A DNA stretch of 64,000 bases from a virus. Positions within the stretch are counted from its first letter, which is position 1, and each line of letters opens with the position of its first letter. The stretch lies in IMG/VR virus record IMGVR_UViG_3300031963_012969; one strand, 5' to 3'. The notes under the pieces were generated by a model. The model was given only the letters and a program-made list of their open reading frames with translations, searched no databases and had not been told where the DNA came from. Of the stretch, positions 1 to 64,000 are shown piece by piece. The position numbers were made by a program, and so were the translations under genes.

Positions 1-383
1 GGGCTATCTATTAAATTAAATGTCCCCTTATTATATGAAGCCCATATATCTCTTGACCCATCATCTCTTAACTGAAAAACATCCCAATAAAAAAGTCCAA
101 CAGGCATACATAATGTTTGCGTTCCATTTACAAAAAATTCTGCAATTCCACTAGTGCTTGGATCTGGGTAAACAATTTGCCTAATTAATTCTTCGCCAGC
201 TTTATAAACTCTTCCACTTATTGTAAACAAAAGTCTTTTTGTTCCGATTGGGTATTTAACCATAAAAGACAATGACTGTCCTTTTGTATAAACTACCGGA
301 TCATTTGCAGATAACGGGGCCTGAACAGTTGGAATTGACATATAGTCAGGCGCAAATATATTTCCTTCTACTATTTCTTTCAT
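1..383 (-). CDS. Hypothetical virion/tail-associated protein (partial, runs off left edge)
   Basis: Manually translated open frame from ATG at 383 (MKEIVEGNIFAPDY...GLFYWDVFQL...) with no stop before position 1; starts 1 nt after the stop of the 385..2127 gene. Confidence 0.6.
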   Translation of the reverse strand, partial: MKEIVEGNIFAPDYMSIPTVQAPLSANDPVVYTKGQSLSFMVKYPIGTKRLLFTISGRVYKAGEELIRQIVYPDPSTSGIAEFFVNGTQTLCMPVGLFYWDVFQLRDDGSRDIWASYNKGTFNLIDS

Positions 384-384
384 A

Positions 385-2127
385 TTAAGGTGTAATATCC
401 CAGCTTTTAATTAATCCTTTTTCTATAACTACTGTATGTGATTTTGATTCTCCGTCAATAAAAACAACTGTTTTATCGACCTGAGAACTTAAATCTACTC
501 CATCAATGTAATCAGCATTTAAATTATTTACTTTTGCAGTAGAATTTGTAGTAAGAGGAGAAACAGAAGAGTTATTAGACGTCAAAGTTAATGATTGCAA
601 ATTAAGGGATCTTGTTAATTCATATCCACCGGATATAGTCCCAACCAATACTTGTCCTTGAGACGGTGACTGCGCCAATCCGGTACCCCCCCTTATTGGA
701 GAGATAGGTGTACCAGCCCAATTACCCTGAGATATATTACCAACAATTGTTATAGACGTAGAACCAGGCCAACTATTAGAAGAAACCTGAGATAATGTAG
801 AACTAAATGCCTGTATGTTTGTCCCAGGAATCAATTGAAGGAGTGCCTGCATGCTTGTTGAAGAGGACGCAGTTACAAGGCTTGATCCAAGAGTAGAAAA
901 ACCAAGATCAGTCCTAGCATCAATAGATGATCTCCTATTGATAGTTGGATTAATGCCACCAGACATTACAAAAAAATATTTAGTTCCACTTTCTGTGTTG
1001 TTTGATGAATTGGATATAGACTGAAGTAATGGACTAAATGCCTGTGTATTTTGACCAATAGAAAGTCCAAGTATTTGAATTGTTTCGTCTCTTGTTTTTT
1101 GAGCAAAACCACCTCCAGTTGTTCCAACAATAAATGAATTTAATGGTGGAGTCATGTTTGATATTTGCTGTAATTTTTGGTCAAATGGCTGCACTTGATC
1201 TATGCCAAGATTTTCTCTAGCTATGGACTTTCCTGACTCTGTGCTAAGATCTACACCTAATCCTCCATATTGAGTTGAGAGTGGTACACTAAGAGCAATT
1301 TGACTAAAATTTTGTGTCTGAGGCCAAAAATTAACTACACCTAATTTAGCGTATCTGGCATCTGCTGTTGAAACATTTAAGACAAACGATTTTTTAGTTT
1401 GATAATTAGAGTCTATTCCAGATAAATCATTTATACTTAAATTAAAATTTGTTCCGATAAATTTTAAAGTTTGATCTATCCCAAGACTGTAAAATTCTGG
1501 AGATGATCCAGATAATTTAATTCTTAGTCCTGATTGAGACTGGCCTGGTTCTGGCGATACCGGTTTGATTTCCGATACCTCCACTATGTTTTTACTACTC
1601 AAGTTAATGTCTCCAGAAAAAAAACCTGATCCAAGCTTGAATTGGCCAGAGCTTTTTATAGACCATAAATAGTCTGTATAATTTGGGTTCGCTGCCCCAA
1701 CTTCATTTCCATTCTGTATATAAATTTTACCAGATGGTATTCCAGCAGATATAACTAATGGATTTGATTGACCTGGCGAGATTGATATACCATATCTGTT
1801 GTCCCCAAGTGAACCTATTCGTACGTTATTTACTAAAATTCCTCCATCAAAAAAATTAAGTGAATTTGATATTGGTTGTAGCGTACTATTAGAAGACTTA
1901 GACCAAATTGTTCCTATTGGGACGGAACCAAAATCTGGAAAAATAAATTGTGGTGGTACTAATGCATTAGAGTTTAACGGGGCATATCCATTAGCCTGTC
2001 CCTTAGCTATTTTTTGTTGATACTCGTTTAATTGAAGTAATGCATTAGAAAGGTCTAGTGGTTTTGACTGCGCGAAAATATGCACAGGAATCAAAATGCA
2101 TAAAAAAATAAGATAAAAAACATTCAT
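385..2127 (-). CDS. Tail-fibre-like protein with N-terminal signal-peptide-like segment
   Basis: 580 aa; fibre-type motifs (ARENLGI, LGLSIGQNTQAF / LIPGTNIQAF, WAGTPISPIRGGTG, VNNLNADYIDG); hydrophobic N-terminus MNVFYLIFLCILIPVHIFA-Q. Confidence 0.6.
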   Translation of the reverse strand: MNVFYLIFLCILIPVHIFAQSKPLDLSNALLQLNEYQQKIAKGQANGYAPLNSNALVPPQFIFPDFGSVPIGTIWSKSSNSTLQPISNSLNFFDGGILVNNVRIGSLGDNRYGISISPGQSNPLVISAGIPSGKIYIQNGNEVGAANPNYTDYLWSIKSSGQFKLGSGFFSGDINLSSKNIVEVSEIKPVSPEPGQSQSGLRIKLSGSSPEFYSLGIDQTLKFIGTNFNLSINDLSGIDSNYQTKKSFVLNVSTADARYAKLGVVNFWPQTQNFSQIALSVPLSTQYGGLGVDLSTESGKSIARENLGIDQVQPFDQKLQQISNMTPPLNSFIVGTTGGGFAQKTRDETIQILGLSIGQNTQAFSPLLQSISNSSNNTESGTKYFFVMSGGINPTINRRSSIDARTDLGFSTLGSSLVTASSSTSMQALLQLIPGTNIQAFSSTLSQVSSNSWPGSTSITIVGNISQGNWAGTPISPIRGGTGLAQSPSQGQVLVGTISGGYELTRSLNLQSLTLTSNNSSVSPLTTNSTAKVNNLNADYIDGVDLSSQVDKTVVFIDGESKSHTVVIEKGLIKSWDITP

Positions 2128-2131
2128 TAAA

Positions 2132-2437
2132 TTAGTCTATTCTTCTCATATTAACTCCACCTTTGCCAGAGCTATAAACATAAATAGGGCCACTAGAACC
2201 AAGGATTTCTTTTAATTTTTTTTTGCTTACTTCTGATAGTGTTGTCATTACAGCTAGAGCCTGATCAGATACATCAGCAAACAATGAATTTACTTCGCAG
2301 GAGCTACAACCTCTTTTTTGCTGCAGTTCTGAATTTTTTAACTTAAATTGTTCGTAAACAGGAATAAACTCAGGTATATCTTTTACCACAGAAATAGATG
2401 AAGCCAAAGATAGTGCTCTTTTTTTTGTTATAACCAT
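2132..2437 (-). CDS. Small CxxC-containing hypothetical protein
   Basis: 101 aa, GCSSC motif, tightly packed between neighbours. Confidence 0.65.
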   Translation of the reverse strand: MVITKKRALSLASSISVVKDIPEFIPVYEQFKLKNSELQQKRGCSSCEVNSLFADVSDQALAVMTTLSEVSKKKLKEILGSSGPIYVYSSGKGGVNMRRID

Positions 2438-2441
2438 ATTT

Positions 2442-3164
2442 TTATTTAAATGTTATTATATGTGTTCCAGAAGAAATTTTTTCTTTTGTTGTATATATTT
2501 TATACACAATTGACGCTCCATATTTATTTACTAATGTAATATCATTTTGATTAGATAGCGCAAGTACATTATCTATGAAAATATTTTTATTTGATGTATA
2601 TATTGGAACGGCCACGGTAAAATAATTTTCTCCACTAAAAGTGTCTACTTTATTGAATCCGTCTGAATAAAATTCAATTGTACTTAAATTTAATATATCC
2701 GACTCATCAGGAAGATCAATTGTTTCGCCGTAATATAATGAAGTTGCGTCAGGGGGATAAGAAGCAATGAGGTCTGGCTCTGTATTTATTGATAAATCGT
2801 TAGATTCTGCTAATGTAAAGACTTCTGAAGATATCTTTTTCCATGAGTCTTCTAAGTCTTTTTTGCTTTCGAACATAAGTTCTATTGAATCTATTCTAAA
2901 AAAATTAGACTCATTGGGGTCTGGGTCGTTAATAGGAATCCATTCCATCTCTCCCACAGAAGCTACAGAATAAAAAGTATCTACTTGTTGCTGTGAATAT
3001 GAAGATGAAATATCTCTTTGCATTACAAAAATATTTCTATCTATGTTGTGTGCTATATCTACATTTATTTTTAATAAAAATCCGGCAAGCCCAGGCAACA
3101 TTTTGGTATCTATTTTTACACTATTGCTTGTCTCTCTTTTTAAAATTAAAACAGTTTTCAACAT
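2442..3164 (-). CDS. Hypothetical protein (tail/fibre module)
   Basis: 240-aa ORF, co-oriented and tightly spaced. Confidence 0.65.
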   Translation of the reverse strand: MLKTVLILKRETSNSVKIDTKMLPGLAGFLLKINVDIAHNIDRNIFVMQRDISSSYSQQQVDTFYSVASVGEMEWIPINDPDPNESNFFRIDSIELMFESKKDLEDSWKKISSEVFTLAESNDLSINTEPDLIASYPPDATSLYYGETIDLPDESDILNLSTIEFYSDGFNKVDTFSGENYFTVAVPIYTSNKNIFIDNVLALSNQNDITLVNKYGASIVYKIYTTKEKISSGTHIITFK

Positions 3165-3222
3165 ACATATATTATTACTAAAATATTGAATTAGTGCAAT
3201 GATATTGGAGTTAAAATACTGC

Positions 3223-12502
<9,280 letters not shown>

Positions 12503-12506
<4 letters not shown>

Positions 12507-13213
12507 TTTGTTAATTCTATTTTAATTCCATTATCTATAGGATTTATTCTTAATACCTGTCTTTTATCTAAGGTATTAGATGGCTGGCCAATATCTTTTT
12601 GTTTTATCAACAAATTTATATCAGTCGGGGAGATGTTATTAATTTTTTTTAATATAATTTGACCATCTTCACAGCATTTTTCGGAAATAAGTGAAATATC
12701 CTTACCAACTGAATCAAACACAATTAAATTTTTGTTGCCATTTATTTTGATCCCAGGACCTTCATGAAAGTTTATAAAACCTTTCAATATATTATTATCT
12801 ATTCTTATTGACGAAACCTGGCTTTCAGAAAGCGAAATAATACATGTTGGGTTTAATAATATGTCTCCCTCATTAAATTCCATGGACAAAGATTTTCTGG
12901 CCCTAGAAAAATAAGAGCCAAGCATAATACTACCACATGCTCGGCCATCATTATTTAATATTTTTATTAATTTATTCGGAGTGCTGTCTTCTTTCGATGT
13001 AAATGTAAATATATTGGACTTATCTGTTTTTAGCTCTCCATGTATGTATTCATCTTTTATAGATAATTCCGAAAGCCATATTTTTCTAGACCCAAACAAA
13101 ACAATAGATGCATCCACAAAAATAGTGTTATCTATCTCCATATTTTCGTAAATAAATGGAAATGTAGACTCGGAGTTTTGGTTTCTCCATTCTTTATATG
13201 TTAATGCTTCCAT
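12503..13213 (-). CDS. Baseplate/fibre-attachment paralog 4
   Basis: EWRNQNSESTFPF; CC...KKINNISP. Confidence 0.65.
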
Positions 13214-13216
13214 GTT

Positions 13217-14140
13217 TTATATTAAATTCTCTTCACTTGGTAACCTTCCATCTGGGAACGGCATAATCTTTGTTTCCTCGCATATTTCTTCACTATTTTT
13301 ATCTAAAGAAAGAATTACAGAATCATCAGTATTCTCTATTTGTATTCCAGTGGAACTACTTCCAGTAAATAAAACAAATTTTCCTTGTTCATCGTCAAAT
13401 TTAAATTCACCTATTTCTATATCTATGCTTCCATCTTGTGGTCTTGGTTTGACGGTGTTTATTTTTTTTATAGGTACGTTTGGACAGTCACAAACAGTTG
13501 TAGGTGGCGGACATATATCTTTAATTAAAGATGGATCAGATAAATAAAACAAAATATTAGAACCTTCTGCTATGACTTTTTGAGAGACGTCATTTTGTAG
13601 TATTTGTTTTATTATTTCCGGCCTGTCGTCAACTAATGTATTTAATAATCCTATAGTAGATATACTTATCTCTCCTTGTGCCTTGTCCATGTTATATTGA
13701 ATTGAGTTTATCGCTGGATGGCCTACGCACACAAAACTATAATTTATTAATGGTATGTTAGTGTTTACAAAATTGTGTAAACCACTTAACCTCATGTGAT
13801 AAAATTTGTTCATGTCGCCAAAAGCAACGTTCCCTGAAACAAGTATGTTAGATATCGGAATTATTTCATTTGTAGTAAATTTATCTGTTAACCCGCACTG
13901 AGCCATAAAAATGTCTTTATCAGATACCGAATCGTAAAATGTAGCAGTAAAAATATTTCCAGAGAAATGAATAGACGATAGAAACAATTTTGCATTATTA
14001 GAGTGGACAACTGCCATACAATCAACAATTAATGAATCTGCAAAGGTAAATCCTTTGTCAGATAATTCATATCTACTATATTCAAATGGATAAGATCTGA
14101 TTGAATTTAAATTATACCAATCTTGATTACTTCCTCTCAT
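13217..14140 (-). CDS. Baseplate/fibre-attachment paralog 3
   Basis: DWYNLNSIRSYPF; C-x6-CDC...KKINTVKP. Confidence 0.65.
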   Translation of the reverse strand: MRGSNQDWYNLNSIRSYPFEYSRYELSDKGFTFADSLIVDCMAVVHSNNAKLFLSSIHFSGNIFTATFYDSVSDKDIFMAQCGLTDKFTTNEIIPISNILVSGNVAFGDMNKFYHMRLSGLHNFVNTNIPLINYSFVCVGHPAINSIQYNMDKAQGEISISTIGLLNTLVDDRPEIIKQILQNDVSQKVIAEGSNILFYLSDPSLIKDICPPPTTVCDCPNVPIKKINTVKPRPQDGSIDIEIGEFKFDDEQGKFVLFTGSSSTGIQIENTDDSVILSLDKNSEEICEETKIMPFPDGRLPSEENLI

Positions 14141-14145
14141 ATAAA

Positions 14146-15774
14146 TTACTGGTCTAGTTGAACAACTCTATATGTCTGTCTATTAATTATTTCGCCTTCG
14201 CAGCTCTTGGACTGTATAATTGGCCCATACTCGTGTCTTGCTATCCATATATCTTTTTTGCATCCATAAGTACCAATCCATTCTTGATCTTCACCGGTCA
14301 TGCCACCATATATTCCATTTGACTCACATCTAATTGTTAAATTGTTGTTCTTTAAATCAAATACAGTAAAATTAGCAATAAATGTTATGTCTGTATAGCT
14401 TCCTGGCATTATTGGCTTAATCTCCCCAAGCTCTGAATTGGAGCCAACCACATAACCACCAAAAAAACCATTTGGTAATTCGGGATTTTGATTGTAATAA
14501 TCTTTTGACGTAGTTATTAGTGGAGGCAATTCATCGAAAGATGTATACAACAAAGGTGGTTTATCTGATTCTAGGCTAGGCTCAAATTCAAGTATTGAAA
14601 AGTTTTGTGGCTCTATTCCAAAGCCACCAATAACACTTAACCTAAAATTAACGTAAATAGGTACTGAACATGTATTTTGAACGCTAACTCTAAATTGATC
14701 TTCAAATACTCTTAAATTTCTGACCCTGCATATTGGTCTTCTCTCCTGGTTTATCTTCTTTACTGCATCATTGTATAGTTCAGTGTTAGCTGTCACCATG
14801 TTAACAAGTAAGTCACAAACTTCTTTTAACTTCTTTGATCTTCTTTCTATAGCAGCTGTATACGCCCTATATTTTTCGCACCCACAACACGGAAGACAAT
14901 CGCTTAATAACTGAATAGAGTTTGATACTTTAATGTCTTGCTGTTTATCTGGTGAATCATCGGAATACCTTATTTCAGGTCTCTCTATTTTTGTTAAGCA
15001 GCCGTGTGTATTTAGTTTAAATTTCCCAGAATCATCTGGTCCTACATTATTAATAAATTTAATAAAAAGATCGTTTTCCTCTGTGGTAGATTCTGGTATT
15101 GGTATTGCTGAAATAGTTATTAAATTTTCATCTATGTCGTCTTTAGAAAATTTAATATAATTACCGGCTTTAATTTTTTGAACAACTTCTTTTCCCCATT
15201 CATTTTCTGACGGAGGTGATGGCGCTACATAAAAATTTGAATTTTTTTGGGTTATGTAATTCGGAACTCTCTCCAAGAAAATTCTCCTAAAAGTTTTGTT
15301 CCCAGGATTTACAATAGAAGGGTCTAACTCGGATGAATCTGAATCTAAATTAGACAAGCTCTGAATTGCTGTGTCCCACGCGTCTCCCACGGTGAACATG
15401 CACATAGAGTATTTTGTGGGATATCCGGTAAGACTAGATACAATTGGGTTACTATAACTTATTGTTATTTGTTCTCCAGCTCTATCTTTTGTGGTGGTTA
15501 TTCCATTCTCTGTTACGGTTTTTCTTCTCGCTAATGATTCTGAAAGCAGCGCAATCTCTGAGTTTGATTTATACTTAAACTCCAAAACATATGAATCGTT
15601 TTCAGTGCTATATATTATACTGGATATATAAACAGCGTTATCTTCGTAATAATCAGGGAAAAACCGTAAATCTACTATAAAATTTTTGGGTATTCCATTT
15701 TGAGAGATTGTTTTCTCGCTAAATGGAAATGCTCTTATGGAATTTTCTTGCTGCCATTCTTGAACGTTTTTCAC
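14146..15774 (-). CDS. Baseplate/fibre-attachment paralog 2 (542 aa)
   Basis: EWQQENSIRAFPF; KFINNVGPDDSG; CLPCCGC followed by a coiled-coil-like stretch. Confidence 0.65.
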   Translation of the reverse strand: MKNVQEWQQENSIRAFPFSEKTISQNGIPKNFIVDLRFFPDYYEDNAVYISSIIYSTENDSYVLEFKYKSNSEIALLSESLARRKTVTENGITTTKDRAGEQITISYSNPIVSSLTGYPTKYSMCMFTVGDAWDTAIQSLSNLDSDSSELDPSIVNPGNKTFRRIFLERVPNYITQKNSNFYVAPSPPSENEWGKEVVQKIKAGNYIKFSKDDIDENLITISAIPIPESTTEENDLFIKFINNVGPDDSGKFKLNTHGCLTKIERPEIRYSDDSPDKQQDIKVSNSIQLLSDCLPCCGCEKYRAYTAAIERRSKKLKEVCDLLVNMVTANTELYNDAVKKINQERRPICRVRNLRVFEDQFRVSVQNTCSVPIYVNFRLSVIGGFGIEPQNFSILEFEPSLESDKPPLLYTSFDELPPLITTSKDYYNQNPELPNGFFGGYVVGSNSELGEIKPIMPGSYTDITFIANFTVFDLKNNNLTIRCESNGIYGGMTGEDQEWIGTYGCKKDIWIARHEYGPIIQSKSCEGEIINRQTYRVVQLDQ

Positions 15775-16733
15775 AGATTAGCTATTAGGTTTGCAAGTAA
15801 CTCACTTTGTGTTCCCTGCGTCGTTAAAACAAGTTCTCTAAGTCTTTCCTCTTGTTGTTTTAATTGTTCTAGTCCAGTTGTTAAAGCTTCTAAATCTATA
15901 CAACCACAACAAGATTCAGAGCACAAATCATTAACTTTAATTGAATTGCTGTCTTGGTTTTCATCTATTCCTATGCACTCAGATTCCTCTATCCAAAAAT
16001 GACCAGTAGAATCTGGCCTAACTCCATTAATTGTTTTTATGCATGGACTATAAAAAGTTTTTCCTGTTTCACAGGCGTCCGGTTCCTGTATGATATTTTC
16101 ATTTACAACGGCGTCAATTTTTATGCATCCATATTGGTCGATTTCTCCTGTGTCTGGATTAACTAATGGGTCATAAGTCATCCTAATATTCTGACCAGCT
16201 TTTAATTTTAAAACATCCGTAGCTCTATGTATTAACACATCATTTGAGTCATATATATCTATGTACTGCATAGATGGAACAGAAACAAACCTACAATTAA
16301 TCTCAAATTTTGTTGACAAACTATCAAAGTCAAAACTTCCCAATCCCCTATTTATCGTCTCAGTAATATCACCTATTGCGATTCCCCCTAAAACAGAAGA
16401 ATTCTGTCCCTGTCCAATAAAGGAATAATTACTAAATTTAGAGAAAGTTTTGGTATCTATATCAATAGATCCTATATAAATATCGACAGCGTTATTTGAA
16501 TTTGACCGATAAGAGATGGATATTTTTATTAATGGCACCGATACGAATAATTTAGAAACGAAAAAAACTCCATCAGCATATGCCCTAGAGTGATTAACTT
16601 GCATCGATACAATTAAATCATTTGATATCGTATATGTTCCACTCTTATCTATTCTAGAGCAATTTTCAGCAATTGGATAGTTCCTTACAGAGTTGGAATT
16701 TAACCACTCTGGAAAAATTATACTTTGTGCCAC
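15771..16733 (-). CDS. Baseplate/fibre-attachment paralog 1
   Basis: EWLNSNSVRNYPI; KTINGVRPDSTG; CSESCCGC followed by a coiled-coil-like C-terminus. Confidence 0.65.
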   Translation of the reverse strand: MAQSIIFPEWLNSNSVRNYPIAENCSRIDKSGTYTISNDLIVSMQVNHSRAYADGVFFVSKLFVSVPLIKISISYRSNSNNAVDIYIGSIDIDTKTFSKFSNYSFIGQGQNSSVLGGIAIGDITETINRGLGSFDFDSLSTKFEINCRFVSVPSMQYIDIYDSNDVLIHRATDVLKLKAGQNIRMTYDPLVNPDTGEIDQYGCIKIDAVVNENIIQEPDACETGKTFYSPCIKTINGVRPDSTGHFWIEESECIGIDENQDSNSIKVNDLCSESCCGCIDLEALTTGLEQLKQQEERLRELVLTTQGTQSELLANLIANL

Positions 16734-19037
16734 TTAAATAACCTCCGTTCTCCAATTTATATCTAAAAAACTAATGTCTCCAGGATATGTATCCAAATCC
16801 TCTCCATACGTAGAAACTCTCTCTATCATTACGTATACAACATCTCCTGGTCTTATCTTTTGCTGGGATATGTTGTTTATTTTTCCATATAATACAAATA
16901 ATTCTGTATTTCCATTGTTTGGTATTACGGAAGTTTGCTTAGGGAATTGCTCTCTATCTACTGTATATGCTAGATAATTATTGAACTGAGCTTTCCAGTA
17001 TTTAATGTCAAATGAAACCTCATCACTGGAGTCGTCTATATAATTTAAGTTAAAATTATTCCAGCTGGATCTTGGGGCTATTCCCATCCCCGACGGGAAT
17101 ACGTAATAATTTGCCTTGAATAAAGCATTGTATATATTTGACTGGGATACAGATATTGACCCAAAAATATTAGAAGACAAAAATAATTTAACTCCACTAG
17201 TTTCTGGAGTTATCTGATTGGGTATTTTTATTTTTGCGACTATTTGGCATTTTGCTGTGGCTGGCTGCAAAAATGTAACGCATGGTATAACCCCATTGTG
17301 TAAAGATTCTTTTGCGTTTTTAAGCGACACTATAGATACTTCTCCAGAGGACTGAATAGTGGTACTAGATATTACTACCTTTCCAGTTTCTGAATTATTC
17401 CCCTGTAAATTTTTTATTTCTATACCTTGTCCAGCTATAACCCTGCTAACTAATGGAGACGTAACAAATTTTTGAGTACTCGGATCTATTCTAGCAAAGC
17501 ATTTGTCTGCCTCCGATCCGTCTGTCGTGTTTAGATCTAGCCTTAGGTCTAGAGCCAGGTTTCCAGTAGTAGATTCATTTTTTGTGAAACAATCAAGAAC
17601 TTGTATAGCTGGGGTGAAGCTCTGAAGCGAGAGCACAAGGGGTCTAGCCGTACTTATATTGGCTTTTGAAAAAAATAATTGTATGTGTTTACTTAATGAT
17701 TCATTTGGGTCTGGATCTGTGTCCAGTCTTCTAGCTATGTAGTCGTGAGGCCAGGGAGAATCTGTTTTTTGATCGTTATTATTAAACGTACCTGGTATCC
17801 ATAATAAATCCTGTGGAAAGCATTTAAAGTCTCTTGATTCAATTAAGTCTATTCCGTTATTACTTATAGTTACAGATTCTGTTGGAACAGGAGGCCATAC
17901 AGCGTTAACAATTTTGTTAAATTCTCTTAAATATCTGTATTTTGTCCCAACGGTGTATCTACCATCGAAAACGTTGACATTTGTCCATCCATGTAAATCA
18001 AATGGATGGTAAATACAAAACTTATCGGTTCCGTCAGCAGACATCATTGCTGTGAAATCTTGCTGCAAGCTTTTGTTTAAGTAAACTTCGTCGTGTCTAA
18101 CAAAAGAAATATCTATTCCTGTATTTGGGATTGTTACCCATTTACCGTAGTTGGGAATATCTATTTGCGACACGGATTCAATAGATCCACTTGATGGATC
18201 ATCAAAATCTAATAATGTCCCTCTTGCAAAACTAAAAGCAATCTTGTTGTCTATACTTCTTGTAATATCTATTCTAAATTGTTCACCTATTGACGGGCTA
18301 GATCCATTTCCCTTTATACACATTATGAAAGGTGGAACATCTCCAGCCAACCTGGATGATGAATAAAAATAATCTACATATTTAACTCCATTAATTCCTA
18401 CATAACCAGTCCTAGATATATTTTGGCTGGCAGACGGTTTTGCATCTAGTACGAATTTGTAGTGTATGTGTGACTCAAATATATCTTTCTGCAAAGGCTG
18501 TACAAATGCGTCCTTCTCGGTAAAGAATCCTAATTGAACCAAGGGAGCACCACCAACTGACGTCATCTTTCCTGGCTTTTTTCTGGATAAATAAAATCTT
18601 CCTGGATTGAATTGTTCAGCCGTGTCTTCAAGCATCTGTCGAACATTTGATATTTGAAAATCTTTTATATCATTTATCCAACCATTCATTAAGATAGACC
18701 CAAGTGTTTGGTTTTTATGTACACACAATCCAACCACAAAAGTTCTATCAGAGGCTTTGTATTGATTTGTTTCTGTATCGAATACTCCTTCTGCTATAGC
18801 TTTTTCATACTTCTGACTTTCGTTATTGAAGAAGACCCAGTCGCCAACTTCTACGTCACTTGAGACCCTTACATTTTGTATTACAAGCTTTCCGTTTTGA
18901 GCACTAAAATCATTTAATCTTTCAAAAAGAAAATCAGTTCTTTGCTGTAGTGCCTTAATTGGCCTAGATTCAGTTTCTTGATTTATAGGCTCTCCGTCGA
19001 TTGGAGGCTTAATTAGTGGAACCCATGTATTAGCCAT
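16734..19037 (-). CDS. Baseplate-distal / tail structural protein (767 aa)
   Basis: Follows baseplate wedge genes; N-terminal NQETESRPIKALQQRTDFL resembles fibre-anchoring starts. Confidence 0.55.
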   Translation of the reverse strand: MANTWVPLIKPPIDGEPINQETESRPIKALQQRTDFLFERLNDFSAQNGKLVIQNVRVSSDVEVGDWVFFNNESQKYEKAIAEGVFDTETNQYKASDRTFVVGLCVHKNQTLGSILMNGWINDIKDFQISNVRQMLEDTAEQFNPGRFYLSRKKPGKMTSVGGAPLVQLGFFTEKDAFVQPLQKDIFESHIHYKFVLDAKPSASQNISRTGYVGINGVKYVDYFYSSSRLAGDVPPFIMCIKGNGSSPSIGEQFRIDITRSIDNKIAFSFARGTLLDFDDPSSGSIESVSQIDIPNYGKWVTIPNTGIDISFVRHDEVYLNKSLQQDFTAMMSADGTDKFCIYHPFDLHGWTNVNVFDGRYTVGTKYRYLREFNKIVNAVWPPVPTESVTISNNGIDLIESRDFKCFPQDLLWIPGTFNNNDQKTDSPWPHDYIARRLDTDPDPNESLSKHIQLFFSKANISTARPLVLSLQSFTPAIQVLDCFTKNESTTGNLALDLRLDLNTTDGSEADKCFARIDPSTQKFVTSPLVSRVIAGQGIEIKNLQGNNSETGKVVISSTTIQSSGEVSIVSLKNAKESLHNGVIPCVTFLQPATAKCQIVAKIKIPNQITPETSGVKLFLSSNIFGSISVSQSNIYNALFKANYYVFPSGMGIAPRSSWNNFNLNYIDDSSDEVSFDIKYWKAQFNNYLAYTVDREQFPKQTSVIPNNGNTELFVLYGKINNISQQKIRPGDVVYVMIERVSTYGEDLDTYPGDISFLDINWRTEVI

Positions 19038-19054
19038 ATTTTTGTGTGTATTTT

Positions 19055-19690
19055 TTATTTAAAGGCAATAGACCAAAAACAGTCTATGTAACTGTTTTCC
19101 TGTACAGTTATTGGAGAGGATAATGACAGCCTACTAAAAACAATATCTTTGTATTTGTTTGATGGCTCTGGAGAGCTCGCTAATGCAACACCAATTATCT
19201 TTGATGGGCCATTGTCCCCAGAATATGCAAAATAATTTGATGGAGAAGAGTTAGATTCTCCTTGTTGTGTCGGGTGCGAAGCACTAGTAGCAACGAAAGT
19301 CGACATATTTCCATTGTATACATTATTGTGCTCTTCCCCTGGAGAAAAATCATAATAAGTGTCAATCTTAGCTGAAGTTAAAATTGGTATTCTAATCCAG
19401 TCTTCTGTTGTGTTACCAAGTGTTGAAAAAAAATTAATACCGTCAGCTCTACTACTTACGGTGCTTGTTGGCGGATTAATTGATGTGTTAATGTAGTGGT
19501 AATACATATAAGAAATAGAATATCTATTGTCTCCCGCTACTAATCTGGCCATTATGTCTGCGGCACCATACATTATGAGATTTTTTTTATGAAAAATTGG
19601 CGTAAATGAGTTTGTTTTTGAATTCCTGTAACCCATTGTCACCGTACCAATACATGATGGTTCGTAAATTTCTTTTATAGTATTGCGCAT
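19055..19690 (-). CDS. Putative baseplate protein
   Basis: 211 aa; KNLIMYGA start and VFSR...W-x-I-x-F end typical of myovirus baseplate/collar proteins; synteny. Confidence 0.5.
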   Translation of the reverse strand: MRNTIKEIYEPSCIGTVTMGYRNSKTNSFTPIFHKKNLIMYGAADIMARLVAGDNRYSISYMYYHYINTSINPPTSTVSSRADGINFFSTLGNTTEDWIRIPILTSAKIDTYYDFSPGEEHNNVYNGNMSTFVATSASHPTQQGESNSSPSNYFAYSGDNGPSKIIGVALASSPEPSNKYKDIVFSRLSLSSPITVQENSYIDCFWSIAFK

Positions 19691-21459
19691 TTTGGTATTT
19701 GTTTAAGCTCTATATTTTGAACTAAATTAGTTGTAGATGAAAGATCGAAATTTTCAAGTAAAAATCCATTCGTAGAAATATCGCTTGAATTAAAATTGTT
19801 TTTATAAAATCTGCCAGCACTCTTGTTTTTGTATATATTTGTCTCTATAGATATTGCCTCTATTGTTTCAGGGGTGTCTAAAAATTTACCCCATTTATCG
19901 AATTCTGGTGTATAATATCCTTGATTTGTTTTGCTTGGAAATTCATCTGTATTTACACTAAGAAGATCATTTAAGTTGACTGATGTTGCTGAGTTTTGCA
20001 ATTCGTCTAGCAACATGTTGTACTCATCAGTATTGCTAAGCTGCAGAAAAAACATTAAAATAACGTTTACAGGAGTATTGTCTTTTATTGGATTAATAGT
20101 AGAGAAAAATATTTCCGTGTCTTTTATTTTAGATAAATCAATCTTTATTGGCAATATGTTGCCCATAAACATATCCTCAGAAAATATTTCCGCTGGATTA
20201 ACTGAAAATTCTAAGTTATTGGAAAAGTCTATTTGAGCATCTTCATAATTTGCATATTTTTTAAATATTTCATATCCATAATTTATTTGACTCTGTTTTG
20301 CTTTCTCAAAAACTCTCTCCCAAAAATTTTTGACTACATCAGGTGATCCTATTAGCTCAAAGAATATTGATGTGGACAATATATTTTGTGTGGAAAGTTT
20401 TTTTCCATATTTCACTTTTATGTATTTATTTGGAAAAGAAACATATGTATCAACGTTTGTGGATGATTTTTTGGGTAAGGGCAAAGAAGAGAAATTCAAC
20501 CACCAATTTTTATTTTTAGTGTCAACAATATCAACTACATTTATTAATGGAGTGCCAGATTTTAGTTTTTTTCCTATCTTTATATCATCAGATATTTTTT
20601 GATTTATTGATAATTTATAAACATTTAAATCTGTTACAATTAACGTTGTTTCATCTGATTCATTTTTGTGTATATCGATAACTGTTTCGACAACCTCTTT
20701 TATTAGCGGACTACCAGATATAATAGATAGATAAGATCTAAGCGCAAACACACTAGGCCCTCTAGAAACCAACTCAAATAATTTTTTAGTTATTTCTTTG
20801 TATTGTTCAGATGATTTATTTAAGTTAGTAAAAGTATATCCAAACTGTTTGTATAGTAAAAATTTATCTACGTTTACGTCGCAAAACCAAAGAATTATTT
20901 CTTCGTCTATTTCAGACATATTACTATCTATTATTTTTCTCTTTGGTATCAATGTGTTTAAAAATGGATCTTCCTTAAATAATATACCGTTTCTATAAAG
21001 AGTAAAATCTACTCCATTCATGTATGTTACAGATGGTTCAAATAATCTATTTAATGCTACTGACCCTAGGCTCACAATATTTGATTTATTCAATTCCACG
21101 AAAAATTTTTTACTCAAGGACGACGCAGTGCCATATCTGATTATGTCACCAGAAGAGTATTTGGATTCATTCGGTTGTATTCCGTAGTATGAACCATCTC
21201 CATATTCTGGAGTGTCTAAATTTTTATAAAAATTATTTTTAGTAATTATTACAGGGAAAACATTTTGCCTAGAAAAAACAGGAACTGTATCTATAGATAT
21301 AGAATTTATTATTTCTAGTAGATCTAAATAATTTTGAATAAGAGTTTCAGAATATACTCCACCAAGAGCGGACCCCAAGTTTCCATTATCAAATATAGAT
21401 GACCAAAATGAACCAAGAAAATCTGAAAAGTTCTTGTTGTATGTTAAATCGTCTTTCAA
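19675..21459 (-). CDS. Putative baseplate wedge protein
   Basis: 594 aa directly downstream of baseplate J-like gene. Confidence 0.55.
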   Translation of the reverse strand: MKDDLTYNKNFSDFLGSFWSSIFDNGNLGSALGGVYSETLIQNYLDLLEIINSISIDTVPVFSRQNVFPVIITKNNFYKNLDTPEYGDGSYYGIQPNESKYSSGDIIRYGTASSLSKKFFVELNKSNIVSLGSVALNRLFEPSVTYMNGVDFTLYRNGILFKEDPFLNTLIPKRKIIDSNMSEIDEEIILWFCDVNVDKFLLYKQFGYTFTNLNKSSEQYKEITKKLFELVSRGPSVFALRSYLSIISGSPLIKEVVETVIDIHKNESDETTLIVTDLNVYKLSINQKISDDIKIGKKLKSGTPLINVVDIVDTKNKNWWLNFSSLPLPKKSSTNVDTYVSFPNKYIKVKYGKKLSTQNILSTSIFFELIGSPDVVKNFWERVFEKAKQSQINYGYEIFKKYANYEDAQIDFSNNLEFSVNPAEIFSEDMFMGNILPIKIDLSKIKDTEIFFSTINPIKDNTPVNVILMFFLQLSNTDEYNMLLDELQNSATSVNLNDLLSVNTDEFPSKTNQGYYTPEFDKWGKFLDTPETIEAISIETNIYKNKSAGRFYKNNFNSSDISTNGFLLENFDLSSTTNLVQNIELKQIPKCAIL

Positions 21460-21462
21460 TTG

Positions 21463-23148
21463 TCAAATTTCTATTAATGTTACTGGTATTCCAGACTTTC
21501 TTGCGAAAAATCCTATATTGTCTCTGGAATACCCTAGAGCGATATTTTTAGGGATGGATAAAACAGATTCAGAAGATATTTTAGTGGTGCTAAAATTAAT
21601 GTCTGGGGCCAGTATCTCTGCCTGTATCATTATAGGTGTATTAACTGATAGAATATTTTTATCTTGCATTATAGATGATATTATTTTGTCTATTCTTATT
21701 TCCTCTTTTCTGGGGTTGATAGAATTTATATAATCTATTATGCGGTTCTGTACTTCATCTGATGTAGTTGACCCCAATTTAGTTCTTACCGTTATCTCCG
21801 AGGTGCTAATAAAACACGGAACACAAGCCTTAACTAACGTATCTATTAAAGCTGATTGTGCGCCTGGTTGATTTACAAATTCTTGTATTCTCTGAATGGA
21901 TGGAAGCATTTCTGCAAATACCGTAACTGACATCGTGTCCGAAAGTTGTCCGGAACCTTCAAATATTATTTCTTGATACGAATAACTTGAATAAGTTGAT
22001 TCTTGAGTAGTAAAAATATAATTATCTACGGTGTTATTATTACTGTACTTGTTAAATTTTCTGCGCACCTCAGTAATATTAAAACTGCTCAATGTAGTTA
22101 ATTCTAACTCTTTAGAAAAAACTCTGGTTATTCTATAGTTTCCTGGTAATTCATTTCTTGATAGCTTTAATAAATATTTTCCTGCGTGCTGAGCAAGTGA
22201 ATTATCTATATTTATAATTGATTGTGTAATTTTTTGCGCGACTAGATTTTGCTCAAAAAATTCTTCAACAAATGAAGAAGTCTTTACGTAAATATCACAA
22301 AAACTTCCAGCTTTTATTCCAAATATGTTGTGTGAGTTTCTAGACATCAGCTCACTGTTTACGCCGTGTATTGATATTTGCTGTATCTCTGGGAAATTGT
22401 CCCTCAATGTTTGTTCAATAGCTAGTGGAGACGCCAAATTTCTTGTGGATAAAGCTGGTATAATTCGGTTTATTACCTCTTCATTTGATTCCTTATTTTG
22501 CCCACCAGAAAACTTAGAAAAAGCGTTTGCAGATATTATGCCGATTCTTTCACTTAAAATATTTAATGTTGTGTACTGTTCTATGTTGTATTGAGATCCG
22601 CTATTTTCGGCAATAAATGGAACAATTACAAATTTTTGTGTATTTGTATTATCTGAGTATATTTTAAGCTGACTAGCTGTAGTTGGGGATGTTGAAGCCG
22701 TAAACGAATTAGACGGATAAAATATTAAATCATTATTAGTTTTAAATTTAACTGATTCATCTATTGAAAATGATTCCGTGAAATTTGTTAAACTTATTTT
22801 TGCAAAACCAGTTGATACGTTGCCCTGTCTTCTCTTTATGTTAAAATTAGATAGTAACCCATCTATAATATTGTCGCTACTGGCACCACCAATAGATAGG
22901 GCGCTGTATACAGTGTTTGTTTTAGAGAATTCTTCTATAAGTTTTTTTAGTATTAAAAATATCTGTGCGAACGGTCTTATAAGAATATCATTTAAGGACG
23001 ACAATTCGGAGAAATCTATATCTTCATAATTGTCTGATATATATTGTCTTATAATACTTTGAGCTGCTATAATTTCTGTCTCCGTAAAAGAAGAGTCATC
23101 TAAGTTTACTCCCTCTACTAAATTAAAGTTTTCGATTGGATCAGCCAT
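21463..23148 (-). CDS. Baseplate J-like (T4 gp6-like) wedge protein
   Basis: FNIKRRQG, AENSGSQYNI, FSGGQNKESNEEVINRI are Baseplate_J-type motifs. Confidence 0.8.
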   Translation of the reverse strand: MADPIENFNLVEGVNLDDSSFTETEIIAAQSIIRQYISDNYEDIDFSELSSLNDILIRPFAQIFLILKKLIEEFSKTNTVYSALSIGGASSDNIIDGLLSNFNIKRRQGNVSTGFAKISLTNFTESFSIDESVKFKTNNDLIFYPSNSFTASTSPTTASQLKIYSDNTNTQKFVIVPFIAENSGSQYNIEQYTTLNILSERIGIISANAFSKFSGGQNKESNEEVINRIIPALSTRNLASPLAIEQTLRDNFPEIQQISIHGVNSELMSRNSHNIFGIKAGSFCDIYVKTSSFVEEFFEQNLVAQKITQSIINIDNSLAQHAGKYLLKLSRNELPGNYRITRVFSKELELTTLSSFNITEVRRKFNKYSNNNTVDNYIFTTQESTYSSYSYQEIIFEGSGQLSDTMSVTVFAEMLPSIQRIQEFVNQPGAQSALIDTLVKACVPCFISTSEITVRTKLGSTTSDEVQNRIIDYINSINPRKEEIRIDKIISSIMQDKNILSVNTPIMIQAEILAPDINFSTTKISSESVLSIPKNIALGYSRDNIGFFARKSGIPVTLIEI

Positions 23149-23149
23149 A

Positions 23150-23629
23150 TTAAGTTTTTTGCCATTTAACGGGTAAGTGTATATCCGCAGTCTCTCCAGC
23201 TTGTGTATATAATTTTAAGTCTAATATTATTTGCCCTCCGGGCTGTAAAGCATATTCCATTAACTCTACCTTATCTATTTTTTCGTCTATTGGCGTTTGA
23301 TTATTGTATCTTTCTTTTATCCATTTTAAAACCAAAAGATTTTGAGAAGAAAAAATTTGAAGTATTTGTACTGGAAAACTTATGTTACTGGACTTTAATC
23401 CAGAATACAGAGTAGATCCATATAGTGGTTCCTCTTTTCTTTCTCCTATGTCGCTAAGTAAAGTTTTTATATAATTTTGAGACGCTTTTAGTTTTCCTGT
23501 TACAACTAAAGGTATCGGCCTGAGGCTAAGTTTGACAGGTGAATCTCCAGTCTTAGCGGGAAAAAGTGAAAGATCTATTAACCTATTACTATAATTAGAT
23601 GTAATCATATAATTAATTAAATTAATCAC
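23150..23629 (-). CDS. gp25/GPW-like baseplate wedge protein
   Basis: VTGKLKASQ...LLSDIGER...YGSTL pattern; immediately upstream of baseplate J. Confidence 0.65.
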   Translation of the reverse strand: MINLINYMITSNYSNRLIDLSLFPAKTGDSPVKLSLRPIPLVVTGKLKASQNYIKTLLSDIGERKEEPLYGSTLYSGLKSSNISFPVQILQIFSSQNLLVLKWIKERYNNQTPIDEKIDKVELMEYALQPGGQIILDLKLYTQAGETADIHLPVKWQKT

Positions 23630-24023
23630 TGTCGTATTCCCACGAATGTATCGCCGAATACGTCTCAGAAGCCAACTTTTGTCTATCTCCAGCTTGTATT
23701 GACTCAGTTTTATAGGCGTTTTTTATATTTGAAAAACCGTCCTCTCCGTAATTTGCATATCTATATCTCATCGCTTTTTCCAGGTGCAAACTATGAAACC
23801 CCTCAAGCTTATACGGCGACCAATCTTTTATCGATACTCCGTTTTGTTTTCTGCTGGCTAAATCGTCTATAATATCATCTCTATCAACTTTATCAAAAAA
23901 ATCATCTATATTTTCCCAAAAAGACTCTATTTTAAATGTGGGCATCATATTCGATTCCCAGGCCATCTTTCTTGAACCTTCCCATGAAGAAAATTTAGAT
24001 GAATATGCGCTTAATGCTTTCAT
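23622..24023 (-). CDS. Hypothetical protein
   Basis: 133-aa ORF coupled to both neighbours. Confidence 0.6.
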   Translation of the reverse strand: MKALSAYSSKFSSWEGSRKMAWESNMMPTFKIESFWENIDDFFDKVDRDDIIDDLASRKQNGVSIKDWSPYKLEGFHSLHLEKAMRYRYANYGEDGFSNIKNAYKTESIQAGDRQKLASETYSAIHSWEYDSD

Positions 24024-24024
24024 T

Positions 24025-24735
24025 TTATATTATTTTTTCTCTAGAGTTAACTCCGTTTAATATTTTTTCAGCGATTTTAGATGATCTAATAGACACTTCT
24101 GACGGATTAATTTTAAGTTTCAAGGCTATTTCATCATTAGACATAATATGATTGCCGTTTCTTCCGAGTTTATAGTCTAATATTTTTTTTCCAAAACTAT
24201 CTAAATCGTTGTAAACATACTCAGTCCATAGGTTCAACCTATTAGATTCTTCATCTTCTTCTGTCTCTACTCCACCAACTAATTGGCTTTCTGGTATTTC
24301 ATATTTAACTCCTAGATTTAATTTAGTTAAAGTTTTTTTATTTATTCCCAGGCCGTCCATTATCTCTGAGTCATCTGGATCTCTTCCATTTTCTTGAGAG
24401 AAATCGTTTATAAAATTAATATATTTACTTGTTTCATCGCTAGAGTGCCTAGACAATGGAGACACCTCAGTCATATTTTTTGCGTCTCTATTAAGTGGCC
24501 TAAGATAATTATATACATGAGTAGAGAGCTTAGCACCCTCTGATGGAGAATATGTTTTTATGGCCTGTGAGACGAGTATCTTTGCTCTACTTTTCAACAA
24601 AGTTGGATTAATTGATTTTTGCTGTCCTACGCTAGTGTTTATTAATCCATCAAATGACTTAACAGTCTTTAAAAGATTTTGCGGTGTGGGATTTTTTTTC
24701 CACTCCTGCCAATATTTATCTGGGTCTTGATCCAT
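24025..24735 (-). CDS. Sigma-70-family RNA polymerase sigma-factor-like protein
   Basis: Region 2-like QAIKTYSPSEGAKLSTHVYNYL; region 3-like ENGRDPDDSEIMDGLGI; region 4 HTH-like ILDYKLGRNGNHIMSNDEIALKLKINPSEVS. Confidence 0.75.
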   Translation of the reverse strand: MDQDPDKYWQEWKKNPTPQNLLKTVKSFDGLINTSVGQQKSINPTLLKSRAKILVSQAIKTYSPSEGAKLSTHVYNYLRPLNRDAKNMTEVSPLSRHSSDETSKYINFINDFSQENGRDPDDSEIMDGLGINKKTLTKLNLGVKYEIPESQLVGGVETEEDEESNRLNLWTEYVYNDLDSFGKKILDYKLGRNGNHIMSNDEIALKLKINPSEVSIRSSKIAEKILNGVNSREKII

Positions 24736-24739
24736 AAAG

Positions 24740-26083
24740 TTAATCCCATTTTATCATTTTAGCACCAGGAAATAAAGGATGATTGGCTAATTTTTTAATC
24801 CCAGCTGATTTTTCAACGCATGCCTGAAAAGAGAATATTGTAGTCCACGACTCGACATCTAATATGTGCTCTACTTTGTAGCAATATCCATCAAATTCTT
24901 CCTCAAATATATCTACTGGTTTTCCATCAAAATTTTTGACTCCTGAAGCCGGTATGAAAGTAGCACAAGTACCAGGAACAGCAGAAATACAAATTGGCGT
25001 AATGATATTAAAAGTTCTAGTTTTGTGTGCTTCACGATGCAATATAGCTTCAGCTAAATTATCCATTCCTTTTTTAGCTAATTTTGAGCTACTTTTTTTA
25101 TCTATGTCCGCACACCATCCAGGAGCGGACACAAGCATAGAACCTCTTGTTCCTGGATTATTGTCCACTGCTTGAGCCACTTGGCACTTTGATGGCTTAT
25201 TTTGTATAGAAGATAGCGAAACCGGATTCATGATAATACATTCCTTTGGGGATCTTTTTATTTGGGAACTTCTATCCATTTTTTGTATTATCTCTGATTG
25301 TATCGAATTTTCAGACGATTTGACTCCGCAAAAATTAGGAGTCATTATAACTCTTCCATCTGGCATACACACTAGAGTTGCATCGAAAGACCCAATTATT
25401 ATTGATAATACGTCCCATAAATCGCTAGATATATGAGATCTCTCTAGTATATTTGAAATAAATTTATTTGTTTTGTCTTGTATCCCAGCTGTAGAAAACA
25501 ATTTTCCCATGTCTTCTGATTGTGACGCAATAAATGATAGCATTGATATTGCCTTAGCCTTTTCTCCTGCTCTACTATCTGGAATTTGAGTTGTTTGAAC
25601 GGAATTTAACCAATTTATGATCCCGTCACAAATAGCCTTTGGAAATGGCTTATCTAAATCAAAAGATTGATATGCTCCGCTTTCTTCAGCTTTAAGTGAT
25701 TTTTTCTTCCTGTATAAAATTGTCTCCATTTCCGCATTCCCGGATTTAGTTACACCAGGAACAACACTTGACGTTTCTTGTAGATCTCTGGCCTTGTGAA
25801 TTATATCAACTCCAGCGCTAATATTGCCACTCATGTTTGAAAAATTTACACCACTTAAGTACCCCTTAAATAAAGTTCCGCTACCTGGCGTATTGGATAT
25901 TTTTATTTCTAGCTCTTGATCTGGTGAAGAATATTTAGAAACATCTTCGGGTTTTATCAACACAGTGGCGGAAGGTATTTCCCCGACCTGATTTACTACT
26001 CTAGCTTGCACAACCCTATCACCATTCATGGTGACCTCTGGTTTTACTATGTTGTCTATAAAAGCGCAGTATTTTATTGCCAT
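24740..26083 (-). CDS. Baseplate hub protein (gp27/late-control-D-like)
   Basis: LFKGYLSG and GYCYKVEH...WTT motifs typical of hub proteins; likely start MAIKY at 26083 (ORF track start 26116). Confidence 0.6.
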   Translation of the reverse strand: MAIKYCAFIDNIVKPEVTMNGDRVVQARVVNQVGEIPSATVLIKPEDVSKYSSPDQELEIKISNTPGSGTLFKGYLSGVNFSNMSGNISAGVDIIHKARDLQETSSVVPGVTKSGNAEMETILYRKKKSLKAEESGAYQSFDLDKPFPKAICDGIINWLNSVQTTQIPDSRAGEKAKAISMLSFIASQSEDMGKLFSTAGIQDKTNKFISNILERSHISSDLWDVLSIIIGSFDATLVCMPDGRVIMTPNFCGVKSSENSIQSEIIQKMDRSSQIKRSPKECIIMNPVSLSSIQNKPSKCQVAQAVDNNPGTRGSMLVSAPGWCADIDKKSSSKLAKKGMDNLAEAILHREAHKTRTFNIITPICISAVPGTCATFIPASGVKNFDGKPVDIFEEEFDGYCYKVEHILDVESWTTIFSFQACVEKSAGIKKLANHPLFPGAKMIKWD

Positions 26084-26835
26084 TTTAATGAGATAGCGTA
26101 AGCAAGCAGTAAACACAATACTTTTTTGTATGATCTATCTGTTTTTGAGTATATATCAAAAACATCTTCGTACGCTTTTTTGTTTAACCATATCAATTCT
26201 TCTATTCCTGGTATTTGATAAACGTTGTCTATTAAATTATTTACATTAAAAAAATATGGATACATTAATTTAATATTCATCTGGTTAAACGGTATATGCG
26301 AACAATTTAAAAAACCTATTCTTAGTCTGGTATCCGGTATATACAGAAAATTAGATATATTTCCCCTAAAAGTAAAAATAATTTGCTGGTCTCTTGTGTT
26401 GCTTTTATTGTCCACTAAATAAGACACAGACAGAATATTATTTGTTTTTTTTGTTAACGATATTCTCTTGTTGTATATCCCATCCTGTGGGTAGTTTTGA
26501 TTATCTGATTTAATTAAAACTCTATCGTCATAAAAACTCTGTTTAATTGTAGGCAAAAAATTGTTACTTAAATCGTTTTTATCTGGTATTCGCCTTGAAT
26601 CAAAATTACGTAAAGCAATTTTAGACAAATCTAAGTCGTTGTATATTGCGTCTACCATTAAATTAGACCTCCAAATCTGTACCTCCGGTTCTATTTCGTT
26701 ATTTCCTATTAATAAACAATTTCTAAATGAAGAGAAAGTTTCACTCAATAATATCGGAGAATAATCTTTATCTATGTACGCGTACCTTGAGAACGCCATG
26801 TCATTTAATAAGTATGTCCTAATTTCTTCCACCAT
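26074..26835 (-). CDS. Hypothetical baseplate-region protein
   Basis: 253-aa ORF within the operon. Confidence 0.6.
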   Translation of the reverse strand: MVEEIRTYLLNDMAFSRYAYIDKDYSPILLSETFSSFRNCLLIGNNEIEPEVQIWRSNLMVDAIYNDLDLSKIALRNFDSRRIPDKNDLSNNFLPTIKQSFYDDRVLIKSDNQNYPQDGIYNKRISLTKKTNNILSVSYLVDNKSNTRDQQIIFTFRGNISNFLYIPDTRLRIGFLNCSHIPFNQMNIKLMYPYFFNVNNLIDNVYQIPGIEELIWLNKKAYEDVFDIYSKTDRSYKKVLCLLLAYAISLKWQ

Positions 26836-26839
26836 TTTA

Positions 26840-27289
26840 TTATGTTGTTTTAATTATTGAAAAATCTAAGCTAAATTGTCCAAAATTGAATTGAGTCATT
26901 TGTAAGTCTAATGTTTCTTTTTCCAAATATCCAATCCACGAAGCACCACCTATCGACAAAGTACATGGCCCACCTTTAGTATATACATTATTTTCGTCAT
27001 AGTATTTATCTATATTAGCTACACCGTGTCCAGTTGGAGAAGTGCATTGCATTAAAAAAATGTATCCACTTACTCGTATTGCACCAACCCCTTCTCCCCA
27101 GGCGTATCCAAAAGTTTTATCATCAAGAGTTTTTACATACTGTGTAACTTGGTTTCTGGCTATTGCTATATTAGACACAACAAGAATCTCCCCCTCCCCA
27201 GATATACTTGGGCTAAGGTTAGCAATTACAATTCTTTTGTCTTCACTTTTTATTATGTGACCTCTTTGTGCTACTAATATATCTGCCAT
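26840..27289 (-). CDS. Tail-tube-like protein (tube initiator)
   Basis: VVSNIAIARNQVTQ...YAWGEGVGAIRVSG aligns by eye with the tube proteins' LVQNVE..YQQQVTQ...YMQLGRAQGQLTVG; sits just after the tape measure. Confidence 0.55.
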   Translation of the reverse strand: MADILVAQRGHIIKSEDKRIVIANLSPSISGEGEILVVSNIAIARNQVTQYVKTLDDKTFGYAWGEGVGAIRVSGYIFLMQCTSPTGHGVANIDKYYDENNVYTKGGPCTLSIGGASWIGYLEKETLDLQMTQFNFGQFSLDFSIIKTT

Positions 27290-27323
27290 ATTTTATAATT
27301 TTGTATTTAATTGATATTATACA

Positions 27324-30300
27324 TCAATCAAATGGATTCCACCATGATCCATTATTTTCTGTTTTGCTGTCTGCGCCCCCTTTAGAGCTTTTAGCGGATA
27401 TAGCTTTTTTATCTACTCCAAGCTTGTCTGCTATTCCCTCGAGAGCTCTTAATATTCTTTCTATGGCGTCTTTAGGATCGAAATCATTTTTCTTTTCCTT
27501 TTCCGTTTCTTCTCCCTGAAGCTTGACCTTTCCGCTCTCAAGCTCTTCAGATATTTTACTTTTCTTCTCTTCGAAAATTCTGTTTTCGTGTTCCTCTATG
27601 TATTTATTTCTTGTTTCTTCACTTAATTTGGTTCCAGTTTTTTCTAGTTTTCCTACTTCTTTAACAGCTTCTTCATGTGCCTCTTTTTTGGCTTTTTCAT
27701 GCATTTCAACTATTTTGCCACCTTTTCCAGTTACTAAATCTAGTTGAGCCTGGCCAATTTCTTTTTGTTTATCCGTCATTTTATCATAGTCACCTAAAGC
27801 ACCGCCAGCTGCCCTTGCAACACTCTCAAACGTGATTTGACCTTCTTCATTTCCCTCTTTCTTTAAGTCTTTGTAGACTTTAGACATTACGCCCATTGCT
27901 TTTTCGCCAATGTTAAAGTCTCTAAGTAATGGCCCCCTTGTTTCACTTACTTGTTTGACTTCTGCCTGAATTTCCTGTTGATCTTTCATCAACTCTTTTA
28001 TCCTAGCTGTAGCACCTTCATTTCCTGCAACTTCAAACGCTTCTGATAAATCATTGGTGTTAGCTGCAGACGTTAAGGTTCCCGATATTTCCTGTACTTG
28101 TTCTGCAGTTGCTGTAGGAAGTATCTCCGAGATTCTTTCCTTCATTCTTTTATCGTCGGTAATGTCTTCCTGTGTTATTTTACCCTCTTCTAGCGCTTCC
28201 CTTATTTTTGATGAACCTTCTGATCCTACGCCAGTCTCTGCTATTGTTCTTGCAAAAACTGAGTCTGCGTCCCTCGTGCCCATTATTGACTCTGATATAT
28301 ATTTGTATGTTGCCTTATTATTGAATTCTATGTCAGCTCCAGTTAGATAATCAAAGTAAGCCCCCTCACCGTATTTTGATTTTATTAACTTTAGTGTATT
28401 TTCTGATGCACCGCCCTCTTCTTCAATTTTGTTATCAAGTACGTCTATCATCAGATCTGTATTTTCATCTATTCTACCTGATTCAGCTGCCTCCTCTCTT
28501 ATTCGCCTGGCTTTTTCGAAGTCTTTATTTTCCATCGCTTCCTTCATTTCCTTTGCGACCTTGCCTTGTTCCCCTTCAGTCCCCAATACAGCTAATGCAG
28601 CAACCAGTCCTTGATTTTCTGATGATCTTGCTACCCTGCCTTGATATTCTGCTATCTTCACAGCCGTCTCTTCTGTAGATTTACCAGTGTATATCTCTTT
28701 TTTGTCTTGAGCGTCTTTTCTCCTAGCGTCTACTAAGCCCTTTGCAGCTATCAAAGCGTTTTGAGCCATGTTTGTCTGGTTTCCTCCCTTTACGCCCATT
28801 CCTTTATACATTTGATTTGTTACTTCAAAATATCTTGCTATTGCATCATTACTCATGTCCACTACTACAGCTGTTGCCTGTATTTTTTGCAACAAGTCTC
28901 TAACTTTTCCAGTAGACATTCCAGAAGACCCTTCAACTAAGTCACCTACTCGATCCATTAATTCCCCTAGCCCCGTGTCAGCTCCAAATACATTTTGCGC
29001 TTCTCTGATCATGCTATTTAGCTCGCTTAAATCTTGTCCTTTCTGGTCTTGTTCTTTTGCGTTTTGTGGTGTTCTGGGTTCTGAAATAGCTTGTAATCCA
29101 GAGCTGCTCCTAGGATTCATTATTTCATTTGCCAGTTTAATATCCTTCTCTGTTCCAAAATTTTTAATTGTCTGTATTTCCGTATTTCTGGCTTGTTCTA
29201 TTTTATCGTTGTTTTTTTGTACTATTGTTTGTGATTGCTGGTTTAGCTGTCTTACTTCGTTTTCTGTTCCAAGCTTTAAAGCTATTTTTGAAAATTGGTC
29301 TAATGTTGACCTAAGCTTTTCTTCCCCAGTTACTGAAACGGTGTTTGATTTTTGATTTGCACCTGTTTTCGTGTTATTTTCCTCTTGTTTCTTTGCTTTT
29401 GTCAAAGCCTCAACAGCTTCGGTGTAAGAAGATATTTCCTCCCTTTCTTTGTCTCCTATCTTTCCTTCTTTTTCTGCTCTTTCCACTATCCCTTTTACCA
29501 ATTTAGTAGGATCGCTTATGTCTATTTCCTTGTCGGAAGAAAACGTTGAAACATCGTCTTCCTGTATCCCAATCTTTTTCTTTATTTTGCCTGACTGCTT
29601 AGTGAACTCTTTCTTCTCTTGTTCCGTACCAATTAAATCAACGACTTCAGAAACATCATCTATTGTTTTTATTAAGGACTGATCATTTCTTCTTTTTACT
29701 GTTCCGGTGTCTTCTAACTCTTTTACTAAATTTTCTGCCTCTTTTACTTTTTCCTGTTTTGATTTGTCTTCCTTAGGTAATTCAGACTTTCTTTGCATTA
29801 CCTGTTTAACTATTTTAGCTGTATCTGTTAAATCGACCTTTGTTGATTCAAGTATATTATTTTTTTGCTCATCAAATGCTTTTTGTTCCTCGGGTGTTCC
29901 ATATTTTTTGATGGCAACTTCATATTCAGATAAATGACCATCAAGATCCTCGCCTGGGGCAGCAGTCACTCTATTGTTTACATCTTCTTCTTTTTGTTTT
30001 TCCTTGGCCGATGAAAGCGCATCTATGGCTTCATTAGCGTCATAATAATATGATAGTTCATTTTGATCTCTATTAGATATTAAATTGTTTTTTCTAGCCC
30101 TATCAATAGCATTTTTGGCTAAAGCCGTAGGTGTCGTTATATCTATGGAATTATTTTCTTTGCTGCTTAAAGGAGACTGTCTTTTTATCTCCATCATTTC
30201 TCGGTCAAATTTTTCTTTTTCCTCTGGTGAATCTAGACCACTAAGTAAATCATGGTCACCCCTATTAGAGTAATCTTGTTTAGGGGTCTTATTTTGTTGA

Positions 30301-33300
30301 TATAAATCTAAATCTCCTCTAAAAGAGTAATCTTGTTCAGGTGACTTATTTTGTTGATATTTTTTAATATCCTGTACCTTAGAAATAAACTGTTCTTTTT
30401 GCTCTGTGGTATTGAGCTTATCCATTATTTCGGGGAACTCTGAGCCTACGCCAATCTCTAGTTCTTTTTTATTATCAACCTTTAATTGATTAAGATTCTG
30501 TAGTTTCTCCTTGAATTTTTCCCTCTTTTCTGGAGTTAATTTTGTAATTACATCAGAAAACTCTTTTTCTGGTGTAATCTGCTTCTCTTTGCTTTTTCTG
30601 CCTGCGGCAGAACTAAATTCATTTAATCTTTCCTTAAATTCTTGTTTTTCTTGTGGTGTATTAAATGTTTCAATGATTTCAGAGAAATCTTTTTCTATTG
30701 TTTTTTCGCTTTTGGTGGGTTGATACTCTTTTGCTTTTTCCTCAATTCTTGACTTGAATTCATTTATCTCTTCTGGAGTTTTAAGTTTTTCAAGTACATT
30801 AGGAAACTCCGCCTCTATATCTATTTTTTCTTCTTCTGTTTTGCTAGAAGATCCCCTAAGTTTTTTTATTTTTTTCTTAAACCTCTGTTTATCTTCTGGT
30901 TCACTTAATTTATTTAATACACTAGAGAACCGTTTTTCTATTTCCTTATCTTGTTCTTCAATTCCAACCCCAGTTACTTCCTGTATTTTATTTTTAAAGT
31001 TCTCTATTTCTTCTGGATTTTTAAATTTTGATATTTCCTGACTAAATTCATTTTCAATCTTATTTTCAAATTTTTCCTCAGACTGAGATTTGAGTTTTTG
31101 TATTTTTGACTTAAACTCCACTATTTCTTCAGGTGTCTTAAGTTTATTTACCTCCTCCGGGAATTTTTCCTGTATTTCGGCGTCAAACTCTTTTTCTCCT
31201 GATTCCTGTAACTTTTGTACCCTATACTTAAACGACTCTTTTTCTTCAGGCGTTTTAAGTTCTCCTATTATGTCCGAAAAATTTGTTTCTATTTGTTGAA
31301 TCTGATCCTGTTCATTTGAATATTTTTTACCAGATGCTCTAACTTTTTGTAATCTATTTACTATCTTATTTTTTTCCTCTGGAGTCTTAGCACTTTTTAT
31401 TATGTCTGGGAAAAATTCTCCCTCTATTTCTCTTCTCTGTTCTCTGATTTTACTTGGCTTTACTTTCCTAATTTCTTGAACATTATCTAAAAATTTTTCT
31501 ATTTCTTCTGGGTTTTCTATGTCATTAAGTATGCTAGAAAATTCTTTTTTAGATTGTTGTCTCTCCTCTTGAGTATTTTCTGTTTTATCTTCCTCTCTTA
31601 GTTTTTGTACCTTATTTATAAATTCTTCTTTTTGTTGTGGTGTATCAAGTTTTTCTAGTACATCTGGGAATTCTTGAGTTATTTGTTGTTTTTGTTTTTG
31701 CTCGTACCTTGGCGATTCATATTCTTTTACTTCTTTAACCTTATTAAAAAACTCTTCTTTTTGTTCTGGCGTAGTTAGCTTTCCAATTATATCTGGAAAC
31801 TCTTTCTCTATTTCAATCCTCTGTTCTTTGGCACTATTTTGTTTATCTTTTTTTATTTCCTGTACTTTATTTATGAATTCTTCTTTTTGTTCTGGTGTAT
31901 CTAGTCTTTCTATTATGTTAGAAAATTCTCTATTAACCTGTTCTTTTTGCTGTATTAATTCTCGTGACTCAGACTCTCTGAATTTTTGCACATTTTGTAT
32001 AAATTGCTTTTTCTTCTCTGGAGTCTCTATTTTCTGGATTATATCCGAAAAATTACTTTCTACTTCTTTTTCTTGGTCCTGTATTTGATCAGTAAATGTA
32101 TATTTAGATTCTTTAAGTCTTTTCTTGAACTCTTGTTTTTTTTCTGGAGTTTCTATTGTATCTATGATGTCAGAAAATTCTGAGTCTATTTTAGAGTCTA
32201 CTGTAGACTCAACGTCATCAAATTTTTGATATAATTTGGACCCCTTTAGTTTCTGTATTTTTTCTGTAAAATTTTGTTTTTCTTCTGTAGTATTTAAATA
32301 TCGTATTTCATTTGAGAACTTAGACTCTATTTCTTTTACATCATTTTTATTTCTGCGCTCAGATGTATTGCTATCCTCATTTATATGAATTTTCTGTTCT
32401 TTATTTATTTTTTGTAATTCCTGACTGAATTGTTTTTTTTCTTCTTCTGTTCCGAATTTCTCTATTACGTTAGATAATTGATCTAGTGTGCTAGTGGCCT
32501 TATTCCTTGATTCTGTAGTTATTCTAGGCTGTGTACCTGGGGTCTTATTTATAGAGTTAAAAACCCTTGGATAATTTTCTTGTATGCTATTTTTCTCGTT
32601 TTCGTTTATTTTTCCTTGTCGCTCAGCCCTAGATAATACGTCTCTGACTAATTTTGATGGTTCTGTTATGTCTATCGACCTTTTAGATTGCTTGAGTATT
32701 GTTTCCTTTTGATTATTGAATGTTTCTATCTCTTGTTTTGTTCCATGCTTCTCTATAATTTTTTGTACCTGGTTTATAGTGGTATCCAGTTTTGGCGTAT
32801 CAGCGATTTCTACCGAAGATTCTGGTAAATATGGTGATTCGGTTCTAGTCCTTTTATCTATTTCTTTTATTATTCTATCTACTTTGTCGGTCTTATTTGT
32901 GACATTATTGGTATTTGTAACGTTATCTGTATTTGTGACATTATTGGTATTTGTAACGTTATCCGTATTTGTTACGTTATCTGTGCTCTTTGTAACGTTA
33001 TCCGTATTTGTTACGTTACTGATGTTTTCAGTGTTTTGTTGATTTAATGTGTTTATTGCTTCAAGTGCTTCGGAGTACTTAGATATTTCATCTCTGTCGT
33101 TGTCGCTTAGCTTTCCTTCTGTTCCGGCTCTTTCTATTACGTCTTTAGCTAATTTAACCGGTGCCGTTATATTTATTTTATTTGGATCTGTAATACCATT
33201 AGATAGAATATTTTGAGCTTTAGCGTGCTCTTTCCTAGCCTGGTCTATTTCTTGAGCCCTTTGCGGTGTGGGTCCGTATGGCAGTGATGGTCTTTTTAAT

Positions 33301-34022
33301 ACCTCTCCAGCTAATTTAGATAAATTACTATCTTTTGATTGCTGGGATCGATCAGTTATTTCGCCCATGAATCCGCCAAATTTTCTGTTAAATGCGGCCA
33401 TGTTTTGAAAAGTTTCCGCTCTACTAAATCCACGTGACTTTGAGTAATCCCAATTACCGTCCTTATCAGACATCAAATTGCTAACATTTCTTACTATGTT
33501 TGCGGCGTGTACAGCATTTGCCTCAGCGTTTCTTATGCCAGGTCCGGCCATATTTTCGGTAAAGTTACCCATTACAACACCAAAAGCATCTGTCATGCTT
33601 CCACCAGGAGTATATTGATCGGCAAACTCTTGAAATAATCTGTTTTGCCCTAAGTCACCTAATCCACTTAACATTGGATTTGCTGCCAATAAAGATGGCT
33701 TTGCTAAATCAAATACTCTGTGTCGCTCTTGCATTGAGGTGTACTGATAGTCGGACACAGAGGGCCTCTTGAAAGACCCAAGCATAGGTCTCCCGCCGTT
33801 AAATGATGACACCATTAAATTAATCATCATATCAAGCATCGGGTTACCTGTAGCGATTGATGAAGCTGGGGCAAAACCCCTATTTGCCTCATTTCTTGCT
33901 ATGTCTATGGGAGACATAGATGGATACCCATATGGTAGATTGATTCCTGGAGGTATTTGCGAGTTTAATCCACCAATTTCTCCAATTTGCCGCTGATTAT
34001 TCAATATATCGTATGGATTCAC
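27324..34022 (-). CDS. Tail tape-measure protein (2232 aa)
   Basis: Longest ORF, helical and repeat-rich, directly downstream of the frameshifted chaperone pair and upstream of hub/baseplate genes; GTG start. Confidence 0.8.
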   Translation of the reverse strand: MNPYDILNNQRQIGEIGGLNSQIPPGINLPYGYPSMSPIDIARNEANRGFAPASSIATGNPMLDMMINLMVSSFNGGRPMLGSFKRPSVSDYQYTSMQERHRVFDLAKPSLLAANPMLSGLGDLGQNRLFQEFADQYTPGGSMTDAFGVVMGNFTENMAGPGIRNAEANAVHAANIVRNVSNLMSDKDGNWDYSKSRGFSRAETFQNMAAFNRKFGGFMGEITDRSQQSKDSNLSKLAGEVLKRPSLPYGPTPQRAQEIDQARKEHAKAQNILSNGITDPNKINITAPVKLAKDVIERAGTEGKLSDNDRDEISKYSEALEAINTLNQQNTENISNVTNTDNVTKSTDNVTNTDNVTNTNNVTNTDNVTNTNNVTNKTDKVDRIIKEIDKRTRTESPYLPESSVEIADTPKLDTTINQVQKIIEKHGTKQEIETFNNQKETILKQSKRSIDITEPSKLVRDVLSRAERQGKINENEKNSIQENYPRVFNSINKTPGTQPRITTESRNKATSTLDQLSNVIEKFGTEEEKKQFSQELQKINKEQKIHINEDSNTSERRNKNDVKEIESKFSNEIRYLNTTEEKQNFTEKIQKLKGSKLYQKFDDVESTVDSKIDSEFSDIIDTIETPEKKQEFKKRLKESKYTFTDQIQDQEKEVESNFSDIIQKIETPEKKKQFIQNVQKFRESESRELIQQKEQVNREFSNIIERLDTPEQKEEFINKVQEIKKDKQNSAKEQRIEIEKEFPDIIGKLTTPEQKEEFFNKVKEVKEYESPRYEQKQKQQITQEFPDVLEKLDTPQQKEEFINKVQKLREEDKTENTQEERQQSKKEFSSILNDIENPEEIEKFLDNVQEIRKVKPSKIREQRREIEGEFFPDIIKSAKTPEEKNKIVNRLQKVRASGKKYSNEQDQIQQIETNFSDIIGELKTPEEKESFKYRVQKLQESGEKEFDAEIQEKFPEEVNKLKTPEEIVEFKSKIQKLKSQSEEKFENKIENEFSQEISKFKNPEEIENFKNKIQEVTGVGIEEQDKEIEKRFSSVLNKLSEPEDKQRFKKKIKKLRGSSSKTEEEKIDIEAEFPNVLEKLKTPEEINEFKSRIEEKAKEYQPTKSEKTIEKDFSEIIETFNTPQEKQEFKERLNEFSSAAGRKSKEKQITPEKEFSDVITKLTPEKREKFKEKLQNLNQLKVDNKKELEIGVGSEFPEIMDKLNTTEQKEQFISKVQDIKKYQQNKSPEQDYSFRGDLDLYQQNKTPKQDYSNRGDHDLLSGLDSPEEKEKFDREMMEIKRQSPLSSKENNSIDITTPTALAKNAIDRARKNNLISNRDQNELSYYYDANEAIDALSSAKEKQKEEDVNNRVTAAPGEDLDGHLSEYEVAIKKYGTPEEQKAFDEQKNNILESTKVDLTDTAKIVKQVMQRKSELPKEDKSKQEKVKEAENLVKELEDTGTVKRRNDQSLIKTIDDVSEVVDLIGTEQEKKEFTKQSGKIKKKIGIQEDDVSTFSSDKEIDISDPTKLVKGIVERAEKEGKIGDKEREEISSYTEAVEALTKAKKQEENNTKTGANQKSNTVSVTGEEKLRSTLDQFSKIALKLGTENEVRQLNQQSQTIVQKNNDKIEQARNTEIQTIKNFGTEKDIKLANEIMNPRSSSGLQAISEPRTPQNAKEQDQKGQDLSELNSMIREAQNVFGADTGLGELMDRVGDLVEGSSGMSTGKVRDLLQKIQATAVVVDMSNDAIARYFEVTNQMYKGMGVKGGNQTNMAQNALIAAKGLVDARRKDAQDKKEIYTGKSTEETAVKIAEYQGRVARSSENQGLVAALAVLGTEGEQGKVAKEMKEAMENKDFEKARRIREEAAESGRIDENTDLMIDVLDNKIEEEGGASENTLKLIKSKYGEGAYFDYLTGADIEFNNKATYKYISESIMGTRDADSVFARTIAETGVGSEGSSKIREALEEGKITQEDITDDKRMKERISEILPTATAEQVQEISGTLTSAANTNDLSEAFEVAGNEGATARIKELMKDQQEIQAEVKQVSETRGPLLRDFNIGEKAMGVMSKVYKDLKKEGNEEGQITFESVARAAGGALGDYDKMTDKQKEIGQAQLDLVTGKGGKIVEMHEKAKKEAHEEAVKEVGKLEKTGTKLSEETRNKYIEEHENRIFEEKKSKISEELESGKVKLQGEETEKEKKNDFDPKDAIERILRALEGIADKLGVDKKAISAKSSKGGADSKTENNGSWWNPFD
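30185..32335 (-). repeat. 16-17 copies of a ~41-aa repeat (E-x-x-F-[SP]-x-II-x-x-L-x-TPE-x-K-x-x-F) in the tape measure
   Basis: e.g. VNREFSNIIERLDTPEQKEEFINKVQEIK, IEKEFPDIIGKLTTPEQKEEFFNKVKEVK. Confidence 0.85.
30246..30359. repeat. Imperfect 57-bp tandem duplication (YQQNKSPEQDYSFRGDLDL / YQQNKTPKQDYSNRGDHDL)
   Basis: Two adjacent units 30246-30302 and 30303-30359. Confidence 0.85.
32895..33018. repeat. ~18-bp minisatellite encoding 7 NVT-containing units (NVTNTD-like)
   Basis: NVTNTDNVTKSTDNVTNTDNVTNTNNVTNTDNVTNTNNVTNK. Confidence 0.85.
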
Positions 34023-34079
34023 TATATTACTATATCTTTAATTTATTTAACCAAAAAGACAAAATTCATAAATGATTTA

Positions 34080-34445
34080 TTACTTCATGTCTGGGAACAT
34101 CTTTTTATATTCTTCTATTAACTCATCATTTGTTTTCATTTTCTTTGATTCTGGCTTAATAAGTTTTATGTATGGATAGCAAGATTCTATAAATTTATTA
34201 AAATTTTCTGTCCTATTTGAATTAGCTTTATTTATATTTTCTGGAGATATGAAATTCATTCCACCTAGAACACTTATCTTTGTTGTAAGTATCTCCATGT
34301 AATTTTCATGCTCTAATCCTCCACGAGCCATTTCAAGCCTAACTCTCTCGTAAAGAGAAGGCATGTCATCTGCAGACTTATTACCAGTCAAACCCCGCAA
34401 AAAGGCCTGTCTGGTTAGGAACCTTTTGCGGGTTTCGAAAAATTT
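34080..34445 (-). CDS. Tail assembly chaperone, frameshifted C-terminal part (lambda gpT-like)
   Basis: The -1 frame is open from 34448 to 34080 (FETRKRFLTRQAFLRGLTGNK...); reachable from the upstream ORF through the slippery site at 34439-34445. Confidence 0.75.
   Translation of the reverse strand, partial: KFFETRKRFLTRQAFLRGLTGNKSADDMPSLYERVRLEMARGGLEHENYMEILTTKISVLGGMNFISPENINKANSNRTENFNKFIESCYPYIKLIKPESKKMKTNDELIEEYKKMFPDMK
34390..34445 (-). promoter_or_regulatory. Programmed -1 ribosomal frameshift signal (A AAT TTT plus downstream stem-loop)
   Basis: In-frame X XXY YYZ heptamer at 34445-34439, then AAACCCGCAAAAGG...CCTTTTTGCGGGGTTT hairpin. Confidence 0.8.
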
Positions 34446-34972
34446 ACATCAAAAGCTTCTTTCGCAAGGTCATACAATTTTTGATTAAATTGTGTCATCA
34501 TTCCCATTAATATATATAAACTAGACGAAGATAATGAACCTACATAACTTTTATCTATAATCGCAAGTAAATTAAAGTCTTTCATTTCCCATACGCTTGA
34601 TGGGTATTCTTTTATTTGCTCCACCCCATTTACAGATGCTAACTGATAGTATAAGCATCCAAGATTAAATAAATTTATATATTCCTGAACCGAATACAGC
34701 AATCCATCATTATATATTTTGTCTACCTGTCTTGAGATAATATCAGTTTCTTTTTTTGTTTTATCCTTAAATTCTACATTAATTTTAAGTTTTTTGTTTT
34801 CAAATTTTTGCCTAAAAACATTTCCTGTTGCTAGGCACTCGGCATAAAGATCTCTATCTTTTTCCGTTATTTCTAGCCTAGGTAACTTAAGTGATGAATT
34901 AGCTGTTTCGTTCCCCTCTATCGTTGGGATAGCGGACTCTTTTATTGATTGTAGTGTTTCTTTTTGTTCCAT
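34415..34972 (-). CDS. Tail assembly chaperone (lambda gpG-like)
   Basis: 185 aa upstream of the tape measure, ending in a frameshift signal. Confidence 0.75.
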   Translation of the reverse strand: MEQKETLQSIKESAIPTIEGNETANSSLKLPRLEITEKDRDLYAECLATGNVFRQKFENKKLKINVEFKDKTKKETDIISRQVDKIYNDGLLYSVQEYINLFNLGCLYYQLASVNGVEQIKEYPSSVWEMKDFNLLAIIDKSYVGSLSSSSLYILMGMMTQFNQKLYDLAKEAFDVNFSKPAKGS

Positions 34973-34976
34973 ATTT

Positions 34977-37367
34977 TTACGAATGATATTTTATTTCTGA
35001 ATATTTTAATTTTTCAAATTTACCGCCTTCTTCTTTTTGTTCTTTATAAATCTTGGGGGTTCCATCTTCTGATACATTTTCCTCTTTGTATGTTATCCAA
35101 CATTCTTTAGAGCCATCCAAGTATTCTTTTCCTGGCCATGCCATTTCATCGTACCTGTCTTTATCTGATGAATGGTCCCATGTACTTAAATTGTCTTTAT
35201 ATTGCCTTTGCCAAAAAGATTCAAACCATAAATGCTCTAATGTATTATATTCTTTTACTCTTCTATATCTCCAGTCTATATCTGGGTAGTCTTCTGTCAA
35301 CCACGGACTTCTGCAGTCTCTAATTATCTTAGGCTGTGGAACTTCTTCAGATATTGCTCCGAACGCTGAATATCTTTTGTGCTCCTCTGGAGGAATTTTT
35401 ATCGGCTCCTTTAATGTAAGCACATGTGGATAGTATCTTTTTGATGCGTGCATCCCATTTGACATTACATGGTCAATTGCAATAAGGCTCTTTTCAGCCA
35501 TACAGTAACCCTTAGTGTATGCAGTTTCTTCGAATACACCAAATTGTCCGCACTGTACAGATCCTGCATTGACCATGACCATCCCCCTCCTTTTTGGGGG
35601 GGTTCCATCTTCTGTATACAGAAAATGAACATTATCTGCCCAATGTAATGAAGCGCTAGATCTAACCAGAACAAATGGGCCGGTTTCATCATTCGGCCCC
35701 ATAATTGCAACGGCTACGTCAGCCACAGAGTTAATTACTGGAGCCCTTGAAAGAACATTACCATTAGTTCTTAAAACTATTCCAGATGAATGATATTCAT
35801 CTCCCTGCTTTTCTATTACGCTAGGTCCAGTACTGTTGAGTGCTGTTAATTGTATGCTCCCCCTCTTTGAGTCTATGAGGGTGTGCATACCGGATCTAAC
35901 TCTAATATTTCCTTCTGTCGTGTGTAATTCAGCAGATTTTTTGCTTTTCATTATTAGATCATGTCCAGCAATAGTTATTACATTTTTTCCTGATATTATT
36001 TCCAGGTCTTTTACAGAAGTTAATACAAGCTTACCGCCCCTTAATTCTATGCTGGATCCCCAGGCATCTCTAAGCAATACAGATCCATCAGGTAATACTC
36101 CACAAAACGCCTCTCCCTCTCTTGATTGCTGATAGTCTGGGATTCCTTTAATATCTTGTTTTATTTGATTTACTTTACCAAATGAACAATACTGAGACCC
36201 GCCCATTTCAAGTTTCTTGCCTGGCTCTGGCTCTGGGTCTTTCCAGTCTTTTTCATATTTTTCGTATCTTTTAAATCTATATCCACCAGACATTTGCCAT
36301 GACACATAGTCCCTGGCCATACAACCAAAAGCAGCTGGATGTTGATCTTCTGGGGCTATCTTGAAACCTTTTCTAGATTTATTGTCATAAATTTCTTTAT
36401 CACCTTTTCCAGTAAAGTCGTCTTCTTGTTTTTGTTGCTTAGGTAAATATATACCATTCAATTTTTGCATCCAAGTTGATGAAGTAGTGCAAATAGATTG
36501 TATACCTAATTCATCAAACCATGTGTCAGAGTGAACAGTTCCGTCTTTAATGCTTTTGTTTGACTCTATTGCAACCCCCGAAGACAGCCATCCAGATGTT
36601 AATCTGTTTGTGTGATTTTTTCTTTGGTCTTCTACAAATGATTTAAGATCTGGAGAAAATAATATTTCTAGATTACTTCTTCCAAAGTCACAAAATCCCC
36701 TTAACTTAAAAGATGAATTATATATTTGGGCATTGTGCGCAACAACATCTAATAAATCATCTATTGAATTTAAAGTAACCGACACAAGATTTCCAGCCTG
36801 TGTCCTGTAATAATATTTTCCATGTATTCTCCCTACATGATTTTCTGATATTGAAGAAACTTCACCAGGGATTACATCACTCGGAATAGATGTTTTATCT
36901 GCCTCTAATTTAAGCTCATCGCACTCAAAGGTAGAGGGTTTACCTATGGAAAAAAAGGTCTGCTTATATTCTTTAAAGATTGATGGTGTTATTCTGGATC
37001 CCTTTATTGATTCACCTGGCATTAAAACAGCCGCTATTATCACCCCATATGTTGTGTCTTGCCCCTTTGAAACTATAACATGGTCACCTATTTGAGGCGA
37101 ATAAATTTCTGTTACAGCGCTAACCGAACCGAAACTTGTGCAATTATACAAACATCTTATATAAGCATTGAAACCAACTGACACTAAAGCTGTATTATTT
37201 TCTGGCCAGCTATCTACAACTCTTCCAATTAACACAGAAAATTGTGAGTATTGGTTCGGTTCTCTGTCTACATAGTCGCTGTTAACAGCATTTATAGGAT
37301 CAGATGGAGACGGCATGCCTGAAGACATTGACCGAAAATTTGGAGAAGTTGAGTTTCTTTGTGCCAT
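34977..37367 (-). CDS. Baseplate central spike (gp5/VgrG/gpV-like)
   Basis: OB-fold-like N-terminus (IGRVVD...SPQIGDHVIV); beta-helix-like DGSVLLRDAWGSSIELRGGKLVLTS repeats. Confidence 0.7.
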   Translation of the reverse strand: MAQRNSTSPNFRSMSSGMPSPSDPINAVNSDYVDREPNQYSQFSVLIGRVVDSWPENNTALVSVGFNAYIRCLYNCTSFGSVSAVTEIYSPQIGDHVIVSKGQDTTYGVIIAAVLMPGESIKGSRITPSIFKEYKQTFFSIGKPSTFECDELKLEADKTSIPSDVIPGEVSSISENHVGRIHGKYYYRTQAGNLVSVTLNSIDDLLDVVAHNAQIYNSSFKLRGFCDFGRSNLEILFSPDLKSFVEDQRKNHTNRLTSGWLSSGVAIESNKSIKDGTVHSDTWFDELGIQSICTTSSTWMQKLNGIYLPKQQKQEDDFTGKGDKEIYDNKSRKGFKIAPEDQHPAAFGCMARDYVSWQMSGGYRFKRYEKYEKDWKDPEPEPGKKLEMGGSQYCSFGKVNQIKQDIKGIPDYQQSREGEAFCGVLPDGSVLLRDAWGSSIELRGGKLVLTSVKDLEIISGKNVITIAGHDLIMKSKKSAELHTTEGNIRVRSGMHTLIDSKRGSIQLTALNSTGPSVIEKQGDEYHSSGIVLRTNGNVLSRAPVINSVADVAVAIMGPNDETGPFVLVRSSASLHWADNVHFLYTEDGTPPKRRGMVMVNAGSVQCGQFGVFEETAYTKGYCMAEKSLIAIDHVMSNGMHASKRYYPHVLTLKEPIKIPPEEHKRYSAFGAISEEVPQPKIIRDCRSPWLTEDYPDIDWRYRRVKEYNTLEHLWFESFWQRQYKDNLSTWDHSSDKDRYDEMAWPGKEYLDGSKECWITYKEENVSEDGTPKIYKEQKEEGGKFEKLKYSEIKYHS

Positions 37368-37382
37368 AAACGATTTAAATTA

Positions 37383-37417
37383 AAATAGGCAATGCGAAAA
37401 AATCACATTGCCTATTT
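37383..37417 (-). terminator. Intrinsic terminator after the tail tube genes
   Basis: AAATAGGCAATG / CATTGCCTATTT inverted repeat with T-rich 3' end on the minus strand. Confidence 0.7.
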
Positions 37418-37460
37418 ATATTTAATTCTTTGATTGTGTAAAGAATTTTCTTAACTAAAA

Positions 37461-37988
37461 TTAAGCTCCAGCAGCCAATGCAACAGATCTTGCATTAGTA
37501 GCCGAGTTTAATTCTTCATTAGGGTCTTTCTTGGGGACTGCTTCTTGCATAGCAACGAATGTAGCAACTAAGTTTTCTCTTATTAAGAGATCTTGAGTTG
37601 TCATCGAAACTCCGTATTGCGTAATAAACACGCCAGTAAGAGTTTTTCCTCTAAGCGTAGCGGATCCTTGTCCATAGCAACCAGAGGAAGCTTGAATGAT
37701 AACCGTGCCGCCACCTGCGCAAGAATTGAACAACGCTCTATCAAAGTCAACATTACTGAGGATTTTGCCCACAGTTAATTGACCTTGTGCACGCCCAAGT
37801 TGCATGTAAGCCGAATTTGATCCGAGTTCAAACAATTGAGTAACTTGTTGTTGATAACTGCACTCGACGTTTTGAACCAGAGCTCCAACACCAGATGCTG
37901 TTGTTCCCGACACAGTCATTACTGCTGTATCAGATGAGTAAACACCACCAACTGGTACTACTGTTCTTCCGAAAAGGTCATTAGCCAT
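37461..37988 (-). CDS. Tail tube protein, paralog B (with ~27-aa C-terminal extension)
   Basis: Highly similar to 38016..38462; FELGS...GRAQG tube-type motif; follows the sheath gene. Confidence 0.75.
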   Translation of the reverse strand: MANDLFGRTVVPVGGVYSSDTAVMTVSGTTASGVGALVQNVECSYQQQVTQLFELGSNSAYMQLGRAQGQLTVGKILSNVDFDRALFNSCAGGGTVIIQASSGCYGQGSATLRGKTLTGVFITQYGVSMTTQDLLIRENLVATFVAMQEAVPKKDPNEELNSATNARSVALAAGA

Positions 37989-38015
37989 AATTTTATTTCT
38001 TTCTTTATTATATTT

Positions 38016-38462
38016 TTATTCTTCCATGCTCGTGAACATTGCCACGAGGTTTTCTCTTATGAGAAGGTCTTGAGTTGTCATTGAAACGCCATACTGAGTT
38101 ACAAATACACCCTTAAGTGTTTTTCCTTTTAATTTTGAGCTACCCTGCCCCTGACAGCCGGATGAGGCCTGTATAATACAAGTTGCTCCCCCAGCGCAAG
38201 AATTGAACAATGCTCTATCAAAGTCTTGATTGCTAAGAATTTTTCCTATAGTCAAATTACCTTGTGCACGTCCAAGTTGCATGTAGACCTGATTAGATCC
38301 TAGCTCAAATATTTGGTTTACTTGTTGTGTATATGTAGCTTCAACATTTTGGACTAAGGCACCAGCACCTGAGCCAGCTGCCCCGGATACGGTCATTACT
38401 GCCGTATCCGAGGAGTAAACTCCGCCGACTGGTACTACTGTTCTTCCAAAGATGTCAGCCAT
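38016..38462 (-). CDS. Tail tube protein, paralog A
   Basis: 148 aa directly downstream of the tail sheath. Confidence 0.75.
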   Translation of the reverse strand: MADIFGRTVVPVGGVYSSDTAVMTVSGAAGSGAGALVQNVEATYTQQVNQIFELGSNQVYMQLGRAQGNLTIGKILSNQDFDRALFNSCAGGATCIIQASSGCQGQGSSKLKGKTLKGVFVTQYGVSMTTQDLLIRENLVAMFTSMEE

Positions 38463-38485
38463 GGTTTTTCTTTAGTTTTACTAAA

Positions 38486-41242
38486 TTAGATAACAGTAAG
38501 TTTAACTTGAATCACGTTGACTGGGTAAGGCAACGTAAGATTGATGTCAACAAGAACCCTGGTTCTGATCAATGGATCAGTACCAATGTTCGCTATCTCA
38601 AAGTTTAACAATTGAGGACCAGCCTTGACAGTGACAGCTCTTCCTTGTAAGAAGGTGAGTCTATCAACAAGTCTTGTCTTAAGAAGCTGCTGGAAGAACG
38701 GGTGATTGTTCCATTGTCCGATGAATTGTCTCAAGTCTTCTCTGATTAACTTAGAAATCGAGTCAAGATTTGTAGTAATAGACACTTCAGCCATATTGTC
38801 GTCAGTGTAATCTGTCGTCAATTGATGTCTGTTGAATATTTCACCACCATTTCTGTCTTGGTCGATGATCCATGTTCCACCGCCAGCAATTATATTGAGG
38901 TCGGTCATAGTGAAGTAAGGAGTGGACCTATCAGCTCTTGTGAAACCATTTAAGATAACATTAGTAACTGGTTGATGAGGAGCAACGCCAGACTTAAGTC
39001 CAGCAATCGCTGCTGCAGCAAAATACCCAGCAACAGAAAGGTCCCCGTCTCTAAGAATATCTGGCCAGACATTCACAACACGTCTAACTCCGAGTCTTTC
39101 GGATGAAGCAGCAATTTTTTCGGCTTGCTCACGTTTTGTTAAATTTCTGACTATTTGAATTCTGCGAGGCGACGATTCGGATCCAACTGGAGCCGAGAAC
39201 GCAGGAGACTCTAATCTGAGTGTTTGCTCGTCCAGAACTTCAACAACCTTGAAGGATTGATAAACATCATTACCTAATGCGTCAACCGTGAAGTTGGATC
39301 TAAATGTATCTCCTGCTCTAACTCTGTCCGTAAGGAGCGAGGCACCAGGGACAGTGACTCTGTTGTAGACAGCTGGTTCAGAGCCAGGAGCCATTTCAAC
39401 ATAGCCAGTCCATGCTGTTGCACCATCAGCCAATTTATCATAGAGCATTGTAACTGGAGAGAAAGATTGATTGACAATTGCAATTCTTTCGCGTGCAACC
39501 ATTTCATCACTTGCGCTCATTACATGCCCTTTAGCGGCCTGTATAATTCTCTCGTCGCTAGACATTGGAACAATATAGTATGCGGTAACCTCATTAAGGG
39601 TAGCGTCAAACGCTCTATTGTATCCATCAAGGTTGTCTTCATCAACTGGGACAAAGTAAACTCTAGTGCCACCAGAATTTTGAAGAGCCTTAAACACGCC
39701 ATAAGCAATTGGATTCTCTGGAACCAATTTTCCGCATTGAGCTGGTATTAACGATGGCTCAGAGATCGAATTAATTCTAAGAGCATTTTGAAGCTGAAGT
39801 GCTTTGTAACCAATTAATACTCTAGCGCTCTTAATCTCAAGATTAGATAGAGCTCCGCTCAATTCAGTGAATTGAGAGTCATTGATATAAATATCGCTCT
39901 GAAGAGCTAAAGTAGCGTCACCAGTTTCATCGTCAACATCAAGAGACCAAGCATTGTCACCAGGTCTAGGATAACCAGCACGTGGAATTACGATTGAGTC
40001 AACATTGTGGCAGAATTCAACAGATATATCTGTGGAGCTGCTAACACTAGATGGAACTTTGTCGAGCAACTTAATTGTTCTAGCCTCACCAGCTGTAGAA
40101 GCGGTGACAGGGATATAGAATATATCGCCAGTTCTCAAGCCGTCATTCTCGGATACATCAAATTTTCCGACGAGACCCAAAGATCCAAGGAAGAAGTTTC
40201 CATTACTTGTATCAACTTTTTGAGGAGGAAGTGCATCAATCGCATTATTAGTTGTAACAACAACTTCAAGATTTTGACTCCATGTTCCGCCTTTAATTAC
40301 TTCAACTTCGTAAACAGTGTCATATAAACCTGCGTAATCTTTTCCTGGATCAGCGTTGTCAATCGATGGTAAATTTTGTTCAAATTTTTTCGCAACCGAA
40401 ACGACATACGAATCTCCAACGACAAACCCGTTAGTAGAACTAAAGTCAATAGAAAGACCATTTGTTCCAACGGCAAGTGATATACCGGAAATAGAAGAAA
40501 CAGCAACATTGTCGCCATTTAAGCTAGTGACCGAAAACTTAGCAGCAGATCCATTTCCGCCAGCTGTTACTGTTATTGTATATACATCGTCTAATCTACC
40601 GCTTCTGAGATCTCCAGAATAATCACTAGAAACACTTTGAGCAATAGATCTACCGCTACCGGTTGCTTCATTTATTGCGGCAACAGTAAAGGCATCACTA
40701 GCGTAAAATTTATTACTGATGTCTGCAGAGATTGTGCCTATTTGTGCATCAACTCTATCACGGATAATGTCAAACACTCTAGTTTTGAGTTGTGTTACAC
40801 CACCAGAAGAGACAATAACAGAGTCACCAACTTTGACGTCTCTATTCTTGAATGCAGAATTTCTACTCGCGGAAATTTCTGGATATGCAACGAATCCGTC
40901 TGCAGTATCAGATATCTTAAGCAGATTTTGGCTGCTTCCGACATTAATAACTGGAGAGGAGAGTTGAGCATATTTAGCTGTGACGTCTTTTAGATTCACT
41001 AAAACTGAATCTCTTTCAAGGATGTCTAAATCTGTGTATCCTTTGATTTTGTATGTTTGGTCAACTAAATTGTTAAAAGCTCCATAATCAACGAAAGCTT
41101 CGTCTTCTGGATCATTAACGTCTCTGACCAATTTTTGGGGTCCTACGATCACTGCAATAAGATCTTGAGTAGCTGCTGCTGGGAGCGCCACAAAATCTTG
41201 CTGAACGATCACCTGTGGGAGTAAGTATGTTCTTTTAGCCAT
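38486..41242 (-). CDS. Contractile tail sheath protein
   Basis: 918 aa; RRVVNVWP, AAAAIAGL, RHQLTT, EVSITTNLD, PYPVNVIQV sheath-type motifs. Confidence 0.85.
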   Translation of the reverse strand: MAKRTYLLPQVIVQQDFVALPAAATQDLIAVIVGPQKLVRDVNDPEDEAFVDYGAFNNLVDQTYKIKGYTDLDILERDSVLVNLKDVTAKYAQLSSPVINVGSSQNLLKISDTADGFVAYPEISASRNSAFKNRDVKVGDSVIVSSGGVTQLKTRVFDIIRDRVDAQIGTISADISNKFYASDAFTVAAINEATGSGRSIAQSVSSDYSGDLRSGRLDDVYTITVTAGGNGSAAKFSVTSLNGDNVAVSSISGISLAVGTNGLSIDFSSTNGFVVGDSYVVSVAKKFEQNLPSIDNADPGKDYAGLYDTVYEVEVIKGGTWSQNLEVVVTTNNAIDALPPQKVDTSNGNFFLGSLGLVGKFDVSENDGLRTGDIFYIPVTASTAGEARTIKLLDKVPSSVSSSTDISVEFCHNVDSIVIPRAGYPRPGDNAWSLDVDDETGDATLALQSDIYINDSQFTELSGALSNLEIKSARVLIGYKALQLQNALRINSISEPSLIPAQCGKLVPENPIAYGVFKALQNSGGTRVYFVPVDEDNLDGYNRAFDATLNEVTAYYIVPMSSDERIIQAAKGHVMSASDEMVARERIAIVNQSFSPVTMLYDKLADGATAWTGYVEMAPGSEPAVYNRVTVPGASLLTDRVRAGDTFRSNFTVDALGNDVYQSFKVVEVLDEQTLRLESPAFSAPVGSESSPRRIQIVRNLTKREQAEKIAASSERLGVRRVVNVWPDILRDGDLSVAGYFAAAAIAGLKSGVAPHQPVTNVILNGFTRADRSTPYFTMTDLNIIAGGGTWIIDQDRNGGEIFNRHQLTTDYTDDNMAEVSITTNLDSISKLIREDLRQFIGQWNNHPFFQQLLKTRLVDRLTFLQGRAVTVKAGPQLLNFEIANIGTDPLIRTRVLVDINLTLPYPVNVIQVKLTVI

Positions 41243-41264
41243 AATTTTATTTTTATATTATTTA

Positions 41265-41945
41265 TTAGATTTTCTGTTCTGACAAGATTTTTTTGGCAGA
41301 GTCAGAGTAAATTAGGTTTGTAAACACAGATTTAATCCTAAGGTTTTCTGTTTTTACTCCTAATATCTCTTGATATTTTAACTCACATAAAAAATCTGTC
41401 ACGAAAAACTCTTTATATTCTTCTATTTTTTGTGTTTCGGTCATCTGTGACGCTCTGAATTTCTCAAAGCAAAAAGCTTCAGATATTTGATGTCCAAACG
41501 CCGATACAAAATATTTTACTTCTGTAGCCAGTTCTAAACTGGATAGCATATTCTCTGATATACATCTAAATCTTATTACAGATTCAACTATATTCAACAT
41601 ATAAGTTGTGGAATTTTGTAGATCGTGTAAAGAATAATCTCCAAGAGATTGCTGTGGATATGCTATTTGTTTAATACCAACAAGTATTGCAGGTCTTTTT
41701 CCAATCACAGACCTATTCGCGTTATGCTCTTCGCTTATCCACACATTTGATTCTGCTTGGTCTTCTTTCCATAAATACTTAGAGAAATCAGTTGATATTC
41801 TATTTTCTGTACCAAAAAACTGCTTAAGGGTGGCCACAAAAACAGATATTGCATATATAGGACTTTTTATTCTATGTCCTGTGTGCGGTTTTACCGGATA
41901 AAGCCTGACTCCGTCTGGAGCAATCAATGTATCGTCTGTATCCAT
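41265..41945 (-). CDS. Putative tail terminator / completion protein
   Basis: KRPAILV motif; position between neck and sheath genes. Confidence 0.5.
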   Translation of the reverse strand: MDTDDTLIAPDGVRLYPVKPHTGHRIKSPIYAISVFVATLKQFFGTENRISTDFSKYLWKEDQAESNVWISEEHNANRSVIGKRPAILVGIKQIAYPQQSLGDYSLHDLQNSTTYMLNIVESVIRFRCISENMLSSLELATEVKYFVSAFGHQISEAFCFEKFRASQMTETQKIEEYKEFFVTDFLCELKYQEILGVKTENLRIKSVFTNLIYSDSAKKILSEQKI

Positions 41946-41947
41946 TT

Positions 41948-42721
41948 TTATATTTTTATTTTGTGGGATGGGTCGGTAACTGGAAGCCTTGAAGCTAAAA
42001 CTTGCTGTTTTATTGTCATTGTTCTGAATTCTATTTCTTCCACTTTTCTTACCTCATACCTAGAATTTGTAAGTGGCGCAACCCAAATGTCTTGAGGTTT
42101 AATAACCGGAAACGGCATAGTAAAAAATAAAACATTGTCAGGTTCCGATATGCCAGTCTCTTCAACTGATAATTGTTTTGTAGTTGTTGGTGGGGCGTCT
42201 GCATATGCAACATGCATTTCTATTGCGGGCCAGTATCCCCCTTTAAATTTTTTTCCGAGCCCAGACTCGTCTTCAGTTCCAACTGGAGAACCTAATATGG
42301 GGTGAACATTATCTGCTACCTCCCCAAATGTTTTTAATCTTAACAAGAATCCTGGGATACCAGAAAATTTTTTAAGTTCTATATTCCATCTTCTAAGCAT
42401 TTCTCTGTATCTAAGAAAATCTTGTTTACTTAATGTATTATTATAAAAACTTGGAGCACTTATGTCCTGAACTCTTCCACCTTCTTTTGCAACAGCCCTA
42501 AACCATATTGGGTCTGTATTGGACAATAATCTATCAGTAAACTTCAGGGTAACGTCTGATACATTAATTACAGTCTTTAACGTTTTCCATGGACCACTTT
42601 CATTTGGTCCCCACTCTATATCAAAACTGAACAATCCGTTACCTATTCCAAACCATGATATATCATAACTCCCCAATAATGTAGAGGGGGAAACGCAAAA
42701 TTTTGTAAATTTGAACGCCAT
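41948..42721 (-). CDS. Putative head closure / neck protein
   Basis: FKGGYWPA and FPVIKPQDIWV...RYEV motifs; synteny. Confidence 0.55.
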   Translation of the reverse strand: MAFKFTKFCVSPSTLLGSYDISWFGIGNGLFSFDIEWGPNESGPWKTLKTVINVSDVTLKFTDRLLSNTDPIWFRAVAKEGGRVQDISAPSFYNNTLSKQDFLRYREMLRRWNIELKKFSGIPGFLLRLKTFGEVADNVHPILGSPVGTEDESGLGKKFKGGYWPAIEMHVAYADAPPTTTKQLSVEETGISEPDNVLFFTMPFPVIKPQDIWVAPLTNSRYEVRKVEEIEFRTMTIKQQVLASRLPVTDPSHKIKI

Positions 42722-42722
42722 T

Positions 42723-43178
42723 TTAGAATGGTCTTAAATAACTATATGGCCCAGAAATAAAGCCAAAAGCTTGTTCAGCGTTTTTTGTCTTCTTTATTTG
42801 AGTGATACGTTGGTCAAACTCCTGCATCATTACATTAGCAATAGATAGGTATTCTCCAGTCTTCTGTTTATCTTGTATAGTTGTTCCATCTTTAGTTGAA
42901 AAGTCTAACCTATTTCTAGTGTAGTTCATCGCCTTTGATCTAAGCAATGATGCAGCAGTTCCGAGTAGCATTTCATATCTATACGGAAAATTTTCGACTG
43001 TATATACGTCAACCATTGGAAGTGTTGAATTATATTTATCTACAGTTAACTGCATACCAGAATGTATTTCTTCGTCAGAAAATTCAACAGAATCCAACAA
43101 GAAATTCTCTGAGGCTGTGCGATCCATCATGAAGAATCGCACATCCTGTGGAGTTACTATCTGGACTTCTGGGGTCAT
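42723..43178 (-). CDS. Putative head-tail adaptor (neck) protein
   Basis: VRFFMMD...FSDEEI...YNSTLP pattern typical of connector proteins; synteny. Confidence 0.6.
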   Translation of the reverse strand: MTPEVQIVTPQDVRFFMMDRTASENFLLDSVEFSDEEIHSGMQLTVDKYNSTLPMVDVYTVENFPYRYEMLLGTAASLLRSKAMNYTRNRLDFSTKDGTTIQDKQKTGEYLSIANVMMQEFDQRITQIKKTKNAEQAFGFISGPYSYLRPF

Positions 43179-43183
43179 TATTT

Positions 43184-43672
43184 TTATTTTCCTTGGTAAT
43201 ATTTCAATAATTCACCAATTTGTTGTATGTTCATTTGTGGAACACCTATCGACAACGCTGCAGCTTGTGCATTTTGTTTACTTTTCTGTAAGGTGTTTTC
43301 AACTTTGTCTTTGAATGACAATATAGGAATATTTTTATCTACATTAGCGTTCGCAACCTGCCTTGCAGCATCTAGTCCCGTTTGGAACAAAGAAGGGGCC
43401 GCCGCAGCACCTAGTCCGCCAACAACACCACCAGTTGCACCACCAAGCGCCATGCCCTTCAGAATTTGTTTAACTCTACTTTTTTTGTTTCCTTCTTTGT
43501 CGTATCCTGGGTCACCTGCTTGACTTATGCCACCGATAAGTGCACCGAAACCAGCTCCACCTGCTGCTGCAGCTGGAAGTCCTTTTACCACTGATTCGAT
43601 TTGATTGAATGGTTTATATTCATTGACGGCTTTCGACAATGAATCCATATACGTATTTGCGTATTTATTCAT
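43184..43672 (-). CDS. Putative internal head (cargo) protein with MNKY leader and glycine zippers
   Basis: MNKYANTYMDSL; AAAAGGAGFGALIGGI and GMALGGATGGVVGGLGA. Confidence 0.7.
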   Translation of the reverse strand: MNKYANTYMDSLSKAVNEYKPFNQIESVVKGLPAAAAGGAGFGALIGGISQAGDPGYDKEGNKKSRVKQILKGMALGGATGGVVGGLGAAAAPSLFQTGLDAARQVANANVDKNIPILSFKDKVENTLQKSKQNAQAAALSIGVPQMNIQQIGELLKYYQGK

Positions 43673-43683
43673 AAATTATTGTA

Positions 43684-44055
43684 TTATTCTCTATATAGAG
43701 GAGGTAAAAGTAAGCCACCGAGAGCACCAAGGCTGGCCCCACCTGCTATTCCTAGTGGGATAGAAACTGCCTGCACTCTTGCTTTTGGCATTCTCATTTC
43801 GTTAGCAAACGAAATACCACTTAATAAATTACCTCCATCTGAATTAGCTAGAGCAAAATCTCTTATTACACCAGAGCCCATTCCTCCAGCAAGTCCACCA
43901 GCACCAGCCCCAATTGCAGCCCCAGTAACCGTGTCCCTTAGCATTCGTTTGATTTTTTGAATAGTTGTTAATTTTTTTGTTTTATTTTCGGTAGAGGGTA
44001 GATCTTTTAGTTCTTCCCCGACTTTCTGTATATAAATGTTTGTATATTTATTCAT
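43684..44055 (-). CDS. Putative internal head (cargo) protein with MNKY leader and glycine zippers
   Basis: MNKYTNIYIQKV; GAAIGAGAGGLAGGMG and LGIAGGASLGALGGLL. Confidence 0.7.
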   Translation of the reverse strand: MNKYTNIYIQKVGEELKDLPSTENKTKKLTTIQKIKRMLRDTVTGAAIGAGAGGLAGGMGSGVIRDFALANSDGGNLLSGISFANEMRMPKARVQAVSIPLGIAGGASLGALGGLLLPPLYRE

Positions 44056-44068
44056 AAGTTATTTTATA

Positions 44069-44608
44069 TTATCCAAACCGCTTTTTAAAAGCAGCTAAAT
44101 TATTTACTGTTTCTGATCTATTGAATCCATGGGATTTTGAGTAATCCCATTGACCATCTGAACCAGCCATAGCTGAGTCCATACTATTTAAAAAGTTTTT
44201 AGACAATTCAGAATTTCTTTCCATGTTCTTTATTCCATACCCTCCAAGAGAGTTCCCCAGACTTGATTTATATGCATCAACCCTGCTTCCACCTGGAGTT
44301 ATTTTATCCAACAATGCTTGAAAAATAGTGTTCTTGCCTAATCTACCAAACATTTTTAGATTTGGATTTGAAGCTAATATAGATGGAATATTTTTACTGG
44401 CAATGCGCCCTCTAGCCTTCATTGACTCATAAGCGTAGTCAGAAACATTAGGTCTTTTCATTAATCCAAATTCTTGCAGCTTAGCATAAAGTGGAGATAT
44501 TTGTCCATGATTTGCTGGATTCCCGGCAGACACAAAAGACCTTGAGTGATCTAAATTTAACCCAGATTGGATTAATTCATTTAAGTAATTTTGTGAGTAC
44601 TTATTCAT
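44069..44608 (-). CDS. MNKY-leader protein paralogous to the tape-measure N-terminal domain
   Basis: KRPNVSDY, TPGGS, WDYSKSHGFNRSET match tape-measure KRPSVSDY, TPGGS, WDYSKSRGFSRAET. Confidence 0.8.
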   Translation of the reverse strand: MNKYSQNYLNELIQSGLNLDHSRSFVSAGNPANHGQISPLYAKLQEFGLMKRPNVSDYAYESMKARGRIASKNIPSILASNPNLKMFGRLGKNTIFQALLDKITPGGSRVDAYKSSLGNSLGGYGIKNMERNSELSKNFLNSMDSAMAGSDGQWDYSKSHGFNRSETVNNLAAFKKRFG

Positions 44609-45027
44609 TAAATAGAACTTATTATATGCTTGTACTCAATATTGTAAAAGTCAAAAATTTTTAAAGCTTCTTCGCTTCTTTGGTATACCTCTTTGTATAT
44701 AACTTTTTTTATTCCATGTGATGCTATATTCAATGCACATGCTGGGCACGGCATCAAGGTCGAGGCCAATAAGAAACCTTCTCCATTGTTTACGAGTGAC
44801 AATGCATTTGTCTCTGCATGTATTACCAATGGCAGTCGTTTTTCTCTGTCTTCCCAAAAATCATCTGGAGCTACCTTTCCTGGGGCTAAACCATTATAGC
44901 CAGTTGAAATAACTCTATTATTTTTATCAAGAATGCACACACCAACCCTTTTCCATGGATCCTCGCTTCTTGTTCTGGCGACCTCAGCTATTTGCAGTGC
45001 GTACTCTTCCCAATTAATTCTTTTCAT
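44608..45027 (-). CDS. dCMP deaminase
   Basis: RSEDP, TGYNG, HAE and PCPAC zinc-deaminase motifs; true start MKRINW at 45027 (the ORF-track extension lies inside a tRNA). Confidence 0.92.
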   Translation of the reverse strand: MKRINWEEYALQIAEVARTRSEDPWKRVGVCILDKNNRVISTGYNGLAPGKVAPDDFWEDREKRLPLVIHAETNALSLVNNGEGFLLASTLMPCPACALNIASHGIKKVIYKEVYQRSEEALKIFDFYNIEYKHIISSI

Positions 45028-45047
45028 TTTTGTTGTGTTGTGTGTTT

Positions 45048-45122
45048 TGGCATCTCCAAGGGGATTTGAACCCCTACTCTTTCCGTGAAAGGGAAAGGTG
45101 CTAACCATTACACTATAGAGAC
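45048..45122 (-). tRNA. trnE: tRNA-Glu (anticodon TTC)
   Basis: GTCTCTA/TGGAGAT acceptor stem, TTTCC-CTTTCAC-GGAAA anticodon arm, GGTTCAAATCC T-arm, encoded CCA. Confidence 0.92.
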
Positions 45123-45127
45123 AAAAT

Positions 45128-45202
45128 TGGAGCCGACAGTCGGATTCGAACCGACGACCAGCGGTTTACAAAACCGCTGCTCTACCTCTGAGCTATGTCG
45201 GC
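45128..45202 (-). tRNA. trnT: tRNA-Thr (anticodon TGT)
   Basis: GCCGACA/TGTCGGC acceptor stem, GCGGT-TTTGTAA-ACCGC arm, GGTTCGAATCC, encoded CCA. Confidence 0.95.
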
Positions 45203-45205
45203 AAG

Positions 45206-45281
45206 TGGTAGCGGGAGTGGGAATCGAACCCACCTAAAGAGGCTTATGAGACCCCCCAATTCGCCAGAATTGTATCCCGCA
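45206..45281 (-). tRNA. tRNA with CAT anticodon (Met, initiator-like 1:72 mismatch)
   Basis: TGCGGGA/TCCCGCT acceptor stem with U1:U72, loop CTCATAA, GGTTCGATTCC, encoded CCA. Confidence 0.85.
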
Positions 45282-45292
45282 ATGTAAAAACC

Positions 45293-45320
45293 AAAATAAT
45301 CGTTTTTATGACATTGTCAA
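45293..45320 (-). promoter_or_regulatory. Sigma-70-type promoter for the tRNA/dCMP deaminase island
   Basis: TTGACA-N16-TATTTT just downstream of the capsid terminator and 11 nt upstream of the first tRNA. Confidence 0.5.
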
Positions 45321-45323
45321 AGC

Positions 45324-45352
45324 AAAAAAAGAGGCGGCATTTCTGCCGCCTC
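45324..45352 (-). terminator. Intrinsic terminator after the major capsid gene
   Basis: GAGGCGGCA-GAAA-TGCCGCCTC followed by T7 on the minus strand. Confidence 0.9.
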
Positions 45353-45379
45353 AGTTTTTATTTACCAGGAGGGAAACTC

Positions 45380-46372
45380 TTAGAAGAATTTCGCTTTAGC
45401 CACACCAAATGGGTTACCGATAGAGGCACCAATCGAGGAGTAGATAAAGAACTCAACCATGAACGCACGACGATCAACAAACATAGTTGGTTGTTCGAGT
45501 TCGTAGAACTTGCCAAGGAATTGTGGCGCGGAGAAGTAATAAACTTCACCATCCTTAACGATGTCGTCCTTCATTGTGAAGAGGTGCTTATGGCCGAGAA
45601 GTGTAGTGGCCGAAAGACCGCCTTTGAACAACTCAGTCGAAAGATCACCGATATTGACGTGTTGGAACTTGAGGTACTCGCGTCCAGTATTAACATTCAT
45701 GACGATGAGGTCAGTGTTAAGACGGATAGGAGTTTGCTCAGCGCCGAGAACGCCACCACCAGGAGTAAAGCCTTTCGAGAGGATCTTTGTAGCCTCAACA
45801 AGAGATTCACGTGTCCAACCAGTGCTCACACCGAGTGGATTTCTGGAGGTATTCGTGAAGTCATAGTATTGAACCTTACCAGTAACAGGGCTGGCTGCGT
45901 TTCCAGTTGTTCCAACAATAGAATCAATTGTTTGGAAGAATGGAACGTCTTCAGCTGTCATGTGATCCTTAATCGCGTTTTCTTTGAACACGTTACGAAT
46001 ATCATAATCGTATTGCTCAAGTCTACGAACGTCTTGGAAGTAGCTTGGGCTAAGAATGCGAGCAAAGTCAACACGATATCTGTCGCCCTTCATGATACGA
46101 TTTTTAGGAAGTGTAGCAAAACCAACGCTCATCGAGAGTGGTTGCGAAACTTCTTTGTCAACGATCTTGACTGGCTCATCTGTATCGAGCTGCTTATCGA
46201 GCTCAGCGGCAGTGATTGTTTGAGGTGGGAGGATTTTACGAAGAAGACCCTCTTCACGGAGAGTTAAGCGTGTGAAGTCAGTTGCGACTTCAGCAGCCTT
46301 ATTGAGATCGTTCGAGGCGATCTTCTCCATGAATTTATCATTAATAAGTTTAGCTGGGATATTAGTATTCAT
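45380..46372 (-). CDS. Major capsid protein (HK97 fold, encapsulin-like size)
   Basis: 330 aa; LREEGLLRKILP start and terminal IGNPFGVAK; follows protease, scaffold and decoration genes; GGAGG RBS; terminator after it. Confidence 0.8.
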   Translation of the reverse strand: MNTNIPAKLINDKFMEKIASNDLNKAAEVATDFTRLTLREEGLLRKILPPQTITAAELDKQLDTDEPVKIVDKEVSQPLSMSVGFATLPKNRIMKGDRYRVDFARILSPSYFQDVRRLEQYDYDIRNVFKENAIKDHMTAEDVPFFQTIDSIVGTTGNAASPVTGKVQYYDFTNTSRNPLGVSTGWTRESLVEATKILSKGFTPGGGVLGAEQTPIRLNTDLIVMNVNTGREYLKFQHVNIGDLSTELFKGGLSATTLLGHKHLFTMKDDIVKDGEVYYFSAPQFLGKFYELEQPTMFVDRRAFMVEFFIYSSIGASIGNPFGVAKAKFF

Positions 46373-46389
46373 TTTAAATTATCCTCCAA

Positions 46390-46866
46390 TTATTTGGTTC
46401 TGTTTTCTCTTGGAACAAACGTAAGATACGTTTTTGTACCCAAGGAGTATGGTGCACGTGTAACAGTACCAATAACAACTTCAGTGCTGGCAGCAGCGCA
46501 AAGTTGACCATTTTTGGCGGTAAGCTCTGTTCCAACATTGAATGTGTCAGAGGTCTTATAATTGGTTGTTTCGATTTCGAGGGCATTGTTAAACCCAATT
46601 CCATGAATAGCGCCATATGGTAATTGACGGTAGCTGGATGGGCTGTGAGATCCACGATTTGTGGATGGGTCTGCGCTATCAACCATTATGATAAATGGAA
46701 GAGCGCTGATTGTTGTCGTAGCTGGTTTAGACCATTTGCCTGTTGAATCCACAACAGCGACATCACCCTGAGAGAGGGTAACACCTGTAGCGGCTGCAAG
46801 GCTTTTCTCTACGACGGAAGGATTTGGCCAACCCTTCACGATATTTACATTAACTTCGAGAGACAT
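46390..46866 (-). CDS. Capsid decoration/cement protein
   Basis: 158 aa beta-rich Ala/Thr protein immediately upstream of the major capsid gene. Confidence 0.6.
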   Translation of the reverse strand: MSLEVNVNIVKGWPNPSVVEKSLAAATGVTLSQGDVAVVDSTGKWSKPATTTISALPFIIMVDSADPSTNRGSHSPSSYRQLPYGAIHGIGFNNALEIETTNYKTSDTFNVGTELTAKNGQLCAAASTEVVIGTVTRAPYSLGTKTYLTFVPRENRTK

Positions 46867-46881
46867 TTTTTGTTTCCTTTT

Positions 46882-46951
46882 TTTAAGTTTTGCTCCTACT
46901 TCATGTTACTCATGTAACATCGTCTCGTGAGCCTGACGAGATCAACTTAAA
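46882..46951 (-). promoter_or_regulatory. Structured 5' leader (three-stem junction) upstream of the decoration/capsid genes
   Basis: Outer stem TTTAAGTT/AACTTAAA enclosing hairpins TCTCGT/ACGAGA and ATGTTAC/GTAACAT. Confidence 0.45.
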
Positions 46952-47012
46952 CTCTTGAATAAATTGATTTTTAATATTTTGTTATATTAATTAAAAATAA
47001 TCAATACTTTTA

Positions 47013-47405
47013 TTATCCTTCCATCACTAATTTCTCAAATGGATCTAATTCCGAAAGAGACTGCAAGTTGCTTGGTTGCCCAAAGCTTTCGGCTTTAAGC
47101 TCAGAAGCAACTTTGTCTAACACGTTAAAGATTTCAGTTGGGTTATCAGCAATTGAAGAAACAAATGCTACTTTATTCGACTCCTCTAATATACCTCTTG
47201 TAACTAAAGTGTCGGCTATTTTATTTAATCCAGATCTAAAGCTTTCTTTCTCAGAAGAAGCAATTTTTTCGAGTTGTTCGGCTTTTTTTACTGCACTTTC
47301 ATAAAGCGGCTCGATTTGCTTGAGTTTTTCTTGATCCTTAAATGCTGGGATAGCTTGTTCAGCAAGCTTCGCAGCATTTTCGATTAATTCTTTAAAATTA
47401 TTCAT
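47013..47405 (-). CDS. Small scaffold-like head protein
   Basis: 130 aa helical protein with several K-x-A motifs; AAGGAG RBS. Confidence 0.55.
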   Translation of the reverse strand: MNNFKELIENAAKLAEQAIPAFKDQEKLKQIEPLYESAVKKAEQLEKIASSEKESFRSGLNKIADTLVTRGILEESNKVAFVSSIADNPTEIFNVLDKVASELKAESFGQPSNLQSLSELDPFEKLVMEG

Positions 47406-47426
47406 ATTTATTTAACTCCTTTTTAA

Positions 47427-49085
47427 TTAAGCAGCCTGTGGTGGAACTGGAGCTTGGGCCTCAGGTTCAGCTGGGGCGGATTGAGCTTCTTCGCCTCCAC
47501 CAGATAATCCTAACTCTTGTAACACCTGCATAGCTTCTTCTTCGCTAATTTGTCCAGATTGAAGAAGTGCTTCAAGAGCTTGAAGAATTTGCTGAACTTC
47601 AGGTGGAACATTAGCTATTTTTTGCTCTCTCTCTTGAGCCACCTTGCTCAAAATGGCGTTCTGAATATTTTCCTGTTCCATTGCCGACTTGATCAATTTA
47701 GCGTCTTCAATGGCTGCCTGATTAAGGTAATCAGTGATTTCAGAATCTGTTTTTCCAGCTTCTTTCAATTCAGCAACTTTATCGCAAACCATTTTATCAA
47801 TAGCTTGATTTAATTCATCTTGCTGTTGCGCTGTCTTAAAATATTCTTGTATTTCTTGAGTTGAATAACCAAGTTCAACAAGCGCAGCAAGTTTTCTATT
47901 TGCTTCATCAGCTGCTATATTTTGAGCTGTTTCTCCGTTAATAATTTGAGCGTCATTTTCAGCAGCTTGCTTAACAAGTTCTGTTATTTCTTCATCCGTT
48001 TTACCTTCGGAAACCCACTCAGCAACCTTGCTATTGATATTGGACTCAATCTCTTTGATCTCTTGTTCAGAAAAGATAGAAGCTGTCTTAGGTTCCTCTT
48101 CAGATTCCTCTTGTTCTGTAGCCTCCTCTTGTTCTGGAGCTTCTCCTTCTGGAGACTGACCGCCTTCAGTTGCGGCCTGAAGTTGCATCAAAACTTGTTG
48201 TGCTTGTTCCTCGGAGATTTGACCTTCTTGAACTAATTCCTGTAAGGCTTGCAAAATGAGCTCTATTTCAGATCCTTCTTCTCCAGCTTGTGGAGCAGCC
48301 TCTTCTGGGGCAGCAGCTGCAGCTTCTTCAGCCATTTTGTCTTCAAGTGTCTTAAACAAGAATTTTCCTAATTCATACCCAACAGAAACATTTCTGTAAT
48401 GTGTCGCAATTTTTTCGGCTAATGCGTCTTCATCTATTTCAATTGCACTAGGCTCTTTAACATCTTCACTCGCAACCTTAGATTCATCCTTTTTTCTGAG
48501 GGCTTCCAGGTCTTTAGAGTCAATCTTGTTATTAGAATTTACGTCAATTTTTTTTTGAGCTTCTGTCAATTTTTTTTCAGTAGCCTCTTTATCTTCTTTC
48601 TTGCCTTCTTCCTTTTCTTCTTCCTTGTCTTCTTCAGTAGAATCACCTTCATCTTCGGATGACTCTTCTTTTTTTTCCTCAATTACTTTTTTTAATTGCT
48701 CTGGCATTTCAGCTTGTTTCTCAAGCTCCTCTGTGGCGAGCTTGATATTGCCTAAAAGTTTGTTGACAAGATCAGCGGCAGATCCTTCTTCGGCTATTTT
48801 GCTAGAAGGTGAGCATTCTTTTCTGGAACGCTCTTCTGTAGATGGTTCTTTTGTTCCTGGAGCCTTCTCCGTAGCTTCGACACCCATGGTCAAACCCTTA
48901 TCTGAGTTCGAACCGGTTGCTTTTCCAGATCCTGGTAAAACCTGGTTAACCTCGGAATCGCTAGTGCCTTTAGATACGGACGTTTCATTATTTCCTTGCG
49001 ACTCTTCAGCTGTTTTAGATTCACCTATAAACCTGCGAAAGTCTTCAAGGACTGTATTAAATTTGGGAGCTTTTCTTTTACTCAT
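47427..49085 (-). CDS. Prohead scaffold/core protein
   Basis: 552 aa, very acidic and helical, between protease and capsid genes; at least 16 K-x-A motifs; EF-hand-like DVNSNNKIDSKD. Confidence 0.7.
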   Translation of the reverse strand: MSKRKAPKFNTVLEDFRRFIGESKTAEESQGNNETSVSKGTSDSEVNQVLPGSGKATGSNSDKGLTMGVEATEKAPGTKEPSTEERSRKECSPSSKIAEEGSAADLVNKLLGNIKLATEELEKQAEMPEQLKKVIEEKKEESSEDEGDSTEEDKEEEKEEGKKEDKEATEKKLTEAQKKIDVNSNNKIDSKDLEALRKKDESKVASEDVKEPSAIEIDEDALAEKIATHYRNVSVGYELGKFLFKTLEDKMAEEAAAAAPEEAAPQAGEEGSEIELILQALQELVQEGQISEEQAQQVLMQLQAATEGGQSPEGEAPEQEEATEQEESEEEPKTASIFSEQEIKEIESNINSKVAEWVSEGKTDEEITELVKQAAENDAQIINGETAQNIAADEANRKLAALVELGYSTQEIQEYFKTAQQQDELNQAIDKMVCDKVAELKEAGKTDSEITDYLNQAAIEDAKLIKSAMEQENIQNAILSKVAQEREQKIANVPPEVQQILQALEALLQSGQISEEEAMQVLQELGLSGGGEEAQSAPAEPEAQAPVPPQAA

Positions 49086-49145
49086 AATTTTTATATTTTT
49101 TGATTTTATTTTGTATTTAGTTTTGTGTCCACTCTTTTTTGAAGG

Positions 49146-50474
49146 TTAATTCAACATGAAAGCATTGAATATTACATCATCATTAGCGGATATATCGTTT
49201 AAAGCAGCAACCTTGTAGGCTAGGTATTGTCTTACCATAGCACGAGACTCTGGCTTTATAGAAGTTTTTTTATCATTTAACTCCTCGTTGTAAAGAACTG
49301 CTTTTTTTATTTTTTCGTCCTGAACATCGGGAGACAAGATAAATTTGTTTATTTCGTTTTTTGTGTTTTGGGTAATGGAAGTATTCCCATTACAAGATGA
49401 ATCAAAATCATGAATAGATGCAATTTTTTCTAGATTAGAAGCCTCTTTCAACTCCAATCTTACACACTCACTTATCACATCCTCTGTTTCGTCTATTAAA
49501 TTTTTGAAATCATTAAATCTGGATCCAGAAGCAAGTTTATAAAAAACCCTAAACGGAAGTATAGATGCATTTTTAGATAAACAGCTAAACATATCTTTTG
49601 GGTTCTTTTTCTGTAGCTCCCTTATTGCAGACTCAGATAGATCTGTTTTATCTAAAACATTTTTAGGGGCATTAATGCCGACTGCATCAATATATTTTTG
49701 TATCTTAGATAGCTTTTCGGCTATAGCTAACTTCGGGGTAGATAGAATTCTGTTTTCTATTAATTCCGCTAATTCAGCCCCGCCCATTGGCTCACTTGTG
49801 TCAATACCAGCAATTTTAGCTAAATCCATAGCGATCATGTCTGCTCCGCGATCAACAAATGATATATCATTCCAATACCCATCTCTATTATATACAAAAC
49901 ATTTTCTTCCATCTGGCAATATCTTGTTTCTTCCAAATGGGTGAGGTGCCGCTTTTTTAACGTGAACACAGTATTCAGATGGCGCTTTACTTACATTTCC
50001 GCATATAGAACAAACATCATTATCACAATGCCACCCCATAGAAAACTTAACGTCTCCACCTCTTTCAACTCTACCAAGCCAATCAGCACACTTATCTATA
50101 TTAGCTGCAATAGCTAATTCTACTCTTCCCATTTTTTCGTTATAAGCAGATTTAATTACGTCTCCATCTCTCTGCTCATGTGGGACTTTACTATTATGAT
50201 GCCTGTATAATTTAGCTTTCTTCACGAAAGTTGGATGAGATTTTTTACAAACCTCCTCCTCAAAAGCATCAAAGTTTAAATTACTTCCAGTCTTCTCAAA
50301 TGACCCTAAAGCAATTAGATGAATTATAGCGTGATTTTTAATTGGCTCTATGTCTCCCCAGCTATGTCTAACAGACGAAGCTATCTTATCTCTCCTTTGT
50401 GGATCGTCAATTATTTGAACCAGATATTCTGCATCTGGATATTCGAATGAGTCGTTGAAAATTAATTTTCTCAT
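49146..50474 (-). CDS. Prohead maturation protease with Zn-finger insertion
   Basis: LYRHHN (His), FSMG (Ser), CSICG...CVH, DISFV...AD; position upstream of scaffold and capsid genes. Confidence 0.75.
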   Translation of the reverse strand: MRKLIFNDSFEYPDAEYLVQIIDDPQRRDKIASSVRHSWGDIEPIKNHAIIHLIALGSFEKTGSNLNFDAFEEEVCKKSHPTFVKKAKLYRHHNSKVPHEQRDGDVIKSAYNEKMGRVELAIAANIDKCADWLGRVERGGDVKFSMGWHCDNDVCSICGNVSKAPSEYCVHVKKAAPHPFGRNKILPDGRKCFVYNRDGYWNDISFVDRGADMIAMDLAKIAGIDTSEPMGGAELAELIENRILSTPKLAIAEKLSKIQKYIDAVGINAPKNVLDKTDLSESAIRELQKKNPKDMFSCLSKNASILPFRVFYKLASGSRFNDFKNLIDETEDVISECVRLELKEASNLEKIASIHDFDSSCNGNTSITQNTKNEINKFILSPDVQDEKIKKAVLYNEELNDKKTSIKPESRAMVRQYLAYKVAALNDISANDDVIFNAFMLN

Positions 50475-51422
50475 TTATTGAAATGCTGGTTGGTCAAAAA
50501 ATTTATCCCCTAAATACAATTCATTTAAAGCCGGTAGTGCAGCGGCTCCAGCGATAGGAAGCAAACCCTTTCTTGATAGTGCACTCCGCAAAATCGAAAG
50601 AGTTGTTTTACTCAATGGACGTAAAATACTTGACTTTAGTCCACCCTTAAGTGCTTCACTAGCTGTAATTTTAACTCCACTAGCACGAGCCATTTCTTTG
50701 TACATTTTTTCCTTAATCGCTTTTGTATCTATTGAATTTATTAATTTATCTATTTTTTCTCCGCCAAAATACGGGTGAGCGCCAACGGCTTTAATAAATT
50801 CATCTCCCCCATCTTTCCTGACGTTTTCCGGTAGTGCCGCCAAATTGTTTTTTGTTAAATAATTGTTTAAAAATCCACCGCCTGCAGCTCCACCAGTTGC
50901 TAATATTGTAGTGGGATTTATTATATCCTTTGCTTTATCTTTTAGAGTTTTTTTTTGCTCGCCTCCCCCAGACACAAGGTTTTGTGTTACGCCGCCCAAG
51001 GTATTTAATATAGATGGAACAGATGCTCCAATAGCACCACCAGCAACCAATCCGCTAAGTGTTGAATTTCTTTTTCTTCTATTGAAATCTTCGTCTGTTT
51101 CGAATTCCCCCTTTGATGAAGAAAGATTTCCAAATAAACCACCCAATGCTGCTCCACCTAATCCACTCGCTATATTTGCACCACCTGGAGTGTCTTTGAT
51201 TTTATCTTTAGCGGAATTTAATCCACTCAATAAAATATTCTTTATTGAGTCTAGTTTGCCGGTTTGGGGGGATCCAGCCGAATTGTCGGCTCTTTTTTGT
51301 CTTAAGCAGGTTAAAGCAAATTCACCCATTTCGGAGTCAAATTTTTGCATAGCTAATCCAATTTCATCACTGGCTAGTTTTTCATGCACTTTTGTCAAAA
51401 CGTTTTCTAAGGTCATATACAT
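50475..51422 (-). CDS. Putative internal head protein with glycine zippers
   Basis: Leader ending EKLA; GLGGAALGGLFG, GLVAGGAIGA, TGGAAGGG. Confidence 0.6.
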   Translation of the reverse strand: MYMTLENVLTKVHEKLASDEIGLAMQKFDSEMGEFALTCLRQKRADNSAGSPQTGKLDSIKNILLSGLNSAKDKIKDTPGGANIASGLGGAALGGLFGNLSSSKGEFETDEDFNRRKRNSTLSGLVAGGAIGASVPSILNTLGGVTQNLVSGGGEQKKTLKDKAKDIINPTTILATGGAAGGGFLNNYLTKNNLAALPENVRKDGGDEFIKAVGAHPYFGGEKIDKLINSIDTKAIKEKMYKEMARASGVKITASEALKGGLKSSILRPLSKTTLSILRSALSRKGLLPIAGAAALPALNELYLGDKFFDQPAFQ

Positions 51423-51438
51423 TTTGTAAAATTGTTAA

Positions 51439-51819
51439 TTAAATATTGGTTATAGATTCACTTGTATATGAATCTTGTTGAGATCTAAGCACAGACATTG
51501 CATTTTGTATTCTTGTAGTTATTGTCTCAGCTAAATAATTAGCTCTGGTCTGAGCATCAGAAAATGACCTTTTATCAAAAAAACACACAAAAGGCAAAAA
51601 CCCTCTTTTCACTTTTACAAATCTGTTTGGTAAAATCCAGTCAGCAGTTGGGCTAGGTGGCTGACCCTGTACAGTTTCCTCTCCATAAAGACCTCCAACA
51701 TTTATCTCGGGTTCACCAAATTTTTGAATTAGTTTATTGTCCTCCTCAGAAAAATCTTCATTTCTGATTTCTATAAAAAACTTTTGATCGGAAATATATT
51801 TTAATATTCTAGTCTTCAT
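51439..51819 (-). CDS. Hypothetical virion protein
   Basis: 126-aa ORF overlapping the upstream gene by 4 nt. Confidence 0.65.
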   Translation of the reverse strand: MKTRILKYISDQKFFIEIRNEDFSEEDNKLIQKFGEPEINVGGLYGEETVQGQPPSPTADWILPNRFVKVKRGFLPFVCFFDKRSFSDAQTRANYLAETITTRIQNAMSVLRSQQDSYTSESITNI

Positions 51820-53306
51820 TTTTGTGGAGTTTGACCTTGCCCAAGTTGTTTAGTTTTTAATAAATTGTTCTCTAATTCTACAAGTGAATTGGCAAAATGT
51901 GGATCAATTACTTGAGCTGTACCTTGTCTTAAGACAGACCTGGCTATATCCTTAATCATACTGGCATTAGGGGCTAACTGGATAAGTGCGTTGTAAGAGT
52001 TTTCTATTTCTGATGGATCTTGCTGAGATATAATATCGTCATTCATTAACTCCCTCAAGATAGCTTCTCTTTTTATGTTTTCTATCTCTTGTTTGTCTAT
52101 TTGGTATTTTTTAGGATTATCTATTCCCCTTAATTTTAAGGAGTACCCATTTGCCGCTGTATCAGCCATAGCAGAATCTGAGGACATTAGTTGAGATTTA
52201 AAGTTGTTAGACATTTGATCTAACACCATTTTGCCTGGACTAAATATTTGTGGATATTCTGTGGGTTTTTTCTTTGTTTCCTTTTTGTCGCTACTATGTT
52301 TAGTGCTATTATTAACTAAATCTGAAGCGCTTTTGTTTAACTTAACTTCATTTTTTTTTAAATCACCAAATATAATTTGGTCAAAGTCAGAAATCAAATC
52401 TTCTGGGAATTCGGCAAATTTTTGAGTTGCTGCAATATTCCCTCTGCCTGGACTCCACAAGTAATTAGATGCTGATGCCTCTTTATTTATCCCGCTTGCA
52501 TCGCAAATTAAGTTTCTCAATTCGGCTTCTTTTGCAGAACAATCTCTGACAAGACTATTAAATCCAGTCACACTGTTAGTGTACATGGACTCAGAATCAA
52601 CCAACCCAGAGAAACACCTTAAAAATTTATTGTCATCGTAATTTACATCACCGGATAAATTCTCAGATAAATCATCTATAGTTATTTTTGCAACCTTAGC
52701 TATCAAACCAAGTATTCTCCCAGCGGGTTTATTGTCTTGATACTCGTAAAAAATTTGAGCAGCATAATCGGCTACCTTCTCTCTCTCTTCGGTAAACTCA
52801 AGTATTTCTGAAGCTTCTTTCATGCCCTTGTAGAATGCCTCTCTGCTGTCTATGATTAAATCCCTCTTTTCACTTAAATCCCTGTTTTGTTCATTAATAG
52901 CAAAGAACGCTGTTTTGATTCTGGATTCTAGTGGGATGGACGAGGTGCTTGCAATATCAAACTCTTCTTCTGAAGCGGTCTTAGACACTTCTTCAGTAGC
53001 AAGAAAATCATTCAAGTCCTCTTTCATTTCTGAAACAACAGAATTAGGAGCAATTTGAGTTTCGTTGAAGACGCTATTTATTACTGTTTTTTTGTCTGCT
53101 ATGTCAAAGTCTGCTGACTTGTCTTTAGCTATTTTTACATAAGCTTTTGTCTTCGCAGTATTGAAAGCTTCAATTACCCTGCTAATAGTCTCTGGGTTAA
53201 GTTCATGCTCTCTAGCTACTTTTATAATACTATCATTAGCATTTATACCAGAATTATGGAGTTTAATAGCAGAGTTAAGTGCTTTTTCAATACGCTCGTA
53301 AATCAT
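51816..53306 (-). CDS. Hypothetical head-associated protein (K-x-A rich)
   Basis: 496 aa helical; KVA, KIA, KSA, KTA, KEA, KFA motifs. Confidence 0.6.
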   Translation of the reverse strand: MIYERIEKALNSAIKLHNSGINANDSIIKVAREHELNPETISRVIEAFNTAKTKAYVKIAKDKSADFDIADKKTVINSVFNETQIAPNSVVSEMKEDLNDFLATEEVSKTASEEEFDIASTSSIPLESRIKTAFFAINEQNRDLSEKRDLIIDSREAFYKGMKEASEILEFTEEREKVADYAAQIFYEYQDNKPAGRILGLIAKVAKITIDDLSENLSGDVNYDDNKFLRCFSGLVDSESMYTNSVTGFNSLVRDCSAKEAELRNLICDASGINKEASASNYLWSPGRGNIAATQKFAEFPEDLISDFDQIIFGDLKKNEVKLNKSASDLVNNSTKHSSDKKETKKKPTEYPQIFSPGKMVLDQMSNNFKSQLMSSDSAMADTAANGYSLKLRGIDNPKKYQIDKQEIENIKREAILRELMNDDIISQQDPSEIENSYNALIQLAPNASMIKDIARSVLRQGTAQVIDPHFANSLVELENNLLKTKQLGQGQTPQK

Positions 53307-53330
53307 AAGTGTTTATTATATTAAGATAAA

Positions 53331-54227
53331 TTATAATGGTTGTGGAGAAAAATATGTCAATTCTTTAATTTCTTTTTTGTCTACTCCTCTTGATTCTCTT
53401 TCTTTATCTCCAATTATTTTTCTAACTGGGTCATCGTAGCTAAGCGTCGATGACACCTCTGTTATGCTTTCCCAAAGTGCTTTTCTGAATAAATCTGAAT
53501 TTAAATTTTCGTCTCCTTGTTTTGTCTGCTCGGATAGACTTAATGCATTCGTATAGGATATGTGTCTATCGAAGTCACTTGGTCTAGCGTGATTTATTAA
53601 TCTGACTCCAAGTATATATTCACTTGCCTGAAGCTCCAAGCAATTCTTCATTGAACTTACGAGCTTAGATGCAATGCTATCATTTACGTTTATTCTTCTC
53701 TGTAAAATATATTTAGCTGTTTCCCATCCAAACGCATATGAAATACCCATCCAAATTGAGCTTGCTACTACATCCTGTGGAGTTTCTTTCCATCTGTCGT
53801 ACGGAGATATAATAGAATAAACAAAATTTTCGCTATCAAGGTACCTTGATACATCAAAAAATAATTTAAGGTAACAATCAATATTTTCTTCTTTTGTTTT
53901 AAACTCTGAAGATATTTCTTTAACTGTTTTTTTTCCAAGTAACATTGACTGTATTTGAGTTCCAAAACCCCTTGTGTGGTTACTTACAAAGCAGGAGTGA
54001 GCATATTTAACCTGTGGTAATCTACATGCCCCGTGAACTAGATACGAAAAATAGTCTATTACGTATTGGTCATCCTCATCTTCTGGGATAACAACAAAAT
54101 TTTCTTCTCCTCTAGTTAACAATTCTCTGTGAACTCTTCTATACTCAAAAGCTTGATTAGCCCTCCATGATGGAGAGTAATCTGGGTCATCACTAAAATC
54201 TCTTGAAAATCTTTTAATGTTACTCAT
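53331..54227 (-). CDS. Hypothetical protein, possible HTH
   Basis: 298 aa; KTVKEISSEFKTKEENIDCY resembles a helix-turn-helix. Confidence 0.6.
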   Translation of the reverse strand: MSNIKRFSRDFSDDPDYSPSWRANQAFEYRRVHRELLTRGEENFVVIPEDEDDQYVIDYFSYLVHGACRLPQVKYAHSCFVSNHTRGFGTQIQSMLLGKKTVKEISSEFKTKEENIDCYLKLFFDVSRYLDSENFVYSIISPYDRWKETPQDVVASSIWMGISYAFGWETAKYILQRRINVNDSIASKLVSSMKNCLELQASEYILGVRLINHARPSDFDRHISYTNALSLSEQTKQGDENLNSDLFRKALWESITEVSSTLSYDDPVRKIIGDKERESRGVDKKEIKELTYFSPQPL

Positions 54228-55276
54228 GAATTTGTCCAGTCGCCAAGAACCCTCTGAGGAATATTTGTATTGTCTTTGAGGTGTTGGAAGACCCTTAGTT
54301 TATCCTTAGACGATAGTCCAGATATTTCATTTACTAGGTCTTTTCCAATTATGTCACCAAAAAGGCTACTATCCATCATTGAATTCATTTGGCCACTTGG
54401 GCTATGTGAGTACATTAACGAGCCTGCTCCAGATAATCCCAGGCCAGCTGTTATATTGGGCGCTGAGTTGCCCACCATTTTTATCGCATTTCCACCCAGT
54501 CTAAGTAAGTTCGATGGGTTTAAAGAATTTTTACCAGGTTGAGGCTTGGTATATTTAAAAATGTTTTTGTTTCCAGTCAGAGTATTTAAAACTGGAGTTC
54601 TCTTAAGAAGGGTTATTGGCGCTCTCAAAAACTTTGAGGAAACGGCTCCAGCTCTATTAATTTTATTCGCGGCGTTAGTTAATTTTAAGGCTTTTGCCCC
54701 AGCTCCAGTGAATTTACTTAATAGCCGAATTCCCTTACCTGCAGTCCCCAGTGCGGGAATAAAAGACGAACCAGCTAGTAAAGCATTACCAACACCAGAA
54801 AGAAGCTTTCCCCCAGCTCCAGCAGAGTCTCCAGAATAAACTAAGTTTGCTGATGACGACAAATCTTTTACAGCGTCCACGGGTGGATCTAATACTATCT
54901 CTTTTGTTAATTGACCTAAAAACCCAGGAGTACTTTGACCTCCTGCAATTGATTGATCGTTTCCACTCTTCTTATAACTTTTTGACTCAACCATTTTTCC
55001 GAATCTAGATCCAACAGCCGTTCCAATAGAAGAAGAGATTAACGCCTTAATTAATATTTTTTGAACCTGCTTTTTGGAAGTAGGTAATATGCCCTTAGAC
55101 ATGAGCATACCTATTGGTGCCGTTATGCCGCCAGTACTGCCGTAAGCACCAAGTACATCTGCGCCCTGCCTCACAGACATTCCGCTTGGAGGCTCCATTC
55201 CACCATATATTGATCCACCAAATACTGGAATGAAAGACGCCGCGCTGGCTAAAAAATCTGATTTTTTATTTATCAA
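54224..55276 (-). CDS. Putative internal/ejected membrane-associated protein
   Basis: 350 aa Gly/Ala/Lys-rich with hydrophobic segments (ASFIPVFGG, SSFIPALG, AGLGLSGAG); TTG start. Confidence 0.6.
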   Translation of the reverse strand: MINKKSDFLASAASFIPVFGGSIYGGMEPPSGMSVRQGADVLGAYGSTGGITAPIGMLMSKGILPTSKKQVQKILIKALISSSIGTAVGSRFGKMVESKSYKKSGNDQSIAGGQSTPGFLGQLTKEIVLDPPVDAVKDLSSSANLVYSGDSAGAGGKLLSGVGNALLAGSSFIPALGTAGKGIRLLSKFTGAGAKALKLTNAANKINRAGAVSSKFLRAPITLLKRTPVLNTLTGNKNIFKYTKPQPGKNSLNPSNLLRLGGNAIKMVGNSAPNITAGLGLSGAGSLMYSHSPSGQMNSMMDSSLFGDIIGKDLVNEISGLSSKDKLRVFQHLKDNTNIPQRVLGDWTNS

Positions 55277-55281
55277 TTTTG

Positions 55282-56121
55282 TTACCTTGTTCTTTTATTT
55301 CTGTTTAAGAAATTTTGATAATCTTGAATGTATCTTTTGTCGGCGTATATTTGATTTGGAGTTACATTTGAATTCTCTTTGTATATTTGTCTAACTATGT
55401 CAGCCCTTCTTCTATCTGCAACAGATTTAGAATTGTAGCTTCCCATGACTTTAGACAAAAAGGCATCAGTTGGACCAGTAGATGTATTTACTCCAGCAGC
55501 AGATTGTTGATCTTTCCTGACTGGCTGCGCTCTTCTTACTTCAACCATTCCGTTTGTGGTATTCATTTTTGGGGACGTACCCACTGCTTTAGGTAAAAAG
55601 CCAGGTGCATCGTTTATAGCGGAATTTATATTTGCCTCGTTCTGAGTATTATATTGCTGTGTAGCATTTTCAACTAAAGAAGACCCTGAATTTCCTCCAA
55701 AAAATGAAACAGCGCCAGATGGAAGATTCTTATTTAAGCTACCCTTCATTGGAGACGCATCTGCAACCGGTAAATTATTTTTGAGGTAATTTCTTCTTTT
55801 TTCTAATCTTTTATTTTCGAGTCCCATTATAGCGCCTCTTGCAGCATCAGTGGGGCTTTCTTTACCGTACAGGTTGTACGCAAAATCTCTTGCTTTTCCA
55901 AGCATAGTATCCGTTCCAGTAAGTTGATCATAGAGTCCAACTCCACCAGCTCCAGTAACAGCTGCGCCGCCAATTCCAGCCATTAGCTTAGGGTTAGAGG
56001 AAATAGCCCCTCTTGCAGCGCTTATGGCCGGAGAAATAAATGGTTTAGCAGCACTAAATATAGATGCTGTTTTGGCTTCTTTAGTTAATGTATTTTTATA
56101 TGTTTCGGTATATTTATTCAT
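55282..56121 (-). CDS. Putative internal head (cargo) protein with MNKY leader
   Basis: MNKYTETYKNTLTKEAKTA; GIGGAAVTGAGGVG. Confidence 0.7.
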   Translation of the reverse strand: MNKYTETYKNTLTKEAKTASIFSAAKPFISPAISAARGAISSNPKLMAGIGGAAVTGAGGVGLYDQLTGTDTMLGKARDFAYNLYGKESPTDAARGAIMGLENKRLEKRRNYLKNNLPVADASPMKGSLNKNLPSGAVSFFGGNSGSSLVENATQQYNTQNEANINSAINDAPGFLPKAVGTSPKMNTTNGMVEVRRAQPVRKDQQSAAGVNTSTGPTDAFLSKVMGSYNSKSVADRRRADIVRQIYKENSNVTPNQIYADKRYIQDYQNFLNRNKRTR

Positions 56122-56123
56122 AG

Positions 56124-56462
56124 CTAATTTAATGATGCAGTGGTTAAACCACTTAATTCTTGTAATCTATCTCTTAGCAATCTTGCATAATCAGACTGAA
56201 GGGATCTAGTAAAAACTGTATCTTTTTTAACGCCGTCTTCTAGTATCATGTCCTTTAGACTATTTGCGGTTCCGGTAATCTTATCTATTGGCTTAGTCAG
56301 GTCAATCATTTTTCCATGTGTTCTAGAGAAAATAGATTTAGGAGTATTTTTTACGGCATTATATGCGGTTCCAATAAGTTTAAGTGCCATATCACCTCTA
56401 CCAGCCGTTTTATTAAGCTCTATGTCAAGCCTACTCAAATATGTATGTGTATCTTTGTTCAT
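56124..56462 (-). CDS. Putative internal head protein with MNK(Y/D) leader
   Basis: MNKDTHTYLSRLDIELNKTA. Confidence 0.65.
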   Translation of the reverse strand: MNKDTHTYLSRLDIELNKTAGRGDMALKLIGTAYNAVKNTPKSIFSRTHGKMIDLTKPIDKITGTANSLKDMILEDGVKKDTVFTRSLQSDYARLLRDRLQELSGLTTASLN

Positions 56463-57022
56463 CTATATTTAATGCTTCTTATGTTTATGTCACTCCATAA
56501 ATTATTTTGAGTTTCGTCTTGATTTTGTGGCTGATCTCCAAATGCCGAATCAATACCTGTATCAATAGCGTTATTGATAGCCAATCCAGGTGTTGCAACA
56601 CCAAATACGGTTCCAATATCTTTAGCAGATATATTCTTGATTCCTCCCCTTTCCTTCGCTATTGCAGTGGCTGTGTTCCATGGCTGAGTAAATGTATTAC
56701 TCATTATCGACATTGCCTTATTTTTAATTGGCTGATTTGATTCTAATATGCCCCTATACCCTCTTGCCATTGATCCAATGCCTCCTGTAATTCCGCTACT
56801 TAGATTGCCAACGCTTTTTATTGTTTTTTGCGTTAATGGCTTTGCTGCACTAACGCCTTTTTGAATTGCGCTAGAAACTATTGGCTTGGCTGTATTTAAT
56901 AAATTTTTTACACCAGCGGAAACAATTGGTTTTGCTGCAGAAAATGCGGCCCTGGCGGCTGGCACCACAAATGCATTTTTTTGATTTAATTCATTAAAAT
57001 AGATTTTTGAGTATTTATTCAT
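56459..57022 (-). CDS. Putative internal head protein with MNKY leader
   Basis: Start re-called to 57022 (MNKYSKIYFNELNQKNA), 1 nt after the upstream stop; three AKP(I/L) repeats. Confidence 0.7.
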   Translation of the reverse strand: MNKYSKIYFNELNQKNAFVVPAARAAFSAAKPIVSAGVKNLLNTAKPIVSSAIQKGVSAAKPLTQKTIKSVGNLSSGITGGIGSMARGYRGILESNQPIKNKAMSIMSNTFTQPWNTATAIAKERGGIKNISAKDIGTVFGVATPGLAINNAIDTGIDSAFGDQPQNQDETQNNLWSDINIRSIKYR

Positions 57023-57023
57023 A

Positions 57024-59231
57024 TTACTGAAGTACGTCTGTACCACTGGATGAGCTCTCTACAGCTCTTTGCTTAAGGAATAAAACAACTTTAGCTGTTG
57101 ATTTTATTGTGGATAAAATTAAATCCTCAAAATCCGCCATTTCATCGATACCATATTCTTCTGCGAAGTCCGAATTGTGCCAATAAAATAAAAGAAGCAA
57201 TCTGCACATTCTATCTAAGTTATCTACTAGTTCGGGGATATATTCCTGAACTATAGACTGAGACCTAGATGTTCTAACGATCACCCCTATCATTGCTGGG
57301 TCAAAAACCTGTCTAGAATTGCTATCGCTTGCTCTTTCCAAGAATTTCAAATCTTCATCAGTAATTTGATTCCATAAACCAATGTCCATGTCTGTTGCTG
57401 GCCTTGGTCCAGGGCTTGACTCAGTCATTTGAGTTCTCAATTGTTGCTGTGTTTGAACTGGAGTGCCATCCCTATTTACCCCAGCTGCACCGTCTGGGGT
57501 TTCAAAAGACGGGAACGCTAGTTTTTTATTTGTTCTTGGTAAGTACCACCCAGAAACTCTAGCCTTCTTTTTGTCAAATATCTCTGATGCCACTTTTTCT
57601 GAGTCTTGTTGAGAGAACCCAGCTCTATTCATTAAATCAACAACCACTTCGCTTTTGTCTCTATAGGACAAAGAAGAACCGTCAACAAATACGTTAATGT
57701 CGAATGCAGCAGATTTTTCTACCAAAATCTCTCCAGCTCCCCTACCAATTAACAAAGATTGAAGAGTTTTGTCATCACCTGGCTTGACGTCATTTATTTT
57801 GCTTGAGTCAAATTCTGGAGTCTTAACCTCAATAACCTTGCAACACTTAGGTACAAACACTACATTGCCTTTGGTGAACTCAGGCAATCCATGATCTTTA
57901 TCTATTGATCTAAGGTACCCCTTATCCCCCCAGCAATGACCGCAACATCCAGACGACAAACAAGAAGAATTTCCACCATCGGTTAAGAAATTACTATTGC
58001 TGAATGGCACATAGTCTTGTTCGACAAGTACAGTTGTCCTTTTATTTTCTGTTATTTTGTTTGTAACATTAAATGGACCATAAACACTTAATTCATGATC
58101 TACCAAGAAATACTTTTTGCCAACAACACATGAATTAAGATCTTTTCCTGTATTTTTAAGAATTTCATCTTTCTCTTCTTTTGTTAGTTCCTGTGTGGTA
58201 CCTGAATTAGACTTGTAGTAAACAGGCTGCTTTGCCCACTCCATATTTCCATTACTTGGGTCAATAACAACCTGTGGAGAATAAGATTTGCCCATTGAAT
58301 GCATGGACTGGTCATTTGATCCAGTATTGATCGCCCTTGCAGAAACAAAAACCATCGCCTTAATAATGTCGCCGTTATGGTTTAGAATATCATATAGACC
58401 AGTTTCGGTAACTTGACCAAATTCTTTTCTATAATCCCCTAAGTATAAATCGCTTTTATCCTTTTCGTCCCTGTTGTCGTCAATTCTATATCCATTTTTA
58501 ATTATTTCAGTTTTTTCTTCTGTGGAAAGATTTGACAGCTTTAGCAGAGCGTCACCAGACTTAATCAACGTTATTGGGTCTTTTGTGTCTTCTTGCTTTG
58601 CCTCTTTTTTAGACTCAAAAGTTATCTTAAGGTCATCCAGTTCATAAAACTTAGATATATATGAAAATATTTCTGGAGTCTCAAGAGCGTATTTTATGAA
58701 ATTATCATAATTCTCTTTTCCAGACTTTTGAAGAAAATCGATTAAATCACTATCAGTTTCAGATAGTGCCATTTTTGTATCAATAAAGTCATCAACAGTT
58801 ATGTCATAAAAATTCTCCAAAGATGCAGCTTTGCTGTTTGCACTAGCTGGTGGTCTTGAAAATATTCTTAATGTGTTACTCGTTTCCCCATCTATTACAG
58901 GACTTTGTTTGGCTGGTTCACCAATGTCTTCTGGGTTTTGACCGGATAGATAGTTAACCCATTGTTCGTTGTTTGCTACAAATGTATCAGAATTTTTTAG
59001 ATACATAACCTCCATTCCCTTTACCTTTCCATTAAGGAAAAATACTGGAATGTAGATTAGTTGTCCGCCTAACTTGAAGCCCATTATACCAGCGGCTCTT
59101 GTGCCATCATCATTTTTGTCTATGATGTCAAAACCCAAGTAGTGGTTCAATAAGTTGGGGTTTTTTTCTGATATTTTAGCTACTGCTATTTCGGATAAAT
59201 TTTGTTCAACCTGTTGTAATGGAGTCGGCAT
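57024..59231 (-). CDS. Large head-module protein of unknown function (735 aa)
   Basis: First gene of the morphogenesis block; several K-x-A motifs; CLSSGCCGHC cluster. Confidence 0.6.
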   Translation of the reverse strand: MPTPLQQVEQNLSEIAVAKISEKNPNLLNHYLGFDIIDKNDDGTRAAGIMGFKLGGQLIYIPVFFLNGKVKGMEVMYLKNSDTFVANNEQWVNYLSGQNPEDIGEPAKQSPVIDGETSNTLRIFSRPPASANSKAASLENFYDITVDDFIDTKMALSETDSDLIDFLQKSGKENYDNFIKYALETPEIFSYISKFYELDDLKITFESKKEAKQEDTKDPITLIKSGDALLKLSNLSTEEKTEIIKNGYRIDDNRDEKDKSDLYLGDYRKEFGQVTETGLYDILNHNGDIIKAMVFVSARAINTGSNDQSMHSMGKSYSPQVVIDPSNGNMEWAKQPVYYKSNSGTTQELTKEEKDEILKNTGKDLNSCVVGKKYFLVDHELSVYGPFNVTNKITENKRTTVLVEQDYVPFSNSNFLTDGGNSSCLSSGCCGHCWGDKGYLRSIDKDHGLPEFTKGNVVFVPKCCKVIEVKTPEFDSSKINDVKPGDDKTLQSLLIGRGAGEILVEKSAAFDINVFVDGSSLSYRDKSEVVVDLMNRAGFSQQDSEKVASEIFDKKKARVSGWYLPRTNKKLAFPSFETPDGAAGVNRDGTPVQTQQQLRTQMTESSPGPRPATDMDIGLWNQITDEDLKFLERASDSNSRQVFDPAMIGVIVRTSRSQSIVQEYIPELVDNLDRMCRLLLLFYWHNSDFAEEYGIDEMADFEDLILSTIKSTAKVVLFLKQRAVESSSSGTDVLQ

Positions 59232-59300
59232 ATTTTTAGTTATTCTTACTGATAATCTTCACAAAAGAAAGAAGTTTTTTGTAATTATTAGCTAGTAGCT

Positions 59301-59337
59301 AAAAAAAAGCGAGAACATTTTGTGTTCTCGCTTTTTT
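59301..59337. terminator. Bidirectional intrinsic terminator
   Basis: A8-GCGAGAACA-TTTTG-TGTTCTCGC-T6. Confidence 0.85.
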
Positions 59338-59340
59338 CGT

Positions 59341-59691
59341 TTAAAACATAGAAGCAATTGGATTTGCTTCTATGTTTCGTTTTCTTATGTTTCGTACCTT
59401 ATCTTTTATTGTTAAGATACTGTCTGGTTTTATTCCTAAGTTTATACATCTCATCGTTGCTGCCTCCTCTGCAAGAAACCATTGGTCCTCTGAGAGTACT
59501 ACATTACTAAGCTCATTGATTAGAGTGAACAGGAAGACTAATATCTCCTTGTCTAATGAGCTCAATGATTCTTGACCTTTCTGTATTGAAGAGTGGTTGA
59601 CAGCATCCAGCTCCAAAAGCTGGATAGATCTCCCAGTCTGGTACACTTTGCTTAATTTTTTGGTAATTTCCGCATTCATATACGGTAACAT
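59341..59691 (-). CDS. Hypothetical protein (overlaps the Cys-rich ORF; start uncertain)
   Basis: 116-aa ORF ending just before the terminator. Confidence 0.4.
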   Translation of the reverse strand: MLPYMNAEITKKLSKVYQTGRSIQLLELDAVNHSSIQKGQESLSSLDKEILVFLFTLINELSNVVLSEDQWFLAEEAATMRCINLGIKPDSILTIKDKVRNIRKRNIEANPIASMF

Positions 59692-59800
59692 TTTTTATGT
59701 GATGTTTTACTTTGAGATGTTTGCATTTTGTTTTATCATTATTCCATTCGCCGTAAGCGCATGGAATCCGACAACAATGGCCGGATCCCATGCAACTCAT
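59513..59800 (-). CDS. Small Cys-rich metal-binding protein (YkgJ/CxxCxxCC-like)
   Basis: CMGSGHCC..PC...CKHL...C..Y...GCC; ATGA overlap with the upstream gene. Confidence 0.6.
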   Translation of the reverse strand: MSCMGSGHCCRIPCAYGEWNNDKTKCKHLKVKHHIKNVTVYECGNYQKIKQSVPDWEIYPAFGAGCCQPLFNTERSRIIELIRQGDISLPVHSNQ

Positions 59801-59985
59801 TTTGGTATTTCTCCTGGCATCCTAGCACTATTCATCATTGCGCTATTACAGACTGGACACTTATATATTCCAGGCCATGTATAGCTCTGAACTATTCTAT
59901 CAATTGGGCAATAATATATGTATATCATTGATGCCATGCAAGCACTTGTTGATAATGCTATTACACTTAATATAAATGTTTTCAT
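59797..59985 (-). CDS. Small secreted/anchored protein with heavy-metal-binding-like motif
   Basis: Start re-called to MKTFILSVIAL; YYCPID...PGIYKCPVC. Confidence 0.55.
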   Translation of the reverse strand: MKTFILSVIALSTSACMASMIYIYYCPIDRIVQSYTWPGIYKCPVCNSAMMNSARMPGEIPK

Positions 59986-59992
59986 ATTAATA

Positions 59993-60199
59993 TTAATTTT
60001 TATTGTTATCTTTTTCGGTAATAAATAAAGTAAAACCATAAATGGCTGTAAGTACTAGTACCCAGAACATCAATGGTAGAACCAGACTTATTACTTTTAT
60101 TAAAGCCTTTATAGCTATAACTATTATTAAAGCAATAAACGCAATTTTTGAAATTGCCTTTATTACTGTGATTACTGTGATCACTTCTTCTTTTTTCAT
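59993..60199 (-). CDS. Small membrane protein
   Basis: 68 aa with two hydrophobic helices. Confidence 0.55.
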   Translation of the reverse strand: MKKEEVITVITVIKAISKIAFIALIIVIAIKALIKVISLVLPLMFWVLVLTAIYGFTLFITEKDNNKN

Positions 60200-60284
60200 A
60201 GGATTTATGATTTATAGAATGAGGTACATCCTACAATATATTATGGCTTTTATTTGTATTGTTTTAGGTACCCATACATAAATA

Positions 60285-60319
60285 TAAAACACAACCACAA
60301 TAAACATGGTTGTGTTTTA
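60285..60319 (-). terminator. Hairpin/terminator after the oxygenase gene
   Basis: TAAAACACAACCA / TGGTTGTGTTTTA perfect 13-bp inverted repeat. Confidence 0.65.
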
Positions 60320-60341
60320 CTTTGGAGGGAAATTTATTTTA

Positions 60342-60932
60342 TTATCTAAAATGATTGCCGCCAACCCATAATACTAGACTTTTTCTTATCCCAGACACTA
60401 CTGGCGTAACCCTATGTAGCAAATAAGACGGAAATAAAATAACTGCACCTTTGTCTTTTGGCAAGTCTTGTGACATTGATGACTTCATTATTTGTAAAAC
60501 TCCACCTTCGTATTCGGTTGGATCAGATAACTGTACAACCATACTTAATTTTCTTCTTGAAGTTAATCCTGGACCCAAGTCAAGATGCCAACCAAAATGA
60601 CCGCCACCTCCCAGATACTTTGTATATTGTATCGATTCATTTATACAATGAATATCAAAGTTCCATAAATCTTTGTTTGCTCTAAATGCGAGGTCGATCA
60701 TTTTATCATATAGCCACACAAAATTAGGATCTTCTTGGGGGATCCAACTAATTTTACTGTTTCTATGTTGCAAATTGGGTTTATCTGCACCGTAAGTAAC
60801 AGCATCCTGAGTCTCGACCCCTGAGAGTGATTCTTCAATTTTCTGTATTTCTTCTAAAGAAAACCCTGTTTTATACCAATACCAATTAGAAATATCTATA
60901 TCTTTTTGAGGAAAAATTGCTCTTTTGTCCAT
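60342..60932 (-). CDS. 2OG-Fe(II) oxygenase (PKHD/prolyl-hydroxylase-like)
   Basis: WHLD (HxD), RKLS, YEGG, FPSYLLHRVTPV, RKSLVLW. Confidence 0.9.
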   Translation of the reverse strand: MDKRAIFPQKDIDISNWYWYKTGFSLEEIQKIEESLSGVETQDAVTYGADKPNLQHRNSKISWIPQEDPNFVWLYDKMIDLAFRANKDLWNFDIHCINESIQYTKYLGGGGHFGWHLDLGPGLTSRRKLSMVVQLSDPTEYEGGVLQIMKSSMSQDLPKDKGAVILFPSYLLHRVTPVVSGIRKSLVLWVGGNHFR

Positions 60933-60996
60933 ATATTTAATGTTGTTGTGTTTTATTAATTGGGTATATATAAAAAATAATTTAATTCAAGTGTTT

Positions 60997-62853
60997 TTAA
61001 TAACCAATTACATTCTTTGGCGGTTTACCAAATTCTTTGCCGTACGCTAATCCTGGTAACGGATTAGTACCATGTATATTAGATGTTACGTCACCCTTTA
61101 TGATATTTTTCTTTAAATTTTTTTGAACATAAGATGTTCCAAGTTGAGACATCCAATCTTTATCGTGAGATGGATTCTCCATTAATCTAACCATATTTGG
61201 CTTAAAGCTTGGTTCGTGATCTGAAACCAAAACTTGTTTTTCCTCCATGTCATTCAATTCCTTCGCTACACTTTTAGTGATCTTTGTTCCAATGCTATAA
61301 TTTAGTACTGGTGCTTCTAGAAATTTTCCAATAGCTTTTTGTGGCTCCAAATTTAATGAATCTTGCCTAGGAACATAGCTTTTACTGAAAGAGCTATACT
61401 CTACAACCTCATCCGGTAAGTAATGACTAGATTCATCAGCATCAGTAACTGTAACGTGATCAACAACGGCTCTAGCTACTAACTCAGCATTTCTCCTGGA
61501 TACATCTATACCATTATCTTTGAATGTATCCTGTATTTGCTTCAGTAAGCTTAATCTTCCAGCACCAATACCCTTTAATCTTACTACGTCAGCTGGGTTC
61601 ATCAATCCGCTTGACAGTCTGTCTCCTGGTTCTACCGTGTCTCCCCTTTTTACTAAAATTTGGTGATCTGGGGATACATAGTGTTCTTTTCCAGATACAA
61701 TAATACTTGATCCGCCTTGAGGTAATTTATCTACTCTATCAACTACGCCATCCGTCTCAGAAATAGAAGCTTTGTCTGGAAAAGTTTCCGGTACCTGAAA
61801 TAGTGCGTTTATTGCTTTAAAGCCAGTTACTTTTGCCACATTGGCTACGCCAGCTGAGTGCTTAGTGGAAAGAAGACTTTGGCTAAGTGGCTCCGTTAAT
61901 GCACTTGCAGCAGAAAGACCAACGGCATCCGATAAACTTGGCAACGTCCCACGCTCTCTGATACCACAGCACTTTGAGCATACACCGTTGTGCGCGTTGC
62001 ACGTCATTGCAGACCTAACCAATATTTTGCTTTTTCCCTGTTTTTGTATATCTTTTATAATTTTGGGGGTAATCAATGTGCCCGCAGGATATCCAGAAAT
62101 GCCCTTAGCCAAAACAGATCCAGCATTGTCCTTGTCATCAATTGTAACTGGAATACCTGAAGAAGTTTTGCAGTCGTCTTCAGTGACCAATAAATCCATG
62201 GCAGCTGCATTTATCTGTTTCGCTAAAAACCCAGAATTTTGAGTGGAGAATTTTGTAGCTATCAATCCGGCTCTAGTTCCATAACTAGCAGCGAAGTATT
62301 CAGCTGGGGTCATCCCTTGCGTGTAGGAACTTTTTATTCCTATAGGGACTGGAGTATTTGTTTGGTCCATAACCAAGAAGTCGGCACCTATATTACTATT
62401 TAATTGACTCTTGTTTCCTCTTGCTCCAGATGCAACCATTTTTGCCAAATTTGAACCCCTTTTAAGAGACGCGTCAAATATCATATCTGGCATTTTTGAT
62501 GAATATTTGTTGTACAACTTAATTAACTTATTTTCCTTCTCTTCCTGTGTCAAAGTTTTGTCCGAAAAAATACTATTTTCTTCGGTCGTAACTTGGTCCA
62601 TCAAACTTTTTTTATCTATAGGAGATTCAAGGTCTTTCATCGAGAAAGAGCTTCCAGTCTCCACCGCCCCTTTAGATCCTAGTCTAAGTAACTTAAAAGA
62701 TATATCTCTATATTTTTCTGGTTCGTTTTCGGCTATTCTTTGTAGGACATCTTTAACCTCTTTGCTACCAATAGGCCTATCGTCAGGAATATCATTTCTG
62801 AACCCTTCTGGGACAATAGAATTAAAAATAAGTCTAGCTACTGTAGTAGTCAT
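60997..62853 (-). CDS. rpoC: DNA-directed RNA polymerase beta' subunit, C-terminal half (split)
   Basis: TTVARLIFN, SGARG, bridge helix TPAEYF...SGFLAKQ, EDDC, Zn site VRSAMTC...VCSKCCG, trigger loop EPLSQ..LSTKH; no NADFDGD motif. Confidence 0.92.
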   Translation of the reverse strand: MTTTVARLIFNSIVPEGFRNDIPDDRPIGSKEVKDVLQRIAENEPEKYRDISFKLLRLGSKGAVETGSSFSMKDLESPIDKKSLMDQVTTEENSIFSDKTLTQEEKENKLIKLYNKYSSKMPDMIFDASLKRGSNLAKMVASGARGNKSQLNSNIGADFLVMDQTNTPVPIGIKSSYTQGMTPAEYFAASYGTRAGLIATKFSTQNSGFLAKQINAAAMDLLVTEDDCKTSSGIPVTIDDKDNAGSVLAKGISGYPAGTLITPKIIKDIQKQGKSKILVRSAMTCNAHNGVCSKCCGIRERGTLPSLSDAVGLSAASALTEPLSQSLLSTKHSAGVANVAKVTGFKAINALFQVPETFPDKASISETDGVVDRVDKLPQGGSSIIVSGKEHYVSPDHQILVKRGDTVEPGDRLSSGLMNPADVVRLKGIGAGRLSLLKQIQDTFKDNGIDVSRRNAELVARAVVDHVTVTDADESSHYLPDEVVEYSSFSKSYVPRQDSLNLEPQKAIGKFLEAPVLNYSIGTKITKSVAKELNDMEEKQVLVSDHEPSFKPNMVRLMENPSHDKDWMSQLGTSYVQKNLKKNIIKGDVTSNIHGTNPLPGLAYGKEFGKPPKNVIGY

Positions 62854-62863
62854 TTAAAGTAAA

Positions 62864-64000
62864 CTATACCCTATGGTAATATATACACTCAAGTCCCTTA
62901 TTTTTGTCATACAAAAAAGCTTGAGCACACCTATTTGATGTAACATACCCAGAGTTGCTATGCCAAGCATCAGGTGCAGATAAACTTGGAATAACTCTTG
63001 CTATCACTCCACCCTCTTCAATTGAAGACTCTCTATGTAAATGGCCAAGATGCCACTCACAATAAACTGTTTTTCCCCACAGCTCTCTTTGTTCAACTTG
63101 AGCTATTCTAGTGAGTTGATTTAATTTTATTTTATCTCCGTGAGTGAAACACAAAAGCGTATTTCCAACTGCATGATATTTTCTAGATGTAGCTGCATTA
63201 TCTATTGATATGGTTTTAGAACCCTTGAAAAATGCTCCAAGGAACTCACCTAAATAAAAAGTTCTCTCTATGTCGTGGTTTCCTGGAACTATAATAACCT
63301 TTACTGGTGCAATTGAGTTGCATTGATTTATTGCCCATGTAGACAATTCACAACCTCTTCTAAAAGATTTTTGCCAACGACTATCTTCGTTCTGTGGAGT
63401 TCCATTACCTGTAGTATTTTCCTTGTTATTTACATTAAAGAAATCATTACCTATTGGTAGAATTATCTCCGATATTTTTTCGCCTTTGACTTTATCTAAA
63501 AAATCCAGCAAAGCTGATCTAAATTTTTCTATAGCCTCTGCAGAATTATAATTACTGTGTCCTGTTTCTTCTTCCCAAGCAAGTTTCCCCAAGTGTAGAT
63601 CTGGGATTGAAATTTCAAAAACCTTTCCACCAGAAACATTGTGCTTCTTTTGTGTAGTTAAAGAATTTTTTATGCCAGATATACAGCTATTAAAAATATC
63701 CGAAATGTTTTCTCGAGTTAATTGATTTCTTTTGAGCTGTGCTTTTACTTGGTACAAGTTCTTAGTTACAACGTCTCCGTCCTTTGATTTCATTCCAACT
63801 GGCCAAGTGTTAGCTGTCCACCTTTCGATTTGCCATTTTTTTAGGTCTATATTACAGGCGCTAATCAAGTCCTCCAATGTTTTAATATCTTCTGTTACCG
63901 ACTCTGCCTCCATTTCGTTCTCGTCTCCAACGCATCTAGTTTTGCTTTGTTTTTGAGGTACATGTTGTAATCCTTCCTTGGCGAACTCAAACGATTGTGA
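62864..64000 (-). CDS. Calcineurin-like metallophosphoesterase (5' end beyond window)
   Basis: DLHLG, GND, GNHD, HGD, GHLH motifs; the frame stays open 29 codons upstream of the annotated ATG to the window edge. Confidence 0.85.
   Translation of the reverse strand, partial: SQSFEFAKEGLQHVPQKQSKTRCVGDENEMEAESVTEDIKTLEDLISACNIDLKKWQIERWTANTWPVGMKSKDGDVVTKNLYQVKAQLKRNQLTRENISDIFNSCISGIKNSLTTQKKHNVSGGKVFEISIPDLHLGKLAWEEETGHSNYNSAEAIEKFRSALLDFLDKVKGEKISEIILPIGNDFFNVNNKENTTGNGTPQNEDSRWQKSFRRGCELSTWAINQCNSIAPVKVIIVPGNHDIERTFYLGEFLGAFFKGSKTISIDNAATSRKYHAVGNTLLCFTHGDKIKLNQLTRIAQVEQRELWGKTVYCEWHLGHLHRESSIEEGGVIARVIPSLSAPDAWHSNSGYVTSNRCAQAFLYDKNKGLECIYYHRV

Follow-up and report, generated by a model that had tools for sequence, protein, structure and literature searches.

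In the head gene block of a large, uncultured phage from fresh water, six small and otherwise different proteins open with one common N-terminal peptide of 12 to 17 residues. In the window (the whole 64,000-nucleotide stretch of DNA analyzed here), their open reading frames (ORFs) start at positions 43672, 44055, 44608, 56121, 56462, and 57022, all on the minus strand, and form two clusters of three that flank the head-assembly genes, as a preliminary description of this DNA had reported.

The first cluster follows the capsid gene, three tRNAs, and a dCMP deaminase. In p162 (162 amino acids [aa]; 43184 to 43672, minus strand), leader MNKYANTYMDSL precedes a body that has a double glycine zipper and a conserved loop, DPGYDxxGNKKSR; the public gene call for this protein (P0121) starts at Met9 and therefore misses the leader. 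Leader MNKYTNIYIQKV of p123 (123 aa; 43684 to 44055, minus strand) is followed by a Gly-rich body that scores 14.7 to 15.7 bits against Pfam Gly-zipper_Omp/YMGG, below the cutoffs of 25 to 29, and its likeness to glycine-zipper membrane proteins is compositional. Leader MNKYSQNYLNEL of p179 (179 aa; 44069 to 44608, minus strand) stands before a copy of a tape-measure N-terminal domain: residues 47 to 179 are 46% identical (E value of 3e-41) to residues 81 to 216 of a 2,232-aa protein at the tape-measure position (27324 to 34022, minus strand), which has this paralogous domain at its own N terminus and carries no leader.

The second cluster, directly after a 735-aa gene at the portal position, consists of p279 (279 aa; 55282 to 56121), p112 (112 aa; 56124 to 56462), and p187 (187 aa; 56459 to 57022), all on the minus strand, with leaders MNKYTETYKNTLTKEAKTAS, MNKDTHTYLSRLDIELNKTAG, and MNKYSKIYFNELNQKNAF, respectively. 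In p279, whose leader is followed by the protein's own body, the segment KTASIFS is identical to residues 333 to 339 of the scaffold-position protein. The ATG of p187 at 57022 falls one base past the stop codon of the 735-aa gene upstream, and an alternative GTG start lies at 57046.

Other genes of the head module

The remaining head-module genes are also on the minus strand. The major capsid protein (330 aa; 45380 to 46372) is 30% identical to that of phage Arash and has no leader. It is accompanied by p130 (47013 to 47405), a small helical protein with N terminus MNNFKELIENAAKLAE; by an acidic 552-aa protein (47427 to 49085), a putative scaffold by position and composition; by the Gly-rich p315 (50475 to 51422); by the conserved p496 (51816 to 53306); and by the Gly/Ala-rich p350 (54224 to 55276), which has no leader in the window.

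The prohead protease (442 aa; 49146 to 50474, minus strand) combines an N-terminal domain resembling T4 gp21 with a helical C-terminal half. PHROG matches were weak, and residues H52, H93, and S145 are invariant. Its AF2 model (pLDDT of 81) was used for a Foldseek search of the PDB, in which the top three matches were 5jbl chains (T4 gp21; probability of 1.0, target TM scores of 0.50 to 0.62, E values of 9e-3 to 2e-2); the match to the gp21 fold is modest (E value of 9e-3, TM score of 0.62 on the target).

The 735-aa gene (57024 to 59231, minus strand) has flanks, an RNA polymerase-piece gene and the protease gene, that match Arash, and it occupies the slot of Arash gp218, a virion protein. 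The two proteins had no direct match at an E value of ≤0.01. Searches of PHROGs, Pfam, and the PDB with the 735-aa protein, alone or as a profile, gave no match, nor did the Atlas; we therefore call it a putative portal, by position only.

A conserved leader on unrelated bodies

The leader consensus is MNKY-[AST]-x-x-Y-[FLI]-x-x-[LVI]-x(1-2)-K-x-A. All six matches to the strict pattern MNK[YD]xxxYxxx[LV] in a six-frame scan of the window were minus-strand ORF starts in the head module, and MNKY itself occurs in the six frames only at these starts. All six leaders have Tyr8, with Leu or Val at position 12, as first described. A position matrix derived from 26 nonredundant leaders scored the window leaders at 24 to 34 bits; the best of 19,884 internal positions reached 15 bits, and the next-best N terminus in the window, that of p315 (ranked seventh), scored −3.8. 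The p315 N terminus can be aligned in register with it (V8, L9, V12, K15, L16, A17 match leader positions) but lacks MNKY and Tyr8.

The mean hydrophobic moment of the leaders was 0.38, versus 0.28 for other N termini (P = 3e-4), and AF2 placed a low-confidence helix at residues 3 to 17. The AF2 model of p162 was poor (pLDDT of 49), and packing of the leader on the body could not be read from it. Residues 1 to 17 are polar or amphipathic, with Asn, Lys, Asp, and Glu throughout; since they have neither a hydrophobic core nor a twin-arginine, their composition rules out a Sec or Tat signal.

The bodies behind the leaders are mostly small Gly/Ala-rich glycine-zipper proteins, plus the one tape-measure-domain copy. 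The preliminary description had called them largely unrelated, and BLASTP among the six proteins indeed gave no pair at an E value of ≤0.01; that description needs qualifying in that p279 and p187 share FSAAKP[FI][IV]S and that Gly/Ala-rich, glycine-zipper-like stretches occur in four of the six. Searches of PHROGs and Pfam with the six proteins and two neighbors, and with nine leader proteins of relatives, returned nothing above threshold, and no enzymatic domain was recognized in the bodies.

The strictly conserved part of the leader is residues 1 to 12, retained on bodies without other likeness. At the invariant N2, K3, Y4, and Y8, both synonymous codons are in use, and relatives with other synonymous codons at leader positions (e.g., ATGAACAAGTACGCC) retain the peptide. 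Because these codons vary and the DNA upstream of the leader genes shows no conservation, selection acts on the leader peptide and not on the DNA.

The leader in related phages

The same leader was found in seven related viral contigs on about 20 further proteins, on the coding strand every time, giving about 26 distinct leader proteins with differing bodies across eight related phage sequences. At the DNA level, the leader pattern had 28 matches in the relatives, 28/28 on the coding strand, compared with 2 for a reversed-pattern control. Most leader genes there occupy one of three slots: they follow the portal-position gene, precede the decoration gene, or follow the capsid gene. Some sit at a remote locus among nucleotide-metabolism genes.

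Comparison of these proteins lends good support to a modular leader, the portable tag of the preliminary description. The linker between leader and body ranges from 0 to 28 residues, including within the p162 family, whose orthologues retain M1, N2, K3, Y4, and Y8 down to 30 to 38% identity. A p162 homologue in relative G003 has no leader, so that homologous bodies occur with or without it, and the G003 homologue of p179 has one. A 37% homologue of p123 in G001 and G002 carries the variant MSKYSSLYLNKIA, and p187 has a 98% identical orthologue in G001. In G004 the p350 body has a degenerate leader, MDRLTRVYIEGIKKIA, and in G001 it is joined to the end of a p279-type leader protein. The tape-measure-domain copy in p179 fits the same modular picture.

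In a scan of all viral contigs with the leader DNA pattern, the only real ones among the matches listed came from the clade already known and from three new fragments; the rest were mostly chance singletons. A leader profile searched against 1.84 billion proteins had four true matches at an E value of ≤1e-3, and one top match was a spurious repeat protein; the true matches are few because the profile is too short. The head modules of Arash and Vibrio phage D69, the closest cultured relatives, contain no MNKY leader.

Lys-x-Ala in the head module

A Lys-x-Ala (KxA) tripeptide had been noticed after three window leaders (TKEAKTA, NKTA, and QKNA), and it recurs at the leader end in 18 of the 26 leaders. 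The other eight, including p162, p123, and p179, have no KxA in their first 21 residues. Across seven window head proteins, KxA stood out most strongly among the 400 a.b motifs (63 occurrences versus 22.4 expected; z = 9.0, next z = 4.4). It was enriched in the acidic 552-aa protein (18 versus 6.1 expected), the protease (14 versus 3.4), p496 (13 versus 3.9), the 735-aa portal-position protein (8 versus 2.7), and p130 (6 versus 1.5); tail genes (z = 0.8) and the bodies of the leader proteins showed no enrichment. The major capsid protein has KIA at residues 17 to 19 and KAA at residues 25 to 27. The latter column of the capsid N-arm is kept in the majority of some 57 distinct capsid proteins from a wider clade, whose cultured members include Salmonella phage Arash and Vibrio phage D69, and the same KxA enrichment was seen in Arash, D69, and three distant metagenomic relatives.

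From this distribution we infer that KxA is the predicted cleavage motif of the prohead protease. Many KxA sites in the protease itself fall in conserved parts of the catalytic domain, which is odd for cleavage sites; the tripeptide could alternatively be a structural or interaction motif.

A candidate head-loading propeptide

The evidence is circumstantial and tips somewhat in favor of the leader being a T4-like capsid-targeting propeptide that is clipped at KxA. The amphipathic leader helix, with Met1, Tyr4, Ala5, Tyr8, Leu9, and Leu12 on one face, would dock the protein on the prohead during assembly, at its scaffolding core or inner shell. The gp21-fold prohead protease would then cut the leader at KxA, probably after Ala as herpesvirus assemblin does. 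Processing of the scaffold, the portal-position protein, the capsid N-arm, and the protease itself would be directed by the same motif. After maturation, the bodies would stay inside the head and serve as internal or ejection proteins. Since the bodies have no recognizable enzymatic domains, delivered cargo and core building blocks are not told apart, and the bodies could equally be parts of the scaffolding core. The interpretation given in the preliminary description is thus supported in part, with delivery to the host no more than a candidate outcome.

That second reading, in which the proteins are scaffolding-core or inner-head building blocks like T4 gp67 and gp68 and the leader is an assembly or oligomerization helix common to a rapidly diverging family whose members are degraded or expelled when the head matures instead of being delivered to the host, is the strongest rival, although we consider it rather unlikely as a whole. 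The low-complexity Gly/Ala-rich bodies, the interleaving of leader genes with the protease, scaffold-position, and capsid genes, and the segment that p279 has in common with the scaffold-position protein all agree with it, and T4 core proteins too have processed N termini (PMC5694885). However, glycine-zipper hydrophobic stretches and a tape-measure-domain copy resemble membrane-active ejection parts more than a scaffold; the bodies are not KxA enriched, unlike the scaffold-position protein, which is expected to be cut to pieces; and the remotely located leader genes of relatives resemble T4 internal-protein genes.

The leader might instead be a mere pro-sequence or protease site that holds membrane-active proteins inert up to its removal, or might stay uncut with KxA as a helix-packing or scaffold-binding motif, head entry in either case depending on the body. 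The KxA sites at conserved catalytic-domain positions and the three window leaders without KxA suit this idea, as do the P1 Dar proteins, which have no consensus tag (PMC9024508). It is nevertheless improbable, as strict conservation of residues 1 to 12, upstream of KxA, on otherwise unlike bodies is hard to explain without a common leader partner. Less probable still is a role as a recognition tag for different machinery, for instance a modifying enzyme, a chaperone, or a secretion or membrane route: the bodies do look membrane-active, but the leader is not a Sec or Tat signal, its link to the head module and KxA is specific, and among the genes around both clusters no modifying enzyme was recognized, only the protease. 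Finally, a nucleotide-level signal without peptide function (an A-rich translation-initiation region, a refuting case named in the preliminary description, or a recombination scar) accords with an AT-rich genome in which many genes start with MN or MK but is close to refuted by the codon variation at the invariant residues, the relatives that keep the peptide with other synonymous codons, the unconserved upstream DNA, the capsid gene without a leader, and a periodicity that is that of an amphipathic helix.

Comparison with known head-targeting systems

The capsid-targeting sequence (CTS) of T4 is MKTYQEFIAE. It is found on internal proteins IPI, IPII, and IPIII and on Alt, and gp21 also processes propeptides of gp23, gp24, gp67, and gp68 (PMC3012670, PMC5694885). 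The propeptide reading of our leader shares with T4 a short N-terminal peptide common to otherwise unrelated proteins, a protease of predicted gp21 fold, and a separate putative scaffold; the tripeptide that ends most leaders, here the candidate cleavage motif, also marks the capsid protein and scaffold; and the bodies are diverse and turn over fast, with some genes away from the head genes. Unlike the CTS, the leader is longer (13 to 17 residues), has a predicted Lys-x-Ala motif and no [LI]-x-E end, and has no sequence similarity to it, only Tyr4 and amphipathic character being shared. The phage belongs to an Arash-like group and not to the T4-like phages, and its Gly/Ala-rich bodies are not known anti-restriction proteins. 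Most likely, the leader follows T4-type logic with a different sequence and predicted cutting motif in another lineage.

In the giant phage SPN3US, gp53 and gp54 have an identical 15-residue N terminus, MANFVKSKLARESVE, and head propeptides of SPN3US and phiKZ are cut at AxE and SxE sites (PMC5694885). Common points are a T4 gp21-related protease, which in those phages processes internal and ejection proteins, an N terminus shared among diverged paralogues, and a virion RNA polymerase packaged in the wider groups. In contrast to our leader, most propeptides there exceed 100 residues and sit on paralogues, and the cleavage code is x-E.

Assemblin of herpesviruses and T4 gp21 share a protease fold. 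Assemblin cuts after Ala at its maturation and release sites (YLQA-T and VQA-S; PMC4498786). At KxA, Ala would likewise occupy P1, and Ser follows at 18 of the 68 KxA sites in the head-module proteins of the window. However, P3 in assemblin sites is hydrophobic or Gln and not Lys, and assemblin cuts scaffold C termini, removal of N-terminal targeting tags not being known for it. In phage P1, an N-terminal stretch of up to 30 residues of DarB is sufficient for capsid entry (PMC9024508), a comparable packaging signal, but the Dar proteins have no consensus and no protease-site logic attached.

Lys-x-Ala leaders in the wider clade

The protease clade takes in over 500 protease-bearing viral contigs, and the MNKY leader is probably one lineage's form of a leader for head proteins that is widespread among Arash-like myoviruses, themselves a large clade. 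Virions of Arash include RNA polymerase and many products of the head module (PMC10585845). More tentatively, and with the balance slightly against it, these myoviruses, cultured on Salmonella and Vibrio, may use a Lys-x-Ala head-maturation code unlike that of every described phage, cut after Ala as in herpesviruses, together with a swappable address helix that ends in the code and differs by lineage (MNKYxxxYLxxLxxKxA, MKYFEKxA, YEQGFLTKCAE, and MNHLxYLIKxA).

If these readings hold, the T4 logic of an address tag joined to a protease site would extend to unrelated, barely studied large phages in which both the tag and the predicted protease specificity are new. The set of head-loaded proteins, possibly including virion RNA polymerase pieces, would be readable straight from genome sequence, making the head cargo of uncultured phages predictable, and a second, orthogonal packaging tag would become available for loading proteins into phage capsids. 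Head proteins of Arash and Vibrio phage D69 carry the same Lys-x-Ala signature, so the reading is testable at once in cultured phages.

Within the protease clade, distant relatives have shared leaders of their own, likewise with KxA at the end: MKYFEKxAA on 5 ORFs, YEQGFLTKCAEYGID on 5 to 6, and MNHLxYLIKxA on 2. A control set of random viral loci contained one shared-leader cluster, which was without KxA.

A shared N-terminal leader on six proteins of the head module

The window, in which every gene lies on the minus strand, comes from a large, uncultured freshwater myovirus with a genome of ~174 kb. The head and neck block begins, in reading order, with a piece of RNA polymerase (60997 to 62853), followed by a 735-amino-acid gene in the portal position (57024 to 59231), p187, p112, and p279 (55282 to 57022; numbers in protein names are lengths in amino acids), p350, p298, p496, p126, and p315 (50475 to 55276), the protease (49146 to 50474), an acidic 552-amino-acid protein in the scaffold position (47427 to 49085), p130 (47013 to 47405), a 158-amino-acid protein in the decoration position (46390 to 46866), and the capsid protein (45380 to 46372). 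Beyond a tRNA-Glu/Thr/Met cluster (three tRNAs, 45048 to 45281) and a dCMP deaminase gene (44608 to 45027), which separate the capsid gene from the second leader cluster, come p179, p123, and p162 (43184 to 44608), neck proteins, the sheath, and two tube paralogues (37461 to 43178), and a 2232-amino-acid protein in the tape-measure position (27324 to 34022). Because the longest ORF for the deaminase (to 45108) runs into tRNA-Glu, translation probably begins at the Met at 45027. At 30% identity, the capsid protein matches its counterpart gp226 in the cultured Salmonella phage Arash as well as hypothetical proteins in Vibrio phages D69, D181, and D148, and synteny with Arash extends across the head-neck-sheath block.

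The preliminary description had proposed a common leader on six otherwise largely unrelated proteins. A six-frame scan of the window for MNK[YD]xxxYxxx[LV] bore out the leader, returning six matches, each at the start of a named ORF (p162, p123, p179, p279, p112, and p187); MNKY was absent outside these starts. Scored with a position matrix from 26 non-redundant leaders, the six reached 24 to 34 bits; the next-best window N-terminus scored -3.8, and ~20,000 internal positions peaked at 15. The bodies are unrelated in that no pair of the six matched at an E value of ≤0.01 (BLASTP), but p279 and p187 have FSAAKP[FI][IV]S in common and four bodies are Gly/Ala rich. No recognizable domain was found in any leader-protein body from the window or its relatives. 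The public gene call for p162 (P0121, 154 amino acids; 43184 to 43672, minus strand) begins at Met9, which cuts off the leader and indicates that automatic annotation can hide such tags.

The leader signal is a peptide, to judge from codon use and periodicity. Both synonymous codons occur at the invariant Asn2, Lys3, Tyr4, and Tyr8 among 25 leader genes, and the periodicity is that of an amphipathic helix, one face of which carries Met1, Tyr4, Ala5, Tyr8, Leu9, and Leu12. The mean hydrophobic moment was 0.38 for leaders versus 0.28 for other N-termini (P = 3e-4), and an AF2 model of p162 placed a helix at residues 3 to 17, with low confidence. A DNA-level signal was rejected because codons vary at invariant residues and the upstream regions of the six genes are not alike. 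No Shine-Dalgarno-like sequence was present upstream of the six leader starts (43672 to 57022, minus strand). Leader gene starts are tightly coupled to the previous stop (TAA-T-ATG, ATGA overlap, or TAG-CT-ATG).

The leader in related viruses

The leader was found in four viral contigs whose capsid proteins are 78 to 95% identical and in three further fragments, where its DNA pattern gave 28 matches, all on the coding strand (2 with a reversed control). Window and relatives together hold 26 non-redundant leader proteins of 49 to 459 amino acids. Several arrangements in these relatives point to a portable tag. Within the p162 family, body identity falls to 30 to 38% and the leader is nearly invariant, an insertion of 0 to 28 residues is located exactly at the leader/body junction, and the homologue in contig G003 has an acidic N-terminus without the leader. 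The p179 protein consists of the leader plus a copy, 46% identical (E = 3e-41), of residues 81 to 216 of the tape-measure-position protein, which itself lacks the leader. In contig G001, a 495-amino-acid ORF joins p279(1-211) to p350(57-350), so that the p350 body, leaderless in the window, is there behind a leader. Leader genes mostly occupy three head-module slots; some relatives also have them at a remote locus among nucleotide-metabolism genes, where a 429-amino-acid protein has a C-terminus homologous to a 459-amino-acid head-module leader protein of another relative. The MNKY leader was not found in the cultured relatives Arash and Vibrio phage D69.

Contig G004 encodes a 1670-amino-acid RNA polymerase beta/beta-prime fusion piece (L146:4795-9807, plus strand) with weak Intein_splicing and LAGLIDADG matches. 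It starts MDLFEQMFPGLLKEAGAF (hydrophobic-x-K-x-A), ~118 residues ahead of the first polymerase domain, and directly upstream is a 118-amino-acid MNKY-leader gene.

A Lys-x-Ala signature in head proteins

Lys-x-Ala (KxA) occurs within positions 11 to 21 in 18/26 leaders, in some directly (YLDKLA, YLTKLA) and in others one helical turn on (YFNELNQKNA, YLNELSQKTA), and is missing from three of the six window leaders. Compared with expectations from shuffles, KxA was enriched in the scaffold-position protein (18 observed, 6.1 expected), the protease (14 and 3.4), p496 (13 and 3.9), p130 (6 and 1.5), and the portal-position protein (8 and 2.7); the window tail genes showed no enrichment (z = 0.8). 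An unbiased comparison of the 400 spaced pairs across seven head proteins ranked K.A first as an outlier (63 versus 22.4; z = 9.0, next z = 4.4), and its usual context was hydrophobic-x-K-x-A-[S/E/A]. Likewise enriched were Arash gp220, gp223, gp225, and protease gp222, Vibrio phage D69, and three distant metagenomic relatives. Across the clade defined by the protease, an alignment of ~57 distinct capsid proteins, Arash included, placed KxA at one position in most sequences, ~10 residues before a conserved [YF]xRxxxRE; Arash carries VKEAGAA and D69 LTKEAGAA at the corresponding place. This signature would link the leader to head maturation, with KxA as a predicted cleavage code. Not every KxA can be cleaved, since the motif also falls at conserved positions in the catalytic domain of the protease. 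One heptapeptide, KTASIFS, is shared without change by p279 (residues 17 to 23, directly after the leader) and the scaffold-position protein (residues 333 to 339).

Protease homologues number >130 in metagenomes, and a relative is found on 505 viral contigs. At 76 loci beyond the close relatives, we compared ORFs for common first residues. One distant lineage has MKYFEK-x-A-A at the start of five ORFs, to which a related contig adds two, and another has MNHLxYLIKxA at the start of two; random viral loci gave one shared-start cluster, without KxA. In the distant relative IMGVR_UViG_3300045988_110837 (L180:298-6190, plus strand), YEQGFLTKCAEYGID lies near the N-terminus of five or six small ORFs that surround the gene in the portal position. 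The extensions before it vary in length; this leader-like module is a different and longer one. We read aromatic-hydrophobic-x(1-5)-K-x-A as a core common to these leaders.

In the AF2 model of the protease (pLDDT 81; 20-sequence alignment), the N-terminal domain finds its best three PDB matches in chains of 5jbl, the capsid assembly protease gp21 of T4 (E = 9e-3 to 2e-2, probability 1.0, and TM 0.50 to 0.62 on the target), and H52, H93, and S145 are invariant. gp21 and herpesvirus assemblin have a common fold, and since assemblin cleaves after Ala, K-x-Ala before Ser, Ala, or Glu is by analogy a plausible candidate cleavage site. Assemblin sites include YLQA-T and VQA-S (PMC4498786). A search of the available literature found no description of Lys-x-Ala specificity for a phage protease.

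A possible role in head assembly

In T4, internal proteins, Alt, gp24, and others bind the scaffolding core via short N-terminal sequences that are then removed by gp21 (PMC3012670, PMC5694885). By this analogy, the leader would dock its protein in the prohead and then be clipped at KxA, and the body would stay as an internal or ejection protein. Arash virions hold most head-module gene products and RNA polymerase (PMC10585845), which points to heavy protein loading in the Arash-like group, although the preparation, in which 116 proteins were listed, may be impure. The bodies could instead be core components and not delivered cargo. For docked internal or ejection proteins, the glycine-zipper-like bodies and the copied tape-measure domain suggest, speculatively, a role in the DNA-entry path.

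Shared N-terminal head-targeting propeptides are already known as a class from T4, with hints of the same class in P1 DarB (PMC9024508) and in SPN3US gp53 and gp54. New here are the Arash-like lineage, the leader sequence, and a predicted Lys-x-Ala code common to different leaders across the clade. Virions of Arash or Vibrio phage D69 would allow a direct test.

Paralogues among probable tail genes

Adjacent genes in the tube position (37461 to 37988 and 38016 to 38462, minus strand) are 82% identical to each other, and one G003 ORF matches both. Three tandem ~930-amino-acid paralogues with long collagen triple-helix repeats (3223 to 11670, minus strand) are probably tail fibres; the single one tested matched Pfam Collagen at E = 5e-121, and their GC content is 0.53 to 0.54 versus ~0.35 elsewhere.

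Follow-up and report, generated by a model that had tools for sequence, protein, structure and literature searches.

The 64,000-nt stretch of viral DNA analyzed here (IMG/VR record IMGVR_UViG_3300031963_012969, called the window below) is a structural block of a large myovirus-like phage, and every gene in it lies on the minus strand. The phage is large, uncultured and from freshwater. In the order of transcription, the block starts with an RNA-polymerase beta-like gene, head-assembly genes, a protease-like gene and the capsid gene. After the capsid gene come three tRNAs and a dCMP deaminase, then three small genes whose products begin with the residues MNKY, the first of which (P0001) is the subject of this work. 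The MNKY trio is followed by head-tail genes, sheath, tube, a chaperone pair, a gene for a 2232-aa protein, baseplate genes and fibres. The features of the P0001 neighbourhood are as follows.

49146..50474 (-), prohead-protease-like gene, 442 aa, weak matches to phrog_18299 and phrog_2774
45380..46372 (-), major capsid protein, 330 aa, weak match to phrog_2522
45331-45352, strong terminator after the capsid gene
44069..44608 (-), P0001 gene, 179-aa ORF, MNKY leader plus tape-measure protein (TMP) N-terminal domain
44561..44608 (-), P0001 leader, residues 1-16 (MNKYSQNYLNELIQSG), without K-x-A in the lineage of the window
44504..44521 (-), NPANHG motif, P0001 residues 30-35, first block in common with the TMP (alignment and hhalign)
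44072..44470 (-), P0001 core, all-alpha domain, residues 47-179, with C-terminal FG (BLASTP and AF2)
43684..44055 (-), MNKY protein 2, 123 aa, with a Gly/Ala-rich hydrophobic segment
43184..43672 (-), MNKY protein 3, 162 aa, with two Gly/Ala-rich segments

The same arrangement was found in relatives. The copy of the TMP domain that stands free in P0001 and its orthologues (the free copy) is encoded after the capsid gene and some metabolic genes that vary between loci, in 11 of 11 loci from three lineages, and in all of them one or two more MNKY genes and then the head-tail genes follow on its 3' side. The capsid protein measures 329-343 aa in all loci. MNKY protein 3 adjoins the free copy in every locus and is kept; the presence of MNKY protein 2 varies among relatives. 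Sigma-70-type promoters in the region were not above chance (14 vs. 17.2 expected), and the upstream motif AAGTTCTAWTT was not enriched in the window (4 matches vs. 7.6 expected). An 11/12 match to a sigma-70-type promoter lies just upstream of P0001, one of a class of matches that is not above chance in this region.

Known families gave little help. Searches of Pfam and PHROGs returned no match for P0001, the TMP or the other leader proteins, and ESM Atlas was uninformative for P0001. Neither megablast nor tblastn of P0001 and the TMP C-terminus detected a cultured relative. The sheath alone reaches cultured phages, namely Salmonella phage Arash and three Vibrio phages, at 26-29% identity. 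Arash is the nearest cultured phage, at 29% identity on the sheath only; it has a different gene order and no MNKY leaders.

Homology of P0001 to the tape-measure N-terminus

We assigned the 2232-aa protein (P0002) as the TMP from its gene position, the length variation of its homologues and the frameshifted chaperone pair next to it. The features that matter for this assignment and for the comparison with P0001 are listed below.

34080..34972 (-), tail assembly chaperone pair, 185 aa plus -1 frame extension
34439-34445, slippery heptamer A_AAT_TTT in the chaperone pair
27324..34022 (-), TMP (P0002), 2232 aa, GTG start, following sheath, tube paralogues and chaperone pair
33375..33968 (-), TMP residues 19-216, homologous to the free copy (BLASTP and hhalign)
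33798..33866 (-), TMP-only hydrophobic/amphipathic helix, about residues 53-75, with an invariant Asp

The TMP gene is preceded by a sheath gene matching phrog_279, by two tube paralogues and by the chaperone pair. A frameshifted tail-assembly chaperone pair is a hallmark of the position before TMP genes. Here the heptamer occupies the X_XXY_YYZ register in the last codons of the 185-aa ORF, directly before the TMP gene; the -1 frame opens exactly at the heptamer into the next ORF, and the heptamer is kept in register in four relatives (L001, L008, L010 and L013). The lengths of TMP homologues span 766 to 2412 aa; their two ends are conserved and the part between varies. The TMP of the window contains about 1400 residues of Glu/Lys-rich repeats of ∼40 residues each. 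No match to a Pfam (PhageMin_Tail, TMP_2) or PHROG TMP family was found with the whole P0002, its C-terminal 593 aa or the minimal homologue P0022, and the ESM Atlas language-model search of the TMP gave only a weak PhageMin_Tail lead (0.85).

The earlier note, made from the sequence of the window, had described P0001 as a free-standing copy of the TMP N-terminal domain. The alignment is highly significant: P0001 residues 47-179 match TMP residues 81-216 at 46% identity and 65% positives (BLASTP, E 3e-38), and in a profile-profile comparison of 14 free copies with 21 TMPs (hhalign) P0001 residues 9-179 aligned with TMP residues 19-216 over 174 columns (probability 100, E 2.4e-47). At the level of sequence, the two methods confirm P0001 as a true paralogue of TMP residues ∼19-216. 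The TMP nucleotide range given before, about 33375-33870, was right, as were five of the six pairs of matching motifs; the sixth pair, AGNP/TGNP, was mis-registered. Residues A28-G-N-P-A-N-H-G of P0001 pair instead with TMP A42-R-N-E-A-N-R-G, in which NEANRG occupies residues 44-49, and N30, A32, N33 and G35 of P0001 are invariant or near-invariant in the alignment and in hhalign. TGNP (TMP residues 57-60) sits in a TMP-only hydrophobic segment that is missing from the free copy.

This segment is the main structural difference between the two paralogues. It is a hydrophobic helix of ∼20 residues between the NPANxG motif and the core, present in 22 of 22 TMPs, missing from 14 of 14 free copies and visible as an 18-column gap in hhalign; its residue D64 is invariant in 21 TMPs. 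Because it lacks this helix, the free copy is a derived and shortened version of the TMP tip. At the other end the boundary is sharp: the domain ends where the free copies end (...FG), and the TMPs run on as ...FGG with a near-invariant G.

A word-indexed search gave 14 full-length free copies of 179-183 aa, which are 49-90% identical and all begin with MNKY. In an exhaustive HMMER search of 1.84 billion representatives the domain was found in 28 hits, consisting of three free-standing clusters (P0007, P0014 and P0019), one odd 723-aa form and about 22 TMP clusters of 766-1579 aa, in which the domain lies near the N-terminus (residues ∼65-205). The TMPs form two large clades, and free copies were seen only in genomes with a TMP from one of them.

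Identities within and between genomes bear on the age of the duplication. In five genomes the free copy is 43-46% identical to the TMP of its own genome. Between genomes, free copies and TMP domains diverge in step: the free-free and TMP-TMP identities are 90.6 vs. 88.1%, 54.5 vs. 50.4% and 48.9 vs. 47.4%. The maximum-likelihood tree places the 14 free copies on one side of a branch with weak support (43/82), and free copies are never nested with the TMP of their own genome. The steady identity to the own TMP, the co-divergence and the tree together point to one duplication before the split of the three lineages, followed by vertical descent without gene conversion. A recent duplication, or gene conversion with the own-genome TMP, was rejected on the same identities, co-divergence and tree.

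Neutral evolution of the copy had been considered as a way in which the earlier proposal could fail. We found full-length orthologues at a fixed locus in the three lineages, with start, stop and length kept down to 46% identity, and dN/dS between free-copy orthologues of 0.07-0.14, far below 1, so the gene does not evolve neutrally. These data mark P0001 as a functional, anciently duplicated gene under strong selection. A decaying duplicate or a mis-called ORF without function would fit the lack of any known family or fold match, and is hardly credible for an ORF of full length with these properties; we regard it as effectively refuted.

The same data bear on the proposal that the free domain is a decoy, soaking up a host or prophage defence protein that recognizes TMPs. 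Defence systems directed against TMPs are known. At injection, SNIPE associates with the λ TMP (10.1101/2025.11.03.685801), and Tab acts via the TMP to block the assembly of tails (PMC10884400). In soluble form, a copy of an exposed TMP domain could compete for such proteins. Decoys are usually fast-evolving or patchy in distribution, however, and the free copy keeps a fixed locus, evolves under the low dN/dS given above and diverges at the same rate as the TMP domain. At 43-46% identity it would also be a poor mimic of its own TMP, and the leader would be left unexplained. We consider a decoy very unlikely.

The MNKY leader and the K-x-A motif

The part of P0001 that does not come from the TMP is its leader, which recurs elsewhere in the window. 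ATGAAYAARTAY occurs five times in the window vs. 0.23 expected, in all five cases at the start of a minus-strand ORF, and a sixth leader, the variant MNKD, begins at position 56462. Besides the trio listed above, the leader proteins are encoded upstream of the protease-like gene.

56459..57022 (-), MNKY protein 5, 187 aa, KNA at residues 15-17
56124..56462 (-), leader variant MNKD, 112 aa, KTA at residues 18-20
55282..56121 (-), MNKY protein 4, 279 aa, leader followed by KEA and KTA

The pattern common to the six leader proteins is M-N-K-Y-x3-Y-x3-(L/V), which in P0001 falls in the first ∼16 residues. Among them, MNKY protein 5 has the leader most like that of the free copy, with agreement at 10 of 16 residues. 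Outside the leader the six bodies are unrelated (all BLASTP E > 0.7), and all six proteins are basic, with pI 9.6-10.1. The conserved leader residues are written in different codons among the paralogues, so selection on the leader acts on the peptide. An origin of the likeness in DNA-level conservation was rejected for the same difference in codons. Taken together with the homology described above, this supports P0001 as a chimera of two origins, a body from the TMP N-terminal domain and an MNKY leader. The idea that the leader is a modular tag that captures new cargo held up in its first half, in that the leader is portable on unrelated bodies. The capture of the tape-measure domain is not a recent event: the graft is older than the split of the three lineages, and ever since, the divergence of the copy has kept pace with that of the TMP.

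In many of these proteins the leader ends in K-x-A. The three genes upstream of the protease have the motif at residues 11-20, as do most leaders of relatives; K-x-A follows the leader in three of the six leader proteins of the window and in the gD orthologue of the free copy. Within the window, K-x-A is enriched solely in head-assembly genes (z 3.3 to 6.1), with observed/expected counts of 14/3.6 (the protease-like gene), 18/6.0, 13/3.8, 6/1.4 and 8/2.8; the capsid protein has K-x-A at residues 17 and 25. Tail genes and the TMP of the window showed no enrichment. From this enrichment in head genes K-x-A is apparently a cleavage motif of the head protease.

P0001 and its two MNKY neighbours have no K-x-A after the leader in the lineage of the window, and processing by the head protease is therefore not predicted there. 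The sole K-x-A among the trio is in the 162-aa neighbour and is part of the leader itself (K3-Y-A5). In the most divergent lineage, gD (L013), the free copy carries a canonical leader and then K-L-A immediately before the conserved domain (MNKYANFYFSTVTQ-KLA-ENPANHG, with ...TQKLA directly before ENPANHG). The gD form suggests that the ancestral free copy was probably a standard leader-tagged protein and that the lineage of the window lost the motif.

N-terminal signals that load proteins into the head are established for the T4 internal proteins and for P1 DarB (PMC9024508). The present case resembles T4 IPI, IPII, IPIII and Alt and P1 DarB in that a short N-terminal leader stands on unrelated small basic proteins encoded around head genes, and it resembles T4 IP/Alt in that the canonical MNKY leader is followed by a putative head-protease motif. 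It differs from T4 and P1 in that the signals have no sequence relation, and the putative motif here is K-x-A, which P0001 lacks, instead of (L/I)-x-E. The putative cargo here is also a copy of a tail protein domain. To our knowledge, no copy of a tail-protein domain serves as head cargo in T4 or P1. The literature that we searched contained no TMP tip domain recruited as head cargo and no MNKY/K-x-A tag. Leader-tagged head cargo is thus already known as a kind; a TMP tip domain as such cargo is new to the searched literature.

Fold, charge and possible role of the free copy

AF2 modelling of P0001 from a 36-sequence alignment gave an all-alpha domain with pLDDT 75 overall, 80-89 for residues 34-179, and pTM 0.69. 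The leader is modelled as a helix at residues 3-14 with pLDDT below 50. A model of TMP residues 1-221 (pLDDT 66) has the same order of core helices, and in both models the elements are helices with a short hairpin before the last helix; the TMP model has an extra helix at residues 61-74, which is of low confidence and poorly placed. Foldseek searches of PDB and BFVD with the P0001 model gave only matches with E > 1, and the best VIA-align wide match had a Z of 4.8, below the noise level for helical models. With no recognizable fold relative, the structure gives no clue to function. Weak lysozyme/transglycosylase rows in the fold searches were rejected, since the 36-sequence alignment has no invariant acidic residue, which also argues for a binding module and not an enzyme. 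The residues invariant in both paralogues are N33, R66, G88, Q97, G107, S108 and G161, and the conserved basic positions are R52, R66, K158 and R164 (P0001 numbering).

The free copies are consistently more basic than their parent domain. Their cores carry a net charge of +3 to +10 (mean +6.2), all with pI of at least 9.2, vs. -3 to +5 (mean +1.5) for the TMP cores; the difference has a Mann-Whitney p of 1.4e-5, which is not corrected for relatedness, and all three free lineages are basic. The P0001 core has a net charge of +10 and a pI of 10.0. This uniformly raised positive charge points to a DNA-associated role. It was also proposed earlier that the product could be an extra subunit of the TMP-derived ejection channel; the missing hydrophobic helix argues against assembly of the free copy in the way of a TMP subunit.

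One relative carries a large insertion in the domain. The free-copy gene of locus L011 (10001-12172) has a product of 723 aa (P0018). Its residues 1-165 are identical to a normal copy at 156 of 165 positions and are followed by a complete 544-aa SNF2-family helicase core (PF00176, PF00271; phrog_62, E 2.8e-50) with motifs I, II, III and VI intact, after which the last helix of the domain resumes in frame (14 of 15 residues identical to a normal copy). The variant shows that a surface loop of the tagged domain can accommodate a large DNA enzyme. A folded insert of ∼60 kDa suits a head cargo better than a fixed part in a tube of ∼4 nm. The variant is a single sequence cluster and a recent event on which selection has yet to act, and it proves little. 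This helicase family is common in large phage contigs, where it has many different N-terminal extensions.

Our favoured explanation, to which we give an even chance, is that P0001 is a leader-addressed, DNA-associated protein of the virion interior, derived from the DNA-facing tip of the TMP and leaving the virion with the genome. The position of the parent domain in the TMP points to the DNA-facing tip. The TMP's own first ∼20 residues would have been replaced by the MNKY leader and the hydrophobic helix deleted, and the remainder, which keeps the folded part with its conserved surface residues, would be a soluble, strongly basic domain of ∼15 kDa with an address tag. The leader, probably an amphipathic helix with Tyr4, Tyr8 and Leu12 on one face, would steer P0001 into the assembling head alongside the other leader-tagged basic proteins. 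In the head P0001 would lie with the DNA, and at infection it would follow the TMP out through the tail. From the genes we infer that P0001 is loaded into the head, is ejected and binds a DNA end.

The last of these steps draws on T4. In work dating from 2026, the T4 TMP was found to have its C-terminus fixed to the baseplate hub, and its N-terminal tip captures the genome end at the neck-tail junction (PMC12929629). The T5 TMP extends with its N-terminus to the very top of the tube (10.1101/2024.10.16.618446). As in T4 gp29, the parent domain of P0001 lies at the N-terminal, head-proximal, DNA-facing end of the TMP, here with four conserved basic positions. Since the T4 tip holds the genome end, the free copy probably keeps the binding activity of the tip, and it may cap a DNA end, pilot it or bring it to dock on the TMP tip. 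Neither in sequence nor in fold is a relation to gp29 detectable, and DNA binding here is proposed by analogy. Since the TMP domains of this phage family are not uniformly basic (net -3 to +5), DNA binding by the TMP tip in the family is likewise an analogy with T4. We know of no free-standing copy of the gp29 tip in T4. Virion-carried proteins that ride the genome ends into the cell are known from T4 gp2, the DNA-end protector, and from Mu N. A basic, head-loaded copy that holds DNA ends, such as P0001 may be, could work in the same way; this is a functional analogy, with no homology.

Alternatively, P0001 could be a structural partner at the neck or tube top, present in few copies in the innermost channel where head and tail join, and pairing there with the TMP tip domains. 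It could fill a 3-to-6 symmetry gap or form a cork that sits between DNA end and TMP. As summarized in PMC12929629, the tail completion protein of the staphylococcal phage 80alpha corks the DNA end onto the TMP. P0001 resembles the 80alpha tail completion protein and λ gpZ in that it is a small protein encoded between head and tail genes that could act at the DNA-TMP junction; its gene has the capsid gene on one side and the head-tail joining genes on the other, the usual site of completion proteins. The paralogues also keep the same invariant positions (N33, R66, Q97, G107, S108 and G161), as if they had a common partner or packed against each other, and free copy and TMP co-diverge. Unlike P0001, however, the 80alpha and λ gpZ completion proteins are not TMP paralogues and have no common leader, and no fold or sequence match to them was found. 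No completion protein was among the fold-search matches listed for the P0001 model, which says little against a neck partner. A neck partner would also leave unexplained why P0001 has its leader in common with five unrelated basic proteins, of which three carry K-x-A sites in the manner of head proteins. The lost hydrophobic helix of the TMP is a likely anchoring or oligomerizing element, and the helicase-bearing variant would be hard to house in the tube lumen. We judge a neck partner unlikely.

The missing helix can be read in another way. A paralogue that consists of the domain only, with no anchoring helix, is a classic design for a competitive regulator, and the gene is co-located with late genes. 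P0001 could then be a non-virion factor that regulates or chaperones tail assembly in the infected cell, either by occupying a partner of the TMP tip (the tube terminator or a chaperone) until the proper time or by protecting the tip. The leader and the high positive charge would have no role in such a factor, and a conserved frameshifted chaperone pair already adjoins the TMP gene. An assembly factor therefore appears quite improbable.

If P0001 is head cargo, as in our favoured explanation, a broader scheme can be considered, which we put forward as a doubtful though attractive possibility. A family-wide N-terminal tag (MNKY-x3-Y-x3-L, canonically ending in K-x-A) would load arbitrary proteins into the head, including a second copy of the DNA-holding tip of the TMP. 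The head and tail copies would cap or join the genome ends at ejection, and the tagged domain could be a carrier on which large enzymes, the nested SNF2 helicase for one, enter the host with the DNA.

It is an open question in long-tailed phages how the genome ends are held, released and protected. A separate, tagged and more basic copy of the tip offers a natural dissection of tip function, apart from the 2232-residue protein. Should the leader prove to be a packaging tag, it would give a compact means of bringing proteins into phage heads, and the helicase variant hints that nature already uses the tagged domain as a carrier. If P0001 is not in the virion, it would still be unusual as a domain of a tail ruler that has been turned into a soluble factor. 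One observation on the leader counts against our favoured explanation: a related 131-kb contig has two leader-tagged genes among nucleotide-metabolism genes, so the leader tag is not confined to the structural block.

Tail genes

Three features of the tail gene block, all on the minus strand, were located:
34439-34445, minus strand: slippery heptamer A_AAT_TTT (canonical -1 type), between the ORFs at 34415-34972 and 34080-34448
29100-33300, minus strand: Glu/Lys-rich repeats, together ~1400 residues, within the tape-measure gene
38016-38462 and 37461-37988, minus strand: tandem tube-like paralogues of 148 and 175 aa

The 185-aa ORF at 34415-34972 ends with the heptamer, the -1 frame opens at the same point, and the heptamer is kept in four relatives. 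We concluded that the two ORFs are a frameshifted tail-assembly chaperone pair, located directly upstream of the tape-measure gene.

The tape-measure protein's repeat unit spans roughly 40 residues with the pattern F-S-D-I-I-x-K-L-x-T-P-E-E-K. The gene also encodes a short array of the hexapeptide N-V-T-N-T-D (DNA repeat 32894-33018), and both repeat types are inserted between the conserved N-terminal and C-terminal parts of the protein. Since homologues without the insert are only ~780 aa long, tail length in this family may vary about threefold.

The tube-like paralogues of the close relative L001 are 149 and 179 aa in length with nearly identical N-termini. In some more distant relatives only a single tube-like gene was seen.

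Region from the capsid gene to the free copy

The interval that separates the capsid gene from the free copy of the tape-measure N-terminal domain contains the following features:
45331-45352, minus strand: strong intrinsic terminator (9-bp GC-rich stem and T run), directly after the capsid gene
45048-45281, minus strand: three tRNA genes (Glu, Thr, Met)
44608-45108, minus strand: dCMP deaminase ORF (long form)
44621-44648, minus strand: sigma-70-like promoter match (11/12), ending 13 bases upstream of the free-copy start

Promoter-like sites across the region overall showed no excess over chance. Because the long dCMP deaminase ORF overlaps tRNA-Glu, the gene probably begins at the ATG near 45030 instead. 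The deaminase stop and the free-copy ATG have one base in common (TAATG).

Leader-tagged genes in relatives

Additional genes with a leader, or with a leader-like internal sequence, were detected in loci of relatives:
L017:5696-7228, plus strand: two more leader-tagged genes (~109.7 kb on the 131-kb contig of L001)
L013:10516-11319 / L016:37-594, plus strand: gene of a 267-aa protein, next after the free copy in the most divergent lineage

The two L017 products are 77 aa (with KLA) and 429 aa (with KIA). Both are encoded among genes of nucleotide metabolism (RNase H-like, ribonucleotide reductase), a long way from the structural block; the body of the 429-aa protein had no match in Pfam. The N-terminus of the 267-aa L013 protein is acidic, and the protein also has a Gly-rich hydrophobic segment and the sequence ...ME-NNKYANQF... 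in its interior. It resembles two adjacent leader genes fused into one, so that the second leader has become internal.

The free-copy gene of one relative (protein P0018; L011:10001-12172, plus strand) contains a SNF2-family helicase core of 544 aa, which is complete and has intact motifs. The insertion point is in the loop preceding the last helix of the free-copy domain, the reading frame is kept, and the flanks share about 95% identity with a normal free copy. The P0018 cluster is a singleton, present in three source collections.
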